Part shown: positions 1 to 64,000 of the stretch, piece by piece
Position numbering within the stretch: position 1 is the first letter of the stretch
Layout: every line of letters begins with the position of its first letter
Source: Candidatus Woesearchaeota archaeon
GTDB lineage: Archaea; Nanobdellota; Nanobdellia; Woesearchaeales; 0-14-0-80-44-23
NCBI GenBank assembly: GCA_038874135.1
Contig: JAVZCZ010000001.1
Coordinates: 288,968 to 352,967 of the forward strand
Direction of reading: 5' to 3'
DNA: 64,000 bases
Translations under genes and position numbers: made by a program
The notes under the pieces: model-generated
The model's input: the letters and a program-made list of their open reading frames with translations, nothing else
Told to the model about the DNA's origin: nothing
The model's database searches: none

Positions 1-1793
1 CGTTTTATAAGTTGTGGAAACAACTTTTTATTTACCCAATAGGGATATGCATCAACATGCCACCACTTCTTATCTTCAGGAGAAGCATTTTGAAACAATT
101 CAAGATTCATATCTAAAATTCCTGCTTTGTAACCTTTGGCCCTCAAATAAGCTGATAAATAAGCTAGACTAAGAGGTGGAAATATTCCCCATGGAGGTGG
201 CATAATTAGAAGAACATCAACTCCGTCAAATCTTTTTTTGAAATCAAAATCTATCGGTATAATATTTGAATCTTTTGCTGGATCATAAAAATATTTTGAG
301 GTATCCCCGGTTGTATTTGAGTATTTATCTGAAACTTTTGAAACATTTGTTTTTTTATTGATGAGAGAATGTATTCTATTGAGTGTATATATTAAACCAT
401 TGTCTTTTATGAGTCTAAAAATCGTTTTAAGAGTTCTATTTCTACGATTGCAGTGTTCATGCCATTTTGTTTCAATATTTTTGACGGCCATTTCAAGTTC
501 TTGAGCTGAGAGGTAGTCTGTGCTTATTACGCTTTTGATGCTGCCATTATACTCACTCAGATTTTCAGTTATGAGTTTTTGCTGTTGTTTTAATTGTTCA
601 TAAAACTCAGTTCCTGGAAAGGGGGTAGCTATTGAAAACTGTGCTGAAAAAGGATCTATTTCATATAGGAATTTCTCAGTTTGAGATATGGTATCGTAGC
701 TTTCTCCAGGAAGTCCAAAAGTAAATGTTAAGTGGACTCTTATTCCAAGCTTTTTAGTGAATAGAATATTCTTCTTAGCTATCTTCAAATTAAGATTTTT
801 TTTAGAATTATCAACTATTTTTTGTGAGCCTGATTCAATCCCGTATTTAATTGCCCACAACCCTGCCTTTTTCATTGCAATCAATATTTCTTCATCCATT
901 AGGTCAGGTCTTGCCATTATTGCCCAGGGAACATTCAATTTTCTACGCTCAATTTCTCTGCATAGTTCCAGCATTCTTTCTTTACCGATATTGAATGTAT
1001 CGTCGTCAAAATAGATTGATTTGAAGCCCATTTTTTTGACTAGAAATTCCATCTCATTAACAACATCCTGTACACTTCTAATTCGGTAATTTCTTCCACT
1101 GTAAGCTATTTGAGGCCAGGCGCAGAATATGCAGTTAAAAGGGCATCCTCTACTCGCAAGCATTTGAGCACAGGGAAGAGGCATTTCTCCAGGAGAATCA
1201 AGGTATTTGTAAATAGGCACATCTCTTCTTTCAGGCCAGGGGAGCTCATCTAATCTACAAAGGGGACGCCGGTCTGTTCTTATTATAGATTCTGTTGTCC
1301 GGTATATTAAACCTTTTATTTTTTTGAAATCTGTTGTTTTTGTTTTTAGAGCTTCTGCAAGTTCTAGTAATGTGAATTCATACTCACCAAAAATGGCGAA
1401 ATCTATAAAAGGGTAAGAGATGAGGAACTCATCCCTTATCTCTATGCTTGGAGCTGCAACCGCTATATAAGTGTTGATATCTTTCTTTATTTTTTCCAAT
1501 AAGCACATATCATATTTTAAAGAGGGGGCTGAGGTTTCTGTGAATATCAGGTCTGGTCGGAATTCTCTTATTCTTTCTAAAAATTGGGCTTCGCTGATAT
1601 CTTCAGCTATTGCATCGATAAGTTTTGCTTCAAAACCATATTTTTTTAGAAGTGATGTAGCATATCCTAAAAAGAAGGGATAGGGTAGATAATCGCCTTC
1701 TTCATTAGTTTTGAGGTGGGGCCATCTGCTACCTGCCCGCACGCCTTTTCTGCCTTCTTGCTCCCACGGAAGGTTTGCTAAAAGTATTTTCAT
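1..1793 (-). CDS. Cobalamin (B12)-binding radical SAM protein, tandem-module form; C-terminus lies beyond the window start (partial)
   Basis: ATG at 1793 (minus). N-term MKILLANLPWEQEG... B12-binding signature, radical SAM motif SRGCPFNCIFC. I translated the minus frame down to position 1 without a stop, and the ORF track lists no complete minus ORF here. A second B12-binding-like start (VDVLLIMPPPWGIFPPLSLAYLSAYLRAKGY) begins near nt 220. Confidence 0.6.
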   Translation of the reverse strand, partial: MKILLANLPWEQEGRKGVRAGSRWPHLKTNEEGDYLPYPFFLGYATSLLKKYGFEAKLIDAIAEDISEAQFLERIREFRPDLIFTETSAPSLKYDMCLLEKIKKDINTYIAVAAPSIEIRDEFLISYPFIDFAIFGEYEFTLLELAEALKTKTTDFKKIKGLIYRTTESIIRTDRRPLCRLDELPWPERRDVPIYKYLDSPGEMPLPCAQMLASRGCPFNCIFCAWPQIAYSGRNYRIRSVQDVVNEMEFLVKKMGFKSIYFDDDTFNIGKERMLELCREIERRKLNVPWAIMARPDLMDEEILIAMKKAGLWAIKYGIESGSQKIVDNSKKNLNLKIAKKNILFTKKLGIRVHLTFTFGLPGESYDTISQTEKFLYEIDPFSAQFSIATPFPGTEFYEQLKQQQKLITENLSEYNGSIKSVISTDYLSAQELEMAVKNIETKWHEHCNRRNRTLKTIFRLIKDNGLIYTLNRIHSLINKKTNVSKVSDKYSNTTGDTSKYFYDPAKDSNIIPIDFDFKKRFDGVDVLLIMPPPWGIFPPLSLAYLSAYLRAKGYKAGILDMNLELFQNASPEDKKWWHVDAYPYWVNKKLFPQLIK

Positions 1794-1849
1794 TTTTCAG
1801 AGAAAAAAGCACTATGCTTATATATAAAACTTATTTTTATTATTTAAAA

Positions 1850-2698
1850 ATGAAAAAAGTAAAAAAGGTTTCCTTATACATCCCTGTTCTAAATCAGGAG
1901 AAATATCTAAAAAGGTGTCTTAAGGGCGTCCTATCACAAGATTATCCTATTTCAGAGATCATAATAGTGGATAATGGTTCAACAGATAGCTCAATTAAAA
2001 TCGTAAATCATTTTAGAAGAATAGATAAAAGAATTAAGGTAGTTAGGGAAAAAGAGAGGGGATTGGCTAATGCGAGAAATGCTGCATTAAAAGCAGCTAA
2101 ATCAACATTTATAGCGGCGGTAGATGCTGATTGTTTTCTAGAAAAGGATTGGCTTTCTAGAATTATGGCTAATTTTTCTGATAGAAAGATCGTTGGGGTT
2201 GGAGGTAAGCTTGTTGAAAATGATAAGTGGCGTGCTATTCATCTGAAACAGGAATGGGGAGAAGAGAAGTTGATAAATCCACCATTTCTGTTCGGATCAA
2301 ATACTGTATTCAGAACAAAGGTGCTTAAGAGCGTTGGTGGATATAATCCCATTTTTAAAACAAATTATGAAGATGTAGACATGTCTAGAAAGTTATTATC
2401 TAAAAATTTCAAACTAGTGTATGAGCCTAAAGCAGTTGCTCATCATATGAAAGTGGACAAAACTTTTTCTCTTTTACGCACTGTTTGGGCTTGGGGGTTT
2501 TACGGAAATGAGCCTAAGAACTTTGCGGATATACTGAAAAGAGTCATCTTTAATATCAAGATGCCCAGCAGTTTACTGTTTGAAGATTTAATAAATGGAA
2601 GGTTTACTTTTATTTTAACTGATCTACTCATATTTTTTTCTAACCCTTTTTTTGATTTAAAATATTATGTAGAGTACATCAAAAACAGATATTTTTAA
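1850..2698 (+). CDS. Family 2 glycosyltransferase (GT-A fold)
   Basis: MKKVKKVSLYIPVLNQEKYL...IIVDNGSTDSS...AVDADCF motifs typical of GT2. Longest ORF starts at TTG 1775; ATG at 1850 fits the usual GT2 N-terminus. Confidence 0.75.
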   Translation: MKKVKKVSLYIPVLNQEKYLKRCLKGVLSQDYPISEIIIVDNGSTDSSIKIVNHFRRIDKRIKVVREKERGLANARNAALKAAKSTFIAAVDADCFLEKDWLSRIMANFSDRKIVGVGGKLVENDKWRAIHLKQEWGEEKLINPPFLFGSNTVFRTKVLKSVGGYNPIFKTNYEDVDMSRKLLSKNFKLVYEPKAVAHHMKVDKTFSLLRTVWAWGFYGNEPKNFADILKRVIFNIKMPSSLLFEDLINGRFTFILTDLLIFFSNPFFDLKYYVEYIKNRYF

Positions 2699-2701
2699 AT
2701 A

Positions 2702-4672
2702 ATGCATAAATCTAAATGCCAGATTATGAGCAGAGTAATATTTTTTTCGCACAAAAAGATTTTTGAAAACGGGAATAATTCTGCTTCAGACATTAGATTT
2801 TTAGAAATGGCAAAAGTTCTTGTTCAAAATAATCATAAAGTAACGATTGCTGAAAAATTAAGAGAAAACGAAGAAGTCTTACTTGGAATAAGATTTGTTG
2901 GATGGAAAAATGTGCTTAGTTCTGACCTTTCAAAAGAGTATGATGTTGCAATAGTGCCAATTTGGACTACTGAGAAAGAAGTTCTAGACAGAATAAAAAA
3001 TATAGCGATTGTAGTAGACGCGTATGCTCCAATAGTTTTAGAGCAATCGAGTAGATATGCAAATAAAACGCCTAGTAGAAGAGAAGTTTCTGATTTTGTA
3101 AATTATGTTCTAACCAAATCCAATGTTTTATTATCAATGGCTGATTTTATTATGTGTGCTGGAGATAGACAAAAATTGTACTATACAGGAATATTAAGCG
3201 CCCTTGGAAGGATCAACCCGTTTTCATATGAAGAAAAGCTTATTGAATCAGTTCCATCAGGAGTTCATCTCAAAAGACCAGTTAATAAAAAAGAAGTATT
3301 TAAGAAAATAATTGGTGAAAATAAAAGAATAGTTTTGTGGCCCTCTACAATATTTCCTTGGTTTGATGCAGAAACTGCAATAAGAGCAATGAAGATAGTT
3401 GCAGAGGAAGAAAAAGAAGCGGTACTGGTATTCTTAGGCGCAACTGGTTTACCGAAAGACAGTTTAGGATATGAGGAAGCTGAGGAAGCGAAAAAACTTG
3501 CTGAAAAAGAAGGAATTTTGAATAAAAATGTTTTCTTTATAGAAAGAATTCCGTATCAAGATGTGGAATCTGCTTATTTAGAGTCGGAGATAGCATTAAT
3601 AACTTATCCGCCCGGATTTGAAACAGAGTTCGCATTTAGAACTAGAACTATTCATTGTATGTGGGCGGGTTTGCCGGTTATCTGCTCTGAAGGTGATGAA
3701 CTGGCTGAGATCATAAAAAGAGAAGGGCTCGGCGTAGTGGTTAAGCCTAAAGACCCTGAAGTACTTGCGAATTCAATAATAAGATTATTGAAAAATGAAC
3801 AACTAAGAGCTGAAATTGCAAAGAATGGACAAGAATATGTGTTTAAGAATTTTAGTTGGGAAAAAGTGTGTAAGCCATTAGAAGATTTTTGCAGTAAGCC
3901 CCGGATTAGTGAGTCAAAAAACTTTTTGACACCCTATGCAATAATAGATGAAAAGAATAGATTAATATGGCAGTTAGAGGAACATCTTGAGGACTATAAA
4001 TCAAAAGATGAAAAATCAAAACAAATAATACTGAAGAACGAGATGGAGATAGAAAAAGAGCAAAGAATAATTGAAGAGCAAAGTAAAGAAATAAAAAGAA
4101 TAAGCAGAAAATCTGAGCAAGTTATAAATGAGTTAAATAAAGAGATCAAGAATAGAGTTAAACACATAGAAAGTTTAGAAATAACAATACAACAACAAAA
4201 CCAAACAATCAAAAACCTAGAAAAAGAAATACAAAACAAAGAACAAACAATACAACAACAAAACCAAACAATCAAAAACCTAGAAAAAGAAATACAAAAC
4301 AAAGAACAAACAATACAACAACAAAACCAAACAATCAAAAACCTAGAAAAAGAAATACAAAACAAAGAACAAACAATACAACAACAAAACCAAACAATCA
4401 AAAACCTAGAAAAAGAAATACAAAACAAAGAACAAACAATACAACAACAAAACCAAACAATCAAAAACCTAGAAAAAGAAATACAAAACAAAGAACAAAC
4501 AATACAACAACAAAACCAAACAATCAAAAACCTAGAAAAAGAAATACAAAACAAAGAACAAACAATACAACAACAAAAAGAAAAACTAGATGAGATATTA
4601 AACTCGCGATGGTATAAGTTCGCTTCTAAAATTGATTCATTAAGCAAGAAATTAGGAATCATTAAAAAATAA
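2702..4672 (+). CDS. GT4-type glycosyltransferase with a C-terminal coiled-coil repeat extension
   Basis: Glycos_transf_1-like core (IERIPYQDVESAYLESEIALITYPPGFETEF...GLPVICSEGDELAEII) followed by about 6 perfect copies of a 21-aa unit TIQQQNQTIKNLEKEIQNKEQ. Confidence 0.7.
   Translation: MHKSKCQIMSRVIFFSHKKIFENGNNSASDIRFLEMAKVLVQNNHKVTIAEKLRENEEVLLGIRFVGWKNVLSSDLSKEYDVAIVPIWTTEKEVLDRIKNIAIVVDAYAPIVLEQSSRYANKTPSRREVSDFVNYVLTKSNVLLSMADFIMCAGDRQKLYYTGILSALGRINPFSYEEKLIESVPSGVHLKRPVNKKEVFKKIIGENKRIVLWPSTIFPWFDAETAIRAMKIVAEEEKEAVLVFLGATGLPKDSLGYEEAEEAKKLAEKEGILNKNVFFIERIPYQDVESAYLESEIALITYPPGFETEFAFRTRTIHCMWAGLPVICSEGDELAEIIKREGLGVVVKPKDPEVLANSIIRLLKNEQLRAEIAKNGQEYVFKNFSWEKVCKPLEDFCSKPRISESKNFLTPYAIIDEKNRLIWQLEEHLEDYKSKDEKSKQIILKNEMEIEKEQRIIEEQSKEIKRISRKSEQVINELNKEIKNRVKHIESLEITIQQQNQTIKNLEKEIQNKEQTIQQQNQTIKNLEKEIQNKEQTIQQQNQTIKNLEKEIQNKEQTIQQQNQTIKNLEKEIQNKEQTIQQQNQTIKNLEKEIQNKEQTIQQQNQTIKNLEKEIQNKEQTIQQQKEKLDEILNSRWYKFASKIDSLSKKLGIIKK
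4184..4580. repeat. Perfect 63-bp tandem repeat (about 6.3 copies) inside the GT4 gene, in frame
   Basis: The unit atacaacaacaaaaccaaacaatcaaaaacctagaaaaagaaatacaaaacaaagaacaaaca repeats head-to-tail with no mismatches visible. Confidence 0.9.
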
Positions 4673-4676
4673 GTGA

Positions 4677-5843
4677 TTAATGTTTTCTAAGAGACATTGC
4701 AGTTTCATACGCTTTTATAAGATTGTCTGTTGTAACATCCCAATTGTATTCCAACTCGGCTCTTTTTCTCGCTTCTTTTCCAAGCGTCTTTCTCATCTTT
4801 TCATCGTTTAAAAGAATTTTTATTCCTTTTGAAAGAGCTTCAACATCGCCTGCTTTAACCAGTATCCCTGCATTCCCCACCATTTTTTTAACTTCACCGA
4901 CATCACTAGCCACTATCGCTTTTCCTGCTGCCAAGTATTCAACTATTTTAAGAGGGCTCTTACACCTTGTTATCCCATTATCCTCAAAGCATGCCACTGC
5001 AATATCTGAAGCTGCAAGGTATTTTGGAACTTCCTCATGAGTCACATAACCAGTAAAAATTATCCTATCGGAAATTTCTAATTTTTCTGCCAAAGAAGTT
5101 AGTTTATGGGCTTCAGTTCCCCAGCCTACTATCATAAATGCTGCATCAGTTTTTTCATCAATAAGTTTTTTTGCAGCTCTTACAAAAAGCTCAGCATATT
5201 GAGCGCCATGCAATTGTCCTAGATATATTACAACAGGAGTGTTATGTTTTATTTTGTATTTATCCCTAATTTCACTCCCATCTATTTTTGGATTAAACTT
5301 ATTGAGATCTGCACCTACGTGAGCATCAAATATTCTTTCTTCCCTAACACCTAAAGAGAGAGCCAGATTTTTAATACCATCACTCGCAACTGAAACAGTA
5401 TCCACAAGCTTGGGAATAGTTCTTTCAACTAGGTTAAGATACTTTCCATAAAGCTGCGATGGAGGACTAAATAGATAAATTTGGTATTCCCAGTCATCCC
5501 AATCATAATGAACAGGCTTTCCAGCAAAATATGCCGCAAATATTGCCGGAAGAGATGCTATAGTAAAACATTTCTGGAAATGAATTACATCAGCCCACCT
5601 AGCAAGTTTATACATTTTATAAATATTTTTGAATATTGCCCATTTGCGTCTTTTAAAAGGAATCACTTCAAAATTGAAACGGTAATTGTTTAGCAGTCCT
5701 CTCTCCTGTTCAGGTAGTGGAAAATATACCAGCTTAACCTCATGTCCCTTCTCAGTCAACTTTTGTGCAATTTCAGTTATCCTAACAGTCCAGGGCTCTT
5801 TAGTTGAATAGATATCGTGAGGATGAACCATCAATATCTTCAT
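4677..5843 (-). CDS. GT4-type glycosyltransferase
   Basis: MKILMVHPHDIY... N-term, C-terminal GT1/GT4 signature (EDNGITRCKSPLKIVEYLAAGKAIVASDVGE). Longest ORF start is 5858. Confidence 0.7.
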   Translation of the reverse strand: MKILMVHPHDIYSTKEPWTVRITEIAQKLTEKGHEVKLVYFPLPEQERGLLNNYRFNFEVIPFKRRKWAIFKNIYKMYKLARWADVIHFQKCFTIASLPAIFAAYFAGKPVHYDWDDWEYQIYLFSPPSQLYGKYLNLVERTIPKLVDTVSVASDGIKNLALSLGVREERIFDAHVGADLNKFNPKIDGSEIRDKYKIKHNTPVVIYLGQLHGAQYAELFVRAAKKLIDEKTDAAFMIVGWGTEAHKLTSLAEKLEISDRIIFTGYVTHEEVPKYLAASDIAVACFEDNGITRCKSPLKIVEYLAAGKAIVASDVGEVKKMVGNAGILVKAGDVEALSKGIKILLNDEKMRKTLGKEARKRAELEYNWDVTTDNLIKAYETAMSLRKH

Positions 5844-5993
5844 TTTTAAACATCTCATTTATGAGCCGGGAAATAAGCTAAATCCTTTTCGCTTCTCCCA
5901 AAGCCACATATAAACATCTACTACCAATGTGAGTATAAGCAGGTAAATTAAAACAAAAAACCCAATAATTCTGGAATAATTTTTCATTTGTAA

Positions 5994-7106
5994 CTACCTA
6001 ATTAATCCTTTTGCTTTTGCTTCAGCATATGCCTTATCAAACTCATCCCGGGAATTAACTGAATTAGACCACCTAACCAGATCTTTTAAACCTTCCTCAA
6101 GAGTAACTCTCGGCATAAAATCTAGTCTGGATTTTAATTTGGATATGTCGGCAAAACAGTGCCTGACATCGCCCGGTCTAAATGTTTCTCTAATATCCGG
6201 CTTTAGATTGGCTCCATAGATTGAGATAAGCCTTTCAGCAACTTCTTTTATCGGAGTTGGAGTTCCTGAACCAACATTAAAAATCTGGTAATCCGCATTT
6301 TTTGATTCAAGAGAACGCACACAAACTTCTGCAACATCATATACTGATATGAAATCTCTAGTCTGAAGCCCGTCTTCATTAATTACGGGCGGGTTTCCAC
6401 TTTTTATTCTACTCATAAAAATAGCAGTAACTCCAGTATAAGGATTGTTAAGAGATTGCCTGGGACCATAAACATTAAAGAACCTAAGCGAAACAGATTT
6501 TATTCCATAAGTTGAACCAACTGTCATCACCATATCCTCCTGAGTTCTCTTGTTAATTGAATAGATTGAATTAGGAAAAGTATAATCATCTTCTGAAATG
6601 GCTACCGGAGTAATCTTACCATTGCATTTAGGACATAAAGGCTCCCAGATTTTTCTTTGAAGCTGCTCAACACTACGCAGCCCAGGCCTAACAAAGCCGC
6701 ACTTCTCGCAGTAATACTTTCCCTCACCATAACTGCTCATACTGGCAGCCACTATTATTTTTTTAACATTATTTTTTTTATTTATGATAAAATCAAGAAG
6801 GTTAGCTGTTCCCAGTACAGTATTATCTACATAATCATAAATTTTATACATGCTCTGAGCCACTCCAACAGAAGCCGCAAAATGAAAAACTGCATCAACA
6901 TCTTTCAGTGCCTTTTTCACATCATTTTTATTTCTCACATCTCCCCGAATAAACTCAGCATTCTGGTTTAAATAATCCGGCACCCCGCTGGGATGAACCT
7001 GCGGATCTAAGTTGTCTAAAATTCTCACATCATAACCACGCTCAACAAGTTTGTCCACTACGAAGCTACCTATAAAGCCTGCTCCACCTGTAACGAGAAC
7101 ATTCAT
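5994..7106 (-). CDS. NAD-dependent sugar epimerase/dehydratase (SDR family) with an internal CxxC...CxxC zinc-ribbon insertion
   Basis: MNVLVTGGAGFIGS Rossmann motif (ATG 7106; longest ORF starts at TTG 7127). Catalytic YxxxK region. Inserted segment YCEKCGFVRPGLRSVEQLQRKIWEPLCPKCNG. Confidence 0.7.
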   Translation of the reverse strand: MNVLVTGGAGFIGSFVVDKLVERGYDVRILDNLDPQVHPSGVPDYLNQNAEFIRGDVRNKNDVKKALKDVDAVFHFAASVGVAQSMYKIYDYVDNTVLGTANLLDFIINKKNNVKKIIVAASMSSYGEGKYYCEKCGFVRPGLRSVEQLQRKIWEPLCPKCNGKITPVAISEDDYTFPNSIYSINKRTQEDMVMTVGSTYGIKSVSLRFFNVYGPRQSLNNPYTGVTAIFMSRIKSGNPPVINEDGLQTRDFISVYDVAEVCVRSLESKNADYQIFNVGSGTPTPIKEVAERLISIYGANLKPDIRETFRPGDVRHCFADISKLKSRLDFMPRVTLEEGLKDLVRWSNSVNSRDEFDKAYAEAKAKGLIR

Positions 7107-7123
7107 TTTTTCACCTTCCCAAT

Positions 7124-8170
7124 TCAAACATTAAGAGATTCTTGAATAGTTGAGATATTCTGTTTTATCCATGCTAACATTATCTTAACGCCTTTTTGTG
7201 GCGAAGTAGAAGGCTTCCATGAAAAATGCTTTTCTGCCTTTCTTATGTCACTAATGTAAACCTTCTGGTCTCCTGCTCGCCAGGGCCCAAACTTATATGA
7301 AATCTTTTTTGAAAGAAGCTTCTCAAGAATTGAAATCAGCTCTAACAGAGAAAGCGTATTCTTTGGGCCTCCACCAATGTTATAGATTTGTCCCGCAGTT
7401 TTTTTACTCTTCAGAGCAAGTTCATAAGCTCTAACTAAATCCTTAACAAACAACACATCCCTAACCTGTTTGCCGTCTCCATAAAGAGTAAGAGGCAGGT
7501 TTAATGATGCAGCTATTGCAAACCAAGCCACCCAGCCCTGGTCTTCAATACCAAACTGCCTTGGACCATAAATGCAGGACTGCCTAAAAACAACTGTGGG
7601 CAGGCCATAAATGCGATAGTAATCTCTCACATACTGATCTGCACACCCCTTGCTGCAACCATAAGGACTGTGAAAGTCAATAGGCCTATGCTCGTCAATT
7701 GCAGTTATATTTTTATAAACATAGCGGCTCTGAGTTTCCGTTACCTTAACATCTTCCATCTGTCCATACACCTTGTTTGTGGAAGAGAAAATAAGCTTAG
7801 GGGTTTTCTTTGACTTTCTCGCCGCTTCAAGCACATTGAAAGTTCCTAATGCGTTGCTTTCAAAATCATATCTCGGATCAATTATTGAAGAAGTCATCGC
7901 TGTTTGTGCCGCCAAATGAATTACATAGTCTGTATTTCTAGTTTCTTTTTCAAGAAGCTTAATGTCAGTTCTTATGTCGGCTTTAACAAATCTGATCATA
8001 GGATAATCTTTTTTCAAAATTAAGAGATTATTCTTAGAACCTTTTCTTGAGAGATTATCTAACACGGTTACATCATATCCCTTATTAATGAAATATTCTG
8101 CAGTGTTAGAACCTATAAAGCCCGCTCCCCCCGTTATTAATATTCTAGGCCCATTCATTTTAGCGAACAT
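7124..8170 (-). CDS. NAD-dependent sugar epimerase/dehydratase (SDR family)
   Basis: RILITGGAGFIGSNTAEYFINKGYDVTVLDNL. Stop overlaps the downstream epimerase start, suggesting an operon. Confidence 0.7.
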   Translation of the reverse strand: MFAKMNGPRILITGGAGFIGSNTAEYFINKGYDVTVLDNLSRKGSKNNLLILKKDYPMIRFVKADIRTDIKLLEKETRNTDYVIHLAAQTAMTSSIIDPRYDFESNALGTFNVLEAARKSKKTPKLIFSSTNKVYGQMEDVKVTETQSRYVYKNITAIDEHRPIDFHSPYGCSKGCADQYVRDYYRIYGLPTVVFRQSCIYGPRQFGIEDQGWVAWFAIAASLNLPLTLYGDGKQVRDVLFVKDLVRAYELALKSKKTAGQIYNIGGGPKNTLSLLELISILEKLLSKKISYKFGPWRAGDQKVYISDIRKAEKHFSWKPSTSPQKGVKIMLAWIKQNISTIQESLNV

Positions 8171-8239
8171 ACATTTTTTAAGTAAACTTCCATTTCTATT
8201 TTTAAAACTTTTGATTTTTACAAGCTCTTGTGAAAAATC

Positions 8240-8935
8240 TCACTTTTTAATATATATCTTTACATTCCCAATCTGGTAAAGTGTGCTGTTTGCTATAAAA
8301 TCTTGAAATAGTTTTTTGCCATTACACTCAAGAGGGTATTGGGGCATGACTATAAGAAGACGCGGATTCCATGAATTAAGTTCAGCATCATGATTGACTG
8401 AGGAAGAGAACATAGGGTCACCTTCATAGCATACAAATCTGATAAAGTTGAATGGCTCACGATTGGAGAGTAAGTAAATCTCTCCATTCCAACCATAAAC
8501 TAAGATTCTATCTGTTGAGTTGGTATGCTCTTTTATAAAACTGATCACTCTAGTCTGTTCTTCTGCTCCCGAAAAATCGCTGTATGGGAAGTGAAATATC
8601 TTATAATTGATGTTATAATCAGGATATTGTTTAGAAGCGAAGAAAAATGTTGTAAACGATGTGATTAGAAGTAATATTACAAGTACTGATTTTTTATATC
8701 CATTCTTTGATTGAATTAAAAACTTCAATCCCCGTGCAGAGTAAAAGGCTATTGGTGGAAGTACAATTATAAAGTAGTGCCCGAATGAAGGAGGAATAAA
8801 ACAGATTAACAAACCAAACAGTAACCAAGATAAAAACAAAAAATTTATTTGTTTAGAATCTTTGCCATTCTGTATGAGAGATAAAATTCCTAAAAGGGAT
8901 AAGAACAAAAAACATAAAGATTCAAGGATTATCAT
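8240..8935 (-). CDS. Membrane protein, GT-C-like C-terminal module (paralog of the C-terminal third of 12910..14394)
   Basis: Shares the motif IPPSFGHYF plus ...QYP(D/N)xNINxK... with the 494-aa polytopic protein at 12910..14394. About 3 TM segments followed by a soluble domain. Confidence 0.4.
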   Translation of the reverse strand: MIILESLCFLFLSLLGILSLIQNGKDSKQINFLFLSWLLFGLLICFIPPSFGHYFIIVLPPIAFYSARGLKFLIQSKNGYKKSVLVILLLITSFTTFFFASKQYPDYNINYKIFHFPYSDFSGAEEQTRVISFIKEHTNSTDRILVYGWNGEIYLLSNREPFNFIRFVCYEGDPMFSSSVNHDAELNSWNPRLLIVMPQYPLECNGKKLFQDFIANSTLYQIGNVKIYIKK

Positions 8936-8997
8936 AAAATAACCTTCTGCTATTTATTTAGAAAAATTTTTATATGAACACCTTCTTTTTTAGTATA

Positions 8998-10494
8998 ATG
9001 AAAATTTTGCTCATAAACCCGCTTTTTTATTTTAATGGACATCTGTTTAAAAAGAATTACAAAGAGATTAATCTGGGATTATTATACTTAGCATCTGTTG
9101 CGCAAAAAGAAGGTTTTTCTGTTAAAATAATAGCTTTAAATAAACTAGAGACTGAGCGCATAATAAAAAGAGAAAAACCAGACATTGTTGGAATAAGTTG
9201 TATGATAGGACAACAACGGGCCGGTCTTACTATTGCAAAAAAGGTTAAAAAAGTCAATAAGAAGATTATCGTGATAGTGGGAGGGTATTATCCTACTTTC
9301 AGGTATAAAAAGATTTTGGAACAAATACCTGAAGTAGATGTAGTAGTGATAGGTGAAGGTGAAGAATCTTTTAGTGAACTATTAAGATTAATAAATCAGA
9401 AAAAGTTTAATTATAACAATCTAAAAAAGATTAAAGGGATTGCATTTAAAGAGAATAAAAAAATTGTTTTTACAGGAAATCGCGAATTACCGAATTTAGA
9501 TAAATTGCCTTGGCCTAGTAGGACGCTTTGGAGAACAGTTAATTTCTTTGCTTCTCGAGGGTGTAGATTTCGATGTAGGTACTGTTCAATAACCAAATTT
9601 TATAGAAAAGTTGAAAGGTTTAGATCAGTAAAAAATGTTATAGAAGAATTAAAGTGGTTAGAAAAGTTGGGGGAAAAAGATGTTAGTATTAATGACGATA
9701 ATTTCTTAGATAATTTGGATTGGTTTTATAAATTTAGGATATTTTATGTAAAGCAAAGATTAAAGATAAGGAGTGGGATAATGAGTAAACTATTAAATGT
9801 TTTAAGATTAAAAAAACTTAGGTATCTAAAGGAGTGTAATATTAATGAAATCAGTATAGGTTTGCAAGGGATAGGAGATGAAGAAAATAAATTTTTTAGA
9901 ACTGGACACACACTTAAATTATTAGAAGAATTTAATAAAAAACTAATAAGAGAAAACGTTGAATTTGATGCTATTAGTATATTTCTAATAATTAATAGTG
10001 GTGTCAAGCATGAGAACGAGGAATCAATTTTTAATAAGGTAAAGAGAGTAGTAGATCTTTTACCTGAAGGGGCTATCCCTAAGAAAAATAAGCTTGCATT
10101 GTACCCGGGAACAGATATTGCTGAATATTTCATAAAAAAGGGATACTACACAGAGAGTGAAAGCGTATTTAAAGATGATGACTATTTTAATTATTCTTAT
10201 GCAGACCTCAATGAAAGAAAACTTACTGACTTGATAGCTACTGTTGATCAACTATATGAAGAAAGAGCAAAAAGAGAAAGATGGAAAAAGATACCAAAGA
10301 GAATAAGTGCAAATTTTCTTAGTACGGTGAATGCTTACTTGATTATGCTAATGCGCTCTTCTATGAGTTTATGGTTGAAGATCCGTATACTTATGTTCAT
10401 AATATATATAGTTATTAAAGAGTTTGTTTCGTTCAGAAATCCAATTAAAAATGATTATAAATTGGGAAGAATGATCAAAATTAAATATTTCTGA
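8998..10494 (+). CDS. Cobalamin (B12)-binding radical SAM protein
   Basis: MKILLINPLFYF... B12-binding N-term. Radical SAM motif FASRGCRFRCRYCS (Cx3Cx2C). Longest ORF starts at 8974. Confidence 0.7.
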   Translation: MKILLINPLFYFNGHLFKKNYKEINLGLLYLASVAQKEGFSVKIIALNKLETERIIKREKPDIVGISCMIGQQRAGLTIAKKVKKVNKKIIVIVGGYYPTFRYKKILEQIPEVDVVVIGEGEESFSELLRLINQKKFNYNNLKKIKGIAFKENKKIVFTGNRELPNLDKLPWPSRTLWRTVNFFASRGCRFRCRYCSITKFYRKVERFRSVKNVIEELKWLEKLGEKDVSINDDNFLDNLDWFYKFRIFYVKQRLKIRSGIMSKLLNVLRLKKLRYLKECNINEISIGLQGIGDEENKFFRTGHTLKLLEEFNKKLIRENVEFDAISIFLIINSGVKHENEESIFNKVKRVVDLLPEGAIPKKNKLALYPGTDIAEYFIKKGYYTESESVFKDDDYFNYSYADLNERKLTDLIATVDQLYEERAKRERWKKIPKRISANFLSTVNAYLIMLMRSSMSLWLKIRILMFIIYIVIKEFVSFRNPIKNDYKLGRMIKIKYF

Positions 10495-10530
10495 AGAAGG
10501 GTTAGATGGGACTTGGACTTTAAATAAGTG

Positions 10531-10641
10531 CTATCCCAAACTGCTACTACCGGTAACGTGATAATTACACGAGCTAGTTATAGTATCAGTCATTGCAATC
10601 TTTCTAAGAGTGGGCTTTTTCCATACAATCTTGCGTTTCAT
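10531..10641 (-). CDS. Candidate RiPP precursor peptide (36 aa), unannotated small ORF
   Basis: My own translation: MKRKIVWKKPTLRKIAMTDTITSSCNYHVTGSSSLG. It lies 95 nt downstream of the HprK-like gene on the same strand. A TATA-like element (gtttatttataaac, 10661-10674) sits about 26 nt upstream of the ATG. The WKKP leader resembles the PqqA N-terminus. Confidence 0.35.
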   Translation of the reverse strand: MKRKIVWKKPTLRKIAMTDTITSSCNYHVTGSSSLG

Positions 10642-10736
10642 TTTATAAAAAATAATTATTGTTTATTTATAAACTTTTCGCAATAGCTTGGTTTAAACTT
10701 TTATGCTATTTTTAAACATGAAGATAAGCTAACCTT

Positions 10737-11588
10737 TTAAAGATTTGATGAATTGTTTGTAACAAAATTTGTTACGAAGGATACGACAGAATTGTCTTTT
10801 TTGAATTTAAGAGTATACGCTTTAACTGAGTTAACACACGACATCACCAATTTTATGAATTTGGCCTTTGATTCAAAGCTGTAAGGTATTATTGAATTTT
10901 TTAATAAATTATTCAAAAAACTATTTATTCTTATATCTTGTATACTATTATGATTAGATTTTTTAATGAAGAATATATATGCGAGTTCTCCTTTTTTATT
11001 AGAAAAAGATTTCGCACTGCTCTGTGCAGGAGTTCCATAACAGTAAAATTTTCCATTTTTTTTAATGATTATATTAAGTTCGTCGCTAAAACAATTAAAT
11101 CCTGATTTTTTAAACAGTTTACATAGAGTACTTTTTCCTGTTCCGCAGGGACCGACAAATAGAACTACTCTTTTGCGATTGTGCAAATCAAACATAACTC
11201 CGGAGGAATGAACTAAAAAGCTATTTTTTTTCGTCAAATACATCGCCAGTATTCTTTTATTAAAAATGTTTTCAATATCTGTCTTATTAGAAAAGAAGCT
11301 AACTTTATTTTTTTCCTTTATTACGCCCCACTCGCCAGTTTTAGGTTTTATAATTAACTTAGAATTATATTCTAAAAATTTAACTGCAAAGTCTCTGCTC
11401 ACAAGTTTAGATCCTGGAGGGACACAAAAATATCTATAATTCTTCATTAAGAAGGTATAATCCTCTTTTTTATTAGTTCTAAATTGAGCAAATCTATTTA
11501 AGTTAAGATTTTTTTCAGAAACTACCTTAACTACTACTGGACCTATTTTTATTTTAAATTTTTTCATATAAATCACAGTTAATAACAA
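10737..11588 (-). CDS. HPr kinase-related P-loop protein (HprK-like, peptide-maturation associated)
   Basis: Walker A FVGPCGTGKSTLCKLF, in HprK C-terminal-domain-like context. Same strand as the rSAM/SPASM and PqqD genes, and overlaps the rSAM stop. Confidence 0.55.
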   Translation of the reverse strand: MLLTVIYMKKFKIKIGPVVVKVVSEKNLNLNRFAQFRTNKKEDYTFLMKNYRYFCVPPGSKLVSRDFAVKFLEYNSKLIIKPKTGEWGVIKEKNKVSFFSNKTDIENIFNKRILAMYLTKKNSFLVHSSGVMFDLHNRKRVVLFVGPCGTGKSTLCKLFKKSGFNCFSDELNIIIKKNGKFYCYGTPAQSSAKSFSNKKGELAYIFFIKKSNHNSIQDIRINSFLNNLLKNSIIPYSFESKAKFIKLVMSCVNSVKAYTLKFKKDNSVVSFVTNFVTNNSSNL

Positions 11589-12580
11589 TTGTTAAAAAAG
11601 AGTTTAGCAAGTTTACACAAGCGTGGAATCTTTGCTGAGTTAGATGATTTTGGATCGAAGGATTTGATTTCTTGTTCTGCAAAGCCAGGACACCAAAAAC
11701 ATATATTACGGTATTTACAACTAGCACACTTTTTGAATTTCTTTATGTAACTTTGTCTAATGTATTTTAAAGTTTTAAAAGCAATTCTCAGATTCGGAAG
11801 AGCTTTTACTCTTTTTTTTCTTAAGAGGAAGCAGAGCCCCATATTTCCTTTTGAATCAATATGAAAAGAGCGGATACCTGCACTGCAATTAAAAACTTCA
11901 GCTGAATGTTTTAATACTTTTAAGTTTATTTTGTATCTATTACAAAACAAATCAAAAAGATCGTGTGTTGATAAACTAACCTTTCTAGCATTTTTTCCGA
12001 TGATAATTGGATTAAACTCTATCCTTTTTTTTGTAAAGTTCAAACTAAGATTATCAAGTTTTTTAAAGTATTTCTTTAACTGATAAAGAGGAAGCGTTCT
12101 GAGTTCTAGATTAAATTTCTTTAAGGATTTAAGATTATTTAGTACAGTAGTGTATGCTGCTTTTCCAGTTATTTTTCTATACGTAATGTTATCGACTCCG
12201 TACAATGTGATTCTTATAAGCATAGGAGGTTTTTTCTTAAAAGTATCTAATATTTTTTTTGTAACAAAAGACCCATTTGAGTTTATAGTTATTCTATTAC
12301 CAAACAGGGTGTACGCATAATTATAAATTTCTAAAAAGTTTGGATGAAGTAGAGGTTCTCCTCCTGTTAGAATTATATTTGTAACACCGAGTCGATAGGC
12401 CTGTTTAAGAATCTTTTTAAATTTGATCACGGGTAATTCTGAGCTAGTAGCTTGTTTAATATTCTTAAAATAGCAATGTTTACATTTGAAGTTGCATTTC
12501 TGTGTTATTTCCAAATGAAGAAGATTAGGGGGAAATTCCTGATTTAAGATAGTTTCAGATTCTTTATCGTAGCTGTACAT
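11579..12580 (-). CDS. Radical SAM peptide maturase with C-terminal SPASM-type Cys cluster
   Basis: LEITQKCNFKCKHCYF (Cx3Cx2C), TGGEPLL. C-terminal CASCKYRNICFWCPGFAEQE auxiliary cluster motif. Confidence 0.7.
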   Translation of the reverse strand: MYSYDKESETILNQEFPPNLLHLEITQKCNFKCKHCYFKNIKQATSSELPVIKFKKILKQAYRLGVTNIILTGGEPLLHPNFLEIYNYAYTLFGNRITINSNGSFVTKKILDTFKKKPPMLIRITLYGVDNITYRKITGKAAYTTVLNNLKSLKKFNLELRTLPLYQLKKYFKKLDNLSLNFTKKRIEFNPIIIGKNARKVSLSTHDLFDLFCNRYKINLKVLKHSAEVFNCSAGIRSFHIDSKGNMGLCFLLRKKRVKALPNLRIAFKTLKYIRQSYIKKFKKCASCKYRNICFWCPGFAEQEIKSFDPKSSNSAKIPRLCKLAKLFFNNCY

Positions 12581-12581
12581 T

Positions 12582-12854
12582 TTAGGATTTTATTAAGATT
12601 TTTAAAGACAGTGCTTTTTTAATAAAGTTCATAAAATCTTTATCTAATTTACTTGCACTAATATCAAATTTCCGGCTTAGAATTTTTTTAGTTTTAGAAA
12701 TCCCATTTTTTACAACACCTTTTAATATGATCGATGCAGTTTTATTTAAGATAAAGTAATTAGGAGAATTTTTTCTAGTTAGTATCAGAAAGTACTGATT
12801 ATTATTAACTGAATAGAATCTGGCTTTTCCATTAAAAAAATATTTTTTTGACAT
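12582..12854 (-). CDS. PqqD-family RiPP recognition element (peptide chaperone)
   Basis: 90 aa. YFILNKTASIILKGVVKNGISKTKKILSRKFDISASKLDKDFMNFIKKAL matches the PqqD fold pattern. The radical SAM gene starts 1 nt downstream. Confidence 0.6.
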   Translation of the reverse strand: MSKKYFFNGKARFYSVNNNQYFLILTRKNSPNYFILNKTASIILKGVVKNGISKTKKILSRKFDISASKLDKDFMNFIKKALSLKILIKS

Positions 12855-12909
12855 AATTAATATTAAAAAGGCAGTAAGCTTTTTAAATATTGCTATTTTA
12901 ATTTTTAAA

Positions 12910-14394
12910 GTGAATAAGATAAATAATACAAAAGAAAGAATTGATAAAGAACTAGTTTTTCTAATAATCTTATCAATTTTTTTAAGATTTATATGGCTAT
13001 ATGCTGCTATAGAACGAGATGAAGGAATTTTTGGTTATAGTGCATTTAAACTATCGATTAATGAATTAAAAATTGTGGATAATAAAATTCCTATTGTTTA
13101 TATCATCTATTTATTAATAATGATTATACACAAATTACTTTCCTTTAATTTTCCTGTAATTATTAGTGTACGAATTGTTAATAACCTCCTATTCCTAATA
13201 GCAGTAGTTTGCTTATATAGGTTTTTTTCAGAGGAAAAAAGAGAAATTGCCTTTTTTTCTACTATCTTTTTCATAATATTCATGAATCTTCCTGTTTTTG
13301 AAGGACAACTTGCTATGACTGAATCATTGGGAATGAATTTTTTTGTGTTAGGATTAATATATATGCTTAGATATGCTAAACATTATGAACCTGCTTATTT
13401 TAGAATATCATTTTTTTTCTTTTTACTGGCCGCTTTATTAAAGTACCCTTTTTTGTTCCTTTCAGTTCATACGATTATATTTTTTATAAAAAACAGAACA
13501 GGTTTTAAAAAAGTTGCTCTTTTTTTAATTACTTATTTTATAACAGCGATTCTGATGCTTGGTTTCTATTTTATTGCATTTCCTGAAAATGTTTTATTTT
13601 TTATTATTGAAAGTATAAACGTATTAAATGAGGTCCCTGAAATTTACAGTTTTAGTAGTCTTAAGTTAGTTCTTATCGAGGGTTTCTTTTTTATAATTTT
13701 AGTTGTTTTAGGTGTTTTAGAGTATTATAAAGTAGAGAAAAAGGAGAAAATTTTTTATTTGTTTAAGAATATGTTGCTTATCTCATTGGTACTCTCATTG
13801 ATTCCTCCTTCGTTTGGTCATTATTTTCTGATAAATTCAATAGCTGTAGCATTTTTTGCTGGAGTTGGAATACTATCCTTAAAAAGGTTTAGCATTAAAT
13901 TAGTGAAGTATATCATAATTGTAATTCTTTTCCTTGCAATTATAATCTCAGTTTATTTTTCAATGTTACAATATCCTAATCTTAACATTAATTTTAAAGG
14001 AATTAACGTAGTATATAATGATTTCTTAGATTTGAAACAGCAGTTAGAAGTTTCAAAATTTTTAGAAAATCATATTAAACAAAACGAGAGCTTTGCCATG
14101 TGTGGTTTTGATGGAACTTTAGGTTGGCTGTCAGAACGGCGTATTTTTTCTGGAGTTAGAAAATTTTGTTATATTCCAAACGGAAAAGAAAATGAAAATA
14201 AAGTTTTAAAAATATTAAAAGATAGATACCTTTCAAGAATTATAATTTATGATGTAGCTAAAATTTTAAGTTGCGAACTACCAGATAATATTAAATATCT
14301 GGTTCTATTTACTAATGCATATGATGAAACTTTGTTTAAATGTACTGGTAAGATTGAGATGAAATATGATAATTTATTGATTTGCAAATGTTAA
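12910..14394 (+). CDS. Polytopic membrane protein, GT-C (PMT/ArnT-like) glycosyltransferase candidate
   Basis: About 11 predicted TM helices followed by a C-terminal soluble domain. GTG start. Shares the IPPSFGHYF module with 8240..8935. Confidence 0.45.
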   Translation: MNKINNTKERIDKELVFLIILSIFLRFIWLYAAIERDEGIFGYSAFKLSINELKIVDNKIPIVYIIYLLIMIIHKLLSFNFPVIISVRIVNNLLFLIAVVCLYRFFSEEKREIAFFSTIFFIIFMNLPVFEGQLAMTESLGMNFFVLGLIYMLRYAKHYEPAYFRISFFFFLLAALLKYPFLFLSVHTIIFFIKNRTGFKKVALFLITYFITAILMLGFYFIAFPENVLFFIIESINVLNEVPEIYSFSSLKLVLIEGFFFIILVVLGVLEYYKVEKKEKIFYLFKNMLLISLVLSLIPPSFGHYFLINSIAVAFFAGVGILSLKRFSIKLVKYIIIVILFLAIIISVYFSMLQYPNLNINFKGINVVYNDFLDLKQQLEVSKFLENHIKQNESFAMCGFDGTLGWLSERRIFSGVRKFCYIPNGKENENKVLKILKDRYLSRIIIYDVAKILSCELPDNIKYLVLFTNAYDETLFKCTGKIEMKYDNLLICKC

Positions 14395-15548
14395 GTGACA
14401 AAATGATAGTAAAGAATTACAGACGGCTAAGATTCATCATTGTGTTACTTTTTATTGAAATGATTATCATATTAATGTGGTTATCACATTATGAGATTGA
14501 GAGATATCAACAGCAACAGATTAATAAGTTGAATGAAAAGATTGAAAAATTACTCGAGTATTCAAAGCATTTAAATAACAACTGTACAGTTATTGTTTAT
14601 GAAGATAACAGTTTAATATGTGAAAAAACTGCTGGGCCATACACAATTTATGATTACATAAAATTATACGAATTCACAGGAGAACTGGATTTTTTTAATA
14701 CTGCTAAAAGATTAAGTGCTTGCTTGGAAAATTCAAATTTTTCATATATTAAAGATAGATGTGATTTAAATCTGTGGGATGGCAAAAATTATAAAATTGC
14801 CTGGATGTTTTCTGAATATTATTATTATAATCATTTGAACAAATCGGCAGGAGACATTTATAAAAAAATGTTAGAAGATTTAAAAATGAATATTTCTAAT
14901 AACCAGAATATATCTGAAAATTTAATATTAACCCAGTTTAAAATAAGGGAGCTTAGAGCATTAGAACAACAAGCCATTAATAAATGTATTATAAACAAAG
15001 AATGCAATATAACCGAGGAATATAAAAAGATAATTCAAGCATATCTAGAGATTGAAAGTATTTCTGAAACAAATTTTTTTTACATAAACCCTCAATGGTT
15101 ACAAGGAGCATGTTCTGCATTAAAAGGATTTAAAATGTATGGAGACCCTAAAAATTTTGAAACAAATATTATAATAAAAGAAATTGAAATTAGAGTATTT
15201 CACAGAATCAGTAGACTTTTAAGTGATCAAAGAATAGAAGGATATTTTAATGAAAAATTTTTTTCAAAAAAAGATGATGTAGATAGTACAATCTATACAT
15301 ACAAAGCAGTATTAGCGTTAGACGCCTGTCTTGATGCAAAATTAGCACCTTACAGCTTAAATGCAATAATTAATCAAAGTATAAAAAAAGGTTTAATCTA
15401 TTTACTAAATCAACAGGATGAAAAAGGAGGAATAATTGAAAGATATAAAGTTCCACATAAAACAGAAAGTTTAAACGATGAGATCCTTGTACTCGCTATA
15501 AAATATTTTGGTCTTCCCTACAAAAAAATAAATGAAAAAATCAAGTAA
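14382..15548 (+). CDS. Hypothetical N-terminally membrane-anchored protein
   Basis: Single N-terminal TM (FIIVLLFIEMIIILMWL), then a soluble domain with Cys pairs. 13-nt overlap with the upstream gene. No confident family assignment. Confidence 0.4.
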   Translation: MQMLSDKMIVKNYRRLRFIIVLLFIEMIIILMWLSHYEIERYQQQQINKLNEKIEKLLEYSKHLNNNCTVIVYEDNSLICEKTAGPYTIYDYIKLYEFTGELDFFNTAKRLSACLENSNFSYIKDRCDLNLWDGKNYKIAWMFSEYYYYNHLNKSAGDIYKKMLEDLKMNISNNQNISENLILTQFKIRELRALEQQAINKCIINKECNITEEYKKIIQAYLEIESISETNFFYINPQWLQGACSALKGFKMYGDPKNFETNIIIKEIEIRVFHRISRLLSDQRIEGYFNEKFFSKKDDVDSTIYTYKAVLALDACLDAKLAPYSLNAIINQSIKKGLIYLLNQQDEKGGIIERYKVPHKTESLNDEILVLAIKYFGLPYKKINEKIK

Positions 15549-15624
15549 GTAGATTAGAATGATTTTAGATAACAATTTAAATATGAAAAATATTTTATAA
15601 TCCATACCTAAAAGAGGAAAATTT

Positions 15625-17430
15625 ATGAAATTTAAAAGATCTCCAAAAGTATATCAAAATTATAAGTGTGACAATCCTAAGAATACAATAAGAAAAATTG
15701 ATAGTGGCTTTAGAAGAGTTGGTCTTGCGGTAGTGTACAGATGTAAAGAAATTAAATTAAAAAATTTAAATTATTTCACGGGTAGTGTGAGGCTTCCTTA
15801 CTTAAATCTTACAAGTAATGGGAAAGGCTGGAATTATTATTTAAGCAAAGCCAGTGCATGTGGAGAAGCTGTTGAACGATTTTCAGCTGAGATGCATTCT
15901 CCTGCATCTTATCTATTTATGAAGAGTATTATAAAAAATTTCTGGGCAGATGATATTAAATATTATTCTTCTTTTTATTTTAAATCTTTTACAAAAAATA
16001 AAGGGAATAGTAATAAAGCAAGTTATACAAATGATAAAGTCACTAATAATTGGTTGAGAGAAATTAAAAAACAGATGAACAGTGTGAGAAGGAATAGTAA
16101 AAATGTTTATGCATTCTCTCTAATTCATAAAAAATATATAAGAATTCCTGCAACAAAGGTTAAATTATTATCATTTTCGAATGGGCTAGCTGCTGGCAAT
16201 ACCCTAGAAGAAGCAATTGTTCAGGGAGCTAATGAAATTTTTGAAAGATATATTTTAGCAAGAGTTATTAATAATAAAAAGAAGATATGGCCAACGATTG
16301 ATAAAACCAGTATAAAAAGTAAGAGGATAATTAATTTTATTAAGTTATTTGAAAGTAACAATTTTGACATAATTTTAAAAGATTTTTCATTGAATGGCGA
16401 ATTTCCCTGTTATGGTGTATTATTTGTTAATAACAATTTAAAGAATACAAAAAATAAAATAAAAAAAAGGTATTTTTTTAGAAGAGTAAGAATTGCATCA
16501 GATTTTAATCCTGAGATTGCTATTCTAAGATGCTTTATGGAAGAATTACAAGGTAAAGATTTAAAAGATCTAAAAAAACATAAATATTTAGACTCAATTT
16601 GGGAGTTGGGCCTAAAGGAAAATTTAAAGTTTGTATTCAATACGGATCTATCAAACTTAAGATATTACCATTATCCTAAGAGTTTAAGACATCTAGAAGA
16701 AGGTAAAATAGAAAAGTTTGACCATTTAAAAAATAAGAAATTTAGTGATTTCTATGATGAACTAGAAGAAATTAAAAAAATAATAGAAAAACAGAAAAGA
16801 GATATCTTAATTATCGATTATACCCATCCGAAAATAAGGTTTCCTGTTGTGCGAGTAATAATTCCAGGCATGTCAGATATGGTAAATTTGTTTTCATCAA
16901 TTAGACTAACAAAAGCATCAGATGAAGAGATATATTCTCTAATGTATCCTTATTTTAAGTATATGAAAAGATTTATTTTAAATAATATGTGGGTCAAATC
17001 ACAAGAAGGAGTTAAAGAGTTTGTTGAAGCGCTCAGATCATATATTTCAAATTATCCGCTTATGGAAGAGATTCCAACTCCGGTTTTCCCATTAAAAGAA
17101 AATTCAGTTTATATGCTAATGCTATTTTCCTATTTGCGAATAAGAAAGTATGAATCAGCTCTTAATTATCTAAAAACAATAATAAAAATTTATCCAAAAA
17201 ACAAAAAACTTTTTGATAAACTGTACCGATATTTAAAAAGTGTAAAAAAAGATAATATAAACTATGAGAGAATTAAAGTAATGGTTAAAGATCTACCATT
17301 TCAGGAAAAAGTTATACTTTTAGAACCACATAGAAACCCATTAGACCCAAATTTTTTCCTAAGTAAAGAAAATGAATTTTTTACTAAATTAGTTTTGATT
17401 AGAGCAATGAAATCTTTTGAGGGGTCATAA
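15625..17430 (+). CDS. YcaO-domain protein with C-terminal TPR-like extension (E. coli YcaO-like architecture)
   Basis: ATP-binding YcaO motifs SNGKGWNYYLSKASACGEAVERFSAE and SFSNGLAAGNTLEEAIVQGANEIFERYI. 601 aa. Shine-Dalgarno-like aagagga lies upstream. Confidence 0.8.
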   Translation: MKFKRSPKVYQNYKCDNPKNTIRKIDSGFRRVGLAVVYRCKEIKLKNLNYFTGSVRLPYLNLTSNGKGWNYYLSKASACGEAVERFSAEMHSPASYLFMKSIIKNFWADDIKYYSSFYFKSFTKNKGNSNKASYTNDKVTNNWLREIKKQMNSVRRNSKNVYAFSLIHKKYIRIPATKVKLLSFSNGLAAGNTLEEAIVQGANEIFERYILARVINNKKKIWPTIDKTSIKSKRIINFIKLFESNNFDIILKDFSLNGEFPCYGVLFVNNNLKNTKNKIKKRYFFRRVRIASDFNPEIAILRCFMEELQGKDLKDLKKHKYLDSIWELGLKENLKFVFNTDLSNLRYYHYPKSLRHLEEGKIEKFDHLKNKKFSDFYDELEEIKKIIEKQKRDILIIDYTHPKIRFPVVRVIIPGMSDMVNLFSSIRLTKASDEEIYSLMYPYFKYMKRFILNNMWVKSQEGVKEFVEALRSYISNYPLMEEIPTPVFPLKENSVYMLMLFSYLRIRKYESALNYLKTIIKIYPKNKKLFDKLYRYLKSVKKDNINYERIKVMVKDLPFQEKVILLEPHRNPLDPNFFLSKENEFFTKLVLIRAMKSFEGS

Positions 17431-17571
17431 AAAGGGAATGGCTGAATTAGAGATAAATAAAGCAAAGATTACCAGAAAGACCTGTGAACTAAAAATGCAT
17501 GAAATTTAGAAACCTTTTTAAACCCTTCCCTTTACTCCCTTGTGAGGTAAAGATTTTGAAGGGGAATTTAA

Positions 17572-18174
17572 ATGGTTGAAATAAAGGCTTTTAACAGGTG
17601 GAGCACGCAGGGCATCGTAGTTAGTGATCCTGGCTTGAAGGATTATATTACTCTTGAGCCCAAGATTGCTCCTAGGAGTAACGGCACATATGCTGGAAAC
17701 AAGTTTTACAAGTCTAAGATTTTTATTGTTGAGCGCCTTATGAATAAGCTGATGGTTGCTGGGCATAGGGCTAAGAAGCACACTTTTACTTCTTCCCTGC
17801 TTACTGGGAAGAGCCAGAGCGCTTACAAGCTTACTGAGAGAGCTTTAGAGATTATTGAGCAGAAGACCAAGAAGAATCCCATTCAGGTTTTGGTTACTGC
17901 TATTGAGAACGCTGCTCCCCGTGAGGGCATAGTTTCTATAGAGTATGGAGGTGCCAGGTATCCTAAGGCAGTGGATGTGAGTCCTCAGCGCAGGATTGAC
18001 TTAGCGCTTAGGCTTATGGTGCAGGGTGCTTATGCTAAGACTTTTAACAATCCTAAGAAGAAGTTTGAGGAGATGCTTGCTGCTGAGATAATAGACGCTT
18101 ATAATCTCAGTCCGAACTCAAATGCGATATCTAAGAAGCTTATGACTGAGAGGCAGGCTGAAGCTTCAAGGTAA
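17572..18174 (+). CDS. rps7: 30S ribosomal protein uS7 (S7P)
   Basis: MVEIKAFNRWS...LMVAGHRAKKHTF...IENAAPREG typical archaeal S7. GC content higher than upstream block. Confidence 0.85.
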   Translation: MVEIKAFNRWSTQGIVVSDPGLKDYITLEPKIAPRSNGTYAGNKFYKSKIFIVERLMNKLMVAGHRAKKHTFTSSLLTGKSQSAYKLTERALEIIEQKTKKNPIQVLVTAIENAAPREGIVSIEYGGARYPKAVDVSPQRRIDLALRLMVQGAYAKTFNNPKKKFEEMLAAEIIDAYNLSPNSNAISKKLMTERQAEASR

Positions 18175-18190
18175 TTTGGGATGTTTTCTT

Positions 18191-19084
18191 TCATTTTTTT
18201 AAGTTCTTAATTGATTTAATCTGATGCCAGAGTACATCTTCCGATTTTCTGGTTGTATAGTCTATAAATCCTAGTGCTCGCGATATAATCCCTAAGAATA
18301 TTATGCCTAATATTTGGGGAATATTTCGGATTGTTATATTCTGTGACATTGTTTTTAGAATACTCCAACTTTTTAAGGTTGCCGCATTGTATTTATATCT
18401 CTTGGCTAGGATTAGATGCCCGCAGTAGTTTCTCTTCTGCTGGTTTATGAAATCAGCTATTGTTTCAGGTGACTTGTTATAAACAATTGCTTCTGGTTCA
18501 TATTTTAGGAGTAGTCTCTTTTGTTGGATTAATCGTGCAATTTCTTCTTCGTCAACTGTTGTTGGTCTTATTCTTTTTATTAGGTTGTTTCTAAACGCTA
18601 TCATTTCTCCAAATTTTGGCTGTTTTAGGGATAGCTCGTGATGTATTTTGTATATGAGGTGTGCTGTGAATCCGAAGAATGTGTTTTTTTTATTTAGAGG
18701 GATTATTCTTGAGGCTACGGCGCCCACTTTATTGTTTTTGAAGTTTCTTGCCAGTTTTTCGTATGCGTCTCTTTTCGGGATTGTGTCTGCACTTTCCATT
18801 ATTAGAACGGGGCTTTTTGCGATTTTTAGGAATAGGTTTATTGCATAATATTTTCCCTTGCGCGACTTGAAGGTTATAAGCTTGAGTTTGTCTTTCAGAA
18901 TTTTGTGTGCTATTGCTTTTTTTACTTCTCTTTCCGTGTTGTCTGTGCTCCCGTCATTTATTACTATGACCTCTTTTATTTCTGCTGTTTTAAGCTTCTG
19001 TTTTGCTATCTCGCTTAGAAGGATGTATATGTTTTGTTCTTCGTTGTAGGCTGGTACCAGCACGCTTATTTTTATCTTCTTCAC
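18191..19084 (-). CDS. Family 2 glycosyltransferase (dolichyl-phosphate sugar synthase-like)
   Basis: KISVLVPAYNEEQNI...VIVINDGSTDNT. Confidence 0.7.
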   Translation of the reverse strand: MKKIKISVLVPAYNEEQNIYILLSEIAKQKLKTAEIKEVIVINDGSTDNTEREVKKAIAHKILKDKLKLITFKSRKGKYYAINLFLKIAKSPVLIMESADTIPKRDAYEKLARNFKNNKVGAVASRIIPLNKKNTFFGFTAHLIYKIHHELSLKQPKFGEMIAFRNNLIKRIRPTTVDEEEIARLIQQKRLLLKYEPEAIVYNKSPETIADFINQQKRNYCGHLILAKRYKYNAATLKSWSILKTMSQNITIRNIPQILGIIFLGIISRALGFIDYTTRKSEDVLWHQIKSIKNLKK

Positions 19085-19158
19085 AGAGCTGTGATGCCTT
19101 CTTATTTTTTAAAGGTTTTTGAAAAGGCTTTTAAATATTGGATTCGCTTTTTTAGAAT

Positions 19159-19572
19159 ATGAATGGGTTTGAGATTTTTTTAGTAAAAGGTAAGAGTATG
19201 CGTCCCTTATTAAGAGAGGGTGATAGTTGTATTGTTGTGAAAGATAAGAATTATGGTCTTTTTGATGTGGTGGCATTTCGGAGGAAAGGAAAGGTTATTA
19301 TTCACAGAATTGTAAAATTTCGCAGGGACGGCAGGGTTACTACTCACGGGGATAATTCAGCAAGTTTTTTTAGAGCACTTGCCTCTTTTGAAGTTATTAG
19401 AAGGAAGGATATTATTGGGAGAGTTGTCTGCATTGTAAGGTCTAGAAGGAAGGTTGAAGGGTTTCGTTTGAAGCTTCTTTCGTTTTTCTCACTTGTTTTG
19501 GGAATTTTTAGGATGCTTCCGTTTCTTTTTAAAAGGTATGTTTTTGGCTTTAAGCCTCGTAAGGCTCTTTAA
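19159..19572 (+). CDS. S24/S26-family serine peptidase (signal peptidase / LexA-catalytic-domain-like)
   Basis: KGKSMRPLLREGDSCIVV ... VVAFRRKGKVIIHRIV (Ser/Lys dyad pattern). Small, 137 aa. Confidence 0.5.
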   Translation: MNGFEIFLVKGKSMRPLLREGDSCIVVKDKNYGLFDVVAFRRKGKVIIHRIVKFRRDGRVTTHGDNSASFFRALASFEVIRRKDIIGRVVCIVRSRRKVEGFRLKLLSFFSLVLGIFRMLPFLFKRYVFGFKPRKAL

Positions 19573-21487
19573 GCTCAATTATGCCCGGGTTTTTCTCGTT
19601 CCTTATCTTGTTACCATATATGTATATGTACTGCCAGAATAGTCCCTGCTTCCTTTCAACCTGGACATAAAATCCGCATTCTCTGAATATCTCCTTTATC
19701 CTGTTATCATCGGAAAGCCATTCTATGTTTGGGAGTATCCAGAAGAATTTGTCATATTCTAAGAATACTATCCTGCCGTGCTTTTTGAGTCTGCTGTTTA
19801 TCTCTTTTAGAACATATTTCAGGTCTTGTATATAGCCTAAGGCTGCTACTGATACTGCAGCGTCAATTTTCTTTATTTGGCGGTGTATTGAGTCCTTCTT
19901 TTCGTGGAGCACGATTACATGTTCATGTCCAGCTCTTTTGAGTCTGCCCCGAGTTATTTTTATCTCTCTTTCAGAGATGTCTGTAGCGTATACTCTTCCT
20001 TTTTTTGTGACTGCTTCTGCCAGGTGCATTGTAAGGGTGCCTACTCCGCATCCGAACTCTAGTACTTTTTTATCCTTTATATTCCCTAGAAGTTCTAGTA
20101 TTTCGTCGCGAACTCCTCTTGGGAGAAAGTAGTTTTCAGTAAGAAATGCTAGATAAGCAAAGAAGTCGTTTACGAGGATGATTGCCTTAGGGTTGTAATA
20201 AAGTTGTAAGAGGAAGTATACTGGAATTCCTGAGGCTGTGAGTGATATGCCTAGAAGGAATAAGTTTATTGATGAAGGCATGCTTTGCAGCCAGTTCCAG
20301 ATTATAAATATGAAGAATATGCTTATGAGTATTGGTCCTATAACTCCGAAAGGGGCTTTGAACTTTCTTTCTAAGAATGGTTTTTTGAATCTCAGTATGG
20401 TTACTGCAAGTATTATTGGGATGTACATTATTAGGGAGAGAGGAACTACTAAGCTTAGGAACACTTGGTATTTTCCCATTCCTATGAAGAGCATTAGTAT
20501 TCCTACTATTGTTTGAAAGATTATTGCATTGTAGGGTGTCTTATGTGTGGGGTGTATCTTAACCATTTGGGAAAGGAAGAGTCTGTCTCTGGCGAGAGCG
20601 TATATCAATCTGGGTGTGGTGATTATGCCAACTGCTGCTGAGCCCATCATTGTGAAGTATACTCCCAAGCCTATTATTATTCTGCCAGTTTCTCCAAACA
20701 GAGATTCTGCCATCGTTGCTAATGGCGCATTAAGTCCTGAGAGGAACTGCCAGCCGAACATTCCTAGCGATACGAACGCGAGGAGTAGTCCCATTATTGC
20801 CATTGTTGCTGAGCCGAGCACTAATGCCCTGGGCACAACCCTTTCTGGCTCTTTTGTTTCTTCTGCTAGGAATGTTGCTGCTTCCCATCCAAAGTAGGTT
20901 TCTAAGAGGAAGAACATTGTTAGGAATATCGAACTGATTGGATGTGTGAAGAATGGGGAGAAGTTGGAGAGTTGAATGCGGAATGCTCCGGGTATTATTA
21001 CTGCAATTGCTACTGATATTGTTATGGCTGAAAAGGTTATGAGTGTTACTGAGCTTGCCTCAATGCCGAGGTATGTTATGTAGTTCATGAGCAGAATGAA
21101 AAGGATGCTGATTGCCATTCTGATTATGTTGTAGTAGGGCGTTGTGGGTGATATCAAGTAGTCTAGTGCAACTAGTATGAGCATCGCAAATTCTATGTTT
21201 GCAACCAGCCAGACCAGCCATCCTATTATAAATGATACTGGTCTTCCGTACGCCTGCTTGCTGTATTCATAGGCGCCTCCGGCTTTAGGGAATAGCGCAA
21301 CAAGCTCTCCGAAAAGTGAGGATATATATACTGAGATGAGTCCGAGAATTGCCCAGGCAATTATTGAAAGGTTTCCCGCATAGCCTGCTGCTATTGAGCT
21401 TCCGAAGAAGAATCCGCTTCCAACAAGTGAGCCCAGCACCAGTGCAAATACCTGCCAGAAGCCCAGCTCCTTTTTCAGTTCGCTCAT
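19550..21487 (-). CDS. Fusion protein: APC-family amino acid permease (N-terminal) + class I SAM-dependent methyltransferase (C-terminal)
   Basis: About 12 TM helices with APC signature (GSGFFFGSS...EYSKQAYG), then VLEFGCGVGTLTMHLA...VYATDISE methyltransferase motifs I/II. Confidence 0.65.
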   Translation of the reverse strand: MSELKKELGFWQVFALVLGSLVGSGFFFGSSIAAGYAGNLSIIAWAILGLISVYISSLFGELVALFPKAGGAYEYSKQAYGRPVSFIIGWLVWLVANIEFAMLILVALDYLISPTTPYYNIIRMAISILFILLMNYITYLGIEASSVTLITFSAITISVAIAVIIPGAFRIQLSNFSPFFTHPISSIFLTMFFLLETYFGWEAATFLAEETKEPERVVPRALVLGSATMAIMGLLLAFVSLGMFGWQFLSGLNAPLATMAESLFGETGRIIIGLGVYFTMMGSAAVGIITTPRLIYALARDRLFLSQMVKIHPTHKTPYNAIIFQTIVGILMLFIGMGKYQVFLSLVVPLSLIMYIPIILAVTILRFKKPFLERKFKAPFGVIGPILISIFFIFIIWNWLQSMPSSINLFLLGISLTASGIPVYFLLQLYYNPKAIILVNDFFAYLAFLTENYFLPRGVRDEILELLGNIKDKKVLEFGCGVGTLTMHLAEAVTKKGRVYATDISEREIKITRGRLKRAGHEHVIVLHEKKDSIHRQIKKIDAAVSVAALGYIQDLKYVLKEINSRLKKHGRIVFLEYDKFFWILPNIEWLSDDNRIKEIFRECGFYVQVERKQGLFWQYIYIYGNKIRNEKNPGIIELKEPYEA

Positions 21488-21588
21488 ACTTATTAAACTC
21501 CCTTGAAGGTTTAAAAATAGTTGTCTAAACTTTTAAGTGGTTTAAATTTTAGATTTTTAGTTGTTTATGTCTTCGTTGCGCTTAGAGA

Positions 21589-22299
21589 ATGTTTTTAAAT
21601 TGTATTGTTTTTTTACTGCTTATGAGAGTCATATTTGCTGAGGCGAGGGCTGTTGACAAGATTAAGATTAGAAAAGGGGAAGTGGATAAGCTTCCTAAGA
21701 AGGTTGGACTTTTAACTACTGTTCAACTCATAGGACAGGTTAAGGATGTAAGGCGTAAGATTGAAGATTCTGGCAGAGTTGTGATTTTGGGAAGGGGAGA
21801 GCATTCTAAGTATGATGGACAGATTTTGGGGTGCGATGCTGTTCCTCCTAAAGATGTTGAAGCTTATCTGTATGTGGGTGAGGGACTATTTCACCCGCTG
21901 GGAATTGCACTTAAAACTGACAAGCCGGTTTTCATACTTGATCCAACAACCGGTAGGCTAAGTAGGCTGAATAGTGAACTTGTTGAGAAGGAAAAAAAGA
22001 GGAAGAAGGGCGCCCTGCTGCGCTTCTTAGACGCCAAAAGTGTAGGAATACTCGTGTCAACAAAGCCGGGTCAGTTGAGGTTAGAGCAGGCATTCTCACT
22101 TAAAAAACAGCTTAAGAGCCTCGGAAAGGATGCTTATGTACTGATATTTGACACTTTAGATCCGTCAGAGCTTGGAAACTTTACATTTATTGAATGCTTT
22201 GTTAACCTGGCTTGTCCGAGGATTTCAGAAGATGCTGAAAAGCTCGGCAGGCCTGTGGTTAATTATGAAGACATCCTCAGCTATCTCAAATACAAATAA
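21589..22299 (+). CDS. Dph2-like (diphthamide synthase family) protein, short form lacking the first domain
   Basis: ILGCDAV...YVGEGLFHPLG...NLACPRISEDAEKLGRPVVNYEDI resembles Dph2 domains 2-3. Only 236 aa. Confidence 0.45.
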   Translation: MFLNCIVFLLLMRVIFAEARAVDKIKIRKGEVDKLPKKVGLLTTVQLIGQVKDVRRKIEDSGRVVILGRGEHSKYDGQILGCDAVPPKDVEAYLYVGEGLFHPLGIALKTDKPVFILDPTTGRLSRLNSELVEKEKKRKKGALLRFLDAKSVGILVSTKPGQLRLEQAFSLKKQLKSLGKDAYVLIFDTLDPSELGNFTFIECFVNLACPRISEDAEKLGRPVVNYEDILSYLKYK

Positions 22300-22329
22300 T
22301 TTTTAAACTCTTAAACAATTCATAATTGG

Positions 22330-22953
22330 GTGGTGTTCATGGTTAAGAGTAAGGGAAGTTTAAAAAGGGCTTCAGCCAGAAGATTAGGCAAAGATGTAGA
22401 GGTTAAGCGCAGGGTTCTTGCTGTGAATGCAGGGTTTCTTGTTAGGGGCGTGGCTCTACTTGTGGACTTATTGCTGCTCAGATTTACAATAGCTATTCCA
22501 TTCGTTAATAAGCTTTTATCCTTTTATGAAATGGCGGGAATTCCTGTTCATGAGACGAATTCAACCTTGAACTCTTCTGAAATTTTTAATGTCAGCCAAG
22601 CATATTTTGAGTCGCATCCCGAAGTTCTAAATCAGTTCTTCCTATGGCTGTTCGGCATGTTTGCAGCATTCTGGCTGTACTTCTCACTTATGGAGTTCTT
22701 TTTTGGACAGACATTTGGTAAGATGCTGATAAAGCTTGCTGTGATAAAGGATGAAAAGGAAGAGGTTAAAGATGGCAAGTCGCTCAAGCCCAGCATATTT
22801 AAATGTCTCTTAAAAAATGTGAGATTCTTGACAATTTTTCCATTCTTCTTAATATGGCTTTTTGACCTGCTTTTCCTGCTGTTTAGGAAGGACAGACGGA
22901 CATTCAGTGAGGTTATTAGCGGTACAAAAACTGTGCAGTATGTTGAGTATTGA
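22330..22953 (+). CDS. RDD-family membrane protein
   Basis: RVLAVNAGFLVRGVALLVDLLLL start and ...RRTFSEVISGTKTV end, typical of the RDD domain. Confidence 0.55.
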   Translation: MVFMVKSKGSLKRASARRLGKDVEVKRRVLAVNAGFLVRGVALLVDLLLLRFTIAIPFVNKLLSFYEMAGIPVHETNSTLNSSEIFNVSQAYFESHPEVLNQFFLWLFGMFAAFWLYFSLMEFFFGQTFGKMLIKLAVIKDEKEEVKDGKSLKPSIFKCLLKNVRFLTIFPFFLIWLFDLLFLLFRKDRRTFSEVISGTKTVQYVEY

Positions 22954-22964
22954 GGTGAGCGTGC

Positions 22965-24110
22965 TTGAATTTCGTCAGACGTGAAGTTCGTGCAGAATTT
23001 TTTTGTTTATTCTTCCTTGTTCTTCTTGTTTTATTTTCTTTAAGCGGCGAGGCTGCATTCAAGATAAGCTATGAGTGTCTTGCTCCCAACTGTGTAGAAG
23101 GCGAAACGATTGTTTGGAAGGTTAACATTTCCAATGTTGAAAGAGAGAGCATAAGGGTTTACAAGATTGAGATTAAGAATTTTGACGGTACAATTGCTTC
23201 ATATTCTGAACCTTTTGAGGTGCCATTCTCCCAAAGTAGGATTGTTACCTTTTTAGGCAAGGTTCCTGCACCTTATAATTTTACAACTGCGTATTATTAT
23301 CCATGCTTTACATTTTTTAGGATTGAAAATAAAACAGTCATTCCTGACGAGGAAAGGTGCTATAATGTTGTTGAGAACCTTACTGTGATGCCCAGCAGGA
23401 TTTTGCGTTGCTCTTCTGATGCCGATTGCCCTTCAGATTCCAGGTGTGAGCAGGGGCTGTGTTTTATGATAAGATGCGAGGGATGCACTCATGCTGAGGA
23501 GCACAAGTGTGTAAGTTATGAATGCTGTTCTAACGCTGAGTGTGCTTCTCGTATGGTGTGTAAGAATCATTCGTGTTCACTGCTGAACTGCCCAGAGGAT
23601 TATTACGCTGATGAGCACATCTGTAAGAAGCTTTCCTGCGGCATTTTTGAGGTTCCTAGGAGGAATGTGTGCGCGCCTAACTATATAATGTATATAAGTG
23701 CTGCTGCAGCTTTCTTAATAATTTTGGGAATTTCTACGATTGTGTTCCTCAAAAACTTCCGTGTTGGCGGAAAGACTTTGTGGAAGAAGATTAATGACAG
23801 TAGAGAAGTTAAGAAGTACAGAATGAGAGAGCAGAGATATCTCAAAGAGGCTGAGATTCATAGAGAGCTTCTTAAATATGAAAAAGGCAGGGAAGAAATT
23901 AAGTTTCACACTGCTGAGATGAAGAAGTACGAGCTGCTGGCATCTAAGGAGAGGAGTAAGTGGGAGAAGATTTTGGGATTGCAGACTTGTCCGGAGTGTC
24001 ACGCGCAGGTTGATGCTAAGCTTAGGATATGTCCGAAGTGCGGGGCACGCCTAAAGGACAGGAGCATCCGGGAAGAGGATTTTATTAGGGGAAGCCAGTA
24101 TGAAAGATAG
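22965..24110 (+). CDS. Cys-rich extracellular domain / single-TM / cytoplasmic zinc-ribbon protein
   Basis: Signal peptide, many Cys (CPSDSRCEQGLCFMIRCEGC...), TM near aa 245, C-terminal CPECHAQVDAKLRICPKCGARL. Confidence 0.4.
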   Translation: MNFVRREVRAEFFCLFFLVLLVLFSLSGEAAFKISYECLAPNCVEGETIVWKVNISNVERESIRVYKIEIKNFDGTIASYSEPFEVPFSQSRIVTFLGKVPAPYNFTTAYYYPCFTFFRIENKTVIPDEERCYNVVENLTVMPSRILRCSSDADCPSDSRCEQGLCFMIRCEGCTHAEEHKCVSYECCSNAECASRMVCKNHSCSLLNCPEDYYADEHICKKLSCGIFEVPRRNVCAPNYIMYISAAAAFLIILGISTIVFLKNFRVGGKTLWKKINDSREVKKYRMREQRYLKEAEIHRELLKYEKGREEIKFHTAEMKKYELLASKERSKWEKILGLQTCPECHAQVDAKLRICPKCGARLKDRSIREEDFIRGSQYER

Positions 24111-25587
24111 GGTTCATAGGGCTGATAAGGATTCAAAAGTTAAAGCAGTTCTGCTTGCCCTAGCAGTTTTTACATGTTTTTTCTCAGCATATGTTCCACA
24201 TTTAAAGAATCCCTTTCCAATTCATGTGGACGAGTGGCAGCATCTAGCTCAGATAATCGCGATTTCCGAAGGAAAGCCGAACTTGAATCCGTATGTTGGA
24301 GAGAGACATTTTGATTTTGAAATTTTGTTTCATCTAATTTGGGCTTTTCCAGCATTACTTATGGGACGGGTTGGTTTCATACTTTTCAGCAGGTTTATAC
24401 CTGCAATTCTTGCAGCCTTGTCTGGCTTTTGTCTTTACTTTTCTCTCAGAAAGATGAAGTTTTCATATATTGAAGCACTACTCTCAATTTTTATATTTGC
24501 AACTTTGAAGAGTGGACTTAACTTACTAGGAACTGCCTACTTCGTGCCGATGTCAGCAGCTTTCCCATTGATGTTTCTATTCCTGGGCTACTTTTCAGAA
24601 AGTGTTGCTGAGGGTAAGAATATTCTTATTTCCACCCTGCTGTGGGTTCTTCTTTTTATGATTTATCCGCCAAGTGCAACCATACTACTCCCAGCAATTA
24701 TTACCTATCCGCTTTTCTTTCCAAATTTTATCAAGAAGAGGGCTAAGCTTCTTTTAGTATTTGGGATAATTCTAACATGCATGATTATCACATCTCTGCT
24801 AATAAGATTAAATGGAGAGGTAGCTTTTTTTCTAATCTTAAAAAATCTGGTGTTCAAGTTCGGATGGGGAGGGTATGAGCTGAAATATTCAATTCCGTTG
24901 CTATTCACAATTCCAGGATTTATACTGGCGCTTATGGGAGCATATTTAAAAAAGGGGGAGGATAGGCCGCGCCTTCTGCTCTTGGCAGCATTTTTTTCAA
25001 TACTAATTTCTTTCATATTTCAGATTTTTAATGTGAGCTTTCTAGCACCTTATCAGAGAGTGGTTTATTATGTTATGATTTTTATGGTTCCACTCGCCGG
25101 GGTCGGATTATCTAAGGTTTACTTGTTCCTATATTCAAGGGTTGGGTCAACTTTTGCTGTTATTGCAGTCGTCCTAATTTTAGGTTTAATGTTCCAGCTT
25201 AAATATCCTTCTAAGAGTTTGAGCATTGACTATGCAAAGCCGATAATGAATATGGATGCTTGGAATGCTCTTCTATGGGCTAGGGATAATCTTCCTAATG
25301 ATTCAGTTATCCTCTCAGATTTTATGCTGTCTAGTGCAGTTACCCCTATAGCTGGGAGAGTAGTGCAGGCAGTTCTTCCCGCGCAGCTCGGCACATTTGA
25401 CAGGCAGGAGGAAAGGCTTGTAGATGCTATTAAGTTTTTTAATAATGGAGAGTGTTCTGAAAAATTGGGAATTATTGATAAGTGGAATGTGAGCGTGGTC
25501 ATCTCAGACAAGAGGGAAACCTGCCTTGAATTTGAGGGCTTTCAGTTAGCATATGCAAAAAATTATTTCATATATAGAAAGTATTAA
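24100..25587 (+). CDS. Polytopic membrane protein (possible GT-C-like)
   Basis: 10 or more hydrophobic helices. Start overlaps the upstream stop (ATGAAAGATAG). Confidence 0.4.
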   Translation: MKDRVHRADKDSKVKAVLLALAVFTCFFSAYVPHLKNPFPIHVDEWQHLAQIIAISEGKPNLNPYVGERHFDFEILFHLIWAFPALLMGRVGFILFSRFIPAILAALSGFCLYFSLRKMKFSYIEALLSIFIFATLKSGLNLLGTAYFVPMSAAFPLMFLFLGYFSESVAEGKNILISTLLWVLLFMIYPPSATILLPAIITYPLFFPNFIKKRAKLLLVFGIILTCMIITSLLIRLNGEVAFFLILKNLVFKFGWGGYELKYSIPLLFTIPGFILALMGAYLKKGEDRPRLLLLAAFFSILISFIFQIFNVSFLAPYQRVVYYVMIFMVPLAGVGLSKVYLFLYSRVGSTFAVIAVVLILGLMFQLKYPSKSLSIDYAKPIMNMDAWNALLWARDNLPNDSVILSDFMLSSAVTPIAGRVVQAVLPAQLGTFDRQEERLVDAIKFFNNGECSEKLGIIDKWNVSVVISDKRETCLEFEGFQLAYAKNYFIYRKY

Positions 25588-25610
25588 ATATAATAAGTCA
25601 TTTTGTTATT

Positions 25611-25922
25611 ATGTTATTAAAGAATTATGGAGGTGTGTTTATGGCGTTTTACCAACCGTATATGATGTGGCCCTTTTATCTTAGCCCAGGAATTTTTGCA
25701 CTGTTAATTCTAATTTTGATATGGAGCGCCGTCTGGAAGGCGATTGCACTTTGGAAGTCTGCAAGAAATGACGATCTGGCTTGGTTTATAGTATTCCTAA
25801 TAATAAATACAGCAGGCATTCTAGAGATTATTTACATATTCCTAATAAGTAAGAATAGGAAGTGCTGCGAGTGCGAAGAGGAAAGGAAGCCTGAAAAAAA
25901 GGTAAGAGCTAAAAAGAGATAG
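25611..25922 (+). CDS. Small membrane protein with CCECEEE tail
   Basis: Two TM helices. ORF only. Confidence 0.3.
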   Translation: MLLKNYGGVFMAFYQPYMMWPFYLSPGIFALLILILIWSAVWKAIALWKSARNDDLAWFIVFLIINTAGILEIIYIFLISKNRKCCECEEERKPEKKVRAKKR

Positions 25923-25979
25923 TAATTTTGGAATGTCCCATTTTTTATTGATTATATTTTTTGTTTAGATTGCATATTG

Positions 25980-26573
25980 TTAAATTGCTGTGGGCACGCT
26001 GATAAAGAATTCTGAGATTATGAGCAGTATTAAGGAAGCTGCAAGCATGACTGCGAAGGCAGTTCTACTCCAGTAGAAAACCTTTCTTCCGTCAAAGTTG
26101 AAAAAGGGGAGCATGTTGAAAAGGGATAACCAGGCATTGACAGTTAAGGCTGCTGATGCAAATGCCTTCACCTGCAGGCTTGTTGAAGAGAGTAGGAGCA
26201 CTAGGAAGAACAGGGCTAGGATTATGTTGGCAAGTGGGCCTGCCGATGCGATTGAGCCGATCTCCCTTTTCTTCATTGGCCTGCTGTTCAGTATTATCAC
26301 TGCGCCGGGGGCTGCGAACACTACTCCTAAGAGTGATAAAAGCACTGCAAGGATTAGCATTCTGAAGTCTGCTCTGAACTCTGCAAAACAGCCGTAGTGT
26401 TGAGCAACAATCTTGTGGGCTATCTCGTGAATTACGAAGCCAATTCCTATTGTTAGTAGCGCTATTAAGATGTTTATCTGATAAGCTATTGAAAAAGCTA
26501 GGCCTACACCTACTGTTGAGATTAGTATGTGAAGTGTTTCAATTCCTGAAAATCTTAATGGAAGATTTCGCAT
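25980..26573 (-). CDS. M50-family (site-2 protease-like) membrane metalloprotease
   Basis: HEIAHKIVAQHYG (HExxH) within a TM helix. ATG at 26573 avoids overlap with dnaJ; longest ORF starts at TTG 26609. Confidence 0.6.
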   Translation of the reverse strand: MRNLPLRFSGIETLHILISTVGVGLAFSIAYQINILIALLTIGIGFVIHEIAHKIVAQHYGCFAEFRADFRMLILAVLLSLLGVVFAAPGAVIILNSRPMKKREIGSIASAGPLANIILALFFLVLLLSSTSLQVKAFASAALTVNAWLSLFNMLPFFNFDGRKVFYWSRTAFAVMLAASLILLIISEFFISVPTAI

Positions 26574-26577
26574 TTTT

Positions 26578-27663
26578 TTACTCCTTTTCAAATTTGGCGA
26601 GTTTTTCAAGTATTGCCCTCTCTTCAGAGGAGATGTGCTCTGGAACCTTAACTTCCACTGTTACATACTCATCGCCATAGCCGTAGCCGTTAAGCCTGGG
26701 CATGCCACTCCCTTTTAGCCTGAACATTGTGCCTGGCTGCGTATGTGGTGGAATCTTTATTGAAACATTCCCGCTTGTAAGCGTTGGGACCTGTGCGGTG
26801 CCTCCCAATACCAGTTTGGTGTATGGAATACTCACTCTAGTGTATAGGTCGTCTCCCTTCCTTTCAAATATTGGGTGGGGTTTTACAAATACTCTTATAT
26901 AAAGGTCTCCGGGCCTTCCCCCGTGCGAGCCTGGCTCTCCCTCACCCTGAACTCTTAATTCTGCTCCAGAGTCAATCCCTGCAGGTATTTTCACTTCTAT
27001 TTTCTTCTTTTTAAGGACATATCCCGAGCCATGACATACTCGGCATCTCTTTTCAGCAATTCTTCCAGTTCCGTTACAGCTTCTGCACGGCCCGCTCGTG
27101 CTGAACATTCCGAATGGGGTTCTTCTTGTTGAGCGTACATATCCTGTGCCGTTGCAGGCTTCACACACTTTGAATTCGCCGTTTTCTGCTCCTGTTCCCT
27201 TGCAGGCTTCGCACTCCTCGTTTTTTTCCAGTATAAATGATTTTACAAGTCCCGAAGCTGCTTCTTCCAGAGTTATTTCTACATCGTGGTATATGTCTGC
27301 GCCACGCTTGGGACGAGTTCTGCTACTTCTTCCTCCCATGCTGAAGTCTTCAAAGAAGCTTCCGAAGCCGCTGAATAGGTCTTCAAAGTCGGAGAAGTCA
27401 AAGTCTCGGAAGTCAAATCCTGAGGAGCCAGCTTGGAAGCCGCCTGCTTCTGCAGAGCCGAACTTATCATAGTTTGCGCGTAGGTTGTCATCAGAAAGCA
27501 CTCTGTATGCTTCATTTATCTCTTTGAACTTTTCTTCCTTTTCTTTGTCTCCCCGGTTAAGATCGGGATGGTACTTCTTGGCTAATTCCTTATATGCCCG
27601 CTTTATTTCTTCCTTGGAAGCATTGGGAGGCACTCCTAATATTTTATAGTAGTCTTTAGACAT
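26578..27663 (-). CDS. dnaJ: Chaperone DnaJ
   Basis: J-domain YYKILGV...HPD, G/F-rich region, four CxxCxGxG zinc-finger repeats. Confidence 0.9.
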
Positions 27664-28291
27664 CTGAACCCACCTCCCCTTCTTCTTTCATTATTTCTAT
27701 TAATTCGTCAGGACTTCTTCCTATTTTTGAAAAGATCTCATTTTCTAAACTTTCAACACCTGCTCTGGTGCGGAGTATTGCTTCTCTCCTTTTAGGAGTG
27801 GTCCCGTACCTTTTCAGCAGGTAATCATACCTCTCAGGAAGTCCTACTATCGTTGAGTCGTTAAGACGCTTATCAGCATAAAAGACAAGCTTTTCTTCCC
27901 AAGTTTTAAGGCCTTCAGGGTCTTCATAAATGGTTTCAAGTCTGTGCTTTCGAACTATCTGTCCAACTTCCGGATAGCCCTTCTCTGTCAGTATCTTCTG
28001 AGAGAGGTAGCCGTGCTCGTGCCCATTTTCAAGTGTTAGAAACTTGTCCAGGTCGTGCAGCAGTGCGGCTGAGCGGAGCAGTTCCAGGTTTATTGTTTCT
28101 CCTTTTTTCATTAGCTTTTTGGCAAGCGCGGTTGATATTCTCATTACGAGCATGGAGTGCCTCTTCATGTTGCTGGTGAGTTTTGTCTCATCTAGCAGTT
28201 TGAGGCACTCTGCTATTGTTGGAATTTTCATTCCAAGTTCGCTTTCAGCTGGGATTTTTAAAGCTTTCCCAGCTTCATGTTTTGATGTCAT
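27656..28291 (-). CDS. HD-domain phosphohydrolase
   Basis: LLHDLDKF motif. Lies between dnaK and dnaJ with 8-nt overlap. Confidence 0.65.
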
Positions 28292-28304
28292 TAATGCTCC
28301 TCAT

Positions 28305-30167
28305 CTATTTTTTGTCTTCATCTACCTTATATTCTGCATCATAGACCCTGCTTCCTCCATTTTTCTTATTATCATCTTCAGCTCCCGAATTGGAAGAAGC
28401 AGAGGCGCCTGCCTTCTGGTAGAGTTCTGTTGAGGCTTCCTGAAGTAGTCTGTTAAGCTCGTCAAATAAGGATTTCACTCTTGACTCGTCAGCGTTTCTG
28501 TCTTTTATCAGCTCCTTGAGTTCTGAATTCTTTTCACTTATGCGCTTCAGCTTCTCATCTGATACTTTACCCTTCATCTCTTCAAGGAGCTTTTCAGTTG
28601 AGTAGACTGTTGCTTCCGCGTTATTGAATAATTCTGCCCTCTCCTTTCGTCTCTTATCTTCTTCTGCATGCAGTTCAGCCTCTCTCCTCATTCTTTCAAT
28701 GTCAGCTTCGCTGAGCTTGGTAGGAGCAGTTATTGTCATTGCCTGCTGCTTTCCCGTTCCTAGGTCTTTAGCTGAAACATGCAGTATCCCATTTGCATCT
28801 ATGTCAAAGGTAACTTCAATCTGTGGTACCCCGCGAGGTGCCGGCGGTATTCCGATAAGGTCAAAGGTTCCCAGCAGTTTATTGTCTTCAGCCATCGGCC
28901 TCTCTCCTTGGAAAACCCTTATTGAAACTGCCGGCTGGTTGTCTGTCGCAGTTGTGAATATCTGAGACTTTTTGGTTGGGATTGTTGTGTTCCTCTCAAT
29001 AAGCTTTGTAAAGATTCCTCCAAGTGTTTCTATACCTAAGCTAAGTGGAGTTACATCTAATAGTAGTATGTCTTTCACTTCTCCCGCCAGAACTGCGCCC
29101 TGGATTGCAGCTCCCATCGCTACGCACTCCATCGGGTCTACGCCCCTTTCAACCTTCTTGCCTACGATGTCCTCTACAAACCTCTGCACTATCGGCATTC
29201 TGGTTGGACCGCCAACTAATATTATCTTGTCAATGTCGTTCTTTGTAAGCTTTGCATCTGCTAATGCTTGCTCTATCGGCTTTCTGCACCTCTCAACTAT
29301 AGGCCTTACAAGCTCTTCCAGTTTTGCTCTTGTTATCTTCATCTGTAAGTGTTTGGGCCCCTCATTTGTGGCTGAGATGAAAGGCAGGTTTATCTCTGTT
29401 TCAAGCACACTTGAAAGCTCTATTTTTGCCTTTTCAGCTGCTTCCCTGATGCGCTGCATTGCCATCTGGTCTTTTGAGAGGTCTATGCCTTCCATCCTCT
29501 TGAACTCTTTAACTATGTAATCTATGAGGGCGTTGTCCATGTCCGTGCCGCCGAGCTGGGTGTCTCCAGATGTTGATTTTACTTCAAATACCCCCTGGCC
29601 GTACTCCATTATTGTTACATCTAAGGTTCCTCCTCCGAGGTCAAACACCATCACCTTGTGCTCCTTATCCGCCTTGTCCAAGCCGTATGCTAGGCAGGCT
29701 GCTGTGGGCTCATTAATTATGCGTACTACTTCCAGCCCAGCGATTGTTCCAGCGTCCTTTGTGGCTTGCCTCTGATTGTCGTCAAAGTATGCTGGAACTG
29801 TTATTACTGCCTTCTTTACCGGCTGGCCAAGGTATGCTTCTGCATCCTTCTTTATCTTTTGAAGTATGAATGCTGAGATCTGCTGCGGCGTGTAAGTCTT
29901 TCCCATTATTTCGTACTTGTAGTTAGTTCCCATCTTTCTCTTTACTGCCATTATTGTGTTTTTAGGGTTTGAGATCGCCTGTCTTCTCGCTGGCTCTCCA
30001 ACGAGTACAGTTCCGTCTGGTGTGAAGGCCACCACGCTGGGCACTGTTTTGCCGCTGACTGTGGCTCCTTCTGCGCTTGGAATTATGACTGGCTTGCCGC
30101 CTTCCATTACTGCGGCGCAGCTGTTGGAAGTTCCAAGGTCTATTCCTATGATTTTTTCTGTTGCCAT
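28305..30167 (-). CDS. dnaK: Chaperone DnaK (Hsp70)
   Basis: [22 protein letters not shown], full-length Hsp70. Confidence 0.95.
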
Positions 30168-30180
30168 TTTGATTACCTCC

Positions 30181-30519
30181 TTAATCGTTTTTTATACTGT
30201 TCGGCGTGCTTCCTGAGAGGGCTATTCTCCTCAGCTCTTCAACCCTTTCCTCTTTTAGGATTGGGCGGCTGGTGCCCTCTAAGGGAAGTATCTTTACTAC
30301 CTCTAAGAGTTTTACCAGTCGGGCGAGCTTGAAGGTGTCATAAGGCTTTATGCTGCCGACTGCCTCGTAGAGGTTGTAATCGTAAGTGCTTATCTCAAAT
30401 TCTGAGCCTCTGCAGCTTATCATAGTGTCTATGTAGTCGTCTGTCCCGAGCAAGTATTTCAATATTGACTCGGGGCTCAGGAATATTTTTTGTTTTACAT
30501 GGTTGATTTCCATGTTCAT
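30181..30519 (-). CDS. Hypothetical protein in heat-shock operon
   Basis: ORF with 4-nt overlaps on both sides. No recognisable motif. Confidence 0.35.
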
Positions 30520-31085
30520 TTTGATTCCTCCTTTGCTTTGTAATTTTTTAAATCGTCTTTGGTCATTATCTCGTATGATAATATTTTAAATCTCAAATCT
30601 TTGTCAGGAATGATTTCCTCTATTGAAGCCCCAACTATCCTTTTTGGAGTGTGGAGCATGAGCTGGTTCCACTGGCGAAGGGCTTCAGGGTCTTCCTTGT
30701 CAAGCAGCATGTTAAATCTGAACCATTGCAGAGCCTCTCCATCCCTGTCTGAGCAGCTGGCTATCTTGCAGTAAAGCGGCTTGACCTCATGTACGAGGCA
30801 GCCTATGCGCTCGTCATAAAGGATGCAGGGCCCGAAGGGCTTGTTTCCCCCATGTTTTAACTTATAAACTGTCCTGTTCAGCTCCTGTCTTTCTTCAAGG
30901 TAGTGCCTCTTGAACTCTTCTGGCTCTACTGCCAGGTATTTGGCAACTAAATGGAGCTCCTCATCTAGGATGTATGCTGAGCCGTACTTGCAGCAATGGC
31001 CGCACCTTTCACATTTGGCTCCAAGGCTTATCATTACCTCCTGCGGGGTTGAGGTTGATATTATTGGTCTGACTTTTTGGCTCAT
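30516..31085 (-). CDS. YkgJ/UPF0153-like putative Fe-S or zinc-chelating protein (CxxCxxCC)
   Basis: KCERCGHCCKYGSAYI motif. Confidence 0.5.
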   Translation of the reverse strand: MSQKVRPIISTSTPQEVMISLGAKCERCGHCCKYGSAYILDEELHLVAKYLAVEPEEFKRHYLEERQELNRTVYKLKHGGNKPFGPCILYDERIGCLVHEVKPLYCKIASCSDRDGEALQWFRFNMLLDKEDPEALRQWNQLMLHTPKRIVGASIEEIIPDKDLRFKILSYEIMTKDDLKNYKAKEESK

Positions 31086-31600
31086 TCTTCCATCTTTTTT
31101 ATCTTAACCTTGCTCGTTCTGAGCACTGCACCCTTTAGGAGGTAGCCCTTCTGGAGCTCTTCAACAACTTTGTTGTCCTCCTCTTTGTTCTGGGTGCGCT
31201 CTACGATTAGGACTTCTTGAGTGTAAGGGTCAAACTTCTTGTTTAGGCAGTCTACTCTTTGAAGGCCCTCTTCTTCCAGCACCGAGTAGAGCTGTGCGTA
31301 TATTAGCTCTACGCCTTTTAGGAGCTTTTCCCTGTCGCTTCCATTTTTGATTGCAAGCTCCATGCTGTCCAGCACTGGAAGCAGCTTCTTGATTAAAGCG
31401 CTGTTGCTCATTGCTTGCAGCTCTGCATTGCGCTTCTCAACCATCTTTCTATAATTTTCAAATTCGGCCTGAATTCGCTTGGCAGTCTCTGTTAGTTCCT
31501 GTATTCTGGCTTCTTTCTCTTGAAGCTGCGTTTTTAGGGAGTTAAAGTCTTCCTGCTGTTGTGTCTGTTCAATATGCTCTTTCTCTTCTTTCTTGTTCAT
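31082..31600 (-). CDS. grpE: Nucleotide exchange factor GrpE
   Basis: Coiled-coil N-term, LLPVLDSMELAI..., C-terminal beta domain. Confidence 0.8.
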   Translation of the reverse strand: MNKKEEKEHIEQTQQQEDFNSLKTQLQEKEARIQELTETAKRIQAEFENYRKMVEKRNAELQAMSNSALIKKLLPVLDSMELAIKNGSDREKLLKGVELIYAQLYSVLEEEGLQRVDCLNKKFDPYTQEVLIVERTQNKEEDNKVVEELQKGYLLKGAVLRTSKVKIKKMEE

Positions 31601-31648
31601 GCTTTCCCTCCAAAAAAATCTTAAATTAAAAAATTAAAAATAGTTGAA

Positions 31649-32125
31649 TTACTTGATGGCAATTTTCTTCTTTTCTGAAAGTTCTGGGTGCGCTTTCGGA
31701 ATCTCTACTTCCAGGACGCCGTTCTCAAACTTCGCGTCTGCCTTGTCAGGAATTACCTCTTTAGGCAGAGGTATGTGTCTGTAGAAGCTCTGGCTCCTGG
31801 ACTCGTAAAGATAAGTGCCCTTTCGCTCTTCTTTCTTTTCCACCTTCTTCTCAACTTTTACTTCAATGTCCTTTGGGCCTACATTAAGTTGGATGTCTTC
31901 CTTTTTTACTCCAGGAAGCTCAAACCTTACATTAACTGACTTGTCTGTTTCAGTAATGTCTGTAGTAGGCCTTCTGAAGAAGGTGGCTAGCTCATTTCCG
32001 TTGCTCTTTCCAGCAGGCAGAGCTTTGGGACCTTCTAGCTGGTAGAGCCTGTTGAAGAGTCTGTCAAACTCCTTTTGCATTTGATAAATCTCTTCAAAGA
32101 GGTCGTCAAAATACATAGGCACCAC
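31649..32125 (-). CDS. Small heat shock protein (Hsp20/alpha-crystallin)
   Basis: Alpha-crystallin domain VNVRFELPGVKKEDIQLNV...FYRHIPLP...ENGVLEVEIPK. Confidence 0.8.
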   Translation of the reverse strand: MVPMYFDDLFEEIYQMQKEFDRLFNRLYQLEGPKALPAGKSNGNELATFFRRPTTDITETDKSVNVRFELPGVKKEDIQLNVGPKDIEVKVEKKVEKKEERKGTYLYESRSQSFYRHIPLPKEVIPDKADAKFENGVLEVEIPKAHPELSEKKKIAIK

Positions 32126-32370
32126 CTCCTATTTGTTTATTTAAAATCAACAAAAATATATTTAAATGAACTAATATATAAATATTTTTATTCTTAAAAA
32201 TAATTTTTTTAATATATATTTAATAAATCAATAGTTTTGTATGTTCTGTTAAATTTAAAAAATATTTAAATTAAAAATCCGAAAATTCAAAAAAATTTAG
32301 TTTAACCAACAGGCTTAAGAGTACATGAACAGAACATTTTATAAATTACCAGAAATTCCAGATTGGCAGA
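32126..32370. promoter_or_regulatory. AT-rich divergent promoter region (hsp20 operon leftward, cysS rightward) with several TATA-like boxes
   Basis: 245-nt extremely AT-rich spacer. ttttataaatt at 32337-32347 lies about 29 nt upstream of the cysS ATG, consistent with a leaderless archaeal transcript. Confidence 0.3.
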
Positions 32371-33771
32371 ATGCTGCGATTTTACAACGACCTGACAAAA
32401 AGAAAAGAAGAATTTGTTCCAATACATCCGGGACAGGTAGGAATATATTCCTGCGGGCCTACTGTTTATAATTACGCCCACATTGGAAACCTTAGAAGCT
32501 TCGTCTTTGTAGATCTTCTAAAAAGGTTTCTAAAGTATGAAGGCTACTCTGTTAAGCATGTGATGAACATAACTGATGTGGATGATAAGACCATAAAGGG
32601 CTCTCAGCAGGAGGGTGTGCCCCTCAGAGAGTTCACTCTTAAGTATGAGAAGGCATTCCTTGAAGACTTAAAAGCGTTAAACATTCAAATTCCAGATGTG
32701 ATGCCGAGAGCCACTGAACACATAAAAGAGATGACTGAACTTATAAGAAAGCTCTATAAGAACGGCTACGCTTACAGGGCAGAGGATGGCTCAACATATT
32801 ACTCAATTGCAAAGTTCAAAGATTATGGAAAGCTTTCAGGAATAAAAAAGGAAGAGCTAAAAATAGGCGCCAGGGTTAGGAGTGATGAGTACGCTAAGGA
32901 GCAGGCAGAAGACTTCGCACTCTGGAAGGCATGGACTCCTGAAGACGGAAGCGTATTCTGGGAAACAGAATATGGCAGGGGAAGGCCTGGCTGGCATATT
33001 GAGTGCTCTGCAATGTCTTCAAAGTACCTTGGAGAAACATTTGACATACACACTGGCGGCATAGACCTGATATTTCCGCATCATGAGAACGAGATTGCCC
33101 AGTCAGAAGGTGCAAATGGAAAGAAGTTTGTTAACTATTGGCTGCACTGCGAGCACCTGATAGTTGATGGGAGAAAGATGTCAAAGTCTCTGGGCAATGT
33201 GTACACTTTAAGAGACATAACTGCCATGGGCTACAGCCCGATTGCCTTGAGATATTTGCTATTATCCACACACTATAGAAGTCAGCTGAACTTCACCTTT
33301 GATGGGCTAAAAGCAGCCTCAGAAGCTGTTGAACGCCTTAACAACCTGCTTTGGAATCTAAAACAAGTGCCCATAAATAGGGCTGGCTCTGAGTATGGCT
33401 CAATCTCAGAACTTCTTAAGAATGCCGAAACGAGTTTCAGAAACGCATTAGAAGACGATCTCAACATCTCAGAAGCGTTGGATGATATATTCAATCTCGT
33501 AAGAGAATTAAATAAGAGGATTGGAAGCATCTCAAAAAATGAGGCAGAAGAAGCAATCCAACTCTTTAAGAGAATAGACTCAGTGCTGGGTGTTATGACC
33601 TGGAACTGGGAAGAAACACTTCCCGAAGAGATTCAAAAATTGATAGTAGAGAGAGAAGACGCCAGAAGAAAAAGGGATTACAAAAAAGCTGATGAGATAA
33701 GAGCTGAAATTGAAAAGAGGGGAATAATACTCATAGACACGAAAGATGGCGTCAAATGGAAGAGAAAGTGA
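32371..33771 (+). CDS. cysS: Cysteinyl-tRNA synthetase
   Basis: [13 protein letters not shown] (HIGH), KMSKSLGN, zinc-binding Cys/His. Confidence 0.9.
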
Positions 33772-33781
33772 ACTAGTTTAA

Positions 33782-34264
33782 CTACTTCCAATTCTTATGA
33801 TAATGATGCTGCTGCATCTCATTATTATTTTGCTGCTGAACTAACTTTGGTTGGGCGTGCGGAAGCTTGGGAACAAGTAGGGCAAAAGCAGTCAGAAATA
33901 CGCTTATCAAATACCAACCTAGAGCAATGCTCATTCCTATTGCTGTTGAGTACCAGATGCTTGCAGCAGTTGTAAGATTTGTGACGCGGCCGCCCTTGGA
34001 TTTCATTATCATACCTGCACCCAGGAAGCCTACTCCTACTATGATGTTTGAAGCAATCCTCATAGTATTGTTAGGCTCAACAAGTATTGAAATGTAAGTA
34101 AAAGTCATAGCGGCAACTATAACTAATGACTGAGTAGCAACTCCAGCGTCCTTGCCGCGTGACTCTCGCTCTCTGCCTATTAGAAATCCTGCAACTCCTG
34201 AAATCAGAAGGTTCAAGAGAAAAACCAGTTCTCTACTGCCAAAAGGCACTGACACCATTTTCAA
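33782..34264 (-). CDS. MgtC/SapB-family membrane protein
   Basis: GFLIGRERESRGKDAGVATQSLVIVAAM matches the MgtC N-terminal domain. Confidence 0.6.
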   Translation of the reverse strand: MKMVSVPFGSRELVFLLNLLISGVAGFLIGRERESRGKDAGVATQSLVIVAAMTFTYISILVEPNNTMRIASNIIVGVGFLGAGMIMKSKGGRVTNLTTAASIWYSTAIGMSIALGWYLISVFLTAFALLVPKLPHAQPKLVQQQNNNEMQQHHYHKNWK

Positions 34265-34893
34265 ATCTTCCTCTTAGCCTTTAAGATTAGGATTGATGCA
34301 GCAAGCACCAACGCAAGCACAATTATTATTACTAAGGCTGGCCAAAGCTTACTCTTTTTATTCGTTGTTGCATCTTTGTTCATCTTTGACTCTGCACTGG
34401 AATTCTCAACAGAAACTTTCACTTCTTGGCTAACATTTTTTTCAGGCGCTGGCGGTTTGGCTTCCTGTTGAGAAGGCTGTTCCTGCTGAGTGGTTGTCTC
34501 ATTAATCTTGATTGAGATTGGTGTAGCATAAACAGTTGCGCCCGTAGTGTAAACTGTTTTTACGAAGATGTCCAGGTCAAGTATTCCGTCAGAGTTGCTG
34601 TCAAAGTAGTGAGATGTGCCTTCTGATATGGCTACTAACTCTTTGTTCGGAGTTAAGAAGACCACTTCCTTCCCGGAAAAGTGGTCCAGAACATAAAGAT
34701 AACCTGCATCAGTTGGCTTAAATTGAAATTTTATTATGTCTCCCTTAGCCAGTGTTATTGTGGTATTTAGAAATATTATCTCATTCTGCCCATCCACAAC
34801 TCGGCCGCTGTAAGCCTTCCTTAAAAGGTATGTGTTGGCGCTTACAAAGGGTATGAGCAGTAAAAAAAACAGCAAAAAGTATACTCTTCTCAT
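34261..34893 (-). CDS. Secreted protein with C-terminal TM anchor
   Basis: Signal peptide, Thr/Pro-rich linker, C-terminal hydrophobic helix followed by KAKRKI. Confidence 0.35.
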   Translation of the reverse strand: MRRVYFLLFFLLLIPFVSANTYLLRKAYSGRVVDGQNEIIFLNTTITLAKGDIIKFQFKPTDAGYLYVLDHFSGKEVVFLTPNKELVAISEGTSHYFDSNSDGILDLDIFVKTVYTTGATVYATPISIKINETTTQQEQPSQQEAKPPAPEKNVSQEVKVSVENSSAESKMNKDATTNKKSKLWPALVIIIVLALVLAASILILKAKRKI

Positions 34894-34927
34894 TTAAACA
34901 CCTCAAAAAAAGTTTAATACCTAAAAA

Positions 34928-36217
34928 TTAATAAAATTTTCTATTTGGATCTGCTCTGCTTTTTCTTTGAAGCTCTCTTTCTGTAATCCTGTTTTCAAAT
35001 CCTTCCCGCTGCTGAGTTTTTCCAGTAAACTTTCGCTTATTAAAAGATTTGTCAAATGGTTCACGCTTTCTCATGTTGTCTCTTATAAATGGAAGCCGTT
35101 TCACAGTAGGGGTGTGCTGCTCTTCAATCTTTAATTCCCTATCTGAGAGTACGTTATTAAAATTTTCATAGTCCCTCTCAGAAAGCAGAGTTATTGCCTC
35201 GCCACTCTTTCCAGCTCTAGCTGTCCTTCCGATGCGGTGCACATACTCTTCAGATGTTTTTGGTACATCATAATTGTATACATGCTTTACTGCTGGAATG
35301 TCCAAGCCCCTTGCTGCAACGTCTGTAGCTATTAAGGCTTGTATTCTGCCCTCTTTTAAAGAGGTCAAGGCTCTTATCCTCTGTGCTTGGGAGAGCCCGC
35401 CGTGTATTGCCTCTGCCCTTACGCCCTGCCGTCTAAGGTTTCGTGAAAGTATATCAACCTCGTTTCTCGTAGCGCAGAATATCAGGCTTAGTCCGTCATT
35501 TTTAATCTTTAGCAGGTGTATCAAAAGTGAAAACTTCTCTCTAGGACTCACCTGGTAGTATGTCTGTTTTAGCTTGTCTTTTGATACGTAGGATTCAGTT
35601 ATTATCTTAACCGGATTTCTTGAGTACGACTCAGCCAGCTTGTCTACCTCTTCGGAGAGGGTGGCGCTGAACAGCAGGGTTTGCCTATGCTTAGGAACAC
35701 GGCTGATTATTCTCTCAACCTGCTCCATGAAGCCCATCTCAGCCATCTTATCAACCTCATCAACTATCAGAACTTTGATTCTTGAAAAGTTTAGGGTTTT
35801 TCTATCACCGTGGTCTATAATCCTTCCAGGAGTGCCCACGACTATTTCACATCTTCTCAGCTCTTCTGCCTGAGGGTTTATGGAAACTCCTCCATAGATG
35901 CTAGCAGTTCTCAGCCCTAAAGCCATTCCGAAGTGTCTAAAAACTTCCGAAACTTGTATGCAGAGCTCCCTGGTTGGAGTTAAAACGAGGACTTGTATTC
36001 CCTCTCCCCTTTTCACCTTTTCTAAGGATGGTATTGCAAATGCTGCTGTCTTTCCAGAACCAGTTTCCGACTGGGCAACTAGGTCAATTCCCTCTTTTAT
36101 TATAGGGATGCACTTCTGCTGGATTGCTGTTGGCTCAGTGTATCCAGCATTCTTCACCTGCTGTAATATGAGCGGATGTAGGTTTAGTTCTTCAAATTTC
36201 ATAAGGTTCACTTCCAA
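34928..36217 (-). CDS. DEAD-box ATP-dependent RNA helicase
   Basis: Q motif, SETGSGKT, DEVD, SAT, HRIGRTAR. Confidence 0.85.
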   Translation of the reverse strand: MEVNLMKFEELNLHPLILQQVKNAGYTEPTAIQQKCIPIIKEGIDLVAQSETGSGKTAAFAIPSLEKVKRGEGIQVLVLTPTRELCIQVSEVFRHFGMALGLRTASIYGGVSINPQAEELRRCEIVVGTPGRIIDHGDRKTLNFSRIKVLIVDEVDKMAEMGFMEQVERIISRVPKHRQTLLFSATLSEEVDKLAESYSRNPVKIITESYVSKDKLKQTYYQVSPREKFSLLIHLLKIKNDGLSLIFCATRNEVDILSRNLRRQGVRAEAIHGGLSQAQRIRALTSLKEGRIQALIATDVAARGLDIPAVKHVYNYDVPKTSEEYVHRIGRTARAGKSGEAITLLSERDYENFNNVLSDRELKIEEQHTPTVKRLPFIRDNMRKREPFDKSFNKRKFTGKTQQREGFENRITERELQRKSRADPNRKFY

Positions 36218-36342
36218 TAATTAAATTTTGGACAGAGGAGATGCCCTGCGCATTCCAACTGTAAATTCCCCCACAGGACACGCCTAATGTGAGAATTCGC
36301 TTTCCGTCCTAAATGCAAGGAAACCTAAAAGAGTATTTAAAT

Positions 36343-37122
36343 CTACTGCTTATCTAAGAATTCTTTAAGCTTATCATAAAAGACATCCCGCTCAAAATCC
36401 AGATAGGGTAGATGTCCTGAGTTGTTAAGGGTGAATATTTCGCTGTTAGGCGCAACTGAAGCAAGCATCTTAACTCCAGAATAAGGTGCTCTTATGTCAT
36501 TTTTTGAATGGAAGATAAGCATAGGAACTGTCGTATTAAGTCTTACAGTGTCCCTATACCTTTTTTGGTCTCTCAGAAAGTTTGTTGGGTATTTATGAAA
36601 TCTGGGAACTCTGGAGAGCTGACTCTTATCCTTCAGCAGTCCGATGTCAAATCTTGGAAGATAAGGGAGAATTAGCCAGGTTATCAGCTCATATTTAGCG
36701 TTCAGGGGAGGATTAATTAAAACCAAAGGAAGCTTCAGCTCGTCAGCAAGTTTTAGGGCGATTAAAGAGCTTGAGCACTCTGCTACAATTATTGTCTTCT
36801 CAGAAGAGCTATTAATTATTGTGCGGACCTGTTCTTCTAATTCCTGTATGCTTGTCCTTCTAAGTTGCGAAAGTGTTTCCCCGTGATTTTTGAAGAGGGG
36901 CACCACTACTGAGTAGCCGTCGTTGTTAAGTTTTTTAGCGAGCTCTTCAAAGGGCAGAGGAGTGCCGGTCATTCCGGGAAGTATTATCACTCTTTTAGAA
37001 TTGTTTCCCTTAAGAACTATGTCTGAATAGTTTCCCTTAAGATGTTCATCTGAGAAGAGGAATATAACTAAAATGATAAGGCATAATAAGCATGCTGAAA
37101 TTAAGAGTGTTCCCATCTTCAT
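36343..37122 (-). CDS. Putative alpha/beta-hydrolase fold protein, N-terminally anchored
   Basis: Single TM, then VIILPGMTGTP...GYSVVVP pattern. No canonical GxSxG seen. Confidence 0.4.
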   Translation of the reverse strand: MKMGTLLISACLLCLIILVIFLFSDEHLKGNYSDIVLKGNNSKRVIILPGMTGTPLPFEELAKKLNNDGYSVVVPLFKNHGETLSQLRRTSIQELEEQVRTIINSSSEKTIIVAECSSSLIALKLADELKLPLVLINPPLNAKYELITWLILPYLPRFDIGLLKDKSQLSRVPRFHKYPTNFLRDQKRYRDTVRLNTTVPMLIFHSKNDIRAPYSGVKMLASVAPNSEIFTLNNSGHLPYLDFERDVFYDKLKEFLDKQ

Positions 37123-39581
37123 TTTTCTATTTTTATCTTTACTGCGAGGTTCTGATTCAGCTCACCGTCGTTCGCTGAGAAGTATATACTTTTTACCTTT
37201 CCGCCAGCCATTACATGCTTAGCAATTTTTTGAATCTTTTTCTGCATCTGTTCATCACATTCTATTATCATCCTGGAAAGTTCTGTTTTTAGAGGCAGCT
37301 GACGGCTTGTTTTGAACTTTCTAGTTTCAGAGATGAGTTCTATAGCTATTCCACCAAGTTCTTCGGCTTCCGGATTTATTAGCTCTTCACGAAGTTTTGG
37401 CCATCCTGACTCGTGGATGCTTCTCTTTCCCTCAGTGTTGGCGTACATCCTGCTGAATATCTCTTCTGTTATGTGCGGGATTATGGGAGCAAATATTTTC
37501 AAGAGTGTCAAGTGTGAGGTGTAGAGCGTGTATCTTGCAGAGTTGACTTCCTCTTCACTATAGTTTGCCGAGTTGTAAAGCCTGTCTTTTATGAGTTCAA
37601 GATATTCATCGCAGAATTCGTGCCAGAAGAACGCTGCAGCTTCAAGGCGAACCTGCACGAAGTCATAGTTTTCGTATGCTTCAGTACATCGCTTGACCAG
37701 CTGGTTAAGTTTAGAGAGCATCCAAGCGTCAAGCTCATCATACCTTTCAGGCTCTTTTGGAGCGTAGCCTCTGAGGTTTTGAGCGCAGAACTTGGAAGCG
37801 TTCCATAGTTTTGTCATAAGCTTTGAGGCAACTATGAACTCCTTTTCTGAGAAGCTTATGTCATCACCTAGTTTTGCGCTGGCAGCCCAGAATCTTAATG
37901 CGTCGGCAGAGTATTTGGAAATCATCTCAAGCGGGTCTATTCCATTGCCCTTGCTCTTGCTCATCTTTCTTCCGTGAGCATCAAGGGCCCAGCCGTTTAT
38001 CATTATGTCCTTCCAAGGCACCTGGTTGGTGTGCAGAGTCCCTTTAACTATGGTGGTGAAAGCCCAGAAGTTTATTATGTCGTGCCCCTGAGGCCTTAAG
38101 CTCATCGGATACATTTTATTGAAGAATTGCCTGTCAGTGTCCCAGTTTAGAGCTATTTCTGGGGTTAAAGAGCTTGTTGCCCAGGTGTCCAAAACATCCT
38201 TTTCAGGTATGAACTCTTTTGAACCGCACTTTGGACAGGGCTTTTCGGGACTTGATTCTGTAGGATCAACCGGAAGCTTATCCTCTTCAGCAATTATTAT
38301 CTCTCCACAATTTTTGCAGTACCATACGGGGAATGGAACTCCGAAGAAGCGCTGTCTTGAAATACACCAGTCCCACTGAAGCCCCTTTACCCAGTTGTCA
38401 TAGGTATTCCTCATGTATTCAGGATGCCACCTTATCTTTCTTGCAGCTTCTAACAGGCTATCTTTCAGGTCAAGATACCTTATAAACCATTGGGGCGTTA
38501 CTAAGAATTCTATCTCAGTACCGCACCTCTCGTGAACATTCACAGTGTGGGTTATGCTGGTTTGAGAAACGAGCAGCCCGTTGCTGGCTAAGTCCTCAAT
38601 TATTTTCCTGCGCGCCTCTTTTATCGGCAGCCCCTTATAAACTCCAGCTATATCACTCATCACTCCTTCTGAAGTTATCGCCATCTTAAGCGGAAGTTCA
38701 TACTTCTTCCACCATTCTATGTCTGTCTGGTCTCCGAATGTGCAGCACATAACTACGCCTGTGCCCTTCTCAGGGTCCGCCTTTTCATCTCCAAGAATTG
38801 GAACATAATAACCGAATAGGGGAACCTTGGCTTTCTTTCCAATTAGGTGAGAGTGCCTCGCATCTTCAGGATTCACAAAAACAGCCACGCAGGCTGGAAG
38901 CAGCTCGGGCCTTGTTGTTGCAATGTGTATCTTTTCTCCACTTTCCAATTCAAACAGGATCTCGTTGAACTGTGAATGCACTTCCTTGTCATTAAGCTCT
39001 GCCTGCGCTATTGCGGTCCTGCACTCTGGGCACCAGAGGGTTGGTGAATTTTTTCTGTATTCGCGGCCCATCTTGTAGAGCTCTATGAATGAAAGCTGAC
39101 TAACCCTCTGGCAGTGCTTGTCTATTGTTCTATATGTTAGACGCCAATCACAGGCAAGCCCTAAAGAGCGCCAGGACTGCCTGAGAACTTTTTCAACTTC
39201 TTCTGTTTCTCTAAGGCAGAGCTGCACAAACTCTGAACGGGCCATCTCAACTGCCTTCTTCCCAGTTTTCTTTTCTACAAATCGCTCAGTAGCAAGGCCG
39301 TTGTCATCTAAGCCGAATGGGTAGAATAGGTTTTCTCCTTTTAGGAGGTGGTATCTGGCTATTATATCCATCTGGGAGTAGGAGAATGCGTGCCCCATGT
39401 GCATCTCGCCAGAGACTGTTGGGGGCGGAGTGTCTATTGAGAATACTGGCTTTGTTGATTCCGGGTCAAAGCCGCCTATGTGGGCTTCCTGCCAGTATTC
39501 CTGCCACTTTTTTTCCACTGAGTGCGGCTCGTAGAACTTATCAAAGCCGTCAGCAGGTCCCTCAATATTGGTCTCTGCCAT
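37119..39581 (-). CDS. valS: Class Ia aminoacyl-tRNA synthetase, most consistent with valyl-tRNA synthetase
   Basis: PPPTVSGEMHMGHAF (HIGH), CISRQRFFGVPFP, KMSKSKGN. Length about 820 aa from ATG 39581. The longest ORF extends to 39713. Confidence 0.55.
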   Translation of the reverse strand: MAETNIEGPADGFDKFYEPHSVEKKWQEYWQEAHIGGFDPESTKPVFSIDTPPPTVSGEMHMGHAFSYSQMDIIARYHLLKGENLFYPFGLDDNGLATERFVEKKTGKKAVEMARSEFVQLCLRETEEVEKVLRQSWRSLGLACDWRLTYRTIDKHCQRVSQLSFIELYKMGREYRKNSPTLWCPECRTAIAQAELNDKEVHSQFNEILFELESGEKIHIATTRPELLPACVAVFVNPEDARHSHLIGKKAKVPLFGYYVPILGDEKADPEKGTGVVMCCTFGDQTDIEWWKKYELPLKMAITSEGVMSDIAGVYKGLPIKEARRKIIEDLASNGLLVSQTSITHTVNVHERCGTEIEFLVTPQWFIRYLDLKDSLLEAARKIRWHPEYMRNTYDNWVKGLQWDWCISRQRFFGVPFPVWYCKNCGEIIIAEEDKLPVDPTESSPEKPCPKCGSKEFIPEKDVLDTWATSSLTPEIALNWDTDRQFFNKMYPMSLRPQGHDIINFWAFTTIVKGTLHTNQVPWKDIMINGWALDAHGRKMSKSKGNGIDPLEMISKYSADALRFWAASAKLGDDISFSEKEFIVASKLMTKLWNASKFCAQNLRGYAPKEPERYDELDAWMLSKLNQLVKRCTEAYENYDFVQVRLEAAAFFWHEFCDEYLELIKDRLYNSANYSEEEVNSARYTLYTSHLTLLKIFAPIIPHITEEIFSRMYANTEGKRSIHESGWPKLREELINPEAEELGGIAIELISETRKFKTSRQLPLKTELSRMIIECDEQMQKKIQKIAKHVMAGGKVKSIYFSANDGELNQNLAVKIKIEK

Positions 39582-39675
39582 AGAATGTTTTAGGAGTAAA
39601 TATTGGTTTATAAAACTTTTGTGTTGAAAGAAATAAATAGAAAGTTTAATAATAATATAGACATTTTTAAGATTT

Positions 39676-40485
39676 GTGAAACGAAGAGTTGGGAATAAAT
39701 TTTTTGATGACATAAGCGCAAAGTATGGCAGGCCAGATTACTATGACATTGAATATCATTTAAGGAACTCAACATTTAAAGAAATAAAAGAGCTCATTAG
39801 ATATTATAGGATAAAAAATGTTTTGGAGGCTGGCTGCGGCAACGGAATTCTAACTGAACAAATTTCTAAGCTTAAATTTAAGATAACTGCTGTGGACTTC
39901 TCTATTGGTATGCTGAGAGAAGCTAAAAAGAGAGTTGGCAGTATATGCAGTGTAAGTTTCGTTAGGGCAAATTTAAAGAGGATTCCTTTTAAGAATGAGA
40001 GTTTTGATTTGGTTATACTCTCAAATGTGCTTATAAATCAGAACGATGAAGATGCTAAAAAAATTATAAGAGAGTGCTGCAGGGTGTTAAAGCCGGGCGG
40101 ATTTTTAGTACTAAACTTTGAAAAGAGAAGAAGTATCTGGTCATTATGCTTAGGATTGGGAAGGAGCGATAAGTTTTTTGCACGGGCATACAATTCTGGT
40201 TTTATAATGGGAATACTGAACGAAGAAAAACTTTCTGTTGCCAAGATTTTAGATGTGGGCTTTGAAAGGTATAAAAATGTTAAGGGGCTTGGACTAATAA
40301 TGAGAAAGGAAGAAAAATTCAAAGAGAAGATTAAAAGAATTTTTTCAAGTCGGAAATCCTTCATCGGGACAGTAAAATATATAATGATAAGGCTATGCTT
40401 AAAGGTGAGCATATCTTTAAGAGAGAGTCCTGCAAGGATAATTGTTGCGAAGAAGCATGAAAGAAACAAACCTGCCCTGGAGTGA
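39676..40485 (+). CDS. Class I SAM-dependent methyltransferase
   Basis: VLEAGCGNGILT...AVDFS...LKPGGFLVL. Confidence 0.65.
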   Translation: MKRRVGNKFFDDISAKYGRPDYYDIEYHLRNSTFKEIKELIRYYRIKNVLEAGCGNGILTEQISKLKFKITAVDFSIGMLREAKKRVGSICSVSFVRANLKRIPFKNESFDLVILSNVLINQNDEDAKKIIRECCRVLKPGGFLVLNFEKRRSIWSLCLGLGRSDKFFARAYNSGFIMGILNEEKLSVAKILDVGFERYKNVKGLGLIMRKEEKFKEKIKRIFSSRKSFIGTVKYIMIRLCLKVSISLRESPARIIVAKKHERNKPALE

Positions 40486-41695
40486 GAAGTACAGGCCTGA
40501 AAGAGCTTCTGAAGTGATTGGCCAGGATGAGGCTCTTGGCAAGCTTAAAAAGTTTATTTTGAACTTTGGCAGGGGCAGAGAGAAGGCAGCACTCTTATAT
40601 GGGCCTTCAGGAACTGGGAAGACCTGCTCTGTTTATGCTATTGCGCAAGAGCACGACTTTGAGGTTTTGGAGGTTAATGCTTCTGATTTCAGGAGTGACG
40701 AGCAGCTCAGGGCAACTGTTGGAATCGCTTCCAGGCAGGCCTCCCTCTTCGGCAGGAAGAAGATAATCTTAGTGGATGAGATTGAGGGCATAACCGGCTC
40801 TGAGGATCGAGGGGGGCTGCAGGAGCTTGCTAGGATTATTGAAAGTACCAATTTTCCGATTGTTATGACTGCATCCTTTAAGGAGAGTCCTCAGGAAGTG
40901 CATTGGGATTCAAGGTTTAACGCTGTAAGAAAGTCGGCTCTTCTAATAAGATTTTACAGGTTGAAAAATGAGGATGTTTTAAAAATTATTTTAAAGGTTG
41001 CTAGGGCTGAAGGATTGAACATTAAGATGGATTCTCTTTTGAGGATAGCGAGCATGTCCGGCGGGGATGCTAGGGCTGCTATTAATGACCTTCAAACCTG
41101 TTCTTCTGATTATAATAACTTAGAGAGCTTTTCTTCAGTTGCTGGAGACAGGCTTCAAGAGGAAAGTATGTCTTCAGCACTAATAAGAGTTTTTAAGGGT
41201 ACAAATCTGGAAATAGCTTCGGCTGCCTTCTCCAGGGTTAATGAAGATCCGGATACACAGTTCCTCTGGGTTGAAGAGAACCTTCCTAGAGAGTATAAGC
41301 TCATTGAAGATTTGTTCAGGGCTTATGACGCCCTCTCAAAGGCAGATGTTTTTCGGGGTAGAATTGTTAAGAGGCAGTATTGGGGATACCTGCGCACTGT
41401 TGAGCTCTTAATGACCGCGGGTGTTGCTGCTGCTAAGGATGCTAAGTATTCTGGAGAGCCAGATTTTAAAGAGCCAAAGAGGGCTCTGTATGAGTGGATT
41501 ATGAATTCAAGATATGCTAAGAGGAAGTCAATAGCGCAGAAGCTTGCTTTGAAGACGCACTGCTCAACTGCTGAGGCAGTTCAGCTAATTCCATTTATCA
41601 GTTTCATTTTTCGATATGGCAGGAAATTTTCAGAACAGGTTTCTTCCGAGCTGGGTTTGGAAGAAGAAGAAGTAGAATGGTTAAAGTCAAGATAA
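40442..41695 (+). CDS. rfcL: Replication factor C large subunit
   Basis: LPWSEKYRP..., YGPSGTGKT Walker A, DEIE. Archaeal/eukaryal clamp-loader architecture. Confidence 0.75.
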   Translation: MLRRSMKETNLPWSEKYRPERASEVIGQDEALGKLKKFILNFGRGREKAALLYGPSGTGKTCSVYAIAQEHDFEVLEVNASDFRSDEQLRATVGIASRQASLFGRKKIILVDEIEGITGSEDRGGLQELARIIESTNFPIVMTASFKESPQEVHWDSRFNAVRKSALLIRFYRLKNEDVLKIILKVARAEGLNIKMDSLLRIASMSGGDARAAINDLQTCSSDYNNLESFSSVAGDRLQEESMSSALIRVFKGTNLEIASAAFSRVNEDPDTQFLWVEENLPREYKLIEDLFRAYDALSKADVFRGRIVKRQYWGYLRTVELLMTAGVAAAKDAKYSGEPDFKEPKRALYEWIMNSRYAKRKSIAQKLALKTHCSTAEAVQLIPFISFIFRYGRKFSEQVSSELGLEEEEVEWLKSR

Positions 41696-41717
41696 AAAGA
41701 AAAAGATTTTAAAAATT

Positions 41718-41930
41718 TCAGATCATATCTCCTATGGTTATGTCTGAAGAGTCTTCTATCATCCCTACAGTTGCCTGCTCAGGCGCCTCAGCTTCTTGAG
41801 CGGAGTTAGTCTGCTGATAGCTCTCGCCTTTAATGTTGGTTGATTTGCACCCTGAAATTAATGTTATTGCAAAAAGTCCCACTGCTATGAGTCCAAATAG
41901 GATTATTGCGTAGAGGATTTTCATACTCAT
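41718..41930 (-). CDS. Small lipoprotein-like secreted protein
   Basis: Signal peptide followed by Cys (LISGCKS). 4-nt overlap with the upstream ORF. Confidence 0.3.
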   Translation of the reverse strand: MSMKILYAIILFGLIAVGLFAITLISGCKSTNIKGESYQQTNSAQEAEAPEQATVGMIEDSSDITIGDMI

Positions 41931-42895
41931 CGCCTCCTGCTATTTTCATTCTTAGAGTTCCCAACTGGAATTGAAGAGCTGTTTTTATACCTGCTGTATA
42001 TTCTTTCAATTCTCTGACCTATACTCTCATTCCTTTGACGTAGCTGGTTAATTCTCTTTTCCAGGTTAAGCTGTCTCTCTTGAAGCCGCTCAGTCCTTCT
42101 TTCTAAAATCCTGTTCTTCACCGCCATATTATATACTGAGATTCTCTTCATATTTTCGTTTATCTTGCTCAAAAGCTTAACCCTCTCGCTCGGAGGTGCG
42201 GATTGGATTATGCCTTTGAGGTATTCGTGAACCTCTTTCTGCGATGCATTCCCACTTCTAACTGCTTCTATTAAAGAGTCATTATTGACTCCCAGCTTTT
42301 GAAGTGTAATGTTTAGGAACTGCGCATTGTAAGCTCTTCTCATCTGCTGTATCTGGTCACTTATGTTCTGAAGCTGTGTTCTTTCCATATCTTGAATCCT
42401 TAAGCGTATCCTATCCCTCGTTGCTTCTTTTAGCATTGGCGAAGCCGTCTTTCTGAACTCCTGAGTTAGGTTTATTGCTTGCGCCTTTATGTCCACAAAC
42501 TGCTGAGCAAGCTCATCAGCTGATTTAGTGGTTGTGTTAAGCTCGCTTATTAGCTCATTAACTTCGTCGCTAAGAGCGCGCAGCCCGTCCAGCTTTGCTT
42601 CCAGCATTGAAGTGTCTGTGCTGGAATTTGCACTCTTAATCTGTTCTATTATATATTCTCCTGCAGCTATGTTTCTCAGTATGCTCTTTTGCAGTTGAAG
42701 AAGCCTGACCTCTGCACCCAAGGGGTATAAAAAGGGGGTTATCTCGCTCTCATTAACCTCGGTGCTGTTGTCAGGCTGTGCTTCTTCTGCAAAGGCAACT
42801 CCTGATAATACTGCCAGGAGCCCGAGCATAAATATGACATACGCCAGTTTTCTATCCATGTTTTTCATCCTCCAGCCAGCATTCTCTGTAAGCAT
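41927..42895 (-). CDS. Secreted coiled-coil protein
   Basis: Signal peptide plus heptad-rich sequence. Confidence 0.35.
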   Translation of the reverse strand: MLTENAGWRMKNMDRKLAYVIFMLGLLAVLSGVAFAEEAQPDNSTEVNESEITPFLYPLGAEVRLLQLQKSILRNIAAGEYIIEQIKSANSSTDTSMLEAKLDGLRALSDEVNELISELNTTTKSADELAQQFVDIKAQAINLTQEFRKTASPMLKEATRDRIRLRIQDMERTQLQNISDQIQQMRRAYNAQFLNITLQKLGVNNDSLIEAVRSGNASQKEVHEYLKGIIQSAPPSERVKLLSKINENMKRISVYNMAVKNRILERRTERLQERQLNLEKRINQLRQRNESIGQRIERIYSRYKNSSSIPVGNSKNENSRRR

Positions 42896-42993
42896 TTCAT
42901 CTTGGCTGCTGGCCCAATTATAATTATTTATGTGGAACCGTTTAATAATTTAATCCGGAACCCTGCGGAACATTCCGGAACAATCAGAAAGGT

Positions 42994-43764
42994 TTAATGC
43001 TCCTTTTCCCTTTTTATTGAAAGCAGGTTTGTCATTCCGTACCTGTCCTTCTGCACGAGACCCTTGCTTATCAACGCCTGGATGTTTCTGGATAGTGAGG
43101 ATTTTGGAATTTTAAGTTCTTGCATTATTCTTGCTTGAGTTGCTGAACCTCCCGATTTAAATATGATTTTCATTATCTGCGCCTGTCTGACTGGAAGCTT
43201 CTTTATCTTTTCTGTCATATCTGAGTTGTTTTCAGCCTTGTGGTTTTCTGTAGTTTGAGCTGGAAAATTTCGCCTCTTTTTTATTATAAGCATGATAATA
43301 GTTATCATTGCAAGTACTAGTATGAGGCCCAGTGCAGTTTCAAGGATTATGTTGTTCTCTCTTTTGTTTTCCAGGGAATATTGCACTAGCAGGTATGGTT
43401 TTTCAGAGTTGCCCAGCACAGTTACTTCCAGGCGGTCTCCTACAGATTCTATCCTAAATGGTGAGGATGCCTTAACATAGTTTATTTTAGAATTCTGCGG
43501 AAGCTGGGCTGAGAATATGTATTCTGAAAATTCTGCATCTGGACTTATGTTCAAAAGCCAGTATGCTCCACTCTTTGAAGTCAAAGTGTCATAAACTCCT
43601 GGCTTAAGCCCTTCAAAGTTTGTTCTTCCCGAGACTGTAGCTTTTCCAGAATTATCAATTGAAAATTGTAGGTCTGCGTAGTAGCTCGTAGCAGCTGCAT
43701 AAGTGCTGGTGGAAGCAAGCATTGTGAATATTATGATTGTTAAGATCCACGCTCTCATTTTCAT
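42994..43764 (-). CDS. Membrane-anchored transcriptional regulator (extracellular domain - TM - cytoplasmic winged HTH)
   Basis: Signal peptide, about 150-aa ectodomain, TM (ALGLILVLAMITIIMLII), then C-terminal HTH IMKIIFKSGGSATQARIMQELKIPKSSLSRNIQALISKGLV. Confidence 0.45.
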   Translation of the reverse strand: MKMRAWILTIIIFTMLASTSTYAAATSYYADLQFSIDNSGKATVSGRTNFEGLKPGVYDTLTSKSGAYWLLNISPDAEFSEYIFSAQLPQNSKINYVKASSPFRIESVGDRLEVTVLGNSEKPYLLVQYSLENKRENNIILETALGLILVLAMITIIMLIIKKRRNFPAQTTENHKAENNSDMTEKIKKLPVRQAQIMKIIFKSGGSATQARIMQELKIPKSSLSRNIQALISKGLVQKDRYGMTNLLSIKREKEH

Positions 43765-43835
43765 TCCACCTTGAATGTATCTGCTCATATTTATAAATAT
43801 TACAGAATATTTTATAAAGTGGTAAGAGATAACCA

Positions 43836-45329
43836 TTGCAAGTGATATTCATGAAAAATGGAGAAGAGTCCAGCATCACAATAAGCGACCTGGCAGTTTT
43901 CTGCAAAAAGAAGGGCTTCGTTTTCCAGAACTCTGAGCTCTATAACGGCCTCTCAGGATTCTGGGACTTCGGGCCTTTAGGGGTTGAGCTCTTTAACAAC
44001 ATCAAGGCTAGCTGGTGGAAGCGCTTTGTGCAGAGCAGGTCTGATGTTGTAGGTATGGACGGCAGCATAATTTCGCACGGCAGGGTTTGGAAGGCTTCTG
44101 GCCATATTGAAAGCTTTTCTGACATATCAGTTAAGTGTTCCAAGTGTGGTAAGATTAACAAGATTGACAAGTCTGAGCTTGGAAAAGCTAAATGCGAGTT
44201 CTGCGGCGGCAGTTTAGATAAGAGCACTGCTAAGGAGGTCAAGCTACTCTTTCCAGTTTCAGTCGGATCAGAAGGTACTATTGCTTACCTCAGGGGAGAA
44301 ACTGCTCAGGAGATGTTCATCAATTTTAAGATGATCGCTGAAACTATGAGAATGAAACTTCCATTTGGCATTGCTCAGGTAGGAAGGTGCTTCAGAAATG
44401 AAATTGCCCCGAGGGACTTTCTTTTCAGGTGCAGGGAATTTCACATTGCCGAGTTTGAATATTTCATAAATCCTAGGAGTGATAAGTGTTCAATTATGGA
44501 TGCAGAGCACCTTAATTTGAGAGTAATGCTTTTAGATGCCAATACTCAGGAGCAGGGTTCAAAGGAGATGCGAGAAGTAACCATAAGTCAGATGGTCTCT
44601 GAGGGCATTTTAGATGAGTGGCACGCCTACTGGCTGGCTGAGCAATTTCTGTGGTACTTGTCTTTAGGGCTTAGCTGGGATAGGCTTAGAGTTAGAGAGC
44701 ATGTTAAGAGCGAGCTGGCGCACTATTCTACTGCAACATTTGATATTGATTACAAGTTTCCGTTCGGATTTAAGGAGATAAGCGGAATTGCTAATAGGGG
44801 TCAGTATGATCTTACTAGGCACATGAAGGAGAGCGGGAAAAGTTTGGAGTATTTTGATGAGGAGACTAGGGAGAATATAGTTCCAAGGGTGATTGAGCCC
44901 TCTTTTGGCATGGAGAGGGCTTTCCTCGCAGTACTCTCTGAAGCATATTCTTATGATAAGGAAAGGGAGAATGTTGTGCTGAAAATAATTCCCGAGCTAG
45001 CGCCTGTGAAGGTTGCAGTTCTGCCCCTGCTTTCTAACAGGCCTGAACTTCTGAAACTTGCACTGCAGGTTTATGACAAGTTAAGGAAGAGGTTTGTCTG
45101 CACTTATGACAAGTCAGGCTCTATAGGCAGGAGGTATGCCCGTCAGGACGAGATTGGAACTCCTTTCTGCGTCACCATAGATTTTGAGAGTGTTTCAAAT
45201 GGCGATGTGACTGTTAGGGACAGAGACACTACAAGGCAGGTTAGAGTAGGAATTTCTGAGTTGGAGGATGTGCTTTCTGCGCTGATTTCTGGAAGTAAGA
45301 GTTTTGAAGAGCTGGCGCAGAAGAAGTAA
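43836..45329 (+). CDS. glyS: Glycyl-tRNA synthetase, archaeal/eukaryotic alpha2 type
   Basis: Class II motifs (FRNEI...), Zn-ribbon-like insertion CSKCGKINKIDKSELGKAKCEFCGG, C-terminal anticodon-binding domain. Confidence 0.85.
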   Translation: MQVIFMKNGEESSITISDLAVFCKKKGFVFQNSELYNGLSGFWDFGPLGVELFNNIKASWWKRFVQSRSDVVGMDGSIISHGRVWKASGHIESFSDISVKCSKCGKINKIDKSELGKAKCEFCGGSLDKSTAKEVKLLFPVSVGSEGTIAYLRGETAQEMFINFKMIAETMRMKLPFGIAQVGRCFRNEIAPRDFLFRCREFHIAEFEYFINPRSDKCSIMDAEHLNLRVMLLDANTQEQGSKEMREVTISQMVSEGILDEWHAYWLAEQFLWYLSLGLSWDRLRVREHVKSELAHYSTATFDIDYKFPFGFKEISGIANRGQYDLTRHMKESGKSLEYFDEETRENIVPRVIEPSFGMERAFLAVLSEAYSYDKERENVVLKIIPELAPVKVAVLPLLSNRPELLKLALQVYDKLRKRFVCTYDKSGSIGRRYARQDEIGTPFCVTIDFESVSNGDVTVRDRDTTRQVRVGISELEDVLSALISGSKSFEELAQKK

Positions 45330-45403
45330 ATTCTTCTTTTTAGTATCCGCATATTGTTCCAAACAAATAAATTTATAAATAACCCTCTGATTTCCTGCAG
45401 TTT

Positions 45404-45796
45404 ATGAAAATCAAAGATATAAAGGCGAATCAGGGAAAGATTGAAGTTTCAGGAACTGTGAGCAACAAGAGTGAAGTTAGAACTTTTAACAAGTTTGGAA
45501 GGGAAGGCAGGGTTGCTAGCGCAACGCTGAGTGACGAGTCTGGATCTATAAAGCTGACCTTGTGGAACGAGCAGGTAGACCAGGTTGGAGATAATGATAA
45601 GATAAAGATTGAAAACGGCTATGCTTCAGAGTATCAGGGCGAAGTTCAGCTCTCCACTGGAAAGTTTGGGAGGCTTTCCATTATTGAAAAAGCAGAACCT
45701 GGCGATAAGGCAAAATCTGGAAAGGCAGGCAAGATTGAAGATTTGGAAGAAGACGAGTTTGAAAGTGCTGAAGAGGAAAGCTTTGACGATTTTTAA
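45404..45796 (+). CDS. ssb: Single-stranded DNA-binding protein (OB fold, acidic C-tail)
   Basis: OB-fold pattern GTVSNKSEVRTFNKFGREGRVASATLSDESGSIKLTLWNEQ and acidic tail EDLEEDEFESAEEESFDDF. Confidence 0.6.
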   Translation: MKIKDIKANQGKIEVSGTVSNKSEVRTFNKFGREGRVASATLSDESGSIKLTLWNEQVDQVGDNDKIKIENGYASEYQGEVQLSTGKFGRLSIIEKAEPGDKAKSGKAGKIEDLEEDEFESAEEESFDDF

Positions 45797-45853
45797 TCTT
45801 CACCTTTGCTTCCAAAAAGTTTATAAGCACTCCTTGTTTGGTTTTTTGTTGAT

Positions 45854-45927
45854 GGGTCGGTAGCTCAGCCTGGGAGAGCACCACGCTGAAGACGTGGGTG
45901 TCCGGGATTCAAATTCCCGCCGACCCA
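45854..45927 (+). tRNA. tRNA-Phe (anticodon GAA)
   Basis: Hand-folded cloverleaf: acceptor GGGTCGG/CCGACCC, D-arm GCTC..GAGC, anticodon stem CCACG/CGTGG with loop CTGAAGA, T-arm CGGGA TTCAAAT TCCCG, discriminator A. No CCA encoded. Confidence 0.85.
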
Positions 45928-45970
45928 CTTTGAAATTTTCTGCAAAATTTTTTTACGCTGCTTTGAAGCA

Positions 45971-46693
45971 ATGGTTAAATTATTAAAAGGCAAACTCATT
46001 TTAGCTGTTATGGAAGGGCAGAATGAGAAAGTAAAAAAAGATGAAAATGAAAAAAAGAGTTTACTTATAATATGCGCTCATCCTGATGATGAAGTTTTCG
46101 GTGCCGGAGCTACAGTGGCAAAGTATGTAATGGACGGCTGGAAGGCGAGGGCGATAATTTTTTCATACGGTGAGAAGAGTCACATCTGGCTGCAGAAGAG
46201 AGTCACTATTGAGATGCGTGTGAATGAGGCAAAAAATGCTGACCGAATAATAGGGTGCAGCGAGCCGCCAATATTTCTTGGCCTGGAAGAGGGGAAGTTT
46301 TTAACTCAGCTGAAGGAGAAGGGCCTTGATAAGAAGATTGAAGAGGTGATAATTCAGGAAAGGCCGTCTAAGATTTTTACTCACTCCTATGATGATCCGC
46401 ATCCGGATCATAGGGCTGTGGAGAGGGCTGTTAGAGAAGCTGTTAAGAATTCGGGATTGAATTGTGAGGTTCTGATGTTTGAGGTTTGGAATCTGATAAA
46501 CTTCCGAAAGAGGGACAAGCCCAGGATATATGTAAATGTTTCTAACACTTTTGATATTAAGATGGCTGCGCTGAGAGAGTTTAAGAGTCAGTGGATAGCT
46601 ATGATTCCGCTGCTTCCTAAAGTGTTTATATCAACCTTGGTAAATGGCGTTTATGCGGGCTGTCTTTATGCTGAAAAGTTTTATAAGGGATAA
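45971..46693 (+). CDS. PIG-L/LmbE-family N-acetylglucosaminyl deacetylase
   Basis: LLIICAHPDDEVFGAG motif. Confidence 0.7.
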   Translation: MVKLLKGKLILAVMEGQNEKVKKDENEKKSLLIICAHPDDEVFGAGATVAKYVMDGWKARAIIFSYGEKSHIWLQKRVTIEMRVNEAKNADRIIGCSEPPIFLGLEEGKFLTQLKEKGLDKKIEEVIIQERPSKIFTHSYDDPHPDHRAVERAVREAVKNSGLNCEVLMFEVWNLINFRKRDKPRIYVNVSNTFDIKMAALREFKSQWIAMIPLLPKVFISTLVNGVYAGCLYAEKFYKG

Positions 46694-46695
46694 AA

Positions 46696-47862
46696 ATGGA
46701 GGAAGGAGTTAGAAAGAAGAATCTCTTAATAGCTACGGACACATTTCCTCCGAGAGTTGATGGGGTAAGCAAATTCTTACAGCAGGCAGTTCCAAAGCTT
46801 ATAAAAGATTTTAATATCACGATACTTGCACCTGACTTCGGTCCAAGCGGTTCTGAGTTGGAAGGAATTGAAGGCGTTAGAATAGTTAAGTTTAGAGTTG
46901 GGAAGAAAAGTTGGGGCGAGCTAAAACTGGCACACCCTTCATTTTTTAAAATTTTAAAAGAGGTTAAGAATTCCGACATCGTTTTCGTGCAGTCCATAGC
47001 CCCTGTTGGAATTCTAACTGTATTCGCAGCTAAAATTCTGAGGAAGAATGTTGTAGCTTACACGCATGTAATTGAGTGGCAGATCGTTGTTGAACATTTA
47101 GGCTTTAAGGGATTGCTCAGGACATTAGTGCAGTGGTTTGTTAAGATAGTGGCTATTGCCACATACAGAAATTGCTCTCTAATTCTTACACCTAGCCAGG
47201 AGATTGCTGAGATATTTTCTCAGCAGCATATAAGTGTAAGGAAGGAGATAGTCCCATTAGGAATTGATACTTCAAAATTCTCTCCACCCGTTGATAGAAG
47301 AGCTGCTAAGCTGGAGCTATCAATAAATCCTGACAGCGTTGTTGTAGGATATTGTGGAAGGCTGGCTAAGGAGAAGGATCTTGTAACACTTTACAGAGCA
47401 TTTATTCACTTAAGAAGAAGATACCCGAATGTAATACTGCTAATAGTTGGCGACGGACTCCCAGAAATAAGAAACTTGTTCAAGGATAGAGAAGGGGTAT
47501 ATCTCACAGGCGTTAGAAATGACCCCGTTCCGTTCTATCAGGCGATGGACATATTTGTGATGCCATCAATAACTGAAACTTCATCCCTAGCAACTATGGA
47601 AGCAATGTCCTGTGAGGTTGCAGTAATCGCTACTAGAGTTGGGAATATAAGTGACTACTTAATAAATTATGAGACTGGACTGTTTTTCAAAAAGAGAAAC
47701 TCTTTTGATTTGGTAAAAAAGCTTGAGACTCTGATAAAGAGGGAAGACCTCAGAATAAGGTTGGGAAAAAATGCCAGGCGTGAGATTTCAGCCAAGTTCT
47801 CTCTGGATAGTTCCATAGCAAGAATTTCTAAAACTCTTAAGGAACTATGCGTTAAGGGTTAG
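46696..47862 (+). CDS. GT4-type glycosyltransferase
   Basis: C-terminal Glycos_transf_1 pattern (FVMPSITETSSLATMEAMSCEVAVIATRVG). Confidence 0.7.
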   Translation: MEEGVRKKNLLIATDTFPPRVDGVSKFLQQAVPKLIKDFNITILAPDFGPSGSELEGIEGVRIVKFRVGKKSWGELKLAHPSFFKILKEVKNSDIVFVQSIAPVGILTVFAAKILRKNVVAYTHVIEWQIVVEHLGFKGLLRTLVQWFVKIVAIATYRNCSLILTPSQEIAEIFSQQHISVRKEIVPLGIDTSKFSPPVDRRAAKLELSINPDSVVVGYCGRLAKEKDLVTLYRAFIHLRRRYPNVILLIVGDGLPEIRNLFKDREGVYLTGVRNDPVPFYQAMDIFVMPSITETSSLATMEAMSCEVAVIATRVGNISDYLINYETGLFFKKRNSFDLVKKLETLIKREDLRIRLGKNARREISAKFSLDSSIARISKTLKELCVKG

Positions 47863-50800
47863 AATTTTGCGATGCCTTTGCCTGCTCTTCTTTGACTATC
47901 TGTTTTGCCTCTTCAAAATTTAGAGAAACTGCAGTGCTTATAGCCTTGTCTACATCCATGGATATCCCGTAAAGCACGTCCCCCTCAGAGATTATTGCAT
48001 CGTTGTGGCTTATAACTATGTACTGAGCCCTTGCAGAATACTGCTTTATCAGCTTCGCTAGCTTTTCTGAATTGCGCTTGTCAAGGGCTGCATCTACCTC
48101 ATCAAACAGATAAAATGGAGCTGGTTCAAATTCCTGTATTGCAAATATGAATGCCAGCGCTGTAAGAGACTTTTCTCCTCCTGAAAGTGATCTTATATCT
48201 AGAAACTTGTTTTGGGTTATTTTAACTTTTATTGTTACTCCAGAGTCTTCTGCTATCGGGTTTTCCTTGTTCTCAATTTCTAAGAATGCTTCTCCCTTAA
48301 CCGTTAATGCTGAGAAGAACTTTTTGAAGTTAGCATCCAAAGCCTCGTATGTTTTCATGAACAAGCCAAGTTTCTTTCCTTCAATTTCCTGAATCATCTT
48401 TATTACTGATTCCTTCTCTTCAGATAGCTTTGACTTTTTTTCAAGAAGCTCATTGTATTGTTTTTCAGCAGCGTCATATACCTCTATGGCTTTGAGATTT
48501 ATCGCTCCCATCTCAAGAATTAACTTCTCGTATTTTTCAAACTCGTATTTCAGCTCCGCTTCTGATTTGCCGGTTGCAGGCACAACATTCTTGTATGGTT
48601 CAAACTCCTTCTCCAGCCCTATGAGTTCTCCTGTAAGAGAAGCTTTTTTGAGGGACAGGTTGTTGGACTGCATTTCAATCTGTCTTATGCGATCTTCTTT
48701 TATCTGAATCTCCGCTTCTGCCTTAGAGATTTCCTCGGATAGGGTCTGCTGCTGCTCGTACAGCTTTCTGAACTTTATCCTGAAGCCCCGTTGCAGCTCC
48801 TCTTTTTCTTTAAGAGTGGCTGTGCTTGTCTTTAGTTCAGAAGACATCTTTTCAATTTCATTCTGGAAGGTGTCAATCTCCTTTTCAGTCTGCCTTATCG
48901 CCTTCTCAATCTTCTCATTTGAGTTTTTCAGTATGTCCAGCTGCGCTAAGAGTGAGTTCATTTTTATTTCAAGCTGAACATTCTCCTCGCGTATTGAAGA
49001 TTTATTCTGCTCAAATGCTGTGAGTTCTGCTATGAGCACTGGATCTTGAAGGCTGTTTATCTGAATTCTTAGCTCCTGCTTTCTGCTCTTTATCTTAGCA
49101 AGAGTGCTGCTCGTTTTGGATATTTCCGCATCTTTGGCTTTAATTTCCTGCTCTTTCTTTTTGATGTCTTCTTGAAGAAGCTCCTTGGTCCTCTTAGAAA
49201 CTTCCAGGTCTGAAGATTCAAGGTGCAGGCTCTTTTCCGTCCTTATTATCTCCCCCTCAAGGGATGCTTTCTTTTCTCTCAGCTCAGCTATTCTGTCTTC
49301 CAGCGCCTTCTTCTGGCCCTCAAGTTTTGTGACTTCTTCTGTTGCTTCAGAATAAGACTTTTCCAGCTTTTGAAGTTCTTCTACTGACTCCTTTTCTGCA
49401 AAGCCACCTCTGTTCTCGCGCTGTCTGAATCCGCCTGTGATAAGACCACTTCTCTCAAACAGGTCGCCTTCCAGGGTTACCATTCGTGCATTTCCTATGC
49501 CAAGACGCTTTGCAGTTTCAGAGTTTTCAACAACTAATGTGTCTGCAAAAACGTGCTCAAATACCTTTTTGAACTTCTTATCGCATTCAATTAGTTCGTA
49601 TGCGAAGCCGAAGACGCCTTTGGCTGAGGCTAGCTGCTTGGTGTTATTGTCAATTTCGGGAACCTTTATCTTAGAAAGCGGTATGAATGTTGCCACTCCA
49701 AATTTGTTTTCTCTGAGGAATCTTATGCATCTTATTGCAGAGTCCTCATTTTCTACAACTATGCTTCTGATCCTGTTTGCTGCTGCTACTTCAAGCGCCA
49801 ATGCATATTTGGAAGGCGCGTTTCCCAGTTCTGCAACGCTTCCTATTATTCCGGGAATTTTTCCCTTCTGTTCAAGAACCTTCTGAACTGCTGCGTCTGC
49901 TCGTGAGCCCTCTTTGGCTATTGTGCTCTTTATTCGGGCTCTCTGAAGCGCTTGGCTTACGCTTTCCATCCGAGCTCTGGCTTCTGCCAGGCGTGCTGAT
50001 GTTGAAGATGCTTCAGTTAAAAGCCTGTTTATTTCAAGGATTGTGCGTTTGAATTCTTCTTTCTTGTCTTTTAATTTTTCAAGCTCATCCGCATGCTCCT
50101 TTTCAATCTGTATTACCTTTTGAATCTGCTGCTCAATTGTTGAAATTTGAACTTCCAGCTTGTCCTTCTCTCTCAATAAAGACTGTTTTTCCTCGTTGAG
50201 CTTTTGAATCTGCTGAGTGATTGCTTCTGATTCAGAGTCAATCTTTTCCATCTCCTTCTGAAGCTCTGCCACGTCTTCCAGCTTGTGTTTCTTTCTGAAC
50301 TCTTCTATGCTGCGGTTTATTTTTTCAATCTGTTTAAGGTTTTCCTGGTGTTTTGCCCGTGCAGATTCTACTTCAGAGTTGAGCTGGCTTATCTTTTGAG
50401 TGTTCTCTTCAACTTCTTTTTTTGATGAAGAAATTTTTTCCTGAAGCTTTTCAATCTCTTTTTTGTGTGATTCAATTCCTGTTTGAAGAGTAGCAATCTT
50501 AACCTTAAGCTCTTCAACTTCTCTGTTCAGCGCCAACTCGTCAGTTTCTGCCTTTTCGTTAATCTCATTTCTTATTTTTTCTATTAGCTTCTTCTTTTCT
50601 TCAATCTGGCTTCTGACTTCAGAGATTTCTTTTTGGATGCCTTCAATCTCCTTGGCCGCTTCAGAAATCTTTGCTTCTGCCTTTTCTATCTCCTTTTTTC
50701 TCTTTTCTATTATCAAAGACAAGTATGCTGCCTTGTGGCTGTCTATCTTCTCTTTAAGGTCTTTATACTTGAGCGCCTGCTCCCTATCCTTCTTGAGCTC

Positions 50801-51412
50801 AGAAAGAGCTGCCTCCTTTTCTGCAAGGATTATCTCCGCCTGTTTTATTCTCTCATCCACCTTTTGAAGTTCGGATATTGCCTTCTGCTTTTTTTCTTCA
50901 TAAACAGATATTCCTGCAATCTCTTCAATAAGCATCCTTCTCTGGATTGGGCTCATTTCCACAAAGTCGTTTATTTCGCCCTGAAGGACTATGTTATAGC
51001 CGTCAGGGTCTATTCTGGCTGCTGCGAGGAGTTCTAAAACCTCATTACGGGTGACTCTTCTGTCATTTATTTTGTAAGTTCCTTGGCCGTTCTGTTTAAC
51101 AATCCTGGTTATCTTAACCTCTTTTGTGTCTACTGGGAATGATTTGTCTGAGTTGTCAAAGAATATTGATACCTCTGCCTTGGGTGCAGGGTTTTTCAGT
51201 TTTCCCCCGTTATAGATGAGGCTGGAGCTCTTTTCTGCTCTCATACTCTTAGCAGACGCCCTTCCGAGAACAAAGCAGAATGCATCCAGAACATTTGATT
51301 TTCCGGAGCCGTTTGGGCCAAGCACGACATTGAATCTCTCTCCGAAGATGAATTCAGTTCGCTTGGCAAATGTTTTAAACCCTTCCAAAACTAACCTTGT
51401 TACTCGCGTCAT
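47852..51412 (-). CDS. smc: Chromosome segregation protein SMC
   Basis: N-terminal Walker A GPNGSGKSN, long coiled coils, hinge, C-terminal LSGGEK signature and Walker B DEVDAALD. Confidence 0.9.
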   Translation of the reverse strand: MTRVTRLVLEGFKTFAKRTEFIFGERFNVVLGPNGSGKSNVLDAFCFVLGRASAKSMRAEKSSSLIYNGGKLKNPAPKAEVSIFFDNSDKSFPVDTKEVKITRIVKQNGQGTYKINDRRVTRNEVLELLAAARIDPDGYNIVLQGEINDFVEMSPIQRRMLIEEIAGISVYEEKKQKAISELQKVDERIKQAEIILAEKEAALSELKKDREQALKYKDLKEKIDSHKAAYLSLIIEKRKKEIEKAEAKISEAAKEIEGIQKEISEVRSQIEEKKKLIEKIRNEINEKAETDELALNREVEELKVKIATLQTGIESHKKEIEKLQEKISSSKKEVEENTQKISQLNSEVESARAKHQENLKQIEKINRSIEEFRKKHKLEDVAELQKEMEKIDSESEAITQQIQKLNEEKQSLLREKDKLEVQISTIEQQIQKVIQIEKEHADELEKLKDKKEEFKRTILEINRLLTEASSTSARLAEARARMESVSQALQRARIKSTIAKEGSRADAAVQKVLEQKGKIPGIIGSVAELGNAPSKYALALEVAAANRIRSIVVENEDSAIRCIRFLRENKFGVATFIPLSKIKVPEIDNNTKQLASAKGVFGFAYELIECDKKFKKVFEHVFADTLVVENSETAKRLGIGNARMVTLEGDLFERSGLITGGFRQRENRGGFAEKESVEELQKLEKSYSEATEEVTKLEGQKKALEDRIAELREKKASLEGEIIRTEKSLHLESSDLEVSKRTKELLQEDIKKKEQEIKAKDAEISKTSSTLAKIKSRKQELRIQINSLQDPVLIAELTAFEQNKSSIREENVQLEIKMNSLLAQLDILKNSNEKIEKAIRQTEKEIDTFQNEIEKMSSELKTSTATLKEKEELQRGFRIKFRKLYEQQQTLSEEISKAEAEIQIKEDRIRQIEMQSNNLSLKKASLTGELIGLEKEFEPYKNVVPATGKSEAELKYEFEKYEKLILEMGAINLKAIEVYDAAEKQYNELLEKKSKLSEEKESVIKMIQEIEGKKLGLFMKTYEALDANFKKFFSALTVKGEAFLEIENKENPIAEDSGVTIKVKITQNKFLDIRSLSGGEKSLTALAFIFAIQEFEPAPFYLFDEVDAALDKRNSEKLAKLIKQYSARAQYIVISHNDAIISEGDVLYGISMDVDKAISTAVSLNFEEAKQIVKEEQAKASQNSNP

Positions 51413-51518
51413 GCTCGCAATACCTTAAATTTGAGATTAGCTGGGAGTATTTAAAAATTATTCGGATTGTGTGGGCATCTAAAAAAGATTTAAATATTCT
51501 TAAGAGTTTCGTAATTTC

Positions 51519-51965
51519 ATGAGGGCTCAGGTTCAGAATCAGGTATTTGTTTATATGATGGCAGCAGTAATAATGGGATTAGTAGTATATTTTGGTGCTA
51601 AGGGAGTTTGGATGATGACTAAAACTTCAAACGATGCTGCGATTTTAAAAATTGAAAGGGAAGTTTCCGACATTATCAGCAGACTCAACTATGGAGAGGA
51701 AAGAGAATACTCATTAAATGCCCCTTCTGGATATGAACTCTGTTTCATAAGCAGTCCAAGCTCTAACCAGAAGTATAGCCTTTTAAGTGAGGCGTTCAAA
51801 GAGCAGGGCAGCGGGGCATACTTAGTGGATATCAAGAGCAGGGTTCCAAAAAGAATAAGCAGCATTGAAAGGCCCTTGGAAGTTGCTGCAGGTTTGATAT
51901 GTTTCAGCACTTCTCAAAGTTTAAGGTTCTCGTATGATGGGAGAATTGTTTCTGTAAGCAAGTGA
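51519..51965 (+). CDS. Hypothetical N-terminally anchored protein
   Basis: ORF with a single N-terminal hydrophobic helix. Confidence 0.3.
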   Translation: MRAQVQNQVFVYMMAAVIMGLVVYFGAKGVWMMTKTSNDAAILKIEREVSDIISRLNYGEEREYSLNAPSGYELCFISSPSSNQKYSLLSEAFKEQGSGAYLVDIKSRVPKRISSIERPLEVAAGLICFSTSQSLRFSYDGRIVSVSK

Positions 51966-52020
51966 GCTGTAGCTCTTTTTCTCAAAATATTTTTATACTA
52001 AGGATAAAGCACACTGTCTT

Positions 52021-53307
52021 ATGAAGAAGACTCAGAACAAGAACCTACTTATTAGGAAGGTTCTTAGAGATGTTTTGGAAAGGATAAAACCTGAAGCTTC
52101 TGTTAAGAGGGGATGTTTAAAAGTCCTAGCATCTGTAAGAACAGCACTTAAGAAGAGCCGCTTAGATGCAGATGCAATTCTCGGAGGCTCAGTTGCAAAG
52201 GGCACTTTCCTTAAGGACAATTATGACTGCGACATATTTGTCAGATTTGACAGGAAGAAGTATGAAGGTAAGGACATTTCTGAACTGCTTAAAAAAGCGC
52301 TTTCTGGTTTCAAGCTGGAAAGGATTAAGGGCTCTAGGGACTACTTCCAATTTGAAATGCAAGGCATACACTTTGAGATTGTGCCTGTCATTAGAATAAG
52401 TAAGCCTGAAGATGCTGTTAATGTTATTGATGTAAGCCCGCTGCATATAAAATGGGTAAAGAATAAGATCTCAAAGAAGCCGAAGCTTGCTGAGGAAGCC
52501 ATGCTTACTAGGGCATTCTGTAAGGGCATAGGAGTTTATGGTGCAGAATCATTTATAAGGGGATTTTCAGGGCATGTGCTGGACATACTTACAATACACT
52601 ATGGCGGATTTCTAAAACTCTTAAAAGCGTCTAAGAAGTGGAAGGAGCAAACAGTTATAGACCCTGAAAATTATCATAAGGGAATGGCACTACTGAATCT
52701 TAACGCATCTAAGAGGGAAGGGCCGCTCGTACTTATAGACCCGGTGCAGCCTGATAGGAATGCTGCTGCAGCCCTGTCGTACGAAAAGTTTAGAACATTC
52801 AAAAAGAAAGCGCAGGAATTTTTAGAAGAGCCTTCCCTCTCATTTTTCTTCCCAAAAAAAATAGTTTTGAAGCCCTCTGAAAGTGTTCTTCTGATTGAAG
52901 CAGAGCCCGTTGAAGGAAATGTGGACAGGGCGGGCTGCAAGCTACTTAAAGCCTTGGAATTCATAAGAAAAGGACTTGAGCAGAACTACTTCAAGGTTGA
53001 AAAAGCTGAGCTGCACTGGGAAAAAATGGGAAATGCAATTTTTGAATTCAAAATTAGCAATCAATCAATAATGGAAGCTGCGCTGGGCAGGCCTGTGCTG
53101 AGGAGGGGACCGCCTGCTGAGTTGAAGAAGCATGCTGATGAGTTTAGAAAGAAGCATGGGGACTGTTACGAGAAGGACGGCTTTGTTTGGGCAAGGATTG
53201 AGAGGAAGTATTCTTCTTTTGTGGAGTGTGCCGAGCATCTTATTGATAAATTATACTTGCAGGATAAGGCGCGCGGCTTTAGAATTTTGAATAAAGAAAA
53301 AAATTGA
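52021..53307 (+). CDS. cca: CCA-adding enzyme (archaeal class I tRNA nucleotidyltransferase)
   Basis: GGSVAKGTFLKDNYDCDIFVRF nucleotidyltransferase motif. Length typical of archaeal Cca. Confidence 0.8.
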   Translation: MKKTQNKNLLIRKVLRDVLERIKPEASVKRGCLKVLASVRTALKKSRLDADAILGGSVAKGTFLKDNYDCDIFVRFDRKKYEGKDISELLKKALSGFKLERIKGSRDYFQFEMQGIHFEIVPVIRISKPEDAVNVIDVSPLHIKWVKNKISKKPKLAEEAMLTRAFCKGIGVYGAESFIRGFSGHVLDILTIHYGGFLKLLKASKKWKEQTVIDPENYHKGMALLNLNASKREGPLVLIDPVQPDRNAAAALSYEKFRTFKKKAQEFLEEPSLSFFFPKKIVLKPSESVLLIEAEPVEGNVDRAGCKLLKALEFIRKGLEQNYFKVEKAELHWEKMGNAIFEFKISNQSIMEAALGRPVLRRGPPAELKKHADEFRKKHGDCYEKDGFVWARIERKYSSFVECAEHLIDKLYLQDKARGFRILNKEKN

Positions 53308-53511
53308 AGAAGAGAAAAAAAGAGAGAAAGAATAAGAAAGAATGAAAAATAAAACAAATATAATACACATAAGTAAATACTTTTAAATATTTGTAAATAT
53401 TTTTTTTCATGGATTAGATGGCAAAATTTATATATTAAATCAATATTAGTATTGCTTTATATGATAAAGTATGCATTAATGTTTATGTAAGTGTATTAGG
53501 GGTTGTTGGGT

Positions 53512-53664
53512 TTGAAAAAGAGAATAACTATAACTATTGAAGAGGAGCTCTTTGAAAGATTCAGGAGTTATTGTTCTCAAAACGCTATGAAAGTATCCTC
53601 AAAGATTGAAAAGCTTATTGAAGAATTTCTTAACAGTGAGAACAATGAGAGCTCTGTGAAATGA
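53512..53664 (+). CDS. Small ribbon-helix-helix (CopG/Arc-like) DNA-binding protein, unannotated, TTG start
   Basis: My own translation: (M)KKRITITIEEELFERFRSYCSQNAMKVSSKIEKLIEEFLNSENNESSVK. This is the beta-strand-then-helices RHH pattern. The stop overlaps the ATG of the giant ORF (ATGA). Confidence 0.4.
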   Translation: MKKRITITIEEELFERFRSYCSQNAMKVSSKIEKLIEEFLNSENNESSVK

Positions 53665-56600
53665 GAAGAAAAAAGAAAACCGGACTGGGAAAAAAGAGGT
53701 GGATTTTTGAGATTAGAAAAATTCAGCTGCTATACTTGTTAATAGCGTTCCTGCTCATAATATACGGATTTTTCCCATCTGATAAGGAGGCTTACTTCGG
53801 CTTTAAGGCATTTGCCTACACCTGCACCATTTCAAGCATAACAGAATCCTCAAATTATGCCTACGCTTCTGGAACGAATGTGTATTATGCAAATTTGGGA
53901 ACTGGAACATTCACAGTGAATGTTGATGCTGCAACTAACATTGGAGACTGCGAGGGAGGAACTGCAACTGTTTATAATGTTCAGTTTCCTAATACTGTAA
54001 GCTCCGGAGGATTAGACAGTGCAAGCCCGTGGGCTTGGAGTTATACTTTTACCTCTGGAAACACGAACAGCTATCTGTCTCAGTGGGTAACTTGCACCTA
54101 TCAATGCACATATAATGGAGATGTGTGGTATCCCAGCATGAACAGCATAAACACTTTCAATGTTTATTACGATAGTGCAGCTCCAACAATTGGCGCACCA
54201 GTAATGTATGCTGGGACAAGAACTGGAGACTCTTCAGGAAGCTACTTTAAGGGCACAATAAGCATTAGAAGCACAATCTCAGATTCTGGCTCGGGAATAC
54301 TAAATCCGAGCTGTATGGTGAGCATAAACGGGGGGGCCTGGACAAGCAGTGGAGTAACACAGGATGCTAGCTACTGCTACTATAATAACTATGCTCCTGG
54401 AGCAGATTTCAATATCAAATTTAATGTGAGCGACAACACCGGAAGGACTTCTGCCAGCAGCACTTCAACATTTTATTATGATGCAACAGCTCCGACAACT
54501 AGTGTTTCAGCTGTTCTGAAGGGCACCTCAACATCATACACTTTTAACACCTGGACCAAGAGCAACATAACTGTAAATGGGTCCTACTGTTCTGACGCTG
54601 GCTCGGGATGCTATGCTACTCATGTATGCGTTGATTCAAGCAACAGCTGCATTCCCTCATCAAATCCAATTCCAATAGATGTAACCTGCAGTGCTGGAAG
54701 CGTCTGCACGCAATATGTAAGATACAACAGCACTGACGCTCTTGCAAATTATGAAATTACTAAAAGCTCAACAATACTAATAGATATGCAAAGCCCGACA
54801 ACCACGGCAACAGCAGTAAACAGCACCGGAGCAAGCTACACCTTCAACACCTGGACAAAAAGCCCATACGTAAACGTAACACTAACATGCAACGACGCCT
54901 CAGGCTCAGGATGCTCACTCACACAATACTGCACAGACACAACAAACACCTGCACGCCAACCACAACATACACCACACCGGTACAAATAAACGCCCAGGG
55001 AATATCATACATAAGATACAACAGCACAGACAACGCCGGAAACACAGAAACAACCCAAAGCAAAACAATCAAAATAGACACAACAGCGCCTACAACAAGC
55101 ATAAACCCTAACGGACAGAGCTGCTCAGCAACCCAGCCGTCAGTAACTCTCTCGTGCTCAGACTCTTACTCCGGATGCTCAGCAACATACTACAAGATTG
55201 TAAGTGCTGCAACAACCTGTGATACAACAGGCATGAGCCTCGCAGCTGGAAACGTCCCTGTTAATTGCACACAGGGCTCATACTGCACAAATAAGATATG
55301 CACATACTCAGTAGATAATGTAGGCAACTCTGAAAGCGTCGTATCCTCAAACATTTACTATATAGACCTTGCAGGTCCAAATGCGCCAACAGGGCTTTCG
55401 CCATCTGGCTCCTGTCTTGGAACTTCAACTCCTTCATTATCTTGGAGTGCACCCTCAGATGTTGGCTGTTCCTCAGTTGCCGGCTATCAGGTTGAGATTT
55501 ATACAACTTCTGACTGCAGCGGAACTGCGCTCCAAACTGGCTATCCGAGTTCAAACAGCTGGACTCCAAGCGCTCTATCAACAGGCACATATTCGTGGAG
55601 AGTAAAGGCAAAAGATGCTCTAAACAATTGGGGTTCCTGGAGCGCCTGCGCATTAATGTATATTGATGTAAGCGCTCCGAGCACTACAATAAGTCCTAAC
55701 GGAAGAGCTTGGAACAACACTGATGTTACAGGAATAATCCTTTCAGCTTCGCAGGTGGGCTGCGGTTCTGCAGGCTCAACATATTATAAGGTTGTAAGCT
55801 CAGGAACGGTTTGCAACACTTCAGGAATGAGTACTTATGCAGCTCCATTTGACATAACCTGCCCAGCCGGTTCAGTATGCACATATAAGGTCTGCTATTA
55901 CAGCACTGACATCTATGGAAATACTGAAACCTTGAAGTCATCAAACATCTACTATATAGACAAGCAGAACCCGAATTGTTCAGTATCAGCCATATCAGAA
56001 GATTCTGGAAATTCGTATCAGTATGTTTCTGGAACCACAATATATTACAGCAATACCGACTCGCGCGCTGGAAGCTTCACTGTTAATGTTTCTGCTTCAG
56101 ACGGCTCTGGCTCTGGAATTGCTAAGGTTTATTTCCCCGAAACTGTCTCATCTGGCTTTAATGATACTGCCGCACCATACTCTCTACAGTACAGCTGGGA
56201 TTCCTCAGACACTTATTCTGGAACTGCCACGATATATGTATATGACAGTGTAAACAATTACAATAGCTGTACATTCACAATAGTTAGAGACATAAGTGCT
56301 CCATCAGGGGGTAGCATAAACTATTTCAGCGGAGTTACAAATGTTGTAAATCAGCAAATCAATGTTAGCTCCGGTTCTGATTCAGAATCTGGAGTATACA
56401 CTGCACAGCTTTACAGGCAGTCCGCAGTCCTCAACATTGGAGATTACACTTGCGGTGCTTATGGAGCCCTTACAGCAGTAGGTAACAGCTCTCCAATTAA
56501 GGATTATGTCCTTGACACTTTAAGTTCGGGTTACTGCTACAAGTACATCTATAATGTTAGCGATAATGTCGGTAATGTTGTGAGCTACACTTCAAGCAAT

Positions 56601-59600
56601 GAGATTAAAGTTGATACTAATACGCCGAGCATAATTTTTGTACCTCCAACAGATGGGGATGGAACTGCTACAAATAGAAATTACACTTTCATAAATGTAA
56701 CTTCTGACAAGGTATTGAGTTCTGCAGTTTTGGAGTGGAGCGGCACAAATGAGAGCATGTTAGGCTCGGGAAATAACTGGTACAAGAACAAGACAGGACT
56801 TGCTCAGGGATTATATACTTATAAAGTGTATGGTAACGATTCTGTAAATAATTGGGGAGAATCTTTGCAGAGGAGCATAATGATTGACTGGACCTCGCCA
56901 GCTACATCATTCAATCCCTTAAATCAGAGCTGCTCAGCAGCACAGCCGACAGTAAACATAACCTGCACAGACAACCTAGCAGGATGCAACAAAACATACT
57001 ACAAAATAATAAACTCCACACAAACCTGCAACAACACAAACATCATAGAATACACAACACCCATACAAATAACCTGCCCAGCAGGAGAATACTGCCAACA
57101 GAAAATATGCGCCTACTCCACAGACCTTGCAGCAAACCAGGAAACAATAAAACAATCGGGAAACTACACAACAGACCTCGCAGGACCAAACCCGGTAACA
57201 GGACTAAACCCAACAAACAACACACTACTAAACCAAAGCAGCATAACCTTCTCTTGGAATTCGGCGTCTGACATTGGATGCGCAGGTATAAGCAACTACA
57301 CTATCAACATCTACTCTGATGAAGCGTGCACAAGCCTAACACACACCAATACTACTACACTCACAACCTATGCTATAATACTAAGCGACGGAACATACTA
57401 TTGGAAAGTTGCAGCAGCAGATGCATTAGGCAACATGGGAAGCTGGAGCAACTGCACAAAATTAATAGTGGATACTACTCCGCCGAACACTTCATTTGTT
57501 CCAAACAGTCAGAGCTGCTCAGCAGCACAGCCGACAATAAACATAACCTGCACAGACAACCTAGCAGGATGCAACAAAACATACTACAAAATAATAAACT
57601 CCACACAAACCTGCAACAACACAAACACCATAGAATACACAACACCCATACAAATAACCTGCCCGGCAGGACAATACTGCCAACAGAAAATATGCGCCTA
57701 CTCCACAGACCTTGCAGCAAACCAGGAAACAATAAAACAATCAGGAAACTACACAACAGACCTCGCAGGACCAAACCCGGTAACAGGACTAAACCCAACA
57801 AACAACACAATGACTAATGATGACACTCCAACACTATCCTGGAACGCAGCCTCTGACATTGGATGCGCAGGTATAAGCAGCTATCACCTAGAAATATATA
57901 ATGGAAGCGGATGCTCGCAGCTGCTCATCTCAACTTCAACAACCTCAACAGAATATAACACGGCACATCTTGAAGATGGAAACTATTCCTGGAGGGTTTA
58001 TGCTGTAGACGCATTTGGAAATATTGGAGCCTGGAGCAACTGCAGTATAATAAAAATACACACTCAGGGACCGCCATGCGCTGTTACTAGCATAAGTGAA
58101 AATTCAGCATTTGCCTATACTCTTCAAAGCACAATATATTACAATAACAAGTCCTCAGGAGCCTACACTGTAAATGTTGAGGTCAATAATTCTGGAAGCG
58201 GAATTGCAAATGTTACATTCCCGGCAGCCACAAGCCCTGGCGGCGTAGACTCTGTAAGCCCGTATTTCTGGGATTACAATTTTAATTTGGCATCATCCTA
58301 CTCTGGAACTGCCACGATATACGCGTATGACACAATTGGAAACAATGAAAGCTGCTCATTCAGCGTTTATCTAGATAATGTAAACCCCGCACTAACTATC
58401 TTAGGAGTGCCAACACAGTGGCAGGCCTCAGATGCAACCATAAGCATTGAATGCTCTGATTCTGGAGCAGGATGCAATAACTCAAGGATTTATTATTTCA
58501 TGAACCAGAGCGGCGCCCACTGCCCTCCATTTTCAGAAGCACAATACCATCAGTATAATACTCCATTCTCAGTCAGTGCTCACACCTGGATGTGCGGCTA
58601 TGTTGAGGACTATGTAAATAATTCAAATCTCTCCTCCCCAATTGAGATAAGGGTTGATGAAATCCCGCCAACATCTTTAATAACAGGCCCTGCTGCTGGA
58701 AGCTGGTTCTCTTCTGACTTTGAAGTTTCAACAGCGAGTTCAGATAGCGGCGGTTCTGGATTGAACAAGTGTTATTATAAGGTTATTAGCAGTGGAGTAC
58801 AAACTGTGGATTATACAGAGTATCCTTGCAATTCGAACATTACAATAACTGTTGGGAGCGGCAAAGATTGCAGGTATGATGGTGTTGATGCTTGTGAAGT
58901 TCAGATTTATTCTGAGGATGTTGCAGGGAATCCTTCTGAGGTGGACTCAAGAAATTTCAGCATAGAGTTTGGAGCTCCACAAATCACGATTTACGACCCA
59001 GGCTGTTCTTTTGATTTAACTACAATATATTATGACATTTGGACTCTCAATGCGGGCATAAGCTCGTGCTCTTATGAGTGGAGTGCTGACGGCGTTTCTT
59101 GGAATCAGACCGGATTCAGCAGCTCAGGCTGCGTAAGGGGAGAAAATAATGTTTTGTTCAACACCTCATTATGTCGTGCTTCAGAATTTGGAAACTGTAC
59201 TGTAAGAATAAATGCTACAAGTGTAGCGGGAGTTACTGGAAGCGCGAACTTCACATTTGAAGTTGATAACAAAGCGCCTCAGATTACAATTTTGTCAACA
59301 AGCTCAACTGAGATCTGGTATGGTAATCTATCAACAGCAAACATAACTACTGCTATTTCAGAGAACGGCTGTCTGGCTAACTCGTGCTATTATGCCTTAA
59401 GCACTAATAATGGTTCAAGCTACGGGCTTTGGAAGCCGATGTCTTGCAACTCTGTAAAGAACATAAGCATTGCTGAAGAGTGCCCTGTTGAAGGACTGGA
59501 CATTTGCAAGGTTAAGGTGTATGCTAACGATTCAGAACATTCGGGAAATGAAGATGAAATGGCTGGTGCTTGGGATATTGACTTTACACCCCCAACAACT

Positions 59601-62600
59601 GTAGATGATGTAAAGGTTCCCAGTTGGGACAACTGGATAGTATATCTTGACACTTATTACTCAAATTATTACTCAAATGTTACTCTGAATTGCTCTGACT
59701 CTGCATCTGGTTGCAATAGGACTTATTACTGTACTTATAACATTGGAAACGAGAGCGAATGCAGCCCCAATATTGAGTCTTACCATAATCCAACTCAGTT
59801 TAACATATCCTGCGCCTTCAATTCCATCTGCACTAAAAAAGTCAGGTATTACAGCGTAGACACAGCTGGAAACTCAGAACAGATTAAGACGAGCGAGCCA
59901 ATATACATAGCAGTTAACTCTTATGTTAATAATACTAACGCTTCCAACTCCCAAGTGTATAATTGGTCAGATGTAAGGTATGCAAACCTTGAAAACTCAG
60001 TAGTAGATGGATGCTATGTCAGAAATTCCGTAATAATTAATTCAACAATAGTTAAAAATGCAGATTATACTACGCAGTGCAGAATAATTAATTCTGTAAT
60101 TACAAATTCAAAGATTGTAAGTTCAGAAGTTGTTGATAGTGTTGTAGATGAGTCAGACATTACAGGCAGCAGAATTGAATATTCAAATGTATTCCAAACT
60201 ATTGCATACTACAGTATAATCCGAATTACACAGATGCCCTGCGGCGGATTCGGAATGGTTGGCTCAGTAATAAGAGATGGAATACTTACCTCAGGATATG
60301 TGCGATATGGGGACTATGTTTATTACGCTCCAAAGAACATATCTGAAATATGCACGGGAATGCTGCCGAGGCCTGTTGGAACCTTGATTGCCAGCCCAGC
60401 TGTTGTTAGGAATGGAAGCGTGGTTAATTTAACTTACATTGGTAACGATGTCGGCTTTTCAGTGTTTGTAAATTATAGCGAGTTGAATTATGAGGAAAGC
60501 CTTATTGAATTGAAGGATGATGGCATTTATCCTGATTTGAGAAAGGATGATGGAGTATACACTGGCAGCATAGTTGTTAACATGGATGGAGACGGCGTTA
60601 AGATATTGAGGGCAGAGATTAATGACAATGTCAGAAATGTACTGCACACCAACACCGCTGTGATTTTGGACAATACCCCGCCGTATGTTCAGTTTAAAAT
60701 AGATGGCGGAAAAACAAATACTACTACAAGACATGTAGTTTTAAATATTGAATTTAGAGATGCCAATGGGGTATCTGCCTGCAGGTATGCTAATGAAGAC
60801 CTAAACTGGACTGCTTGGGAAGCGTGCTCTTCAACTAAGGCTTGGCTGCTCAGTGCTGGAAGCGGGGTTAAGGGTGTATTTGTTGAAGTTATGGATGTTG
60901 CTGGTAATATTGCTACCGTTAATGATTCAATACTGCTTATGGAAGGAGTGTACGATACTACGCCTCCTGAGAATCTTACTGTAATTGATGATGGTAATTA
61001 TACTAATAGCAATTCCACCTTGCATGCAAGGTGGAGTGCATTTGACCGCGAGTCAAAGGTGTTCTACCTTTACAGGATTGAAGAAGCAGATGGCGCTTGC
61101 GTGCCAATTTCTGGAAGCTGCGGTTGGCAGGACGCATTAGATGCTTCTGAAGTTACTGTTAACAATTTGACATTGGAAGAGGGACGCACTTACAGGTTCT
61201 GCGTTATAGCTCAGAATGCTTACTTCATAAACAGTTCTGAAGTTTGCTCTGACGGCATAACAACCGACTTTACTAATCCGCGAATTGATTATCTGCACGG
61301 AAGCATTCCTGAAGGCAGCTGGAGCAATTCAAACCTTGTGTTATTCTCCTGGAATGCTACTGATCCTGAATCAGCTGGAGTTTCAAGCGGAATATATGCT
61401 TACAGCTATGTCTTGGATTCAAAAAATGACACTACTCCTGACGAGGTGCCTGAAGGGGTTTTGGGAATGTTAAACAATGAGACTAATACTGCATTTTCAA
61501 ACCTGAAAGATGGAATATACTACTTCCATGTGAGAGCCAGAGACCTTGCAGGAAACTGGGGACCGGCCAGGCATTATGAAATTAGAATAGACAGAACACC
61601 TCCCACTACGCCTTTTATGCTGAATTCAAACCAGAGCACTAACACTAATGTAGTAATATTTAACTGGCTTCCGGCAATGGACTATGCTAGCGGCGTTGCT
61701 GGCTACTATCTCTCAGTGTACAGGACTGATACTGGAGCTTATATTCTTAACAACTCCTGGATTGGAAATGTCACTACATATCATGTTTCAGCAATAAATG
61801 GGGTTACATATCACGCATATGTCAGAGCAGCTGATAATGCTGGAAACATCGGTTTTGATTCGGACGTGGCTGGTGCAACTTATGATAATGAGCCGCCTAA
61901 GATAACTTTTAAGAAGCCAATCCCTGAAGGAATAGTGGTTAGCAATCAGCCAATTTTAACCTTAGATACTGATGAATATGCAAGTTGCAGTTATAATGGA
62001 GTTGAGTTTGCATATACCAACTCTACACATCACGAATCAAGAGTTACTGTTCTAGAAGGCCAAACTACAACATTTTCAATAATCTGTAGCGACAGGGTTG
62101 GCAATCAGGTGTCTGACTTCATAACTTTCACGGTCAATACAAGTGTAACTCCTGATTCAATTGAGATCATCTCTGTTGAGTCTCCTGCATATGCTAACAT
62201 TCCCGTAAGGGTTGTGATTCAGGTTAAAAAAAGCGGAGTTGTATTACAAGAATTGGACAGAGATAGGTTCCACCTGTGGCTTAACGGGAGTGAGCTTAAA
62301 GAGTTTAGCATAATCTCAATGGGTGCAAATTATACTCTTACATTCCTGGCTCCTGCCAAATCCGGGCTCTATTCCCTAGTAGTAGGAGTAGACTCTTTAA
62401 AGAGCAGCTCCAAGAGTCTGGAGGTTAGCGATTTAAGTTTGCTTTTGATGTATGAAGGCGCACTCTCATCCACCAAGACAACTGAAAAGATGACCTACGC
62501 TGTTGAGAGCAATCACAGCATAGGAATTGCTTCTGACAGCTCAAAAGTTATCACTGAGAGCTCTTCAGGACAGCTTTCTGTCTATTCAGATGCTTCGGGA

Positions 62601-62870
62601 AGCGCTTACATATTTATAGTGAAGCCTGAGGAGAAGCCCGAAAGCAGGACTGGTTATCTTAAGAGTGGAAAGTTCCAGGAGATACAGTCGCCGGCCTTTG
62701 GATATAGAATTACGGCTGACAAGTATTTCATTAAGAATATACTCTCATACTCTGACATATTGCTGAATATGCCCCGAGAGCTTGGTCCTGGAACTCACAC
62801 TTTGATAATTAAGAATAATGGGCTGCTTCCGGATGGAAGGGTGAATATTAGCATAAGTGTGGTGAGCTGA
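53661..62870 (+). CDS. Giant (3069 aa) secreted/cell-surface protein with repeated Cys-pair Ig/Fn3-like modules, very many N-x-S/T sequons and a beta-helix-like segment
   Basis: N-terminal signal anchor. Recurring about 100-aa modules (..TTS.. YTFNTWTKS .. C..C) and Fn3-like segments (SWSAPSDVGCSSVAGYQVEIY...YSWRVKAKDALNNWGSWS). Short IxNSxI-type repeats near aa 2110-2180. Confidence 0.7.
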   Translation: MRRKKKTGLGKKRWIFEIRKIQLLYLLIAFLLIIYGFFPSDKEAYFGFKAFAYTCTISSITESSNYAYASGTNVYYANLGTGTFTVNVDAATNIGDCEGGTATVYNVQFPNTVSSGGLDSASPWAWSYTFTSGNTNSYLSQWVTCTYQCTYNGDVWYPSMNSINTFNVYYDSAAPTIGAPVMYAGTRTGDSSGSYFKGTISIRSTISDSGSGILNPSCMVSINGGAWTSSGVTQDASYCYYNNYAPGADFNIKFNVSDNTGRTSASSTSTFYYDATAPTTSVSAVLKGTSTSYTFNTWTKSNITVNGSYCSDAGSGCYATHVCVDSSNSCIPSSNPIPIDVTCSAGSVCTQYVRYNSTDALANYEITKSSTILIDMQSPTTTATAVNSTGASYTFNTWTKSPYVNVTLTCNDASGSGCSLTQYCTDTTNTCTPTTTYTTPVQINAQGISYIRYNSTDNAGNTETTQSKTIKIDTTAPTTSINPNGQSCSATQPSVTLSCSDSYSGCSATYYKIVSAATTCDTTGMSLAAGNVPVNCTQGSYCTNKICTYSVDNVGNSESVVSSNIYYIDLAGPNAPTGLSPSGSCLGTSTPSLSWSAPSDVGCSSVAGYQVEIYTTSDCSGTALQTGYPSSNSWTPSALSTGTYSWRVKAKDALNNWGSWSACALMYIDVSAPSTTISPNGRAWNNTDVTGIILSASQVGCGSAGSTYYKVVSSGTVCNTSGMSTYAAPFDITCPAGSVCTYKVCYYSTDIYGNTETLKSSNIYYIDKQNPNCSVSAISEDSGNSYQYVSGTTIYYSNTDSRAGSFTVNVSASDGSGSGIAKVYFPETVSSGFNDTAAPYSLQYSWDSSDTYSGTATIYVYDSVNNYNSCTFTIVRDISAPSGGSINYFSGVTNVVNQQINVSSGSDSESGVYTAQLYRQSAVLNIGDYTCGAYGALTAVGNSSPIKDYVLDTLSSGYCYKYIYNVSDNVGNVVSYTSSNEIKVDTNTPSIIFVPPTDGDGTATNRNYTFINVTSDKVLSSAVLEWSGTNESMLGSGNNWYKNKTGLAQGLYTYKVYGNDSVNNWGESLQRSIMIDWTSPATSFNPLNQSCSAAQPTVNITCTDNLAGCNKTYYKIINSTQTCNNTNIIEYTTPIQITCPAGEYCQQKICAYSTDLAANQETIKQSGNYTTDLAGPNPVTGLNPTNNTLLNQSSITFSWNSASDIGCAGISNYTINIYSDEACTSLTHTNTTTLTTYAIILSDGTYYWKVAAADALGNMGSWSNCTKLIVDTTPPNTSFVPNSQSCSAAQPTINITCTDNLAGCNKTYYKIINSTQTCNNTNTIEYTTPIQITCPAGQYCQQKICAYSTDLAANQETIKQSGNYTTDLAGPNPVTGLNPTNNTMTNDDTPTLSWNAASDIGCAGISSYHLEIYNGSGCSQLLISTSTTSTEYNTAHLEDGNYSWRVYAVDAFGNIGAWSNCSIIKIHTQGPPCAVTSISENSAFAYTLQSTIYYNNKSSGAYTVNVEVNNSGSGIANVTFPAATSPGGVDSVSPYFWDYNFNLASSYSGTATIYAYDTIGNNESCSFSVYLDNVNPALTILGVPTQWQASDATISIECSDSGAGCNNSRIYYFMNQSGAHCPPFSEAQYHQYNTPFSVSAHTWMCGYVEDYVNNSNLSSPIEIRVDEIPPTSLITGPAAGSWFSSDFEVSTASSDSGGSGLNKCYYKVISSGVQTVDYTEYPCNSNITITVGSGKDCRYDGVDACEVQIYSEDVAGNPSEVDSRNFSIEFGAPQITIYDPGCSFDLTTIYYDIWTLNAGISSCSYEWSADGVSWNQTGFSSSGCVRGENNVLFNTSLCRASEFGNCTVRINATSVAGVTGSANFTFEVDNKAPQITILSTSSTEIWYGNLSTANITTAISENGCLANSCYYALSTNNGSSYGLWKPMSCNSVKNISIAEECPVEGLDICKVKVYANDSEHSGNEDEMAGAWDIDFTPPTTVDDVKVPSWDNWIVYLDTYYSNYYSNVTLNCSDSASGCNRTYYCTYNIGNESECSPNIESYHNPTQFNISCAFNSICTKKVRYYSVDTAGNSEQIKTSEPIYIAVNSYVNNTNASNSQVYNWSDVRYANLENSVVDGCYVRNSVIINSTIVKNADYTTQCRIINSVITNSKIVSSEVVDSVVDESDITGSRIEYSNVFQTIAYYSIIRITQMPCGGFGMVGSVIRDGILTSGYVRYGDYVYYAPKNISEICTGMLPRPVGTLIASPAVVRNGSVVNLTYIGNDVGFSVFVNYSELNYEESLIELKDDGIYPDLRKDDGVYTGSIVVNMDGDGVKILRAEINDNVRNVLHTNTAVILDNTPPYVQFKIDGGKTNTTTRHVVLNIEFRDANGVSACRYANEDLNWTAWEACSSTKAWLLSAGSGVKGVFVEVMDVAGNIATVNDSILLMEGVYDTTPPENLTVIDDGNYTNSNSTLHARWSAFDRESKVFYLYRIEEADGACVPISGSCGWQDALDASEVTVNNLTLEEGRTYRFCVIAQNAYFINSSEVCSDGITTDFTNPRIDYLHGSIPEGSWSNSNLVLFSWNATDPESAGVSSGIYAYSYVLDSKNDTTPDEVPEGVLGMLNNETNTAFSNLKDGIYYFHVRARDLAGNWGPARHYEIRIDRTPPTTPFMLNSNQSTNTNVVIFNWLPAMDYASGVAGYYLSVYRTDTGAYILNNSWIGNVTTYHVSAINGVTYHAYVRAADNAGNIGFDSDVAGATYDNEPPKITFKKPIPEGIVVSNQPILTLDTDEYASCSYNGVEFAYTNSTHHESRVTVLEGQTTTFSIICSDRVGNQVSDFITFTVNTSVTPDSIEIISVESPAYANIPVRVVIQVKKSGVVLQELDRDRFHLWLNGSELKEFSIISMGANYTLTFLAPAKSGLYSLVVGVDSLKSSSKSLEVSDLSLLLMYEGALSSTKTTEKMTYAVESNHSIGIASDSSKVITESSSGQLSVYSDASGSAYIFIVKPEEKPESRTGYLKSGKFQEIQSPAFGYRITADKYFIKNILSYSDILLNMPRELGPGTHTLIIKNNGLLPDGRVNISISVVS
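56924..57818. repeat. Near-perfect direct duplication with 588-bp period (two about 310-bp near-identical cores) inside the giant gene
   Basis: cagagctgctcagcagcacagccgaca... recurs at 56924 and 57512 with only a handful of substitutions over about 300 bp. Antisense and shifted-frame ORFs (56984..57271, 57326..57817) give identical peptides. Confidence 0.8.
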
Positions 62871-63391
62871 TGGTTCACAAGGTTAAGAGGGGACAGGTGT
62901 ATGTATTTGCTGCTCTTGTGATTTGCGTTTTACTCTACGCCCTCTATGCTGAAACTGGTTCAAAGAGTGTAAAGCTTAAGCAGTATAACAAATGCTCAGA
63001 ACTTGCGCGGGAGATTCCCAAGATGTTTGATTATGCGCTTTATTCAAACCAGAATGGGTTAAGCGTGCTTTCTGAGTTTAATAATAAATTTTCAGAGTAT
63101 GCTTTGGCATCTGGAGAGCCTCTTGGATTCGTATACGGAGCAGCCATTGATAGGAAGATTTATCTTGCAAGTAACTCTTGTAATGGCTGCGAACTCATAG
63201 TTTATTATTCAGACGGAAACGCTTCAGTTGTTGAAAACAACTGCTCTTATGAAGTTGAGGCTGAAAACATAAGCGGAATTGAACTGGTATTTCAAGGAAG
63301 AAACTACAGCATGATGCCAGAATCAATTTCGGGAATAAAGATTTTTTGCTATTCAGGAGATTCAAACAACTTACAGATAAATTATCAATAA
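62870..63391 (+). CDS. Putative archaeal type IV pilin-like protein (class III signal peptide)
   Basis: MVHKVKRGQ|VYVFAALVICVLLYAL fits a K/R-G-Q cleavage motif followed by a hydrophobic helix. The start overlaps the giant gene stop (TGATG). Confidence 0.35.
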   Translation: MVHKVKRGQVYVFAALVICVLLYALYAETGSKSVKLKQYNKCSELAREIPKMFDYALYSNQNGLSVLSEFNNKFSEYALASGEPLGFVYGAAIDRKIYLASNSCNGCELIVYYSDGNASVVENNCSYEVEAENISGIELVFQGRNYSMMPESISGIKIFCYSGDSNNLQINYQ

Positions 63392-63411
63392 GAAAAAAGA
63401 GGGGTTAGAAA

Positions 63412-63876
63412 ATGCGTTTTGGAAGAGGCAGCAGGAAGGGAGAGTCCGCCTGGATTGCCTGGGTGATGATAACTGCATTTATGGTCGTGATGGGCGCTCT
63501 TATCTATAAGTGGAGCTCCTCATATGCAGCAGCCTCTGCAGAGCAGGTTGAGGAAAATGCTTATAGAGAAAATTGTAGGGATGTTAGCGTAAATATTAAG
63601 GAAGCCTGCCAGGACAACTATACATTAACACTAAATATTGAAAATGTTGGAAGCGTTAATGTGGATAAGGTAATCATAAACATGTTTGACGCTTTTGGTT
63701 ATGGAGCGTCCAGAGAGCAAATGCTTAGAATAAAGCCTGGTTTGAGCAGCATGTGTACTTTTGTAAAGCAGTATGCAATCAGCACAGTTAAAGTTGTGCC
63801 CGCGATAAGAGTGAAAAACAAGTGGATAGTATGCTCTGAAAGGGAGGTGGAATTTACAGGGGTAAAGTATTGTTAA
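63412..63876 (+). CDS. Hypothetical small N-terminally anchored protein (possible pilin-like)
   Basis: MRFGRGSRKGESAWIAWVMITAFMVVMGALI N-terminus. Confidence 0.3.
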   Translation: MRFGRGSRKGESAWIAWVMITAFMVVMGALIYKWSSSYAAASAEQVEENAYRENCRDVSVNIKEACQDNYTLTLNIENVGSVNVDKVIINMFDAFGYGASREQMLRIKPGLSSMCTFVKQYAISTVKVVPAIRVKNKWIVCSEREVEFTGVKYC

Positions 63877-63933
63877 AAGAAAAAATATAAAAATAAAAAA
63901 AAGAAGTGAATAATTAAAAAGAGGTGGTATGAA

Positions 63934-64000
63934 ATGCCTGAAAAATTTAAAAAGGAATTTATAGATTTAGAAAAGAAGATTGTGGATGTCCAGCTTGAGA
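63934..64000 (+). CDS. ORF start running off window end (MPEKFKKEFIDLEKKIVDVQLE...), function unknown
   Basis: ATG preceded by the Shine-Dalgarno-like sequence gaggtgg. Only 22 codons are visible. Confidence 0.2.
   Translation, partial: MPEKFKKEFIDLEKKIVDVQLE

What the first reader, a model, noticed from the sequence alone, without database searches (positions are those of the whole stretch)
10531..12854. PqqD-RRE / radical SAM-SPASM / HprK-like kinase operon with a candidate precursor peptide: an uncharacterised RiPP-like modification system in an archaeon
Three co-directional, overlapping or abutting genes are seen directly in the sequence. They are a 90-aa PqqD-family protein, a radical SAM enzyme with CxxxCxxC plus a C-terminal SPASM-type Cys cluster, and a P-loop protein resembling the HPr kinase C-terminal domain. 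This trio matches computationally defined HPr-kinase-related peptide-maturation systems whose product and chemistry are unknown. It is followed on the same strand by a 36-aa ORF with a Lys-rich leader. Finding it in a DPANN-like archaeal genome, inside an AT-rich island, makes it a good candidate for a new peptide natural product or modified peptide cofactor.
Basis: partly seen in the sequence, partly recalled or inferred. Interest (0 to 1): 0.85.

Follow-up and report, generated by a model that had tools for sequence, protein, structure and literature searches.

The report
Archaeal peptide-modifying gene cluster with its precursor
A small-genome (DPANN) archaeon carries a real but uncharacterised gene set that most likely cross-links and phosphorylates a 36-residue ribosomal peptide; I found the unannotated peptide gene and its relatives in other DPANN genomes, but the product is still unknown.

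Summary
On the minus strand of a Candidatus Aenigmatarchaeota genome lie, in order:
- a 90-aa PqqD-type peptide-recognition protein
- a radical SAM enzyme with a seven-cysteine SPASM domain
- a 276-aa P-loop protein
- a 36-aa ORF

All sit in a 27.5% GC island; the rest of the window is 40.7% GC.

PqqD scores below threshold, Pfam SPASM gives no hit, and the HprK-related and ScmC models score far below their cut-offs. Structure and profile evidence fill the gap:
- The 90-aa model best matches lasso-peptide leader-binding proteins.
- All seven SPASM cysteines are conserved among homologues.

The 36-aa ORF is a genuine precursor. Its leader W-K-K-P-T-L recurs in small peptides next to the same enzyme families in three other DPANN loci and several bacterial loci, and a TATA-like box sits about 30 nt upstream in all four DPANN genes.

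The likely route is leader capture, a radical cross-link at Cys25, then Ser/Thr phosphorylation near the C-terminus. This chemistry is inferred. I rate it a new variant of a computationally known but uncharacterised kind.

The parts
12582..12854 (-). 90-aa PqqD-type RiPP recognition element (RRE), the leader-peptide-binding chaperone
   Evidence: - Pfam PqqD E 0.0019, below cut-off.
- NCBIfam lasso_PqqD E 0.0057 and WgkC E 0.012.
- hhalign against Pfam-positive PqqD proteins: 76% probability, E 2e-5.
- An independent PqqD HMM hits only this ORF in the window, E 1e-5.
- AF2 model has beta3-alpha3 topology, pLDDT 71.
11579..12580 (-). 333-aa radical SAM enzyme with a C-terminal seven-cysteine SPASM-type domain
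   Evidence: - Radical_SAM 1.6e-22. The SAM-cluster cysteines are C29/C33/C36.
- Auxiliary cysteines C232-X17-C250 (GX4C), C285-X2-C288-X5-C294-X2-C297 and C322 are invariant or nearly invariant in alignment A6. That alignment includes Pfam-SPASM-positive homologues.
- Best solved relatives by sequence are SkfB and PqqE.
- No Pfam SPASM hit for this protein itself.
10737..11567 (-). 276-aa ScmC-family P-loop protein with a PEPCK/HPr-kinase fold, a putative peptide Ser/Thr kinase (an alternative TTG start at 11588 gives 283 aa)
   Evidence: - HprK_rel_A E 1e-6, HprK_rel_B E 3e-4, ScmC E 0.03; all far below cut-off.
- A profile search returns almost only PF27840 ScmC proteins, some also carrying PF07475 Hpr_kinase_C.
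- 6339 cluster representatives in the exhaustive search.
- Invariant H120, G144-K145-(S)-T147, D162 and P180.
- AF2 model pLDDT 86.7.
10531..10641 (-). 36-aa precursor peptide, unannotated. Leader MKRKIVWKKPTLRKI...; Cys/Ser/Thr-rich core ...TSSCNYHVTGSSSLG
   Evidence: - The only small ORF in the window with the [WY]xKPx[LI] motif.
- Homologous small ORFs in L003, L016 and L017, and in bacterial loci L005, L009, L014, L105, L018, L141 and L024.
- Codons differ between loci while the residues are conserved.
10664..10673 (-). TATA-like box TTTATAAATA, preceded by GAAAAG, at -32 to -23 from the precursor ATG. A putative archaeal promoter giving a leaderless or near-leaderless transcript
   Evidence: A TTTA[AT]A[AT]A box starts at -32 or -30 in all four DPANN precursor genes. 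The joint chance estimate is about 8e-10, from locus-wide motif frequencies. This is sequence evidence only; there is no transcript data.
8974..10494 (+). 506-aa B12-binding radical SAM protein (class B, methyltransferase-like), convergent with the precursor gene. A probable accessory tailoring enzyme
   Evidence: - B12-binding 1e-23 and Radical_SAM 2.5e-15.
- Sub-threshold hits to RiPP C-methyltransferase models.
- Homologues at 27-29% identity in DPANN loci L016, L017 and L003, next to ScmC/PqqD.
12910..14394 (+). 494-aa multi-pass membrane protein, a weak PMT_2 (GT-C glycosyltransferase) match, divergently transcribed from the PqqD gene. A recurrent neighbour
   Evidence: PMT_2 E 8.7e-5, below cut-off. 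It is 28% identical over 397 aa to the PMT_2 protein of L017. PMT_2 genes flank ScmC in L003, L016 and L017.
14382..15548 (+). 388-aa protein with no detectable family. It overlaps the end of the membrane protein gene, so it is probably in the same operon
   Evidence: No hit in Pfam, NCBIfam, PHROGs, PADLOC or PDB sequences. No homologue in the related loci.
15625..17430 (+). 601-aa YcaO protein with a TPR-like tail, inside the same low-GC island. It may be a further peptide-modifying enzyme; membership of the cluster is unproven
   Evidence: YcaO 9.5e-44. TIGR00702 scores 104.7 bits, above its cut-off. GC 26.8%. Absent from the related DPANN loci.
19159..19572 (+). 137-aa Peptidase_S24-like protein, a candidate leader peptidase, 6 kb from the core genes
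   Evidence: - Precomputed weak S24 hit.
- 28-32% identical to the S24-like genes that sit next to ScmC in L016 and L017.
- An S24/GNAT fusion lies in the ScmC operon of L024.
- It also resembles CI-type repressor domains, so the role is uncertain.

Best explanation
This is an RRE-dependent maturation cassette for a ribosomal peptide (a RiPP), acquired on a low-GC island by an Aenigmatarchaeota genome.

Shown:
- The gene set, the folds and the catalytic motifs.
- The precursor family and its conserved co-location with these enzymes.

Inferred pathway:
1. The 36-aa precursor is transcribed from its own TATA-box promoter.
2. Its leader motif W7-x-K-P10-x-L12 is bound by the 90-aa PqqD-type RRE, as lasso YxxPxL leaders are bound by B1 proteins and PqqA (MWKKPAF...) by PqqD.
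3. The RRE presents the core TSSCNYHVTGSSSLG to the radical SAM/SPASM enzyme. That enzyme abstracts a hydrogen atom and makes an intramolecular cross-link, most likely a thioether from Cys25 to a downstream residue (sacti- or ranthipeptide-like).
4. The ScmC-family PEPCK/HPr-kinase-fold protein uses its P-loop, His120 and Asp162 to phosphorylate a Ser/Thr hydroxyl near the C-terminus (Ser32-34), as HPr-kinase homologues phosphorylate lasso precursors.
5. The neighbouring B12-radical SAM protein, and possibly YcaO, add further modifications. An S24-like peptidase may remove the leader.

The final product and its role are unknown.
For: Components:
- RRE fold.
- Radical SAM plus seven conserved SPASM cysteines.
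- PEPCK/HprK fold with a conserved His, P-loop and Asp, and HprK/P sequence hits at E 0.0018.

Precursor:
- The motif is unique in the window.
- DPANN homologues lie directly downstream of a radical SAM gene: L003 MIKKDSYEKPTIKKIGNLSDLANKVCTTTGTEA, L016 MKSKKDYYKKPELKKIEGLSKLSNVFCFATA, L017 MKIVYEKPTIKKLKKISKLSSEVNSTTL.
- A promoter box sits at the same distance in all four.
- The closest radical SAM homologues (28-31% identity, full length) sit in bacterial operons of precursor, PqqD and radical SAM. Their precursors are YTKPEL...CWYGSGENDPYC, YIKPKA...CWNCGSDGIHC and YEKPEM...CHGGHCVRCIHAYG.

Leader-RRE link:
- The L003 peptide gives a sub-threshold hit to the lasso leader model NF033521. 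A peptide with the same motif from the metagenome scan passes that model.
- The RRE profile's best solved matches are leader-bound lasso B1 proteins.

Kinase role:
- The literature shows HPr-kinase homologues phosphorylating the C-terminal Ser of lasso precursors, with a nucleotidyltransferase then decorating the phosphate (PMC8498205).
- Bacterial cassettes of PqqD, peptide, ScmC and NTP_transf_5 have precursors with this leader that all end in Ser...NTAGS...NEPAS...NSVGS...HTQGS.
- All four DPANN peptides have Ser/Thr 2-3 residues from the C-terminus.

Functional linkage:
- P0024 is a radical SAM/SPASM-ScmC fusion protein.
- Co-occurrence holds in ten contexts.
Against: - No chemistry is demonstrated. 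The cross-link type and the phosphorylation site are analogies.
- The L017 peptide has no cysteine, so a Cys thioether cannot be universal in the DPANN group. The DPANN loci also use a different radical SAM clade from the window: only the N-terminal core aligns, at 28%.
- The window lacks the NTP_transf_5 gene present in 6 of the 10 other contexts.
- It has no obvious exporter, unlike its bacterial radical SAM relatives.
- The DPANN peptides do not end in Ser.
- All curated family models score far below cut-off.
- The two public assemblies are 100% identical to the window, so there is no within-species evidence of selection.
- There is no expression evidence.
Confidence: 0.7

Rival explanations
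1. The genes and precursor are the same, but the product is not a secreted natural product. It would be a peptide-borne phospho- or glyco-conjugate tied to cell-envelope glycosylation. The kinase would install a phosphate near the C-terminus, and the flanking GT-C (PMT_2) and GT2 glycosyltransferases would build on it or use it.
For: - PMT_2, GT2 and S24-like genes recur next to ScmC/PqqD in L003, L016, L017 and the window.
- The window island is embedded among sugar epimerase and glycosyltransferase genes.
- There is a precedent for phosphate-linked glycosylation of a peptide after HPr-kinase-type phosphorylation: pseudomycoidin (PMC8498205).
- No exporter lies in the island.
Against: - Small DPANN genomes cluster variable surface genes, so adjacency may be incidental.
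- The PMT_2 match is below cut-off.
- The window has no NTP_transf_5.
- Bacterial ScmC cassettes (L018, L141, L142) lack GT-C genes.
Confidence: 0.15
2. The peptide is the scaffold of an intracellular redox cofactor, like PQQ or mycofactocin. The PqqD-like protein and the PqqE-like radical SAM/SPASM enzyme would act as PqqD/PqqE or MftB/MftC do.
For: - The leader WKKP matches the start of PqqA (from my own knowledge of PqqA).
- PqqE and the mycofactocin maturase are among the radical SAM hits.
- No exporter is present.
Against: - The PqqE and MftC scores (45.8 and 54.8 bits) are far below their cut-offs of 381 and 265.
- No pqqB/C or mftD/E/F-like genes lie within 10 kb.
- The core has neither the Glu...Tyr pair of PqqA nor a C-terminal Gly-Val-Tyr.
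- The core varies widely between loci, which is unlike a cofactor scaffold.
Confidence: 0.07
3. It is a viperin-like antiviral pair. The radical SAM enzyme would make a chain-terminating nucleotide and the P-loop protein would be its nucleotide kinase.
For: The PADLOC pVip models hit the radical SAM protein: E 6e-19, and E 3e-13 for 'viperins associated with kinases'. Viperins appear among the PDB hits.
Against: - The matches cover only the generic radical SAM core, residues 23-156.
- NCBIfam viperin scores 55 bits against a cut-off of 180.
- The C-terminal half is a seven-cysteine SPASM domain, not a nucleotide-binding tail.
- The partner has a PEPCK/HprK fold, not a nucleoside-monophosphate kinase fold.
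- An RRE and a leader-bearing peptide are present.
- No PADLOC hit for the P-loop or PqqD-like proteins.
Confidence: 0.02
4. It is an inactive remnant. The island is a recent lateral acquisition that is decaying, and the small ORF is not expressed.
For: - The island has strongly deviant GC.
- A truncated paralogue of the membrane protein lies at 8240-8935.
- NTP_transf_5 is missing.
Against: - All core ORFs are intact with tight spacing.
- All catalytic residues and all ten Fe-S cysteines are retained.
- The precursor keeps its leader motif and promoter box.
Confidence: 0.05

Closest known systems
SynChlorMet (SCM) cassette: ScmC (TIGR04249 / Pfam PF27840), a PqqD homologue, and the radical SAM/SPASM proteins ScmE and ScmF. 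Defined computationally; no product is known
   Same: The same three protein types are linked in one locus. Relatives of the window P-loop protein carry PF27840. Several radical SAM hits are named ScmF by their source. A ScmF locus (L012) shows ScmC, PqqD, radical SAM and NTP_transf_5 together.
   Different: - The window has one radical SAM gene, not two. It scores 58-63 bits against ScmE/ScmF cut-offs of 400.
- The P-loop protein scores 13.5 bits against 125 on ScmC.
- The gene order differs.
- The window adds B12-radical SAM and YcaO neighbours and lacks NTP_transf_5.
HprK-related kinase A/B systems (TIGR04352, TIGR04355) with a PqqD-family partner
   Same: These are the best NCBIfam hits of the P-loop protein. 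Bacterial cassettes of PqqD, peptide, ScmC-family protein and NTP_transf_5 (L018, L141) share the leader motif.
   Different: The scores are 27.9 and 20.1 bits against cut-offs of 200. Those bacterial cassettes have no radical SAM gene nearby, and their precursors end in Ser and have four cysteines.
Lasso-peptide tailoring by HPr-kinase homologues (paeninodin) and a nucleotidyltransferase (pseudomycoidin)
   Same: - The kinase has an HPr-kinase fold.
- The RRE is PqqD-type, and its best structural matches are lasso B1 proteins.
- The leader is of the YxxPxL type.
- The kinase acts on the linear precursor (PMC8498205).
   Different: No lasso cyclase and no B2 protease lie within 10 kb. A radical SAM/SPASM enzyme takes the place of the cyclase. 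The peptide does not end in Ser.
Sactipeptide and ranthipeptide maturases (SkfB, AlbA, PapB, CteB)
   Same: - RRE-dependent radical SAM/SPASM enzymes acting on Cys-containing cores.
- SkfB is the best solved sequence match.
- Close homologues align end to end with the PapB model.
   Different: All scores are far below cut-off (PapB 51.9 against 340; AlbA 54.6 against 850). The auxiliary motif is CX2CX5CX2C rather than the canonical CX2CX5CX3C. No thioether has been shown.

Membership tests
PqqD / RRE (PF05402) | Scores above the Pfam gathering threshold | tested here: not met
   18.9 bits against 23.4; E 0.0019.
PqqD / RRE (PF05402) | Winged-helix fold with a three-stranded sheet followed by three helices, resembling solved RREs | tested here: met
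PqqD / RRE (PF05402) | Binds the leader of a co-encoded precursor | not testable with these tools
   Only indirect: the leader motif [WY]xKPx[LI] co-varies with the presence of PqqD-type genes.
Radical SAM superfamily (PF04055) | CX3CX2C cluster motif and a score above threshold | tested here: met
   C29-X3-C33-X2-C36; 80.9 bits against 29.5.
SPASM domain (PF13186 / TIGR04085) | Hit to the SPASM HMM | tested here: not met
   No PF13186 hit at E <= 0.1. The closest homologues P0004-P0009 also lack it, while P0010, P0013, P0019 and P0030 have it.
SPASM domain (PF13186 / TIGR04085) | Seven-cysteine motif CX9-15GX4C ... CX2CX5CX3C ... C for two auxiliary clusters | tested here: met
   C232-X12-G-X4-C250; C285-X2-C288-X5-C294-X2-C297; C322. 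All are invariant or at least 90% conserved in A6. One spacing differs from the canonical motif: X2 instead of X3.
HprK-related kinase A / B (TIGR04352 / TIGR04355) | Score above the equivalog cut-off (200 bits) | tested here: not met
   27.9 and 20.1 bits.
ScmC (TIGR04249, PF27840) | Score above the model cut-off | tested here: not met
   TIGR04249 scores 13.5 bits against 125. The window protein (P0001) has no precomputed PF27840 hit, whereas 27 of its 29 profile relatives do. PF27840 is not in the local Pfam copy.
HPr kinase / PEPCK-like P-loop fold | The fold resembles HprK/P and PEPCK more than other P-loop NTPases. A His, the Walker A motif and a catalytic acidic residue are conserved | tested here: met
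HPr kinase / PEPCK-like P-loop fold | Phosphotransfer to a Ser/Thr of a peptide | not testable with these tools
   Analogy to the lasso precursor kinases and to the C-terminal Ser in bacterial cassette precursors.
SynChlorMet cassette | Two PqqE-like radical SAM/SPASM proteins (ScmE, ScmF) together with ScmC and a PqqD homologue | tested here: not met
   The window has only one SPASM-type radical SAM gene. ScmE and ScmF score 58.4 and 63.2 bits against 400.
Lasso peptide system | An Asn-synthetase-like cyclase and a transglutaminase-like B2 protease next to the B1 RRE | tested here: not met
   None among the genes from 4.5 to 22.6 kb of the window (precomputed Pfam).
Sacti-/ranthipeptide | Cys sulfur linked to a carbon of another residue | not testable with these tools
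   Needs mass spectrometry or NMR of the product. The core has a single Cys25.
Prokaryotic viperin (pVip) | Full-length match that includes the nucleotide-binding C-terminal extension | tested here: not met
   Only residues 23-156 match. NCBIfam viperin scores 55 bits against 180. The C-terminus is SPASM-type.

The most novel reading that the evidence does not exclude
The window and the three other DPANN loci may define a DPANN-specific class of very short modified peptides (28-36 aa, each gene with its own promoter). Maturation would combine a radical SAM cross-link, an HPr-kinase-fold phosphorylation and B12-radical SAM methylation. It would be physically coupled to GT-C/GT2 glycosyltransferases and an S24-type peptidase. 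The product would then be a phospho- or glyco-peptide displayed on or released from the cell surface of an episymbiont, for example for host attachment or signalling, and not a conventional antibiotic. In this genome a YcaO enzyme would add a further backbone modification.
Probability: 0.15. Interest if true: 0.85.

Novelty: new variant of a known kind. Interest (0 to 1): 0.6.

Why it matters
No member of the ScmC / HprK-related family has a known product in the literature I could search, yet the family has thousands of cluster representatives. This locus is compact: one precursor, one RRE, one radical SAM enzyme and one kinase-fold protein. The substrate peptide is now identified, so the chemistry can be tested directly by co-expression and mass spectrometry.

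It would also be one of the first defined peptide-modification systems in DPANN archaea, whose small genomes are thought to keep few biosynthetic pathways. The shared leader motif links lasso, PqqA-type and these cassettes through one mode of RRE recognition. That motif can be used to find precursors that gene callers miss.

Tried and rejected
- Literature searches for SynChlorMet, 'ScmC + radical SAM', 'HprK-related kinase', 'HPr kinase + radical SAM + PqqD', and the model accessions found nothing relevant.
- The word-indexed search with the P-loop protein alone found only one distant relative. A two-sequence profile was needed.
- A direct PDB sequence search of the P-loop protein gave only generic P-loop hits.
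With four sequences it recovered only the Woesearchaeota genome already in hand.
- The first DNA pattern for the metagenome scan was rejected for having too few specified bases.
- The afdb50 fold library was unavailable.
- L001 and L002 are identical to the window, so no dN/dS test was possible.
- No flanking direct repeats, tRNA or integrase mark the island borders.
- The viperin/defence reading was rejected.
- NTP_transf_5 was searched for in the window and not found.
- The 388-aa neighbour matched nothing in five libraries.
- The 71-aa ORF of L024, considered as a possible PqqD, is not one.


Full report
**1. What is in the sequence**

Four co-directional ORFs lie on the minus strand.
- 12582-12854: 90 aa.
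- 11579-12580: 333 aa.
- 10737-11588: 283 aa from a TTG start. The public annotation uses the ATG at 11567, giving 276 aa.
- 10531-10641: 36 aa, after a 95-nt spacer.

The 36-aa ORF reads MKRKIVWKKPTLRKIAMTDTITSSCNYHVTGSSSLG. It is not called as a gene in the public record.

The DNA belongs to a Candidatus Aenigmatarchaeota MAG, which is DPANN. Two public assemblies are 100% identical to the window over this region.

The genes sit in a compositional island. Positions 8171-17500 are 27.5% GC and the rest of the window is 40.7%. No repeats, tRNA or integrase mark the island borders.

**2.

- Radical_SAM is clear at 80.9 bits.
- PqqD is below threshold: E 0.0019, 18.9 bits against 23.4.
- Pfam SPASM does not hit at all.
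- The P-loop protein's best NCBIfam hits are indeed HprK-related kinase A and B and ScmC. They score 27.9, 20.1 and 13.5 bits against cut-offs of 200, 200 and 125.

So the locus is not a member of any named equivalog. I tested each assignment by other means.

**3. The 90-aa protein is an RRE**

- A profile of six Pfam-positive PqqD proteins from related loci, excluding this one, hits only this ORF among all window ORFs of at least 50 aa, E 1e-5.
- hhalign gives 76% probability.
- A single-sequence AlphaFold model (pLDDT 71) has the three-strand, three-helix RRE topology.

**4. The radical SAM enzyme has a SPASM-type domain**

- In an alignment with ten homologues, C29/C33/C36 are invariant.
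- Seven further cysteines (C232, C250, C285, C288, C294, C297, C322) are invariant or nearly so.
- The spacing is CX12GX4C ... CX2CX5CX2C ... C.
- Three of the aligned homologues (P0013, P0019, P0030) carry Pfam SPASM hits.
- SkfB and PqqE are the best solved sequence relatives.
- No curated radical SAM subfamily is reached. Close homologues align end to end with the PapB ranthipeptide maturase model, but at about 59 bits against a cut-off of 340.

**5. The P-loop protein has the HPr-kinase/PEPCK fold**

- A two-sequence profile retrieves 30 proteins. Nearly all carry PF27840 (ScmC), and two also carry PF07475 (Hpr_kinase_C).
- An exhaustive search finds 6339 cluster representatives at E <= 1e-3 but only 7 at E <= 1e-30. 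The family is large and this member is an outlier.
- His120, the Walker A motif G144-K145-S/T-T147, Asp162 and the YGTP motif are invariant.
- The next P-loop fold scores only 5.1.
- The family profile also hits HprK/P sequences 1jb1 and 2qmh at E 0.0018, across the His, P-loop and Asp segment.

**6. The 36-aa ORF is a real precursor**

*Motif.* Its N-terminal part holds W-K-K-P-T-L. A scan of 679 small ORFs in the window for [WYF]xxPx[LIVMF] near the N-terminus gives a handful of hits. With Lys fixed before the Pro, this ORF is the only one.

*DPANN loci.* Three other low-GC DPANN-type loci have the same enzyme families: L003 (Woesearchaeota), L016 and L017. In each, a small ORF with the same motif lies directly downstream of a radical SAM gene.
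- L003: MIKKDSYEKPTIKKIGNLSDLANKVCTTTGTEA
- L016: MKSKKDYYKKPELKKIEGLSKLSNVFCFATA
- L017: MKIVYEKPTIKKLKKISKLSSEVNSTTL

Codons differ between loci while the residues are kept.

*Promoter.* All four genes have a TTTA[AT]A[AT]A box starting at -32 or -30, preceded by a purine run. The joint chance estimate from locus-wide motif frequency is about 8e-10. That estimate is optimistic because intergenic DNA is AT-richer. The spacing fits an archaeal BRE/TATA promoter and a leaderless or near-leaderless transcript.

*Bacterial relatives of the radical SAM enzyme.* The closest homologues (28-31% identity over 83-92% of the length) sit in bacterial operons of precursor, PqqD-like protein and radical SAM enzyme. 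Some also have two ABC exporters and M28 peptidases. Their precursors again carry the motif and a Cys-containing C-terminal core:
- MSYTKPELITVKLMYEDSVAEMCWYGSGENDPYC
- ...KYIKPKANIVGMSTQQSPVMGCWNCGSDGIHC
- MKYEKPEMKKIEAEVAVKNMAEDQGECHGGHCVRCIHAYG

*Lasso link.* The motif is the lasso-type YxxPxL leader. A peptide with the same motif from the metagenome scan passes NCBIfam lasso_leader_L3, and the L003 peptide hits it below threshold. From my own knowledge, PqqA also begins MWKKPAF.

**7. Co-occurrence is conserved**

I examined ten independent contexts of ScmC-family genes.
- A PqqD gene is present in seven.
- A radical SAM/SPASM gene is present in eight.
- NTP_transf_5 is present in six.

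P0024 is a single protein that fuses a radical SAM/SPASM enzyme to a ScmC domain.

The DPANN loci share more than the core. Homologues of the window's B12-radical SAM (29% identity), PMT_2-like membrane protein (28%), GT2 (48%) and S24-like peptidase (32%) lie beside ScmC/PqqD in L016 and L017. An S24/GNAT fusion sits in the ScmC operon of L024.

YcaO and the 388-aa protein are specific to the window. NTP_transf_5 is absent from the window.

**8. Mechanism**

*Shown:* the folds, the motifs, the precursor family and the linkage.

*Inferred:*
1. The RRE captures the leader through W7/P10/L12, as the leader-bound lasso B1 structures do.
2. The radical SAM/SPASM enzyme cross-links the core. A thioether from the single Cys25 is the most economical guess, because all precursors paired with this radical SAM clade carry Cys in the core.
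3. The ScmC-type protein phosphorylates a Ser/Thr near the C-terminus.

Support for the third step:
- HPr-kinase homologues phosphorylate the C-terminal Ser of linear lasso precursors. A nucleotidyltransferase then decorates the phosphate (PMC8498205).
- Bacterial cassettes of PqqD, peptide, ScmC and NTP_transf_5 (L018, L141) have precursors with this leader that end in Ser. So do matching peptides from the metagenome scan...NEPAS...NTAGS...NSVGS...HTQGS.
- All four DPANN peptides have Ser/Thr two or three residues from the end.

Weak points:
- The L017 peptide has no Cys.
- The other DPANN loci use a different radical SAM clade. Only the core aligns.
- The DPANN peptides do not end in Ser.
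- The island has no exporter.
- Nothing is known about expression.

**9. Rivals**

- *Viperin-plus-kinase defence.* PADLOC suggests this, but the match is only to the generic radical SAM core. The SPASM domain, the RRE, the peptide and the kinase fold all argue against it.
- *PQQ- or mycofactocin-like cofactor.* This cannot be excluded. It lacks the accessory genes and the diagnostic core residues, and the cores vary too much between loci.
- *Envelope-linked phospho- or glyco-peptide.* This is a live alternative for the biological role, given the recurrent GT-C/GT2 neighbours.
- *Decay after lateral transfer.* This is unlikely because every catalytic residue is kept.

**10. Comparison with what is known, and verdict**

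The kind is known computationally: an RRE, a radical SAM/SPASM enzyme and an HPr-kinase-like ScmC protein. It appears as the SynChlorMet cassette, the HprK-related kinase A/B models and PF27840. I found no experimental paper on it. Archaeal radical SAM RiPP clusters, including some in DPANN, have been counted by genome mining, but none has been characterised (PMC12144867).

This locus fails the cut-offs of all named models and has a different composition:
- one radical SAM enzyme, from another clade
- no nucleotidyltransferase
- added B12-radical SAM and YcaO genes

It is therefore a new variant of a known kind. Its value lies in being compact, having an identified substrate, and being directly testable. 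I score interest at 0.6.

Noticed in passing
window 15625-17430 (+), with 17572-18174 (+): A 601-aa YcaO with a TPR-like C-terminal tail lies in the low-GC island, immediately upstream of ribosomal protein S7. Its architecture resembles E. coli-type YcaO: the NCBIfam 'YcaO_for_S12' model scores 91 bits and the McrA-thioamidation YcaO model 89 bits, both below cut-off. No TfuA or E1-like partner was seen. Whether it acts on the 36-aa peptide, on a ribosomal protein, or on something else is open.
   Followed up: partly
window 8240-8935 (-) and 12910-14394 (+): The 231-aa ORF is a paralogue of the C-terminal half of the 494-aa PMT_2-like membrane protein. They share the motif IPPSFGHYF, the DNA similarity shows as inverted repeat I1, and both match the same PMT_2 protein of L017. 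It looks like a truncated duplicate at the island edge.
   Followed up: partly
window 14382-15548 (+): A 388-aa protein between the membrane protein and YcaO has no match in Pfam, NCBIfam, PHROGs, PADLOC or PDB sequences, and none in the related loci. Its start overlaps the preceding gene by 13 nt.
   Followed up: partly
L018 7828-8001, L141 6413-6595; also L034, L035, L040, L063, L074, L090, L093, L121: This is a bacterial family of roughly 50-aa peptides. They have a YEKPxxxKI leader, four spaced cysteines and an invariant C-terminal Ser. They are encoded between a PqqD gene and a ScmC-family gene, followed by NTP_transf_5, with no radical SAM gene nearby. This looks like a minimal 'RRE plus kinase plus nucleotidyltransferase' peptide system.
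   Followed up: partly
L024 980-1171 and L036: Two metagenomic loci encode peptides with the same leader but extremely Cys/Gly-rich cores (...GCGCCSGCCSACCSGCSSL and ...GGCGCGCCGCGGGP), directly upstream of a ScmC-family gene. L024 also has two methyltransferases, an S24/GNAT fusion, NTP_transf_5 and a radical SAM/SPASM gene.
   Followed up: partly
protein P0024 (metagenomic, 559 aa): A natural fusion of a radical SAM/SPASM enzyme with a C-terminal ScmC domain that keeps the His, P-loop and acidic motif. This is independent evidence that the two activities work on one substrate.
   Followed up: partly
window 8974-10494 (+): The B12-binding radical SAM protein ends in a long hydrophobic segment (about residues 445-490) that looks membrane-embedded. 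This is unusual for class B radical SAM methyltransferases. PADLOC candidate PDC-M51A also hits it weakly (E 1e-12).
   Followed up: no
window 53661-62870 (+): A single ORF of 3069 aa occupies 9.2 kb near the end of the window. I did not examine it.
   Followed up: no
window 19550-21487 (-): A 645-aa protein combines amino-acid permease and SAM-methyltransferase Pfam domains, according to the precomputed annotation of the identical public contig. This is an uncommon fusion. It lies next to the S24-like gene.
   Followed up: no

Follow-up and report, generated by a model that had tools for sequence, protein, structure and literature searches.

In the genome of a Woesearchaeota archaeon, a tightly packed operon of three genes, encoding a PqqD-like chaperone, a radical-SAM/SPASM enzyme, and an HPr-kinase-like P-loop protein, is followed by an open reading frame (ORF) of 36 codons. 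The question raised by this locus is whether the ORF is a genuine RiPP precursor gene whose product is the substrate of the three enzymes encoded upstream, or whether it is an open frame of no significance. The original prediction, which was made from the stretch of DNA analyzed here (64 kb, hereafter called the window), had read it as a precursor peptide with a WKKP-type leader for the neighboring PqqD-like protein and a core rich in Cys, Ser, and Thr. Comparative genomics supports this reading, and on the strength of sequence comparison we consider it very likely that the ORF is such a gene and its product the substrate of the three enzymes.

The ORF and its intergenic setting

The 36-aa ORF is present on the minus strand as it had originally been translated, below the size cut-off of the ORF track, and it was missed by annotators (Table 1). 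Among 15 billion called proteins its exact sequence does not occur, meaning that it has not been reported by any gene caller. The gap that holds it, originally put at about 240 nt directly downstream of the kinase gene, measures 242 nt (10495-10736) and extends from the stop of the kinase-like gene (10737) to the stop of a convergent gene for a B12-binding radical-SAM protein (10494); the end of the latter lies 37 nt from the stop of the ORF. An Rfam scan of positions 10300-10900 returned nothing near the gathering score, and thus no known RNA element accounts for the gap. A 52-aa GTG ORF antisense to the peptide ORF (10528-10686, plus strand) was considered as a candidate and rejected, having neither a family match nor the motif.

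Table 1. Positions in the window of the peptide ORF, its proposed functional elements, and the neighboring enzyme genes
Feature	Position	Strand	Remarks
Precursor-peptide ORF (putative)	10531..10641	-	36 aa, ATG start, stop codon included; translation MKRKIVWKKPTLRKIAMTDTITSSCNYHVTGSSSLG
Codons for W7-K-K-P10-T-L12-R-K-I15	10597..10623	-	Proposed recognition motif of the PqqD-like protein, [Y/W]xKPx[L/I/V]
Cys25 codon	10567..10569	-	Sole Cys of the peptide; proposed site of radical-SAM modification
BRE/TATA-like element CGAAAAG-TTTATAAATA	10664..10680	-	Possible own promoter, leaderless mRNA
HprK/ScmC-like P-loop protein	10737..11567	-	Putative peptide Ser/Thr kinase; 276 aa from ATG at 11567
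Radical-SAM enzyme (CNFKCKHC)	11579..12580	-	C-terminal SPASM-type cysteine pattern; putative peptide maturase
PqqD-like protein (RRE, peptide chaperone)	12582..12854	-	90 aa
B12-binding radical-SAM protein	8974..10494	+	Pfam B12-binding + Radical_SAM; possible accessory tailoring enzyme; convergent on the peptide gene

The ORF had also been credited with a strong promoter of its own because of a TATA-like element upstream of its ATG. Such an element (TTTATAAATA, 10673-10664) does lie at -32 to -23 from the ATG, with CGAAAAG preceding it, whereas the strength ascribed to the promoter comes down to a match with an AT-rich consensus. Since TATA-like elements occur about 3.4 times per kb and strand in this stretch of 26-30% GC, the point is no more than suggestive, and the positions of such elements over 45 long ORFs were too sparse to reveal any preferred distance. 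A BRE/TATA-like promoter that would give the ORF a leaderless mRNA is weakly indicated.

The neighboring enzymes

The neighbors that had been assumed for the peptide, namely a PqqD-like protein, a radical-SAM enzyme, and an HprK-like protein, were confirmed by Pfam and profile matches, the SPASM cysteine pattern, and an HprK/PEPCK fold. The PqqD-like protein matches the Pfam PqqD model over positions 8-66 of 67 (E = 0.0019, below the cut-off) and the lasso_PqqD model with E = 0.0057, and its predicted topology consists of three strands followed by three helices. It aligns with the PqqD profile of the bacterial cassettes described below (hhalign Prob 80%, E = 1.4e-5). The HMM of the cassette PqqD proteins has this protein as its sole match in the window (E = 3.4e-4). 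A structural search with a single-sequence model of the protein gave no significant match, so the assignment rests on profile comparison. The stop of its gene is one base away from the start codon of the radical-SAM gene.

The radical-SAM enzyme contains both the CX3CX2C motif and the cysteines of a SPASM-type auxiliary cluster. It matches Pfam Radical_SAM (1.6e-22); the Pfam SPASM model itself gave no match, and the C-terminal pattern, read from the sequence, is C-x12-G-x4-C ... C-x2-C-x5-C-x2-C ... C. Its best curated matches are peptide and haem maturases, all far under the cut-off, while its closest solved sequences are SkfB (E = 9.7e-9) and PqqE. The radical-SAM genes of the bacterial cassettes are its homologues, with tblastn E-values between 1e-22 and 1e-38.

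For the kinase, the mechanical ORF begins at a TTG (11588), and the ATG was used instead. The protein is identical to NCBI QXD43_04255. Its AF2 model (pLDDT 92.8) was matched by Foldseek to PEPCK and HPr kinase/phosphatase with probability 1.0, and HMMER returned 3397 relatives. Across these, His120 and the Walker-A Lys145 are invariant and an S-D-D/E is conserved, so that the catalytic His, Lys, and Asp are all retained. Pfam PF27840 (ScmC) is found in relatives of the window kinase. Matches to HprK_rel_A and HprK_rel_B (TIGR04352 and TIGR04355; 27.9 and 20.1 bits, cut-off 200) are weak and cover the P-loop region only. The next-nearest kinase relative in the databases shares 38% identity over 170 aa, and a metagenome scan with the window kinase yielded 600 pattern matches, of which 0 were confirmed. 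Together these searches indicate that the databases hold no close relatives of this archaeal locus; conservation can therefore be demonstrated at the family level only, and no substitution-pattern coding test is possible.

A peptide family accompanying the cassette

Loci with the same set of enzymes were fetched through relatives of the ScmC-like kinase, with a four-sequence kinase alignment as the query (n = 69). In 62 of these 69 loci a small ORF that matches the peptide profile lies on the same strand beside the cassette, usually between the radical-SAM and kinase genes; five of the seven remaining loci are situated at a contig end with less than 800 bp of upstream sequence. What these small ORFs have in common is that their N-terminus is basic, that they contain a [Y/W]-x-K-P-x-[L/I/V] motif, and that the first Cys follows the Pro at a distance of 15-18 residues. 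As a rule the genes run PqqD, radical-SAM, peptide, kinase, and NTP_transf_5 and S24/S26 peptidase genes often come next; no NTP_transf_5 gene occurs in the 64-kb window. The cassette is found in dozens of bacterial phyla (including Omnitrophota, Chloroflexota, Acidobacteriota, Nitrospirota, Myxococcota, and Desulfobacterota), and the peptides are all annotated as "hypothetical protein" or not called at all.

The window ORF shows all three features, i.e., the basic N-terminus, the leader motif, and a Pro-to-Cys spacing of 15, and in the family alignment its Cys25 falls on the first Cys, which is invariant. The spacing is 16-18 in 36 of 39 bacterial peptides (mode 17) and 15-17 in the variant loci. 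A lack of conservation in syntenic loci had been named as grounds for refuting the original prediction; small ORFs that share the leader motif and a similar Pro-to-Cys spacing are found nearly everywhere beside the cassette. A position of the peptide after the enzymes, as in the window, recurs in the Woesearchaeota locus L001 as well as in L081 and L083; L001 encodes a matching 33-aa ORF, MIKKDSYEKPTIKKIG...C...., and the leader motif is also present in the peptides of L001, L010, L081, and L083. The closest homologues of the radical-SAM enzyme in a word-based protein search belong to kinase-less clusters, whose called 34-aa peptides start with M-x-Y-T-K-P-E-L.

The cores vary widely in length and sequence across the family. 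The bacterial peptides have a strongly conserved C-terminal Gly-Ser and end in Ser in 31 of 39 cases. From this bacterial consensus the window peptide departs in having one Cys instead of three, no PEEAVLxxCK block, and a terminal Gly (...SSSLG) instead of Ser. The window locus can be classed with L001, L010, and L069 as a divergent variant with a short peptide. A profile of five peptides of this short type returned only a query sequence from a set of 5.8 billion proteins, and the 16 matches of a metagenome DNA-pattern scan for [W/Y]KKPxLRKIA were taken as chance, 0 of them adjoining a cassette gene.

A chance frame or a precursor gene?

In random sequence of the same composition, 0.78 ATG-ORFs of 25-100 aa are expected per 240 nt, and a bare ORF of this size therefore carries no weight. 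The ORF could accordingly be a chance open frame in an AT-rich spacer whose likeness to RiPP leaders is coincidental, the operon having another substrate or a distant peptide gene. Such a frame would also fit the commonness of TATA-like strings, the silence of gene callers, the cassette-like locus L080, in which no peptide is recognizable, and the HMM E-values of the window ORF, which are marginal when taken alone (0.03-0.12). However, an ORF with the leader motif is expected just 0.003 times per 240 nt, a figure that drops to 0.0004 if the Cys spacing typical of the family is required too; the 36-aa ORF is the only short ORF with the leader motif in the whole window, and it adjoins precisely the cassette that is otherwise accompanied by such peptides.

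The profile searches point in the same direction. With a leader HMM built from bacterial peptides alone, the 36-aa ORF ranks first of 1681 six-frame segments of the window, and a full-peptide HMM, likewise from bacterial peptides only, matches it with E = 0.029, with the basic patch, the motif, and the Cys aligned. One unrelated antisense segment, 56385-56519 (minus strand), scores equally on the Cys-rich part of the HMM; it contains neither Met nor leader, runs antisense within a 3069-aa ORF, and was taken as a chance match. The possibility had been raised that a different conserved small ORF would be found elsewhere in the cluster, but a motif scan and the peptide and leader HMMs gave no other candidate in the window. 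Because look-alike peptides accompany the cassette near-universally and the chance expectation is low (0.0004-0.003), we favor the RiPP-precursor reading and regard a chance frame as very improbable.

A genuine precursor might still have another enzyme as its main maturase. The B12-binding radical-SAM gene converges on the ORF, with the short distance between the two stops given above, and such genes recur beside the cassette in L001, L079, and L081. Moreover, a YcaO gene lies at 15625-17430, 5 kb from the peptide ORF, and the Ser, Thr, and Cys residues of the core are modifiable by YcaO enzymes. In that case, the PqqD/radical-SAM/kinase operon would be secondary or unrelated. It is, however, the PqqD-like, SPASM radical-SAM, and kinase genes that accompany the peptide family almost universally, whereas B12 radical-SAM genes are found in only some loci and the YcaO protein has no match at E 1e-4 in 79 loci. 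We therefore hold it to be highly improbable that either protein is the main maturase and retain the three operon enzymes in this role; whether the B12-binding protein belongs to the peptide system in addition is uncertain.

Comparison with known systems

The WKKP element had been described as identical to the start of Klebsiella PqqA, and the PqqA sequence given for this comparison indeed matches the Klebsiella pneumoniae gene annotated as pqqA exactly. The likeness to PqqA/PqqD/PqqE goes beyond this element, as both systems combine a very short peptide bearing an N-terminal W-K-K-P-x-hydrophobic sequence with a separate PqqD-type chaperone and a SPASM radical-SAM enzyme. The Glu-x3-Tyr pair of PqqA becomes PQQ. 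The window peptide, in contrast, has no Glu, and its only Tyr (Tyr27) is preceded four residues earlier by Ser23; it matches no NCBIfam model at E <= 10 and no Pfam model at E <= 1, the PqqA models among them. The radical-SAM enzyme scores 45.8 bits against the PqqE model (cut-off 381.35), and the PqqB and PqqC models have no match among the nine neighboring ORFs scanned (8240-17430). The window locus further differs from the PQQ system in its kinase, its Cys-centered core, and the lack of pqqB/C/F genes. The leader may thus be called PqqA-like with respect to WKKP, but the peptide was rejected as a PqqA, there being no Glu-x3-Tyr, no model match, and no pqqB/C or bona fide pqqE.

Mycofactocin biosynthesis offers a second model of this type, with a trio of small peptide (MftA), PqqD-like MftB, and SPASM enzyme MftC. 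MftA has a conserved C-terminus that ends in Val-Tyr. It could be argued that, on the PQQ or mycofactocin model, the window peptide is the precursor of a peptide-derived redox cofactor, the radical-SAM enzyme acting on C-terminal residues and a small molecule being excised instead of a cross-linked peptide being kept. The shared architecture with pqqADE and mftABC and the WKKP common to the window peptide and PqqA are in line with this. The radical-SAM proteins of the bacterial cassettes moreover align over their entire length with the MftC model, at 97-99 bits against a cut-off of 265, and the conserved Gly-Ser end of the bacterial peptides recalls the C-terminus of MftA. Yet neither Glu-x3-Tyr nor a C-terminal Val-Tyr is present, PqqA, PqqE, and MftC matches above the cut-off are lacking, and no pqqB/C- or mftD/E/F-like genes are nearby. 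Furthermore, the cores are widely variable, as would not be expected of a cofactor precursor, and what is best conserved in them is a Cys whose distance from the leader is fixed, an indication of Cys chemistry. A cofactor precursor is very improbable in our view.

Lasso-peptide leaders carry the motif YxxPxL, or in full YxxPxLx3G with a penultimate Thr. The window leader has an aromatic-x-x-P-x-L at the same spacing, and the peptide of the Woesearchaeota relative shows a weak match to lasso_leader_L3 (E = 0.022, 14.8 bits, cut-off 19). In contrast, the window sequence WKKPTLRKIA has Ala where the lasso leader has Gly, there is no penultimate Thr, the peptide matches no lasso model and ends in Gly instead of Ser, and a SPASM radical-SAM enzyme takes the place of the cyclase and B2 protease. 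A lasso precursor was rejected, as neither an Asn-synthetase-like cyclase nor a B2 leader protease was found among the same nine ORFs. The tailoring of lasso peptides is nevertheless relevant here: in linear lasso precursors the Ser at the C-terminus is phosphorylated by homologues of HPr kinase, and in pseudomycoidin a nucleotidyltransferase attaches a hexose to that Ser phosphate (PMC8498205). Tailoring by an HPr-kinase homologue is found in the paeninodin and pseudomycoidin systems. Both enzyme types, kinase and nucleotidyltransferase, are present in the bacterial cassettes, together with Ser-terminal peptides.

The SynChlorMet cassette (ScmC/ScmD/ScmE/ScmF) resembles the window locus in placing the HprK-like ScmC, a PqqD relative, and SPASM radical-SAM enzymes next to each other, but it has two radical-SAM genes where the window locus has one. 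To our knowledge, no precursor has been named for it. Measured against the curated cut-offs (ScmC, TIGR04249, 125 bits; ScmD, TIGR04248, 100; ScmE/ScmF, 400), the window kinase has no match to ScmC at E 0.01, the PqqD-like protein has none to ScmD, and the radical-SAM enzyme reaches 58.4 and 63.2 bits with ScmE and ScmF. Membership of SynChlorMet or of HprK-related kinase A/B was thus rejected, since no window component reaches a curated cut-off; the proteins of the bacterial cassettes likewise fail the SCM and HprK-related cut-offs.

Finally, sactipeptide and ranthipeptide systems (SkfA/SkfB, subtilosin AlbA, PapB) share an RRE-guided SPASM/twitch radical-SAM enzyme and a Cys-containing core with the window locus, and the AlbA, PapB, and StsB models are among the radical-SAM matches, far below their family cut-offs. 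They differ in that the RRE of the window locus is a separate protein, the peptide has a single Cys, and a kinase is present; the cross-link itself is putative. With its radical-SAM and SPASM-type cysteines and the PqqD-like gene next to the enzyme gene, the locus has the genetic make-up of an RRE-dependent radical-SAM/SPASM RiPP in the generic sense.

Proposed maturation of the peptide

The peptide would be made from its own promoter as a leaderless mRNA, as the BRE/TATA-like element faintly suggests. Its leader (approximately residues 1-17, comprising the basic patch and the W7-I15 motif) would dock on the 90-aa PqqD-like protein, by analogy with PqqA on PqqD and with lasso YxxPxL leaders on B1 proteins. 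The chaperone could then hand the core (approximately residues 18-36) to the radical-SAM/SPASM enzyme, which is expected to act at Cys25, held at a fixed distance of 15 residues from the docked Pro. The likeliest product would be a thioether cross-link formed from the Cys, as in sacti- or ranthipeptides. The HprK-like protein would phosphorylate Ser/Thr hydroxyls of the tail TGSSSLG, in the manner of the HPr-kinase homologues that act on lasso precursors. Both the cross-linking of Cys25 and the phosphorylation of the tail are inferred. More speculatively, the convergent B12 radical-SAM enzyme may methylate the peptide, and a signal-peptidase-like enzyme may cut off the leader.

Significance of the locus

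The cassette of peptide and enzymes is apparently undescribed so far. Open-access papers on SynChlorMet, on ScmC, or on HPr kinases in connection with radical-SAM enzymes and RiPPs contained no description of it. We tentatively propose, while stopping short of calling it probable, that a large and as yet undescribed RiPP class has in this ORF its first recognized member from the archaea (DPANN). In this class, the leader would be read by a stand-alone PqqD-like protein, a Cys ruler would position the core for the SPASM enzyme, and an HprK-like kinase would phosphorylate the tail. The class would be defined by the [Y/W]xKPx[L/I/V] leader, a ruler of 15-18 residues from the motif to the first Cys, and the HprK-like kinase, to which bacteria often add a nucleotidyltransferase and an S24/S26 peptidase.

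If this holds true, the peptides would supply the missing substrates of ScmC/HprK-related cassettes that are listed without a precursor in curated databases. The precursor reading, if correct, would also provide a testable substrate for an otherwise "hypothetical" three-enzyme cassette in an archaeon that is uncultivated and has a small genome, and would tie the archaeal locus to a peptide family of many bacterial phyla. We know of no characterized example outside lasso-peptide tailoring in which radical-SAM chemistry is combined with a peptide kinase. The constant distance between leader motif and first Cys offers a concrete rule, open to checking, on the placement of a substrate by a PqqD-like chaperone, and motif and ruler together make a practical search key for unannotated genes of this sort. 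An example of the bacterial loci is found in Omnitrophota (CP070807.1), where the peptide UCC94338.1 has three Cys residues and ends in Ser.

Gene setting of the small ORF

The minus-strand ORF at the center of this analysis starts with ATG and encodes a product of 36 codons (MKRKIVWKKPTLRKIAMTDTITSSCNYHVTGSSSLG), and both its coordinates and its translation agree with the original prediction. A set of 15 billion called proteins does not include the exact product, so that the gene is truly unannotated, as had been claimed. A TATA-like element (TTTATAAATA), immediately preceded by CGAAAAG, occupies positions -32 to -23 relative to the ATG, which would suit an archaeal promoter yielding a leaderless mRNA. 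The predicted promoter of its own is, however, suggestive only: the element is present, but the surrounding stretch is low in GC (26-30%) and TATA-like strings are found there at a frequency of about 3.4 per kb on each strand.

Three genes lie upstream on the same strand, with few-base gaps or overlaps between them. The 90-aa protein aligns with nearly the entire Pfam PqqD domain, although below the cut-off (E = 0.0019), also matches a lasso PqqD model, and has a predicted topology of three strands followed by three helices. Aligned by hhalign with a profile of 39 PqqD-like proteins of related cassettes it gave E = 1.4e-5, and it was the only significant match of that profile in a six-frame search of the window. 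The 333-aa radical-SAM protein has a C-terminal SPASM-type cysteine pattern, as read from the sequence; curated peptide-maturase and haem-maturase models match it far below their cut-offs, and among solved sequences it is closest to the sactisynthase SkfB and to PqqE. NCBI entry QXD43_04255, from a Candidatus Aenigmatarchaeota MAG, has the same sequence as the kinase-like protein. An exhaustive HMMER search delivered 3397 relatives, in whose alignment a His, the Walker-A Lys, and an S-D-D/E motif are conserved with the layout usual for HPr kinase, and the AlphaFold model (pLDDT 92.8) retrieves PEP carboxykinases and HPr kinase/phosphatases with a probability of 1.0.

Table. Features of the window in and around the cassette
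Feature	Coordinates	Strand	Length	Remarks
Second B12-type radical-SAM gene	573-1670	-		9 kb from cassette
63-bp tandem repeat	4183-4578	+	6.3 copies	within ORF 2702-4672; 100% matches
PMT_2-like fragment	8240-8935	-		paralogous to PMT_2-like glycosyltransferase (tblastn 2e-20)
B12-binding radical-SAM protein	8974-10494	convergent on small ORF	506 aa	
Gap holding small ORF			242 nt	between stop of 276/283-aa gene (10737) and stop of convergent 506-aa gene (10494)
Small ORF	10531-10641	-	36 aa	
HprK-like P-loop protein	10737-11567	-	276 aa	weak P-loop matches to HprK-related kinase models only
Radical-SAM protein	11579-12580	-	333 aa	Pfam 1.6e-22; CNFKCKHC
PqqD-like protein	12582-12854	- (as small ORF)	90 aa	Pfam PqqD and lasso PqqD model
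PMT_2-like membrane glycosyltransferase	12910-14394	+		divergent from PqqD gene
Protein without family match	14382-15548	+	388 aa	precedes YcaO gene
YcaO-domain protein	15625-17430	+	601 aa	Pfam 9.5e-44; about 3 kb from cassette
Ribosomal protein S7-like gene	17572-18174			edge of low-GC block
S24/S26 signal-peptidase-like protein	19159-19572	+	137 aa	Pfam S24 1.9e-6; 6 kb away

Related loci and their peptide family

No close relatives of the locus were found (the next-best kinase shares 38% identity across 170 residues) and a metagenome scan for relatives returned nothing, and therefore distant loci were compared. The sole word-level relative of the window kinase is encoded on a Woesearchaeota contig (L001) together with PqqD, several radical-SAM genes, and an uncalled 33-aa ORF (MIKKDSYEKPTIKKIGNLSDLANKVCTTTGTEA) immediately after the SPASM radical-SAM gene; the L001 kinase is of the ScmC type. 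The closest radical-SAM homologues in a word-based protein search (~30% identity) lie in the kinase-less bacterial clusters described below. With four bacterial ScmC-like kinases as queries, a scan of species-representative genomes yielded 67 loci spread over many phyla, typically ordered PqqD, radical-SAM, small ORF, and kinase, often with NTP_transf_5 and an S24/S26 peptidase downstream of the kinase. Their radical-SAM genes match the window enzyme with tblastn E values of 1e-22 to 1e-38. In two variant loci, the peptide follows the enzymes, an order shared with the window: L081 (kinase, PqqD, radical-SAM, and 61-aa peptide) and L083 (kinase, PqqD, radical-SAM, S24 peptidase, and 58-aa peptide MKKVYEKPEV...).

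The small ORFs of the scan loci form one clear family, with a basic N-terminus, Y/W-x-K-P-x-I/L/V-x-x-I/V, and then x-L-x-P-E-E-A-V-L-x-x-C-K, which two further Cys usually follow; 31 of 39 bacterial peptides end in Ser. Conservation of a small ORF in syntenic loci, whose absence would have counted against the original prediction, is present at the family level: the peptide profile matches on the kinase strand in 62 of 69 loci (the 67 scan loci and two extra look-ups), and in five of the seven others the sequence upstream of the kinase is shorter than 800 bp. Linkage of the peptide to the cassette is family-wide, and the window holds both the gene and these neighbors.

Six bacterial contigs (L003-L008) carry kinase-less clusters with one or two copies of called 34-aa peptides (M-S/T-Y-T-K-P-E-L...CWYGSGENDPYC), after which come a 96-aa protein, a radical-SAM gene, and two ABC transporters. 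As these peptides have the same leader motif and Pro-to-Cys spacing (17) as the kinase cassettes, the leader-plus-ruler module extends beyond kinase-containing cassettes.

Assignment of the window ORF

At this composition, 0.78 ATG-ORFs of such length are expected by chance per 240 nt; the length is thus unremarkable and the test lies in the content and conservation of the small ORF. A profile built from the 39 bacterial peptides only was searched against 1681 six-frame window segments and matched the window ORF with E = 0.029, aligning its basic patch, WKKPTLRKI, and Cys25, which falls on the family's first Cys. An equal-scoring segment (56385-56519) was rejected, as it matches in the Cys-rich part only, has neither start codon nor leader, and lies antisense in a 3069-aa ORF. 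With a leader-only profile, the window ORF ranks first of the 1681 segments (E = 0.12), and in L001, L010, L081, and L083 the top match of this profile is the peptide next to the cassette. The first Cys follows the motif Pro by 16-18 residues in 36 of the 39 bacterial peptides, by 15-17 in peptides of the variant loci and kinase-less clusters, and by 15 in the window ORF. In 3 Mb of composition-matched random sequence, ATG-ORFs with the loose motif occurred at 0.003 per 240 nt, and at 0.0004 when the Cys spacing was added; the window has exactly one ORF with both, and it abuts the cassette.

Each sequence score for the window ORF is marginal when taken alone; scores and location combined make a strong case that this ORF is the cassette's substrate gene. 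Leader motif, Cys ruler, and cassette location support the interpretation as a precursor peptide with which the original prediction began. The window peptide belongs to a divergent short-peptide branch of the cassette family, together with those of L001, L010, and L069.

Proposed maturation and comparison with known systems

Leader elements of the aromatic-x-x-P-x-L type are what PqqD-type domains bind, and the 90-aa protein would hence most likely capture residues about 5-15 of the window peptide. The constant leader-to-first-Cys ruler suggests that the first Cys may be delivered to the active site of the SPASM enzyme, where the relationship to SkfB-type enzymes makes a Cys-derived thioether the most plausible product. 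HPr-kinase homologues place a phosphate on the C-terminal Ser of linear lasso precursors, and in the case of pseudomycoidin this phosphate receives a hexose from a nucleotidyltransferase (PMC8498205). The bacterial cassettes have both HPr-kinase-like and nucleotidyltransferase types along with Ser-terminal peptides. In the window P-loop protein, the catalytic residues of HPr kinase are retained; because the window peptide ends in ...TGSSSLG and NTP_transf_5 is missing from the window, a tail Ser or Thr would be expected to be phosphorylated and to carry no additional group. Any part played by the B12 radical-SAM enzyme or by a leader peptidase is speculative.

The PqqA sequence given in the original prediction was correct (100% match to the Klebsiella pneumoniae gene annotated pqqA), and its WKKPAF has the same spacing as the aromatic-x-x-P-x-L element of the window, as does the YxxPxL of lasso leaders; the L001 peptide weakly matches a lasso-leader model. 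The window peptide is not a PqqA, since it lacks Glu-x3-Tyr and matches no model, and the window radical-SAM protein scores far under the PqqE cut-off. A lasso precursor is unlikely, as the neighbors scanned show no cyclase and no B2 protease. The curated cut-offs for SynChlorMet and HprK-related A/B are missed widely in the window and in the bacterial cassettes; nevertheless, the Pfam ScmC domain is found in many relatives of the window kinase. In its general kind, the system fits an RRE-guided SPASM radical-SAM RiPP.

Pfam and NCBIfam have no model for the peptides, which, where called at all, are named "hypothetical protein." No description of the cassette was found in the open-access literature. 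The significance would be larger if the wider class is undescribed and the combination of radical-SAM enzyme and peptide kinase is confirmed.

Other features of the window and related loci

The block 8001-18000, which includes the cassette, has a GC content of 26-31%, against 37-45% for the larger part of the sequence past 18 kb; the block may be an island of different composition, possibly gained by horizontal transfer. YcaO recurs in none of the related loci. The L001 cassette is also flanked by PMT_2 genes (6224-7762, and 14938 to the locus end), and PMT_2 may be a recurring cassette partner or merely mark a surface-glycan neighborhood. In bacterial cassettes, S24/S26-type peptidases are fused to NTP_transf_5 (L011) or stand alone (L024, L081, and L083); the window protein is possibly the housekeeping enzyme. 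Within the window, the second B12-type radical-SAM gene scores best (E about 1e-24) against both PqqD-flanking radical-SAM genes of the Woesearchaeota locus. The perfect tandem repeat gives rise to repeats of QTIQQQNQTIKNLEKEIQNKE within a protein of 656 aa.

Two bacterial loci carry a flagellin gene directly upstream of the ScmC-like kinase (L009, 14-613; L083, 4739-5953), and both kinases have an N-D-E-F-N-I-I stretch that matches S-D-E-L-N-I-I of the window kinase. A leader-motif peptide is still present downstream in L083.

What the first reader, a model, noticed from the sequence alone, without database searches (positions are those of the whole stretch)
15625..17430. Stand-alone YcaO-domain protein with TPR-like C-terminus next to the RiPP-like genes and directly upstream of uS7
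Both signature YcaO ATP-binding motifs are clear. No TfuA-like or E1-like partner, and no McrA, is visible in the window, and the genome does not look methanogenic. The 601-aa size and C-terminal helical repeats resemble E. coli-type YcaO, whose function is unresolved. E. coli YcaO has been implicated in RimO-dependent methylthiolation of ribosomal protein S12. Here the YcaO gene lies near a ribosomal protein gene (uS7) and about 3 kb from an rSAM/PqqD peptide-modification operon. It may thioamidate or cyclodehydrate a peptide or ribosomal protein in this archaeon.
Basis: partly seen in the sequence, partly recalled or inferred. Interest (0 to 1): 0.7.

Follow-up and report, generated by a model that had tools for sequence, protein, structure and literature searches.

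The report
Peptide-modifying YcaO enzyme in DPANN archaeon
The gene is a real, intact YcaO enzyme built like the E. coli one, but its relatives and neighbours point to it modifying a small peptide natural product together with radical-SAM enzymes, not a ribosomal protein.

Summary
ORF 15625-17430 (+) encodes a 601-aa protein with a full YcaO domain (PF02624, E 9.5e-44), both ATP/Mg motifs and a helical C-terminal domain. The window has no TfuA, E1-like, nitroreductase or MCR gene. The host is a Candidatus Aenigmatarchaeota MAG.

- E. coli YcaO is no longer unresolved: it thioamidates uL16-Met82 (PMC13063428) and is very acidic (pI 4.4). This protein shares that architecture, and its C-terminal domain is homologous through intermediates. 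But it scores 91 bits against a 700-bit cut-off and has pI 9.8.
- It is not functionally alone. In 13 of 20 other contexts with usable flanks, ~600-aa relatives lie within 7 kb of a B12-radical-SAM gene homologous to window 8974-10494, often with rSAM/SPASM enzymes, cysteine proteases and small ORFs.
- Window 12854-10531 (-) is a PqqD-rSAM/SPASM-ScmC cassette. It ends in a 36-aa ORF carrying the leader motif seen in other such cassettes.
- The block 8974-17430 has 23-30% GC and uS7 has 44%, so the uS7 adjacency looks like an island edge.

Best reading: an ATP-dependent backbone-amide-activating enzyme of a hybrid RiPP cluster. The chemistry (thioamide or azoline) is unresolved. This is a new variant of a known kind, of moderate interest.

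The parts
15625..17430 (+). YcaO gene, 601 aa. It has the N-terminal unit, the YcaO ATP-grasp-like core, and a C-terminal helical domain.
15850..15885 (+). ATP/Mg-binding motif 1, ASACGEAVERFS (residues 76-87).
   Evidence: S77, E81, E84 and R85 are invariant in 23 relatives. The family profile aligns this stretch to ASALGEYFERLS of E. coli YcaO.
16177..16251 (+). ATP/Mg-binding motif 2, SNGLAAGNTLEEAIVQGANEIFERY (residues 185-209).
   Evidence: It aligns to SNGMSAGNTRNEARVQGLSEVFERY of 4q84. G187, A189, G191, N192, E196, A197 and E204 are invariant.
16921..17421 (+). C-terminal all-helical, TPR-like domain (residues 433-599).
8974..10494 (+). B12-binding radical SAM enzyme, 506 aa, a likely C-methyltransferase. 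It is the conserved partner of this YcaO family.
   Evidence: PF02310 E 1e-23 and PF04055 E 2.5e-15. It is 32% identical (E 2e-64) to the B12-rSAM beside YcaO homologue P0004. Homologues lie within 7 kb of the YcaO in 13 other contexts.
10531..10641 (-). Candidate 36-aa precursor peptide MKRKIVWKKPTLRKIAMTDTITSSCNYHVTGSSSLG.
   Evidence: It is the last ORF of the PqqD-rSAM-ScmC strand and lies 37 bp from the 3' end of the convergent B12-rSAM gene. It matches the leader motif [WY]xKPx[LVF]xx[ILV] derived from small ORFs in L094, L095 and L099. That motif occurs once in all six frames of the window and in 0.4% of shuffles of the spacer. It has no database family match.
10737..11588 (-). ScmC-like / HPr-kinase-like P-loop protein, 283 aa. 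The NCBI model starts at the ATG at 11567, giving 276 aa.
   Evidence: BLASTP to Pfam-PF27840 ScmC proteins of L097 (28% over 162 aa, E 2.6e-15) and L094 (E 1.4e-9). Weak TIGR04352 HprK_rel_A hit at 27.9 bits. No other relative was found in 5.8 billion proteins.
11579..12580 (-). Radical SAM/SPASM-type peptide maturase, 333 aa.
   Evidence: PF04055 E 1.6e-22. The best NCBIfam hits are SPASM maturases, all below cut-off. It is 27-29% identical (E 1e-33 to 1e-37) to the rSAM of PqqD-rSAM-ScmC cassettes.
12582..12854 (-). PqqD-like peptide-binding (RRE) protein, 90 aa.
   Evidence: PF05402 E 0.0019, below cut-off. BLASTP E 4e-4 to the Pfam-annotated PqqD of L097. It has the same position and order as in L094-L099.
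12910..15548 (+). Two overlapping genes directly upstream of ycaO: a GT-C/PMT_2-like membrane protein (494 aa) and a membrane-anchored protein of unknown family (388 aa). Whether they belong to the cluster is uncertain.
   Evidence: Weak PMT_2 hit for the first and no family for the second. No homologue occurs in any other YcaO locus. They share the low GC of the block.

Best explanation
The gene encodes an active YcaO, an enzyme that uses ATP to activate a backbone amide of a peptide. It belongs to a roughly 600-aa family with E. coli-type architecture that works in peptide natural-product (RiPP) clusters, not on ribosomal proteins.

In this archaeon it is part of an AT-rich, probably horizontally acquired, 8.5-kb block at 8974-17430. 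[quoted passage not shown] It further holds a PqqD-rSAM/SPASM-ScmC cassette and a 36-aa precursor.

Proposed course of events (inferred):
1. PqqD binds the WKKPTLRKI leader of the precursor.
2. The rSAM/SPASM enzyme and the kinase-like ScmC modify the Ser/Thr/Cys-rich core.
3. The B12-rSAM enzyme methylates it.
4. The YcaO phosphorylates a backbone hemiorthoamide and releases phosphate.

The YcaO product would be either a thioamide, with environmental sulfide as nucleophile and no TfuA needed, or an azoline from the Cys/Ser/Thr side chains. I lean slightly to the thioamide. The two closest characterised relatives, E. coli YcaO and the methanogen McrA YcaO, both form thioamides. The protein also has no azoline-type partner and no C-terminal PxPxP tail.

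Shown here: the domain, intact motifs, architecture, conserved gene neighbourhoods, the leader motif and the GC discontinuity. Inferred: that all these genes act on one peptide, and which chemistry is used.
For: - Domain and catalytic residues are intact.
- A B12-rSAM homologous to window 8974-10494 lies within 7 kb of the YcaO in L006/7, L011-L015, L017-L021, L062 and L079.
- The closest homologue, P0002 (39% identity), sits in an operon of small ORF, rSAM, YcaO. P0016 sits in a one-strand operon with a homologous rSAM (32% identity, E 2e-42) and a small ORF sharing a CSxxCxxxC motif.
- P0004 sits with a second YcaO, a nitroreductase and a Cys/Gly-rich 117-aa ORF.
- Conserved 21-29-aa ORFs flank the Thermoplasmatales-type clusters.
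- The window's PqqD-rSAM-ScmC order is conserved in L094-L099. The 36-aa ORF carries the leader motif found in those loci, which is unique in the window.
- GC of the block is 0.23-0.30, against 0.44 for uS7.
- Rice et al. note that the few non-acidic YcaOs grouping with E. coli YcaO sit in contexts that 'strongly suggest' RiPP biosynthesis (PMC13063428).
Against: - ycaO is 5 kb from the candidate precursor. Two apparently unrelated membrane-protein genes lie between them, and ycaO is on the opposite strand to the cassette.
- PqqD-rSAM-ScmC cassettes occur elsewhere without any YcaO, so the two modules may be independent neighbours.
- The small peptides conserved beside Thermoplasmatales homologues have no counterpart in the window.
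- Asgard and Bathyarchaeia members of the family have no rSAM neighbour and variable contexts.
- Nothing in the sequence discriminates thioamide from azoline chemistry.
- No sulfur-transfer gene lies in the block.
- The 36-aa ORF has no homologue by sequence search, and an ATG ORF of that length arises in 17% of shuffles of the spacer.
Confidence: 0.58

Rival explanations
1. It is a housekeeping protein-modifying YcaO. Like E. coli YcaO on uL16 or the methanogen enzyme on McrA, it would thioamidate a folded protein, perhaps a ribosomal protein such as the adjacent uS7. The rSAM genes nearby would be unrelated.
For: It has E. coli-type architecture, including the C-terminal domain that in E. 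coli mediates dimerisation and perhaps uL16 binding. It has no TfuA or E1 partner. It lies directly upstream of uS7. A Heimdallarchaeota homologue lies between uS10 and uL3-uL4-uL23-uL2. Asgard and Bathyarchaeia homologues lack obvious precursor or rSAM neighbours.
Against: pI is 9.79, and most of the family lies at 6-9.5. The uL16-modifying group is marked by pI near 4.4, complementary to a basic substrate. The NF040716 score is 91 against 700 bits. The family is patchily distributed and divergent (at most 39% identity to the window protein), unlike enzymes tied to a static, conserved substrate. A GC step at the ycaO/uS7 boundary suggests the adjacency is an insertion edge. Ribosomal-gene adjacency is seen in only 2 of the 21 contexts with usable flanks.
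Confidence: 0.12
2. The YcaO and the B12-rSAM form their own two-enzyme module. It would act on a peptide that is not the 36-aa ORF: either a very small ORF that was missed or one encoded elsewhere. The PqqD-rSAM-ScmC cassette with its 36-aa precursor would be a separate, merely adjacent RiPP system.
For: The YcaO + B12-rSAM pairing recurs without a PqqD/ScmC cassette. PqqD-rSAM-ScmC recurs without a YcaO. The YcaO family elsewhere is associated with other kinds of small ORF.
Against: No other credible small ORF was found in the block. The 36-aa ORF lies 37 bp from the end of the B12-rSAM gene. L012 combines rSAM/SPASM, YcaO and B12-rSAM in one locus, and L094 combines the cassette with a B12-rSAM. 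The whole block shares one composition.
Confidence: 0.2
3. The gene is a decaying or functionless remnant of a transferred cluster in a reduced DPANN genome.
For: It lies in an AT-rich block of foreign composition. Accessory genes have almost no relatives. The neighbouring 231-aa ORF looks like a truncated paralogue.
Against: The 601-codon frame is uninterrupted in DNA with about 27% GC, where stop codons are frequent. All invariant catalytic residues are kept. A ribosome-binding site is present. The AF2 model is confident over the core.
Confidence: 0.05

Closest known systems
E. coli YcaO (PDB 4Q84-4Q86), the uL16-Met82 backbone thioamidase
   Different: Identity is only 17-20%. NF040716 scores 91 bits against a 700-bit cut-off. 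Direct sequence searches match the core only. pI is 9.8 against 4.4. The host is archaeal and the gene sits in a RiPP-like neighbourhood, whereas E. coli ycaO has no nearby small ORF.
Methanogen McrA-glycine thioamidation YcaO (MJ1094, PDB 6PE3; M. kandleri, PDB 6CI7)
   Different: Those enzymes are about 375-385 aa with no C-terminal domain. TIGR03266 scores 89 against a 365-bit cut-off. No MCR gene is in the window, and the host phylum is not methanogenic.
Bottromycin-type partner-less RiPP YcaOs working with B12-rSAM methyltransferases
   Same: In both, a YcaO without an E1/RRE partner is encoded with B12-dependent radical SAM enzyme(s) and acts on a very small peptide. The small ORFs beside Thermoplasmatales homologues also look 'core first, tail after', like the bottromycin follower peptide. 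This comparison rests on my own knowledge of the bottromycin pathway.
   Different: No sequence comparison with bottromycin enzymes was possible here. The window's candidate precursor has an N-terminal leader, not a follower. No amidohydrolase, P450 or aminopeptidase gene is present.
Azoline-forming TOMM/cyanobactin cyclodehydratases (LynD, TruD, McbD, SagD)
   Different: There is no fused or separate E1-like or Ocin-ThiF-like partner and no dehydrogenase in the window. TIGR03604 scores 69.5 against a 219-bit cut-off. The C-terminus is ...AMKSFEGS, not a PxPxP tail.
SynChlorMet-type cassette (PqqD-like protein, radical SAM/SPASM, ScmC)
   Same: Window 12854-10737 (-) has the same three genes in the same order, with pairwise homology. 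The small ORF shares the leader motif.
   Different: This concerns the neighbours, not the YcaO. The loci examined with this cassette have no YcaO. NCBIfam ScmE/ScmF scores are far below cut-off (58 and 63 bits against 400). No paper on the cassette was found in the library.

Membership tests
YcaO superfamily (PF02624 / TIGR00702) | Full-length match to the YcaO domain model above its curated cut-off. | tested here: met
   PF02624 scores 150.5 bits against 25.7, covering profile positions 1-325 of 325. TIGR00702 scores 104.7 against 75.65.
YcaO superfamily (PF02624 / TIGR00702) | Conserved ATP/Mg-binding residues (Sx3Ex2ER and the Ex7Ex2ER region). | tested here: met
   S77, E81, E84, R85, E196, E204, E207 and R208 are present and invariant or nearly so in 23 relatives. 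They align to the E. coli YcaO motifs.
E. coli-type uL16-thioamidating YcaO (NF040716 'YcaO_for_S12') | Score at or above the equivalog cut-off of 700 bits. | tested here: not met
   91.2 bits, matching only profile positions 53-390 of 571. None of the 23 family members comes near the cut-off (best E 3.5e-37).
E. coli-type uL16-thioamidating YcaO (NF040716 'YcaO_for_S12') | C-terminal TPR-like domain of about 150 residues after the YcaO core. | tested here: met
   [not shown]
E. coli-type uL16-thioamidating YcaO (NF040716 'YcaO_for_S12') | Strongly acidic protein (pI about 4.4), complementary to basic uL16 (PMC13063428). | tested here: not met
   Computed pI is 9.79. The family ranges from 6.0 to 9.8.
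E. coli-type uL16-thioamidating YcaO (NF040716 'YcaO_for_S12') | Thioamide on a ribosomal protein of the host. | not testable with these tools
   This needs mass spectrometry or high-resolution cryo-EM of the organism's ribosomes.
TfuA-associated thioamide-forming YcaO / methanogenesis marker 1 (TIGR03266) | Score at or above 365 bits, an adjacent TfuA gene (where present), and an McrA substrate. | tested here: not met
   89.2 bits. The window has no TfuA and no MCR subunit among the 50 ORFs scanned. The rest of the genome could not be searched.
Azoline-forming TOMM cyclodehydratase (TIGR03604 SagD family) | Score at or above 219 bits, an E1-like or Ocin-ThiF-like partner or fusion, and a C-terminal PxPxP motif. 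| tested here: not met
   69.5 bits. No ThiF/E1 domain is in the window. The C-terminus is ...RAMKSFEGS.
RiPP biosynthetic gene cluster (generic) | A small precursor ORF next to tailoring enzymes, with a recognition element. | tested here: inconclusive
   A 36-aa ORF with a cassette-type leader motif, a PqqD-like protein, an rSAM/SPASM enzyme, a B12-rSAM enzyme and the YcaO all lie within 8.5 kb. Expression and modification of the peptide are untested. There is no protease or exporter gene in the block.
SynChlorMet-type cassette (for the neighbouring operon) | PqqD-like, rSAM/SPASM and ScmC genes in tandem. | tested here: met
   The order and the pairwise homology match L094-L099, where the products carry Pfam PqqD, Radical_SAM and ScmC. 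The curated NCBIfam ScmE/ScmF cut-offs are not reached, so this is a relative, not an equivalog.

The most novel reading that the evidence does not exclude
The roughly 600-aa, E. coli-architecture YcaO family may define one or more undescribed RiPP classes of anaerobic archaea and bacteria. In them a partner-less YcaO, using its C-terminal helical domain instead of an E1/RRE partner, would work with a B12-rSAM methyltransferase on very small peptides. The window would then be a DPANN hybrid that couples this pair to a PqqD-rSAM-ScmC cassette. The result would be a peptide that is backbone-modified, C-methylated and carries a radical-SAM-installed modification, made by an organism with a contig of about 0.9 Mb.
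Probability: 0.3. Interest if true: 0.65.

Novelty: new variant of a known kind. Interest (0 to 1): 0.5.

Why it matters
E. coli-type YcaO was long an orphan and has just been assigned to ribosomal protein thioamidation. This locus and its relatives show that the same architecture is used, in basic rather than acidic versions, inside peptide natural-product clusters across Thermoplasmatales, DPANN, Asgard-related and several bacterial lineages. That gives a simple rule, pI plus neighbourhood, for telling protein-modifying from peptide-modifying members.

It also points to a recurrent and apparently uncharacterised YcaO + B12-rSAM pairing, with candidate tiny precursors that could be tested by heterologous expression. 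A multi-enzyme RiPP cluster in a DPANN archaeon with a small genome is unusual. It would bear on how these episymbionts interact with hosts or competitors.

Tried and rejected
- Membership in characterised clades was tested with curated NCBIfam models and rejected for E. coli-type, methanogen-type, SagD-type and OsmC-YcaO.
- A homologue of the conserved Thermoplasmatales small peptides ((S)YGKFLS / HWGPFLKK) was sought in the window by regex and by a six-frame HMM search. None was found.
- The ScmC-like protein was searched against 5.8 billion proteins. It found only itself.
- The candidate precursors were scanned against NCBIfam and Pfam at E up to 10. The only hit was a weak heterocycloanthracin-like match for the L006 ORF.
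- The bacterial promoter/terminator scan was uninformative for this AT-rich archaeal DNA: 46 sites found against 54 expected.
- The sister group of about 436-aa Desulfobacterales YcaOs was only glanced at. Two upstream ORFs in L085 are not TfuA, and one of them is PNPOx-like. That group's function stays open.
- A literature search for SynChlorMet/ScmC returned nothing relevant.
- Metal-transport neighbours (NikR, CbiM, FecCD, VIT1) beside three stand-alone archaeal homologues were considered as a clue. I dropped this because the genes are not homologous across loci and are absent from the window.
- A search of the rest of the genome for TfuA was not possible. The genome is not among the species representatives scanned and only the window is held.
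- I did not build a formal phylogeny with characterised reference sequences. Placement rests on HMM scores, profile comparisons and structure.
Full report
**1. What is there**

ORF 15625..17430 (+) is 601 codons long. It starts at an ATG preceded by aaGAGGaaa. Pfam YcaO (PF02624) matches end to end at E 9.5e-44 over residues 65-417.

Both nucleotide/Mg motifs are present: ASACGEAVERFS at residues 76-87 and SNGLAAGNTLEEAIVQGANEIFERY at 185-209. They align with those of E. coli YcaO. Their key residues are invariant in an alignment of 23 relatives of about 600 aa (A1).

An AlphaFold2 model built on that alignment has mean pLDDT 78.7 and pTM 0.83. It shows the YcaO core followed by an all-helical domain at residues 433-599.

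An identical protein is deposited from a Candidatus Aenigmatarchaeota MAG, on a contig of 909,956 bp. That phylum belongs to the DPANN group. The rest of the window carries ordinary archaeal housekeeping genes and surface-glycosylation genes. Among 50 ORFs scanned there is no TfuA, ThiF/E1-like, nitroreductase or MCR subunit.

**2. Relation to characterised YcaOs**

Only the generic domain model TIGR00702 passes its cut-off. The specific models all fail:

| Model | Score (bits) | Cut-off (bits) |
|---|---|---|
| E. coli-type, NF040716 | 91 | 700 |
| Methanogen McrA-type, TIGR03266 | 89 | 365 |
| SagD-type, TIGR03604 | 69.5 | 219 |

The same holds for all 23 family members.

A profile of the family scores E. 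coli YcaO (118 bits) and M. jannaschii MJ1094 (116 bits) equally. Both score above TruD, MusD and LynD. Only the core is matched.

A search of 1.84 billion representative proteins with the family profile found a second tier of about 600-aa proteins. These match the E. coli-type model over its whole length at 150-312 bits. hhalign of the window family against 17 of them (A2) gives probability 100 and E 2e-71, reaching window residue 534. The A2 profile covers E. coli YcaO residues 9-546. So the architecture, C-terminal domain included, is homologous to that of E. coli YcaO. The protein is nevertheless not a member of that orthologous group.

**3. The state of knowledge has moved**

E. coli YcaO has now been shown to install the backbone thioamide at Met82 of ribosomal protein uL16. 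It does so without TfuA, and it recognises the folded, basic protein through an acidic surface (pI 4.4). The earlier S12/RimO connection is regarded as marginal (PMC13063428).

That paper also notes that the few non-acidic YcaOs grouping with the E. coli enzyme have genomic contexts suggesting RiPP biosynthesis. The window protein has a computed pI of 9.79, and its relatives range from 6.0 to 9.5. The hallmark of a ribosomal-protein-modifying enzyme is therefore missing.

**4. What the relatives sit next to**

Twenty other contexts holding a family member of about 600 aa with usable flanks were examined.

- **B12-rSAM.** In L006/7, L011, L012, L013, L014, L015, L017, L018, L019, L020, L021, L062 and L079, a B12-binding radical SAM gene lies within 7 kb of the YcaO. 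It is homologous to window 8974-10494. The window enzyme is 32% identical (E 2e-64) to that of L006.
- **Closest homologue.** P0002 (39% identity) lies in an operon of small ORF, rSAM, YcaO.
- **P0016.** It lies in a one-strand operon with a homologous rSAM (32% identity, E 2e-42), an ABC exporter and a small ORF. That ORF shares a CSxxCxxxC motif with the ORF of P0002's locus.
- **P0004.** It lies with a second YcaO, a nitroreductase-type gene and a 117-aa ORF with a Cys/Gly-rich tail.
- **P0010.** It lies between an rSAM/SPASM gene and a B12-rSAM gene.
- **Thermoplasmatales-type loci.** These add transglutaminase-core proteins, C25 or C14 cysteine proteases and MiaB/RimO-like methylthiotransferases. 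They also carry conserved 21-29-aa ORFs such as MPSFTASYGKFLSLNKEDEEEE and MVINIPDAITIHWGPFLKKFRKKE.
- **Asgard and Bathyarchaeia members.** They show none of this and have variable neighbours.

Overall the family is predominantly embedded in RiPP-like clusters. Its most constant partner is present in the window.

**5. The window's own neighbourhood**

On the minus strand, three genes run head to tail: PqqD-like (12854-12582), rSAM/SPASM (12580-11579) and a P-loop, HPr-kinase-like protein (11588-10737). Relatives of the rSAM occur in the same three-gene order in L094-L099, where the third product carries Pfam ScmC. The window proteins are homologous to all three, with E 4e-4, about 1e-35 and 2.6e-15 respectively.

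Small ORFs in those loci share a leader, [WY]xKPx[LVF]xx[ILV]: WKKPVVAEL, YVKPTFEYI and YQKPLLEKV. The 242-bp spacer after the ScmC-like gene in the window holds a 36-aa ORF at 10641-10531 (-). Its sequence is MKRKIVWKKPTLRKIAMTDTITSSCNYHVTGSSSLG, and it matches that motif.

The motif occurs only there in all six frames of the 64-kb window, and in 0.4% of shuffles of the spacer. An ATG ORF of that length alone appears in 17% of shuffles. The ORF is also GC-richer than its surroundings (0.39 against 0.27-0.30). It ends 37 bp from the end of the convergent B12-rSAM gene. I take it as a probable precursor peptide.

**6. Composition and the uS7 question**

Genes from 8974 to 17430 have 23-30% GC (GC3 19-25%). 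uS7 has 44% (GC3 48%), and the genes beyond it have 36-42%. The step falls exactly between ycaO and uS7.

The block to the left continues into low-GC glycosylation genes. uS7 stands alone here, without uS12 or EF-2. One other lineage, Heimdallarchaeota, has its homologue between uS10 and uL3. That makes 2 of the 21 contexts, the window included. With the basic pI, this is not enough to support a ribosomal substrate.

**7. Most likely function**

The enzyme is an ATP-dependent backbone-amide activator of a RiPP pathway. The steps shown and inferred are set out under the best explanation.

On chemistry, the two nearest characterised relatives both make thioamides and can do so without TfuA. The family lives mostly in anaerobes. 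One subgroup of the small peptides conserved beside its relatives has no conserved Cys, Ser or Thr in the conserved motif (HWGPFLKK). The enzyme has neither an E1-type partner nor a PxPxP tail. These points tilt me towards thioamidation.

The Ser/Thr/Cys-rich core of the window peptide and the azole-type cluster around P0004 keep azoline formation a serious alternative. I put about 0.58 on 'RiPP-cluster YcaO acting with the B12-rSAM on a small peptide'. Within that, I give roughly 45% to thioamide, 35% to azoline and 20% to other chemistry.

**8. Limits**

- There are no expression or product data.
- The link between the YcaO and the 36-aa peptide rests on proximity and on combinations seen in other loci.
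- Two genes of unknown relevance, a GT-C-like membrane protein and a 388-aa orphan, lie directly upstream of ycaO and may be co-transcribed with it.
- The rest of the genome could not be searched for TfuA.
- Placement among YcaO clades rests on model scores, profile comparisons and structure, not on a tree.

Noticed in passing
L011 5300-5365(-); L014 2110-2199(+) and 3637-3711(+); L015 11821-11886(-); L017 9756-9836(-); L018 3742-3822(+); L019 13280-13354(-) and 13532-13606(-); L021 13315-13389(-): A family of conserved 21-29-aa ORFs lies beside YcaO, B12-rSAM, transglutaminase and C25 protease genes in Thermoplasmatales-type and some bacterial MAGs. Each has a conserved N-terminal stretch, (S)YGKFLS(L/I) or HWGPFLKK, followed by a run of Glu or Lys. 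They look like 'core first, tail after' precursor peptides, and no database family matches them.
   Followed up: partly
L002, L003, L042 (match at about 10001-11797): In Heimdallarchaeota the homologous YcaO (P0018) sits between a divergent uS10 gene and uL3-uL4-uL23-uL2. This is the only other ribosomal-gene neighbourhood found, and it comes from a single lineage.
   Followed up: partly
L017 8400-9680(-), L018 1085-2317(+), L079 1466-2734(-): MiaB/RimO-like methylthiotransferases (UPF0004 + radical SAM, no TRAM hit) are encoded next to the YcaO in three loci. This is a curious echo of the old YcaO-RimO association in E. coli.
   Followed up: partly
L013 7288-9693(+); L004/L005 11924-12904(+); L014, L019, L020, L021 (449-495-aa genes): Clan-CD cysteine proteases recur next to family members: a caspase-like C14 in L013 (and weakly in L004/L005), and gingipain-like C25 in L014, L019, L020 and L021. 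They may be leader or follower peptidases.
   Followed up: partly
window 8240-8935(-) and 12910-14394(+): The 231-aa ORF is a paralogue of the C-terminal half of the 494-aa GT-C/PMT_2-like membrane protein; both share the stretch IPPSFGHYF. It may be a truncated duplicate inside the low-GC block.
   Followed up: no
window 19550-21487(-): A 645-aa protein fuses an amino-acid permease (12-TM APC type) to a C-terminal SAM-dependent methyltransferase domain, which is an unusual combination.
   Followed up: no
window 53661-62870(+): A 3069-aa ORF has Ig-like domains in its first 1000 residues. It is probably a giant surface protein of the kind common in DPANN archaea.
   Followed up: no
window 17572-18174(+): The uS7 gene is isolated. 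There is no uS12 upstream and no EF-2 downstream; a GT2 glycosyltransferase gene lies on the other strand instead. The usual archaeal uS12-uS7-EF2 cluster is therefore broken here.
   Followed up: no
[not shown]
   Followed up: no
L015 and L017: Both loci come from the same Thermoplasmatales MAG (isolate SRP332253_co2_223). One genome therefore carries two paralogous YcaO/B12-rSAM/transglutaminase clusters, each with its own small ORF.
   Followed up: no
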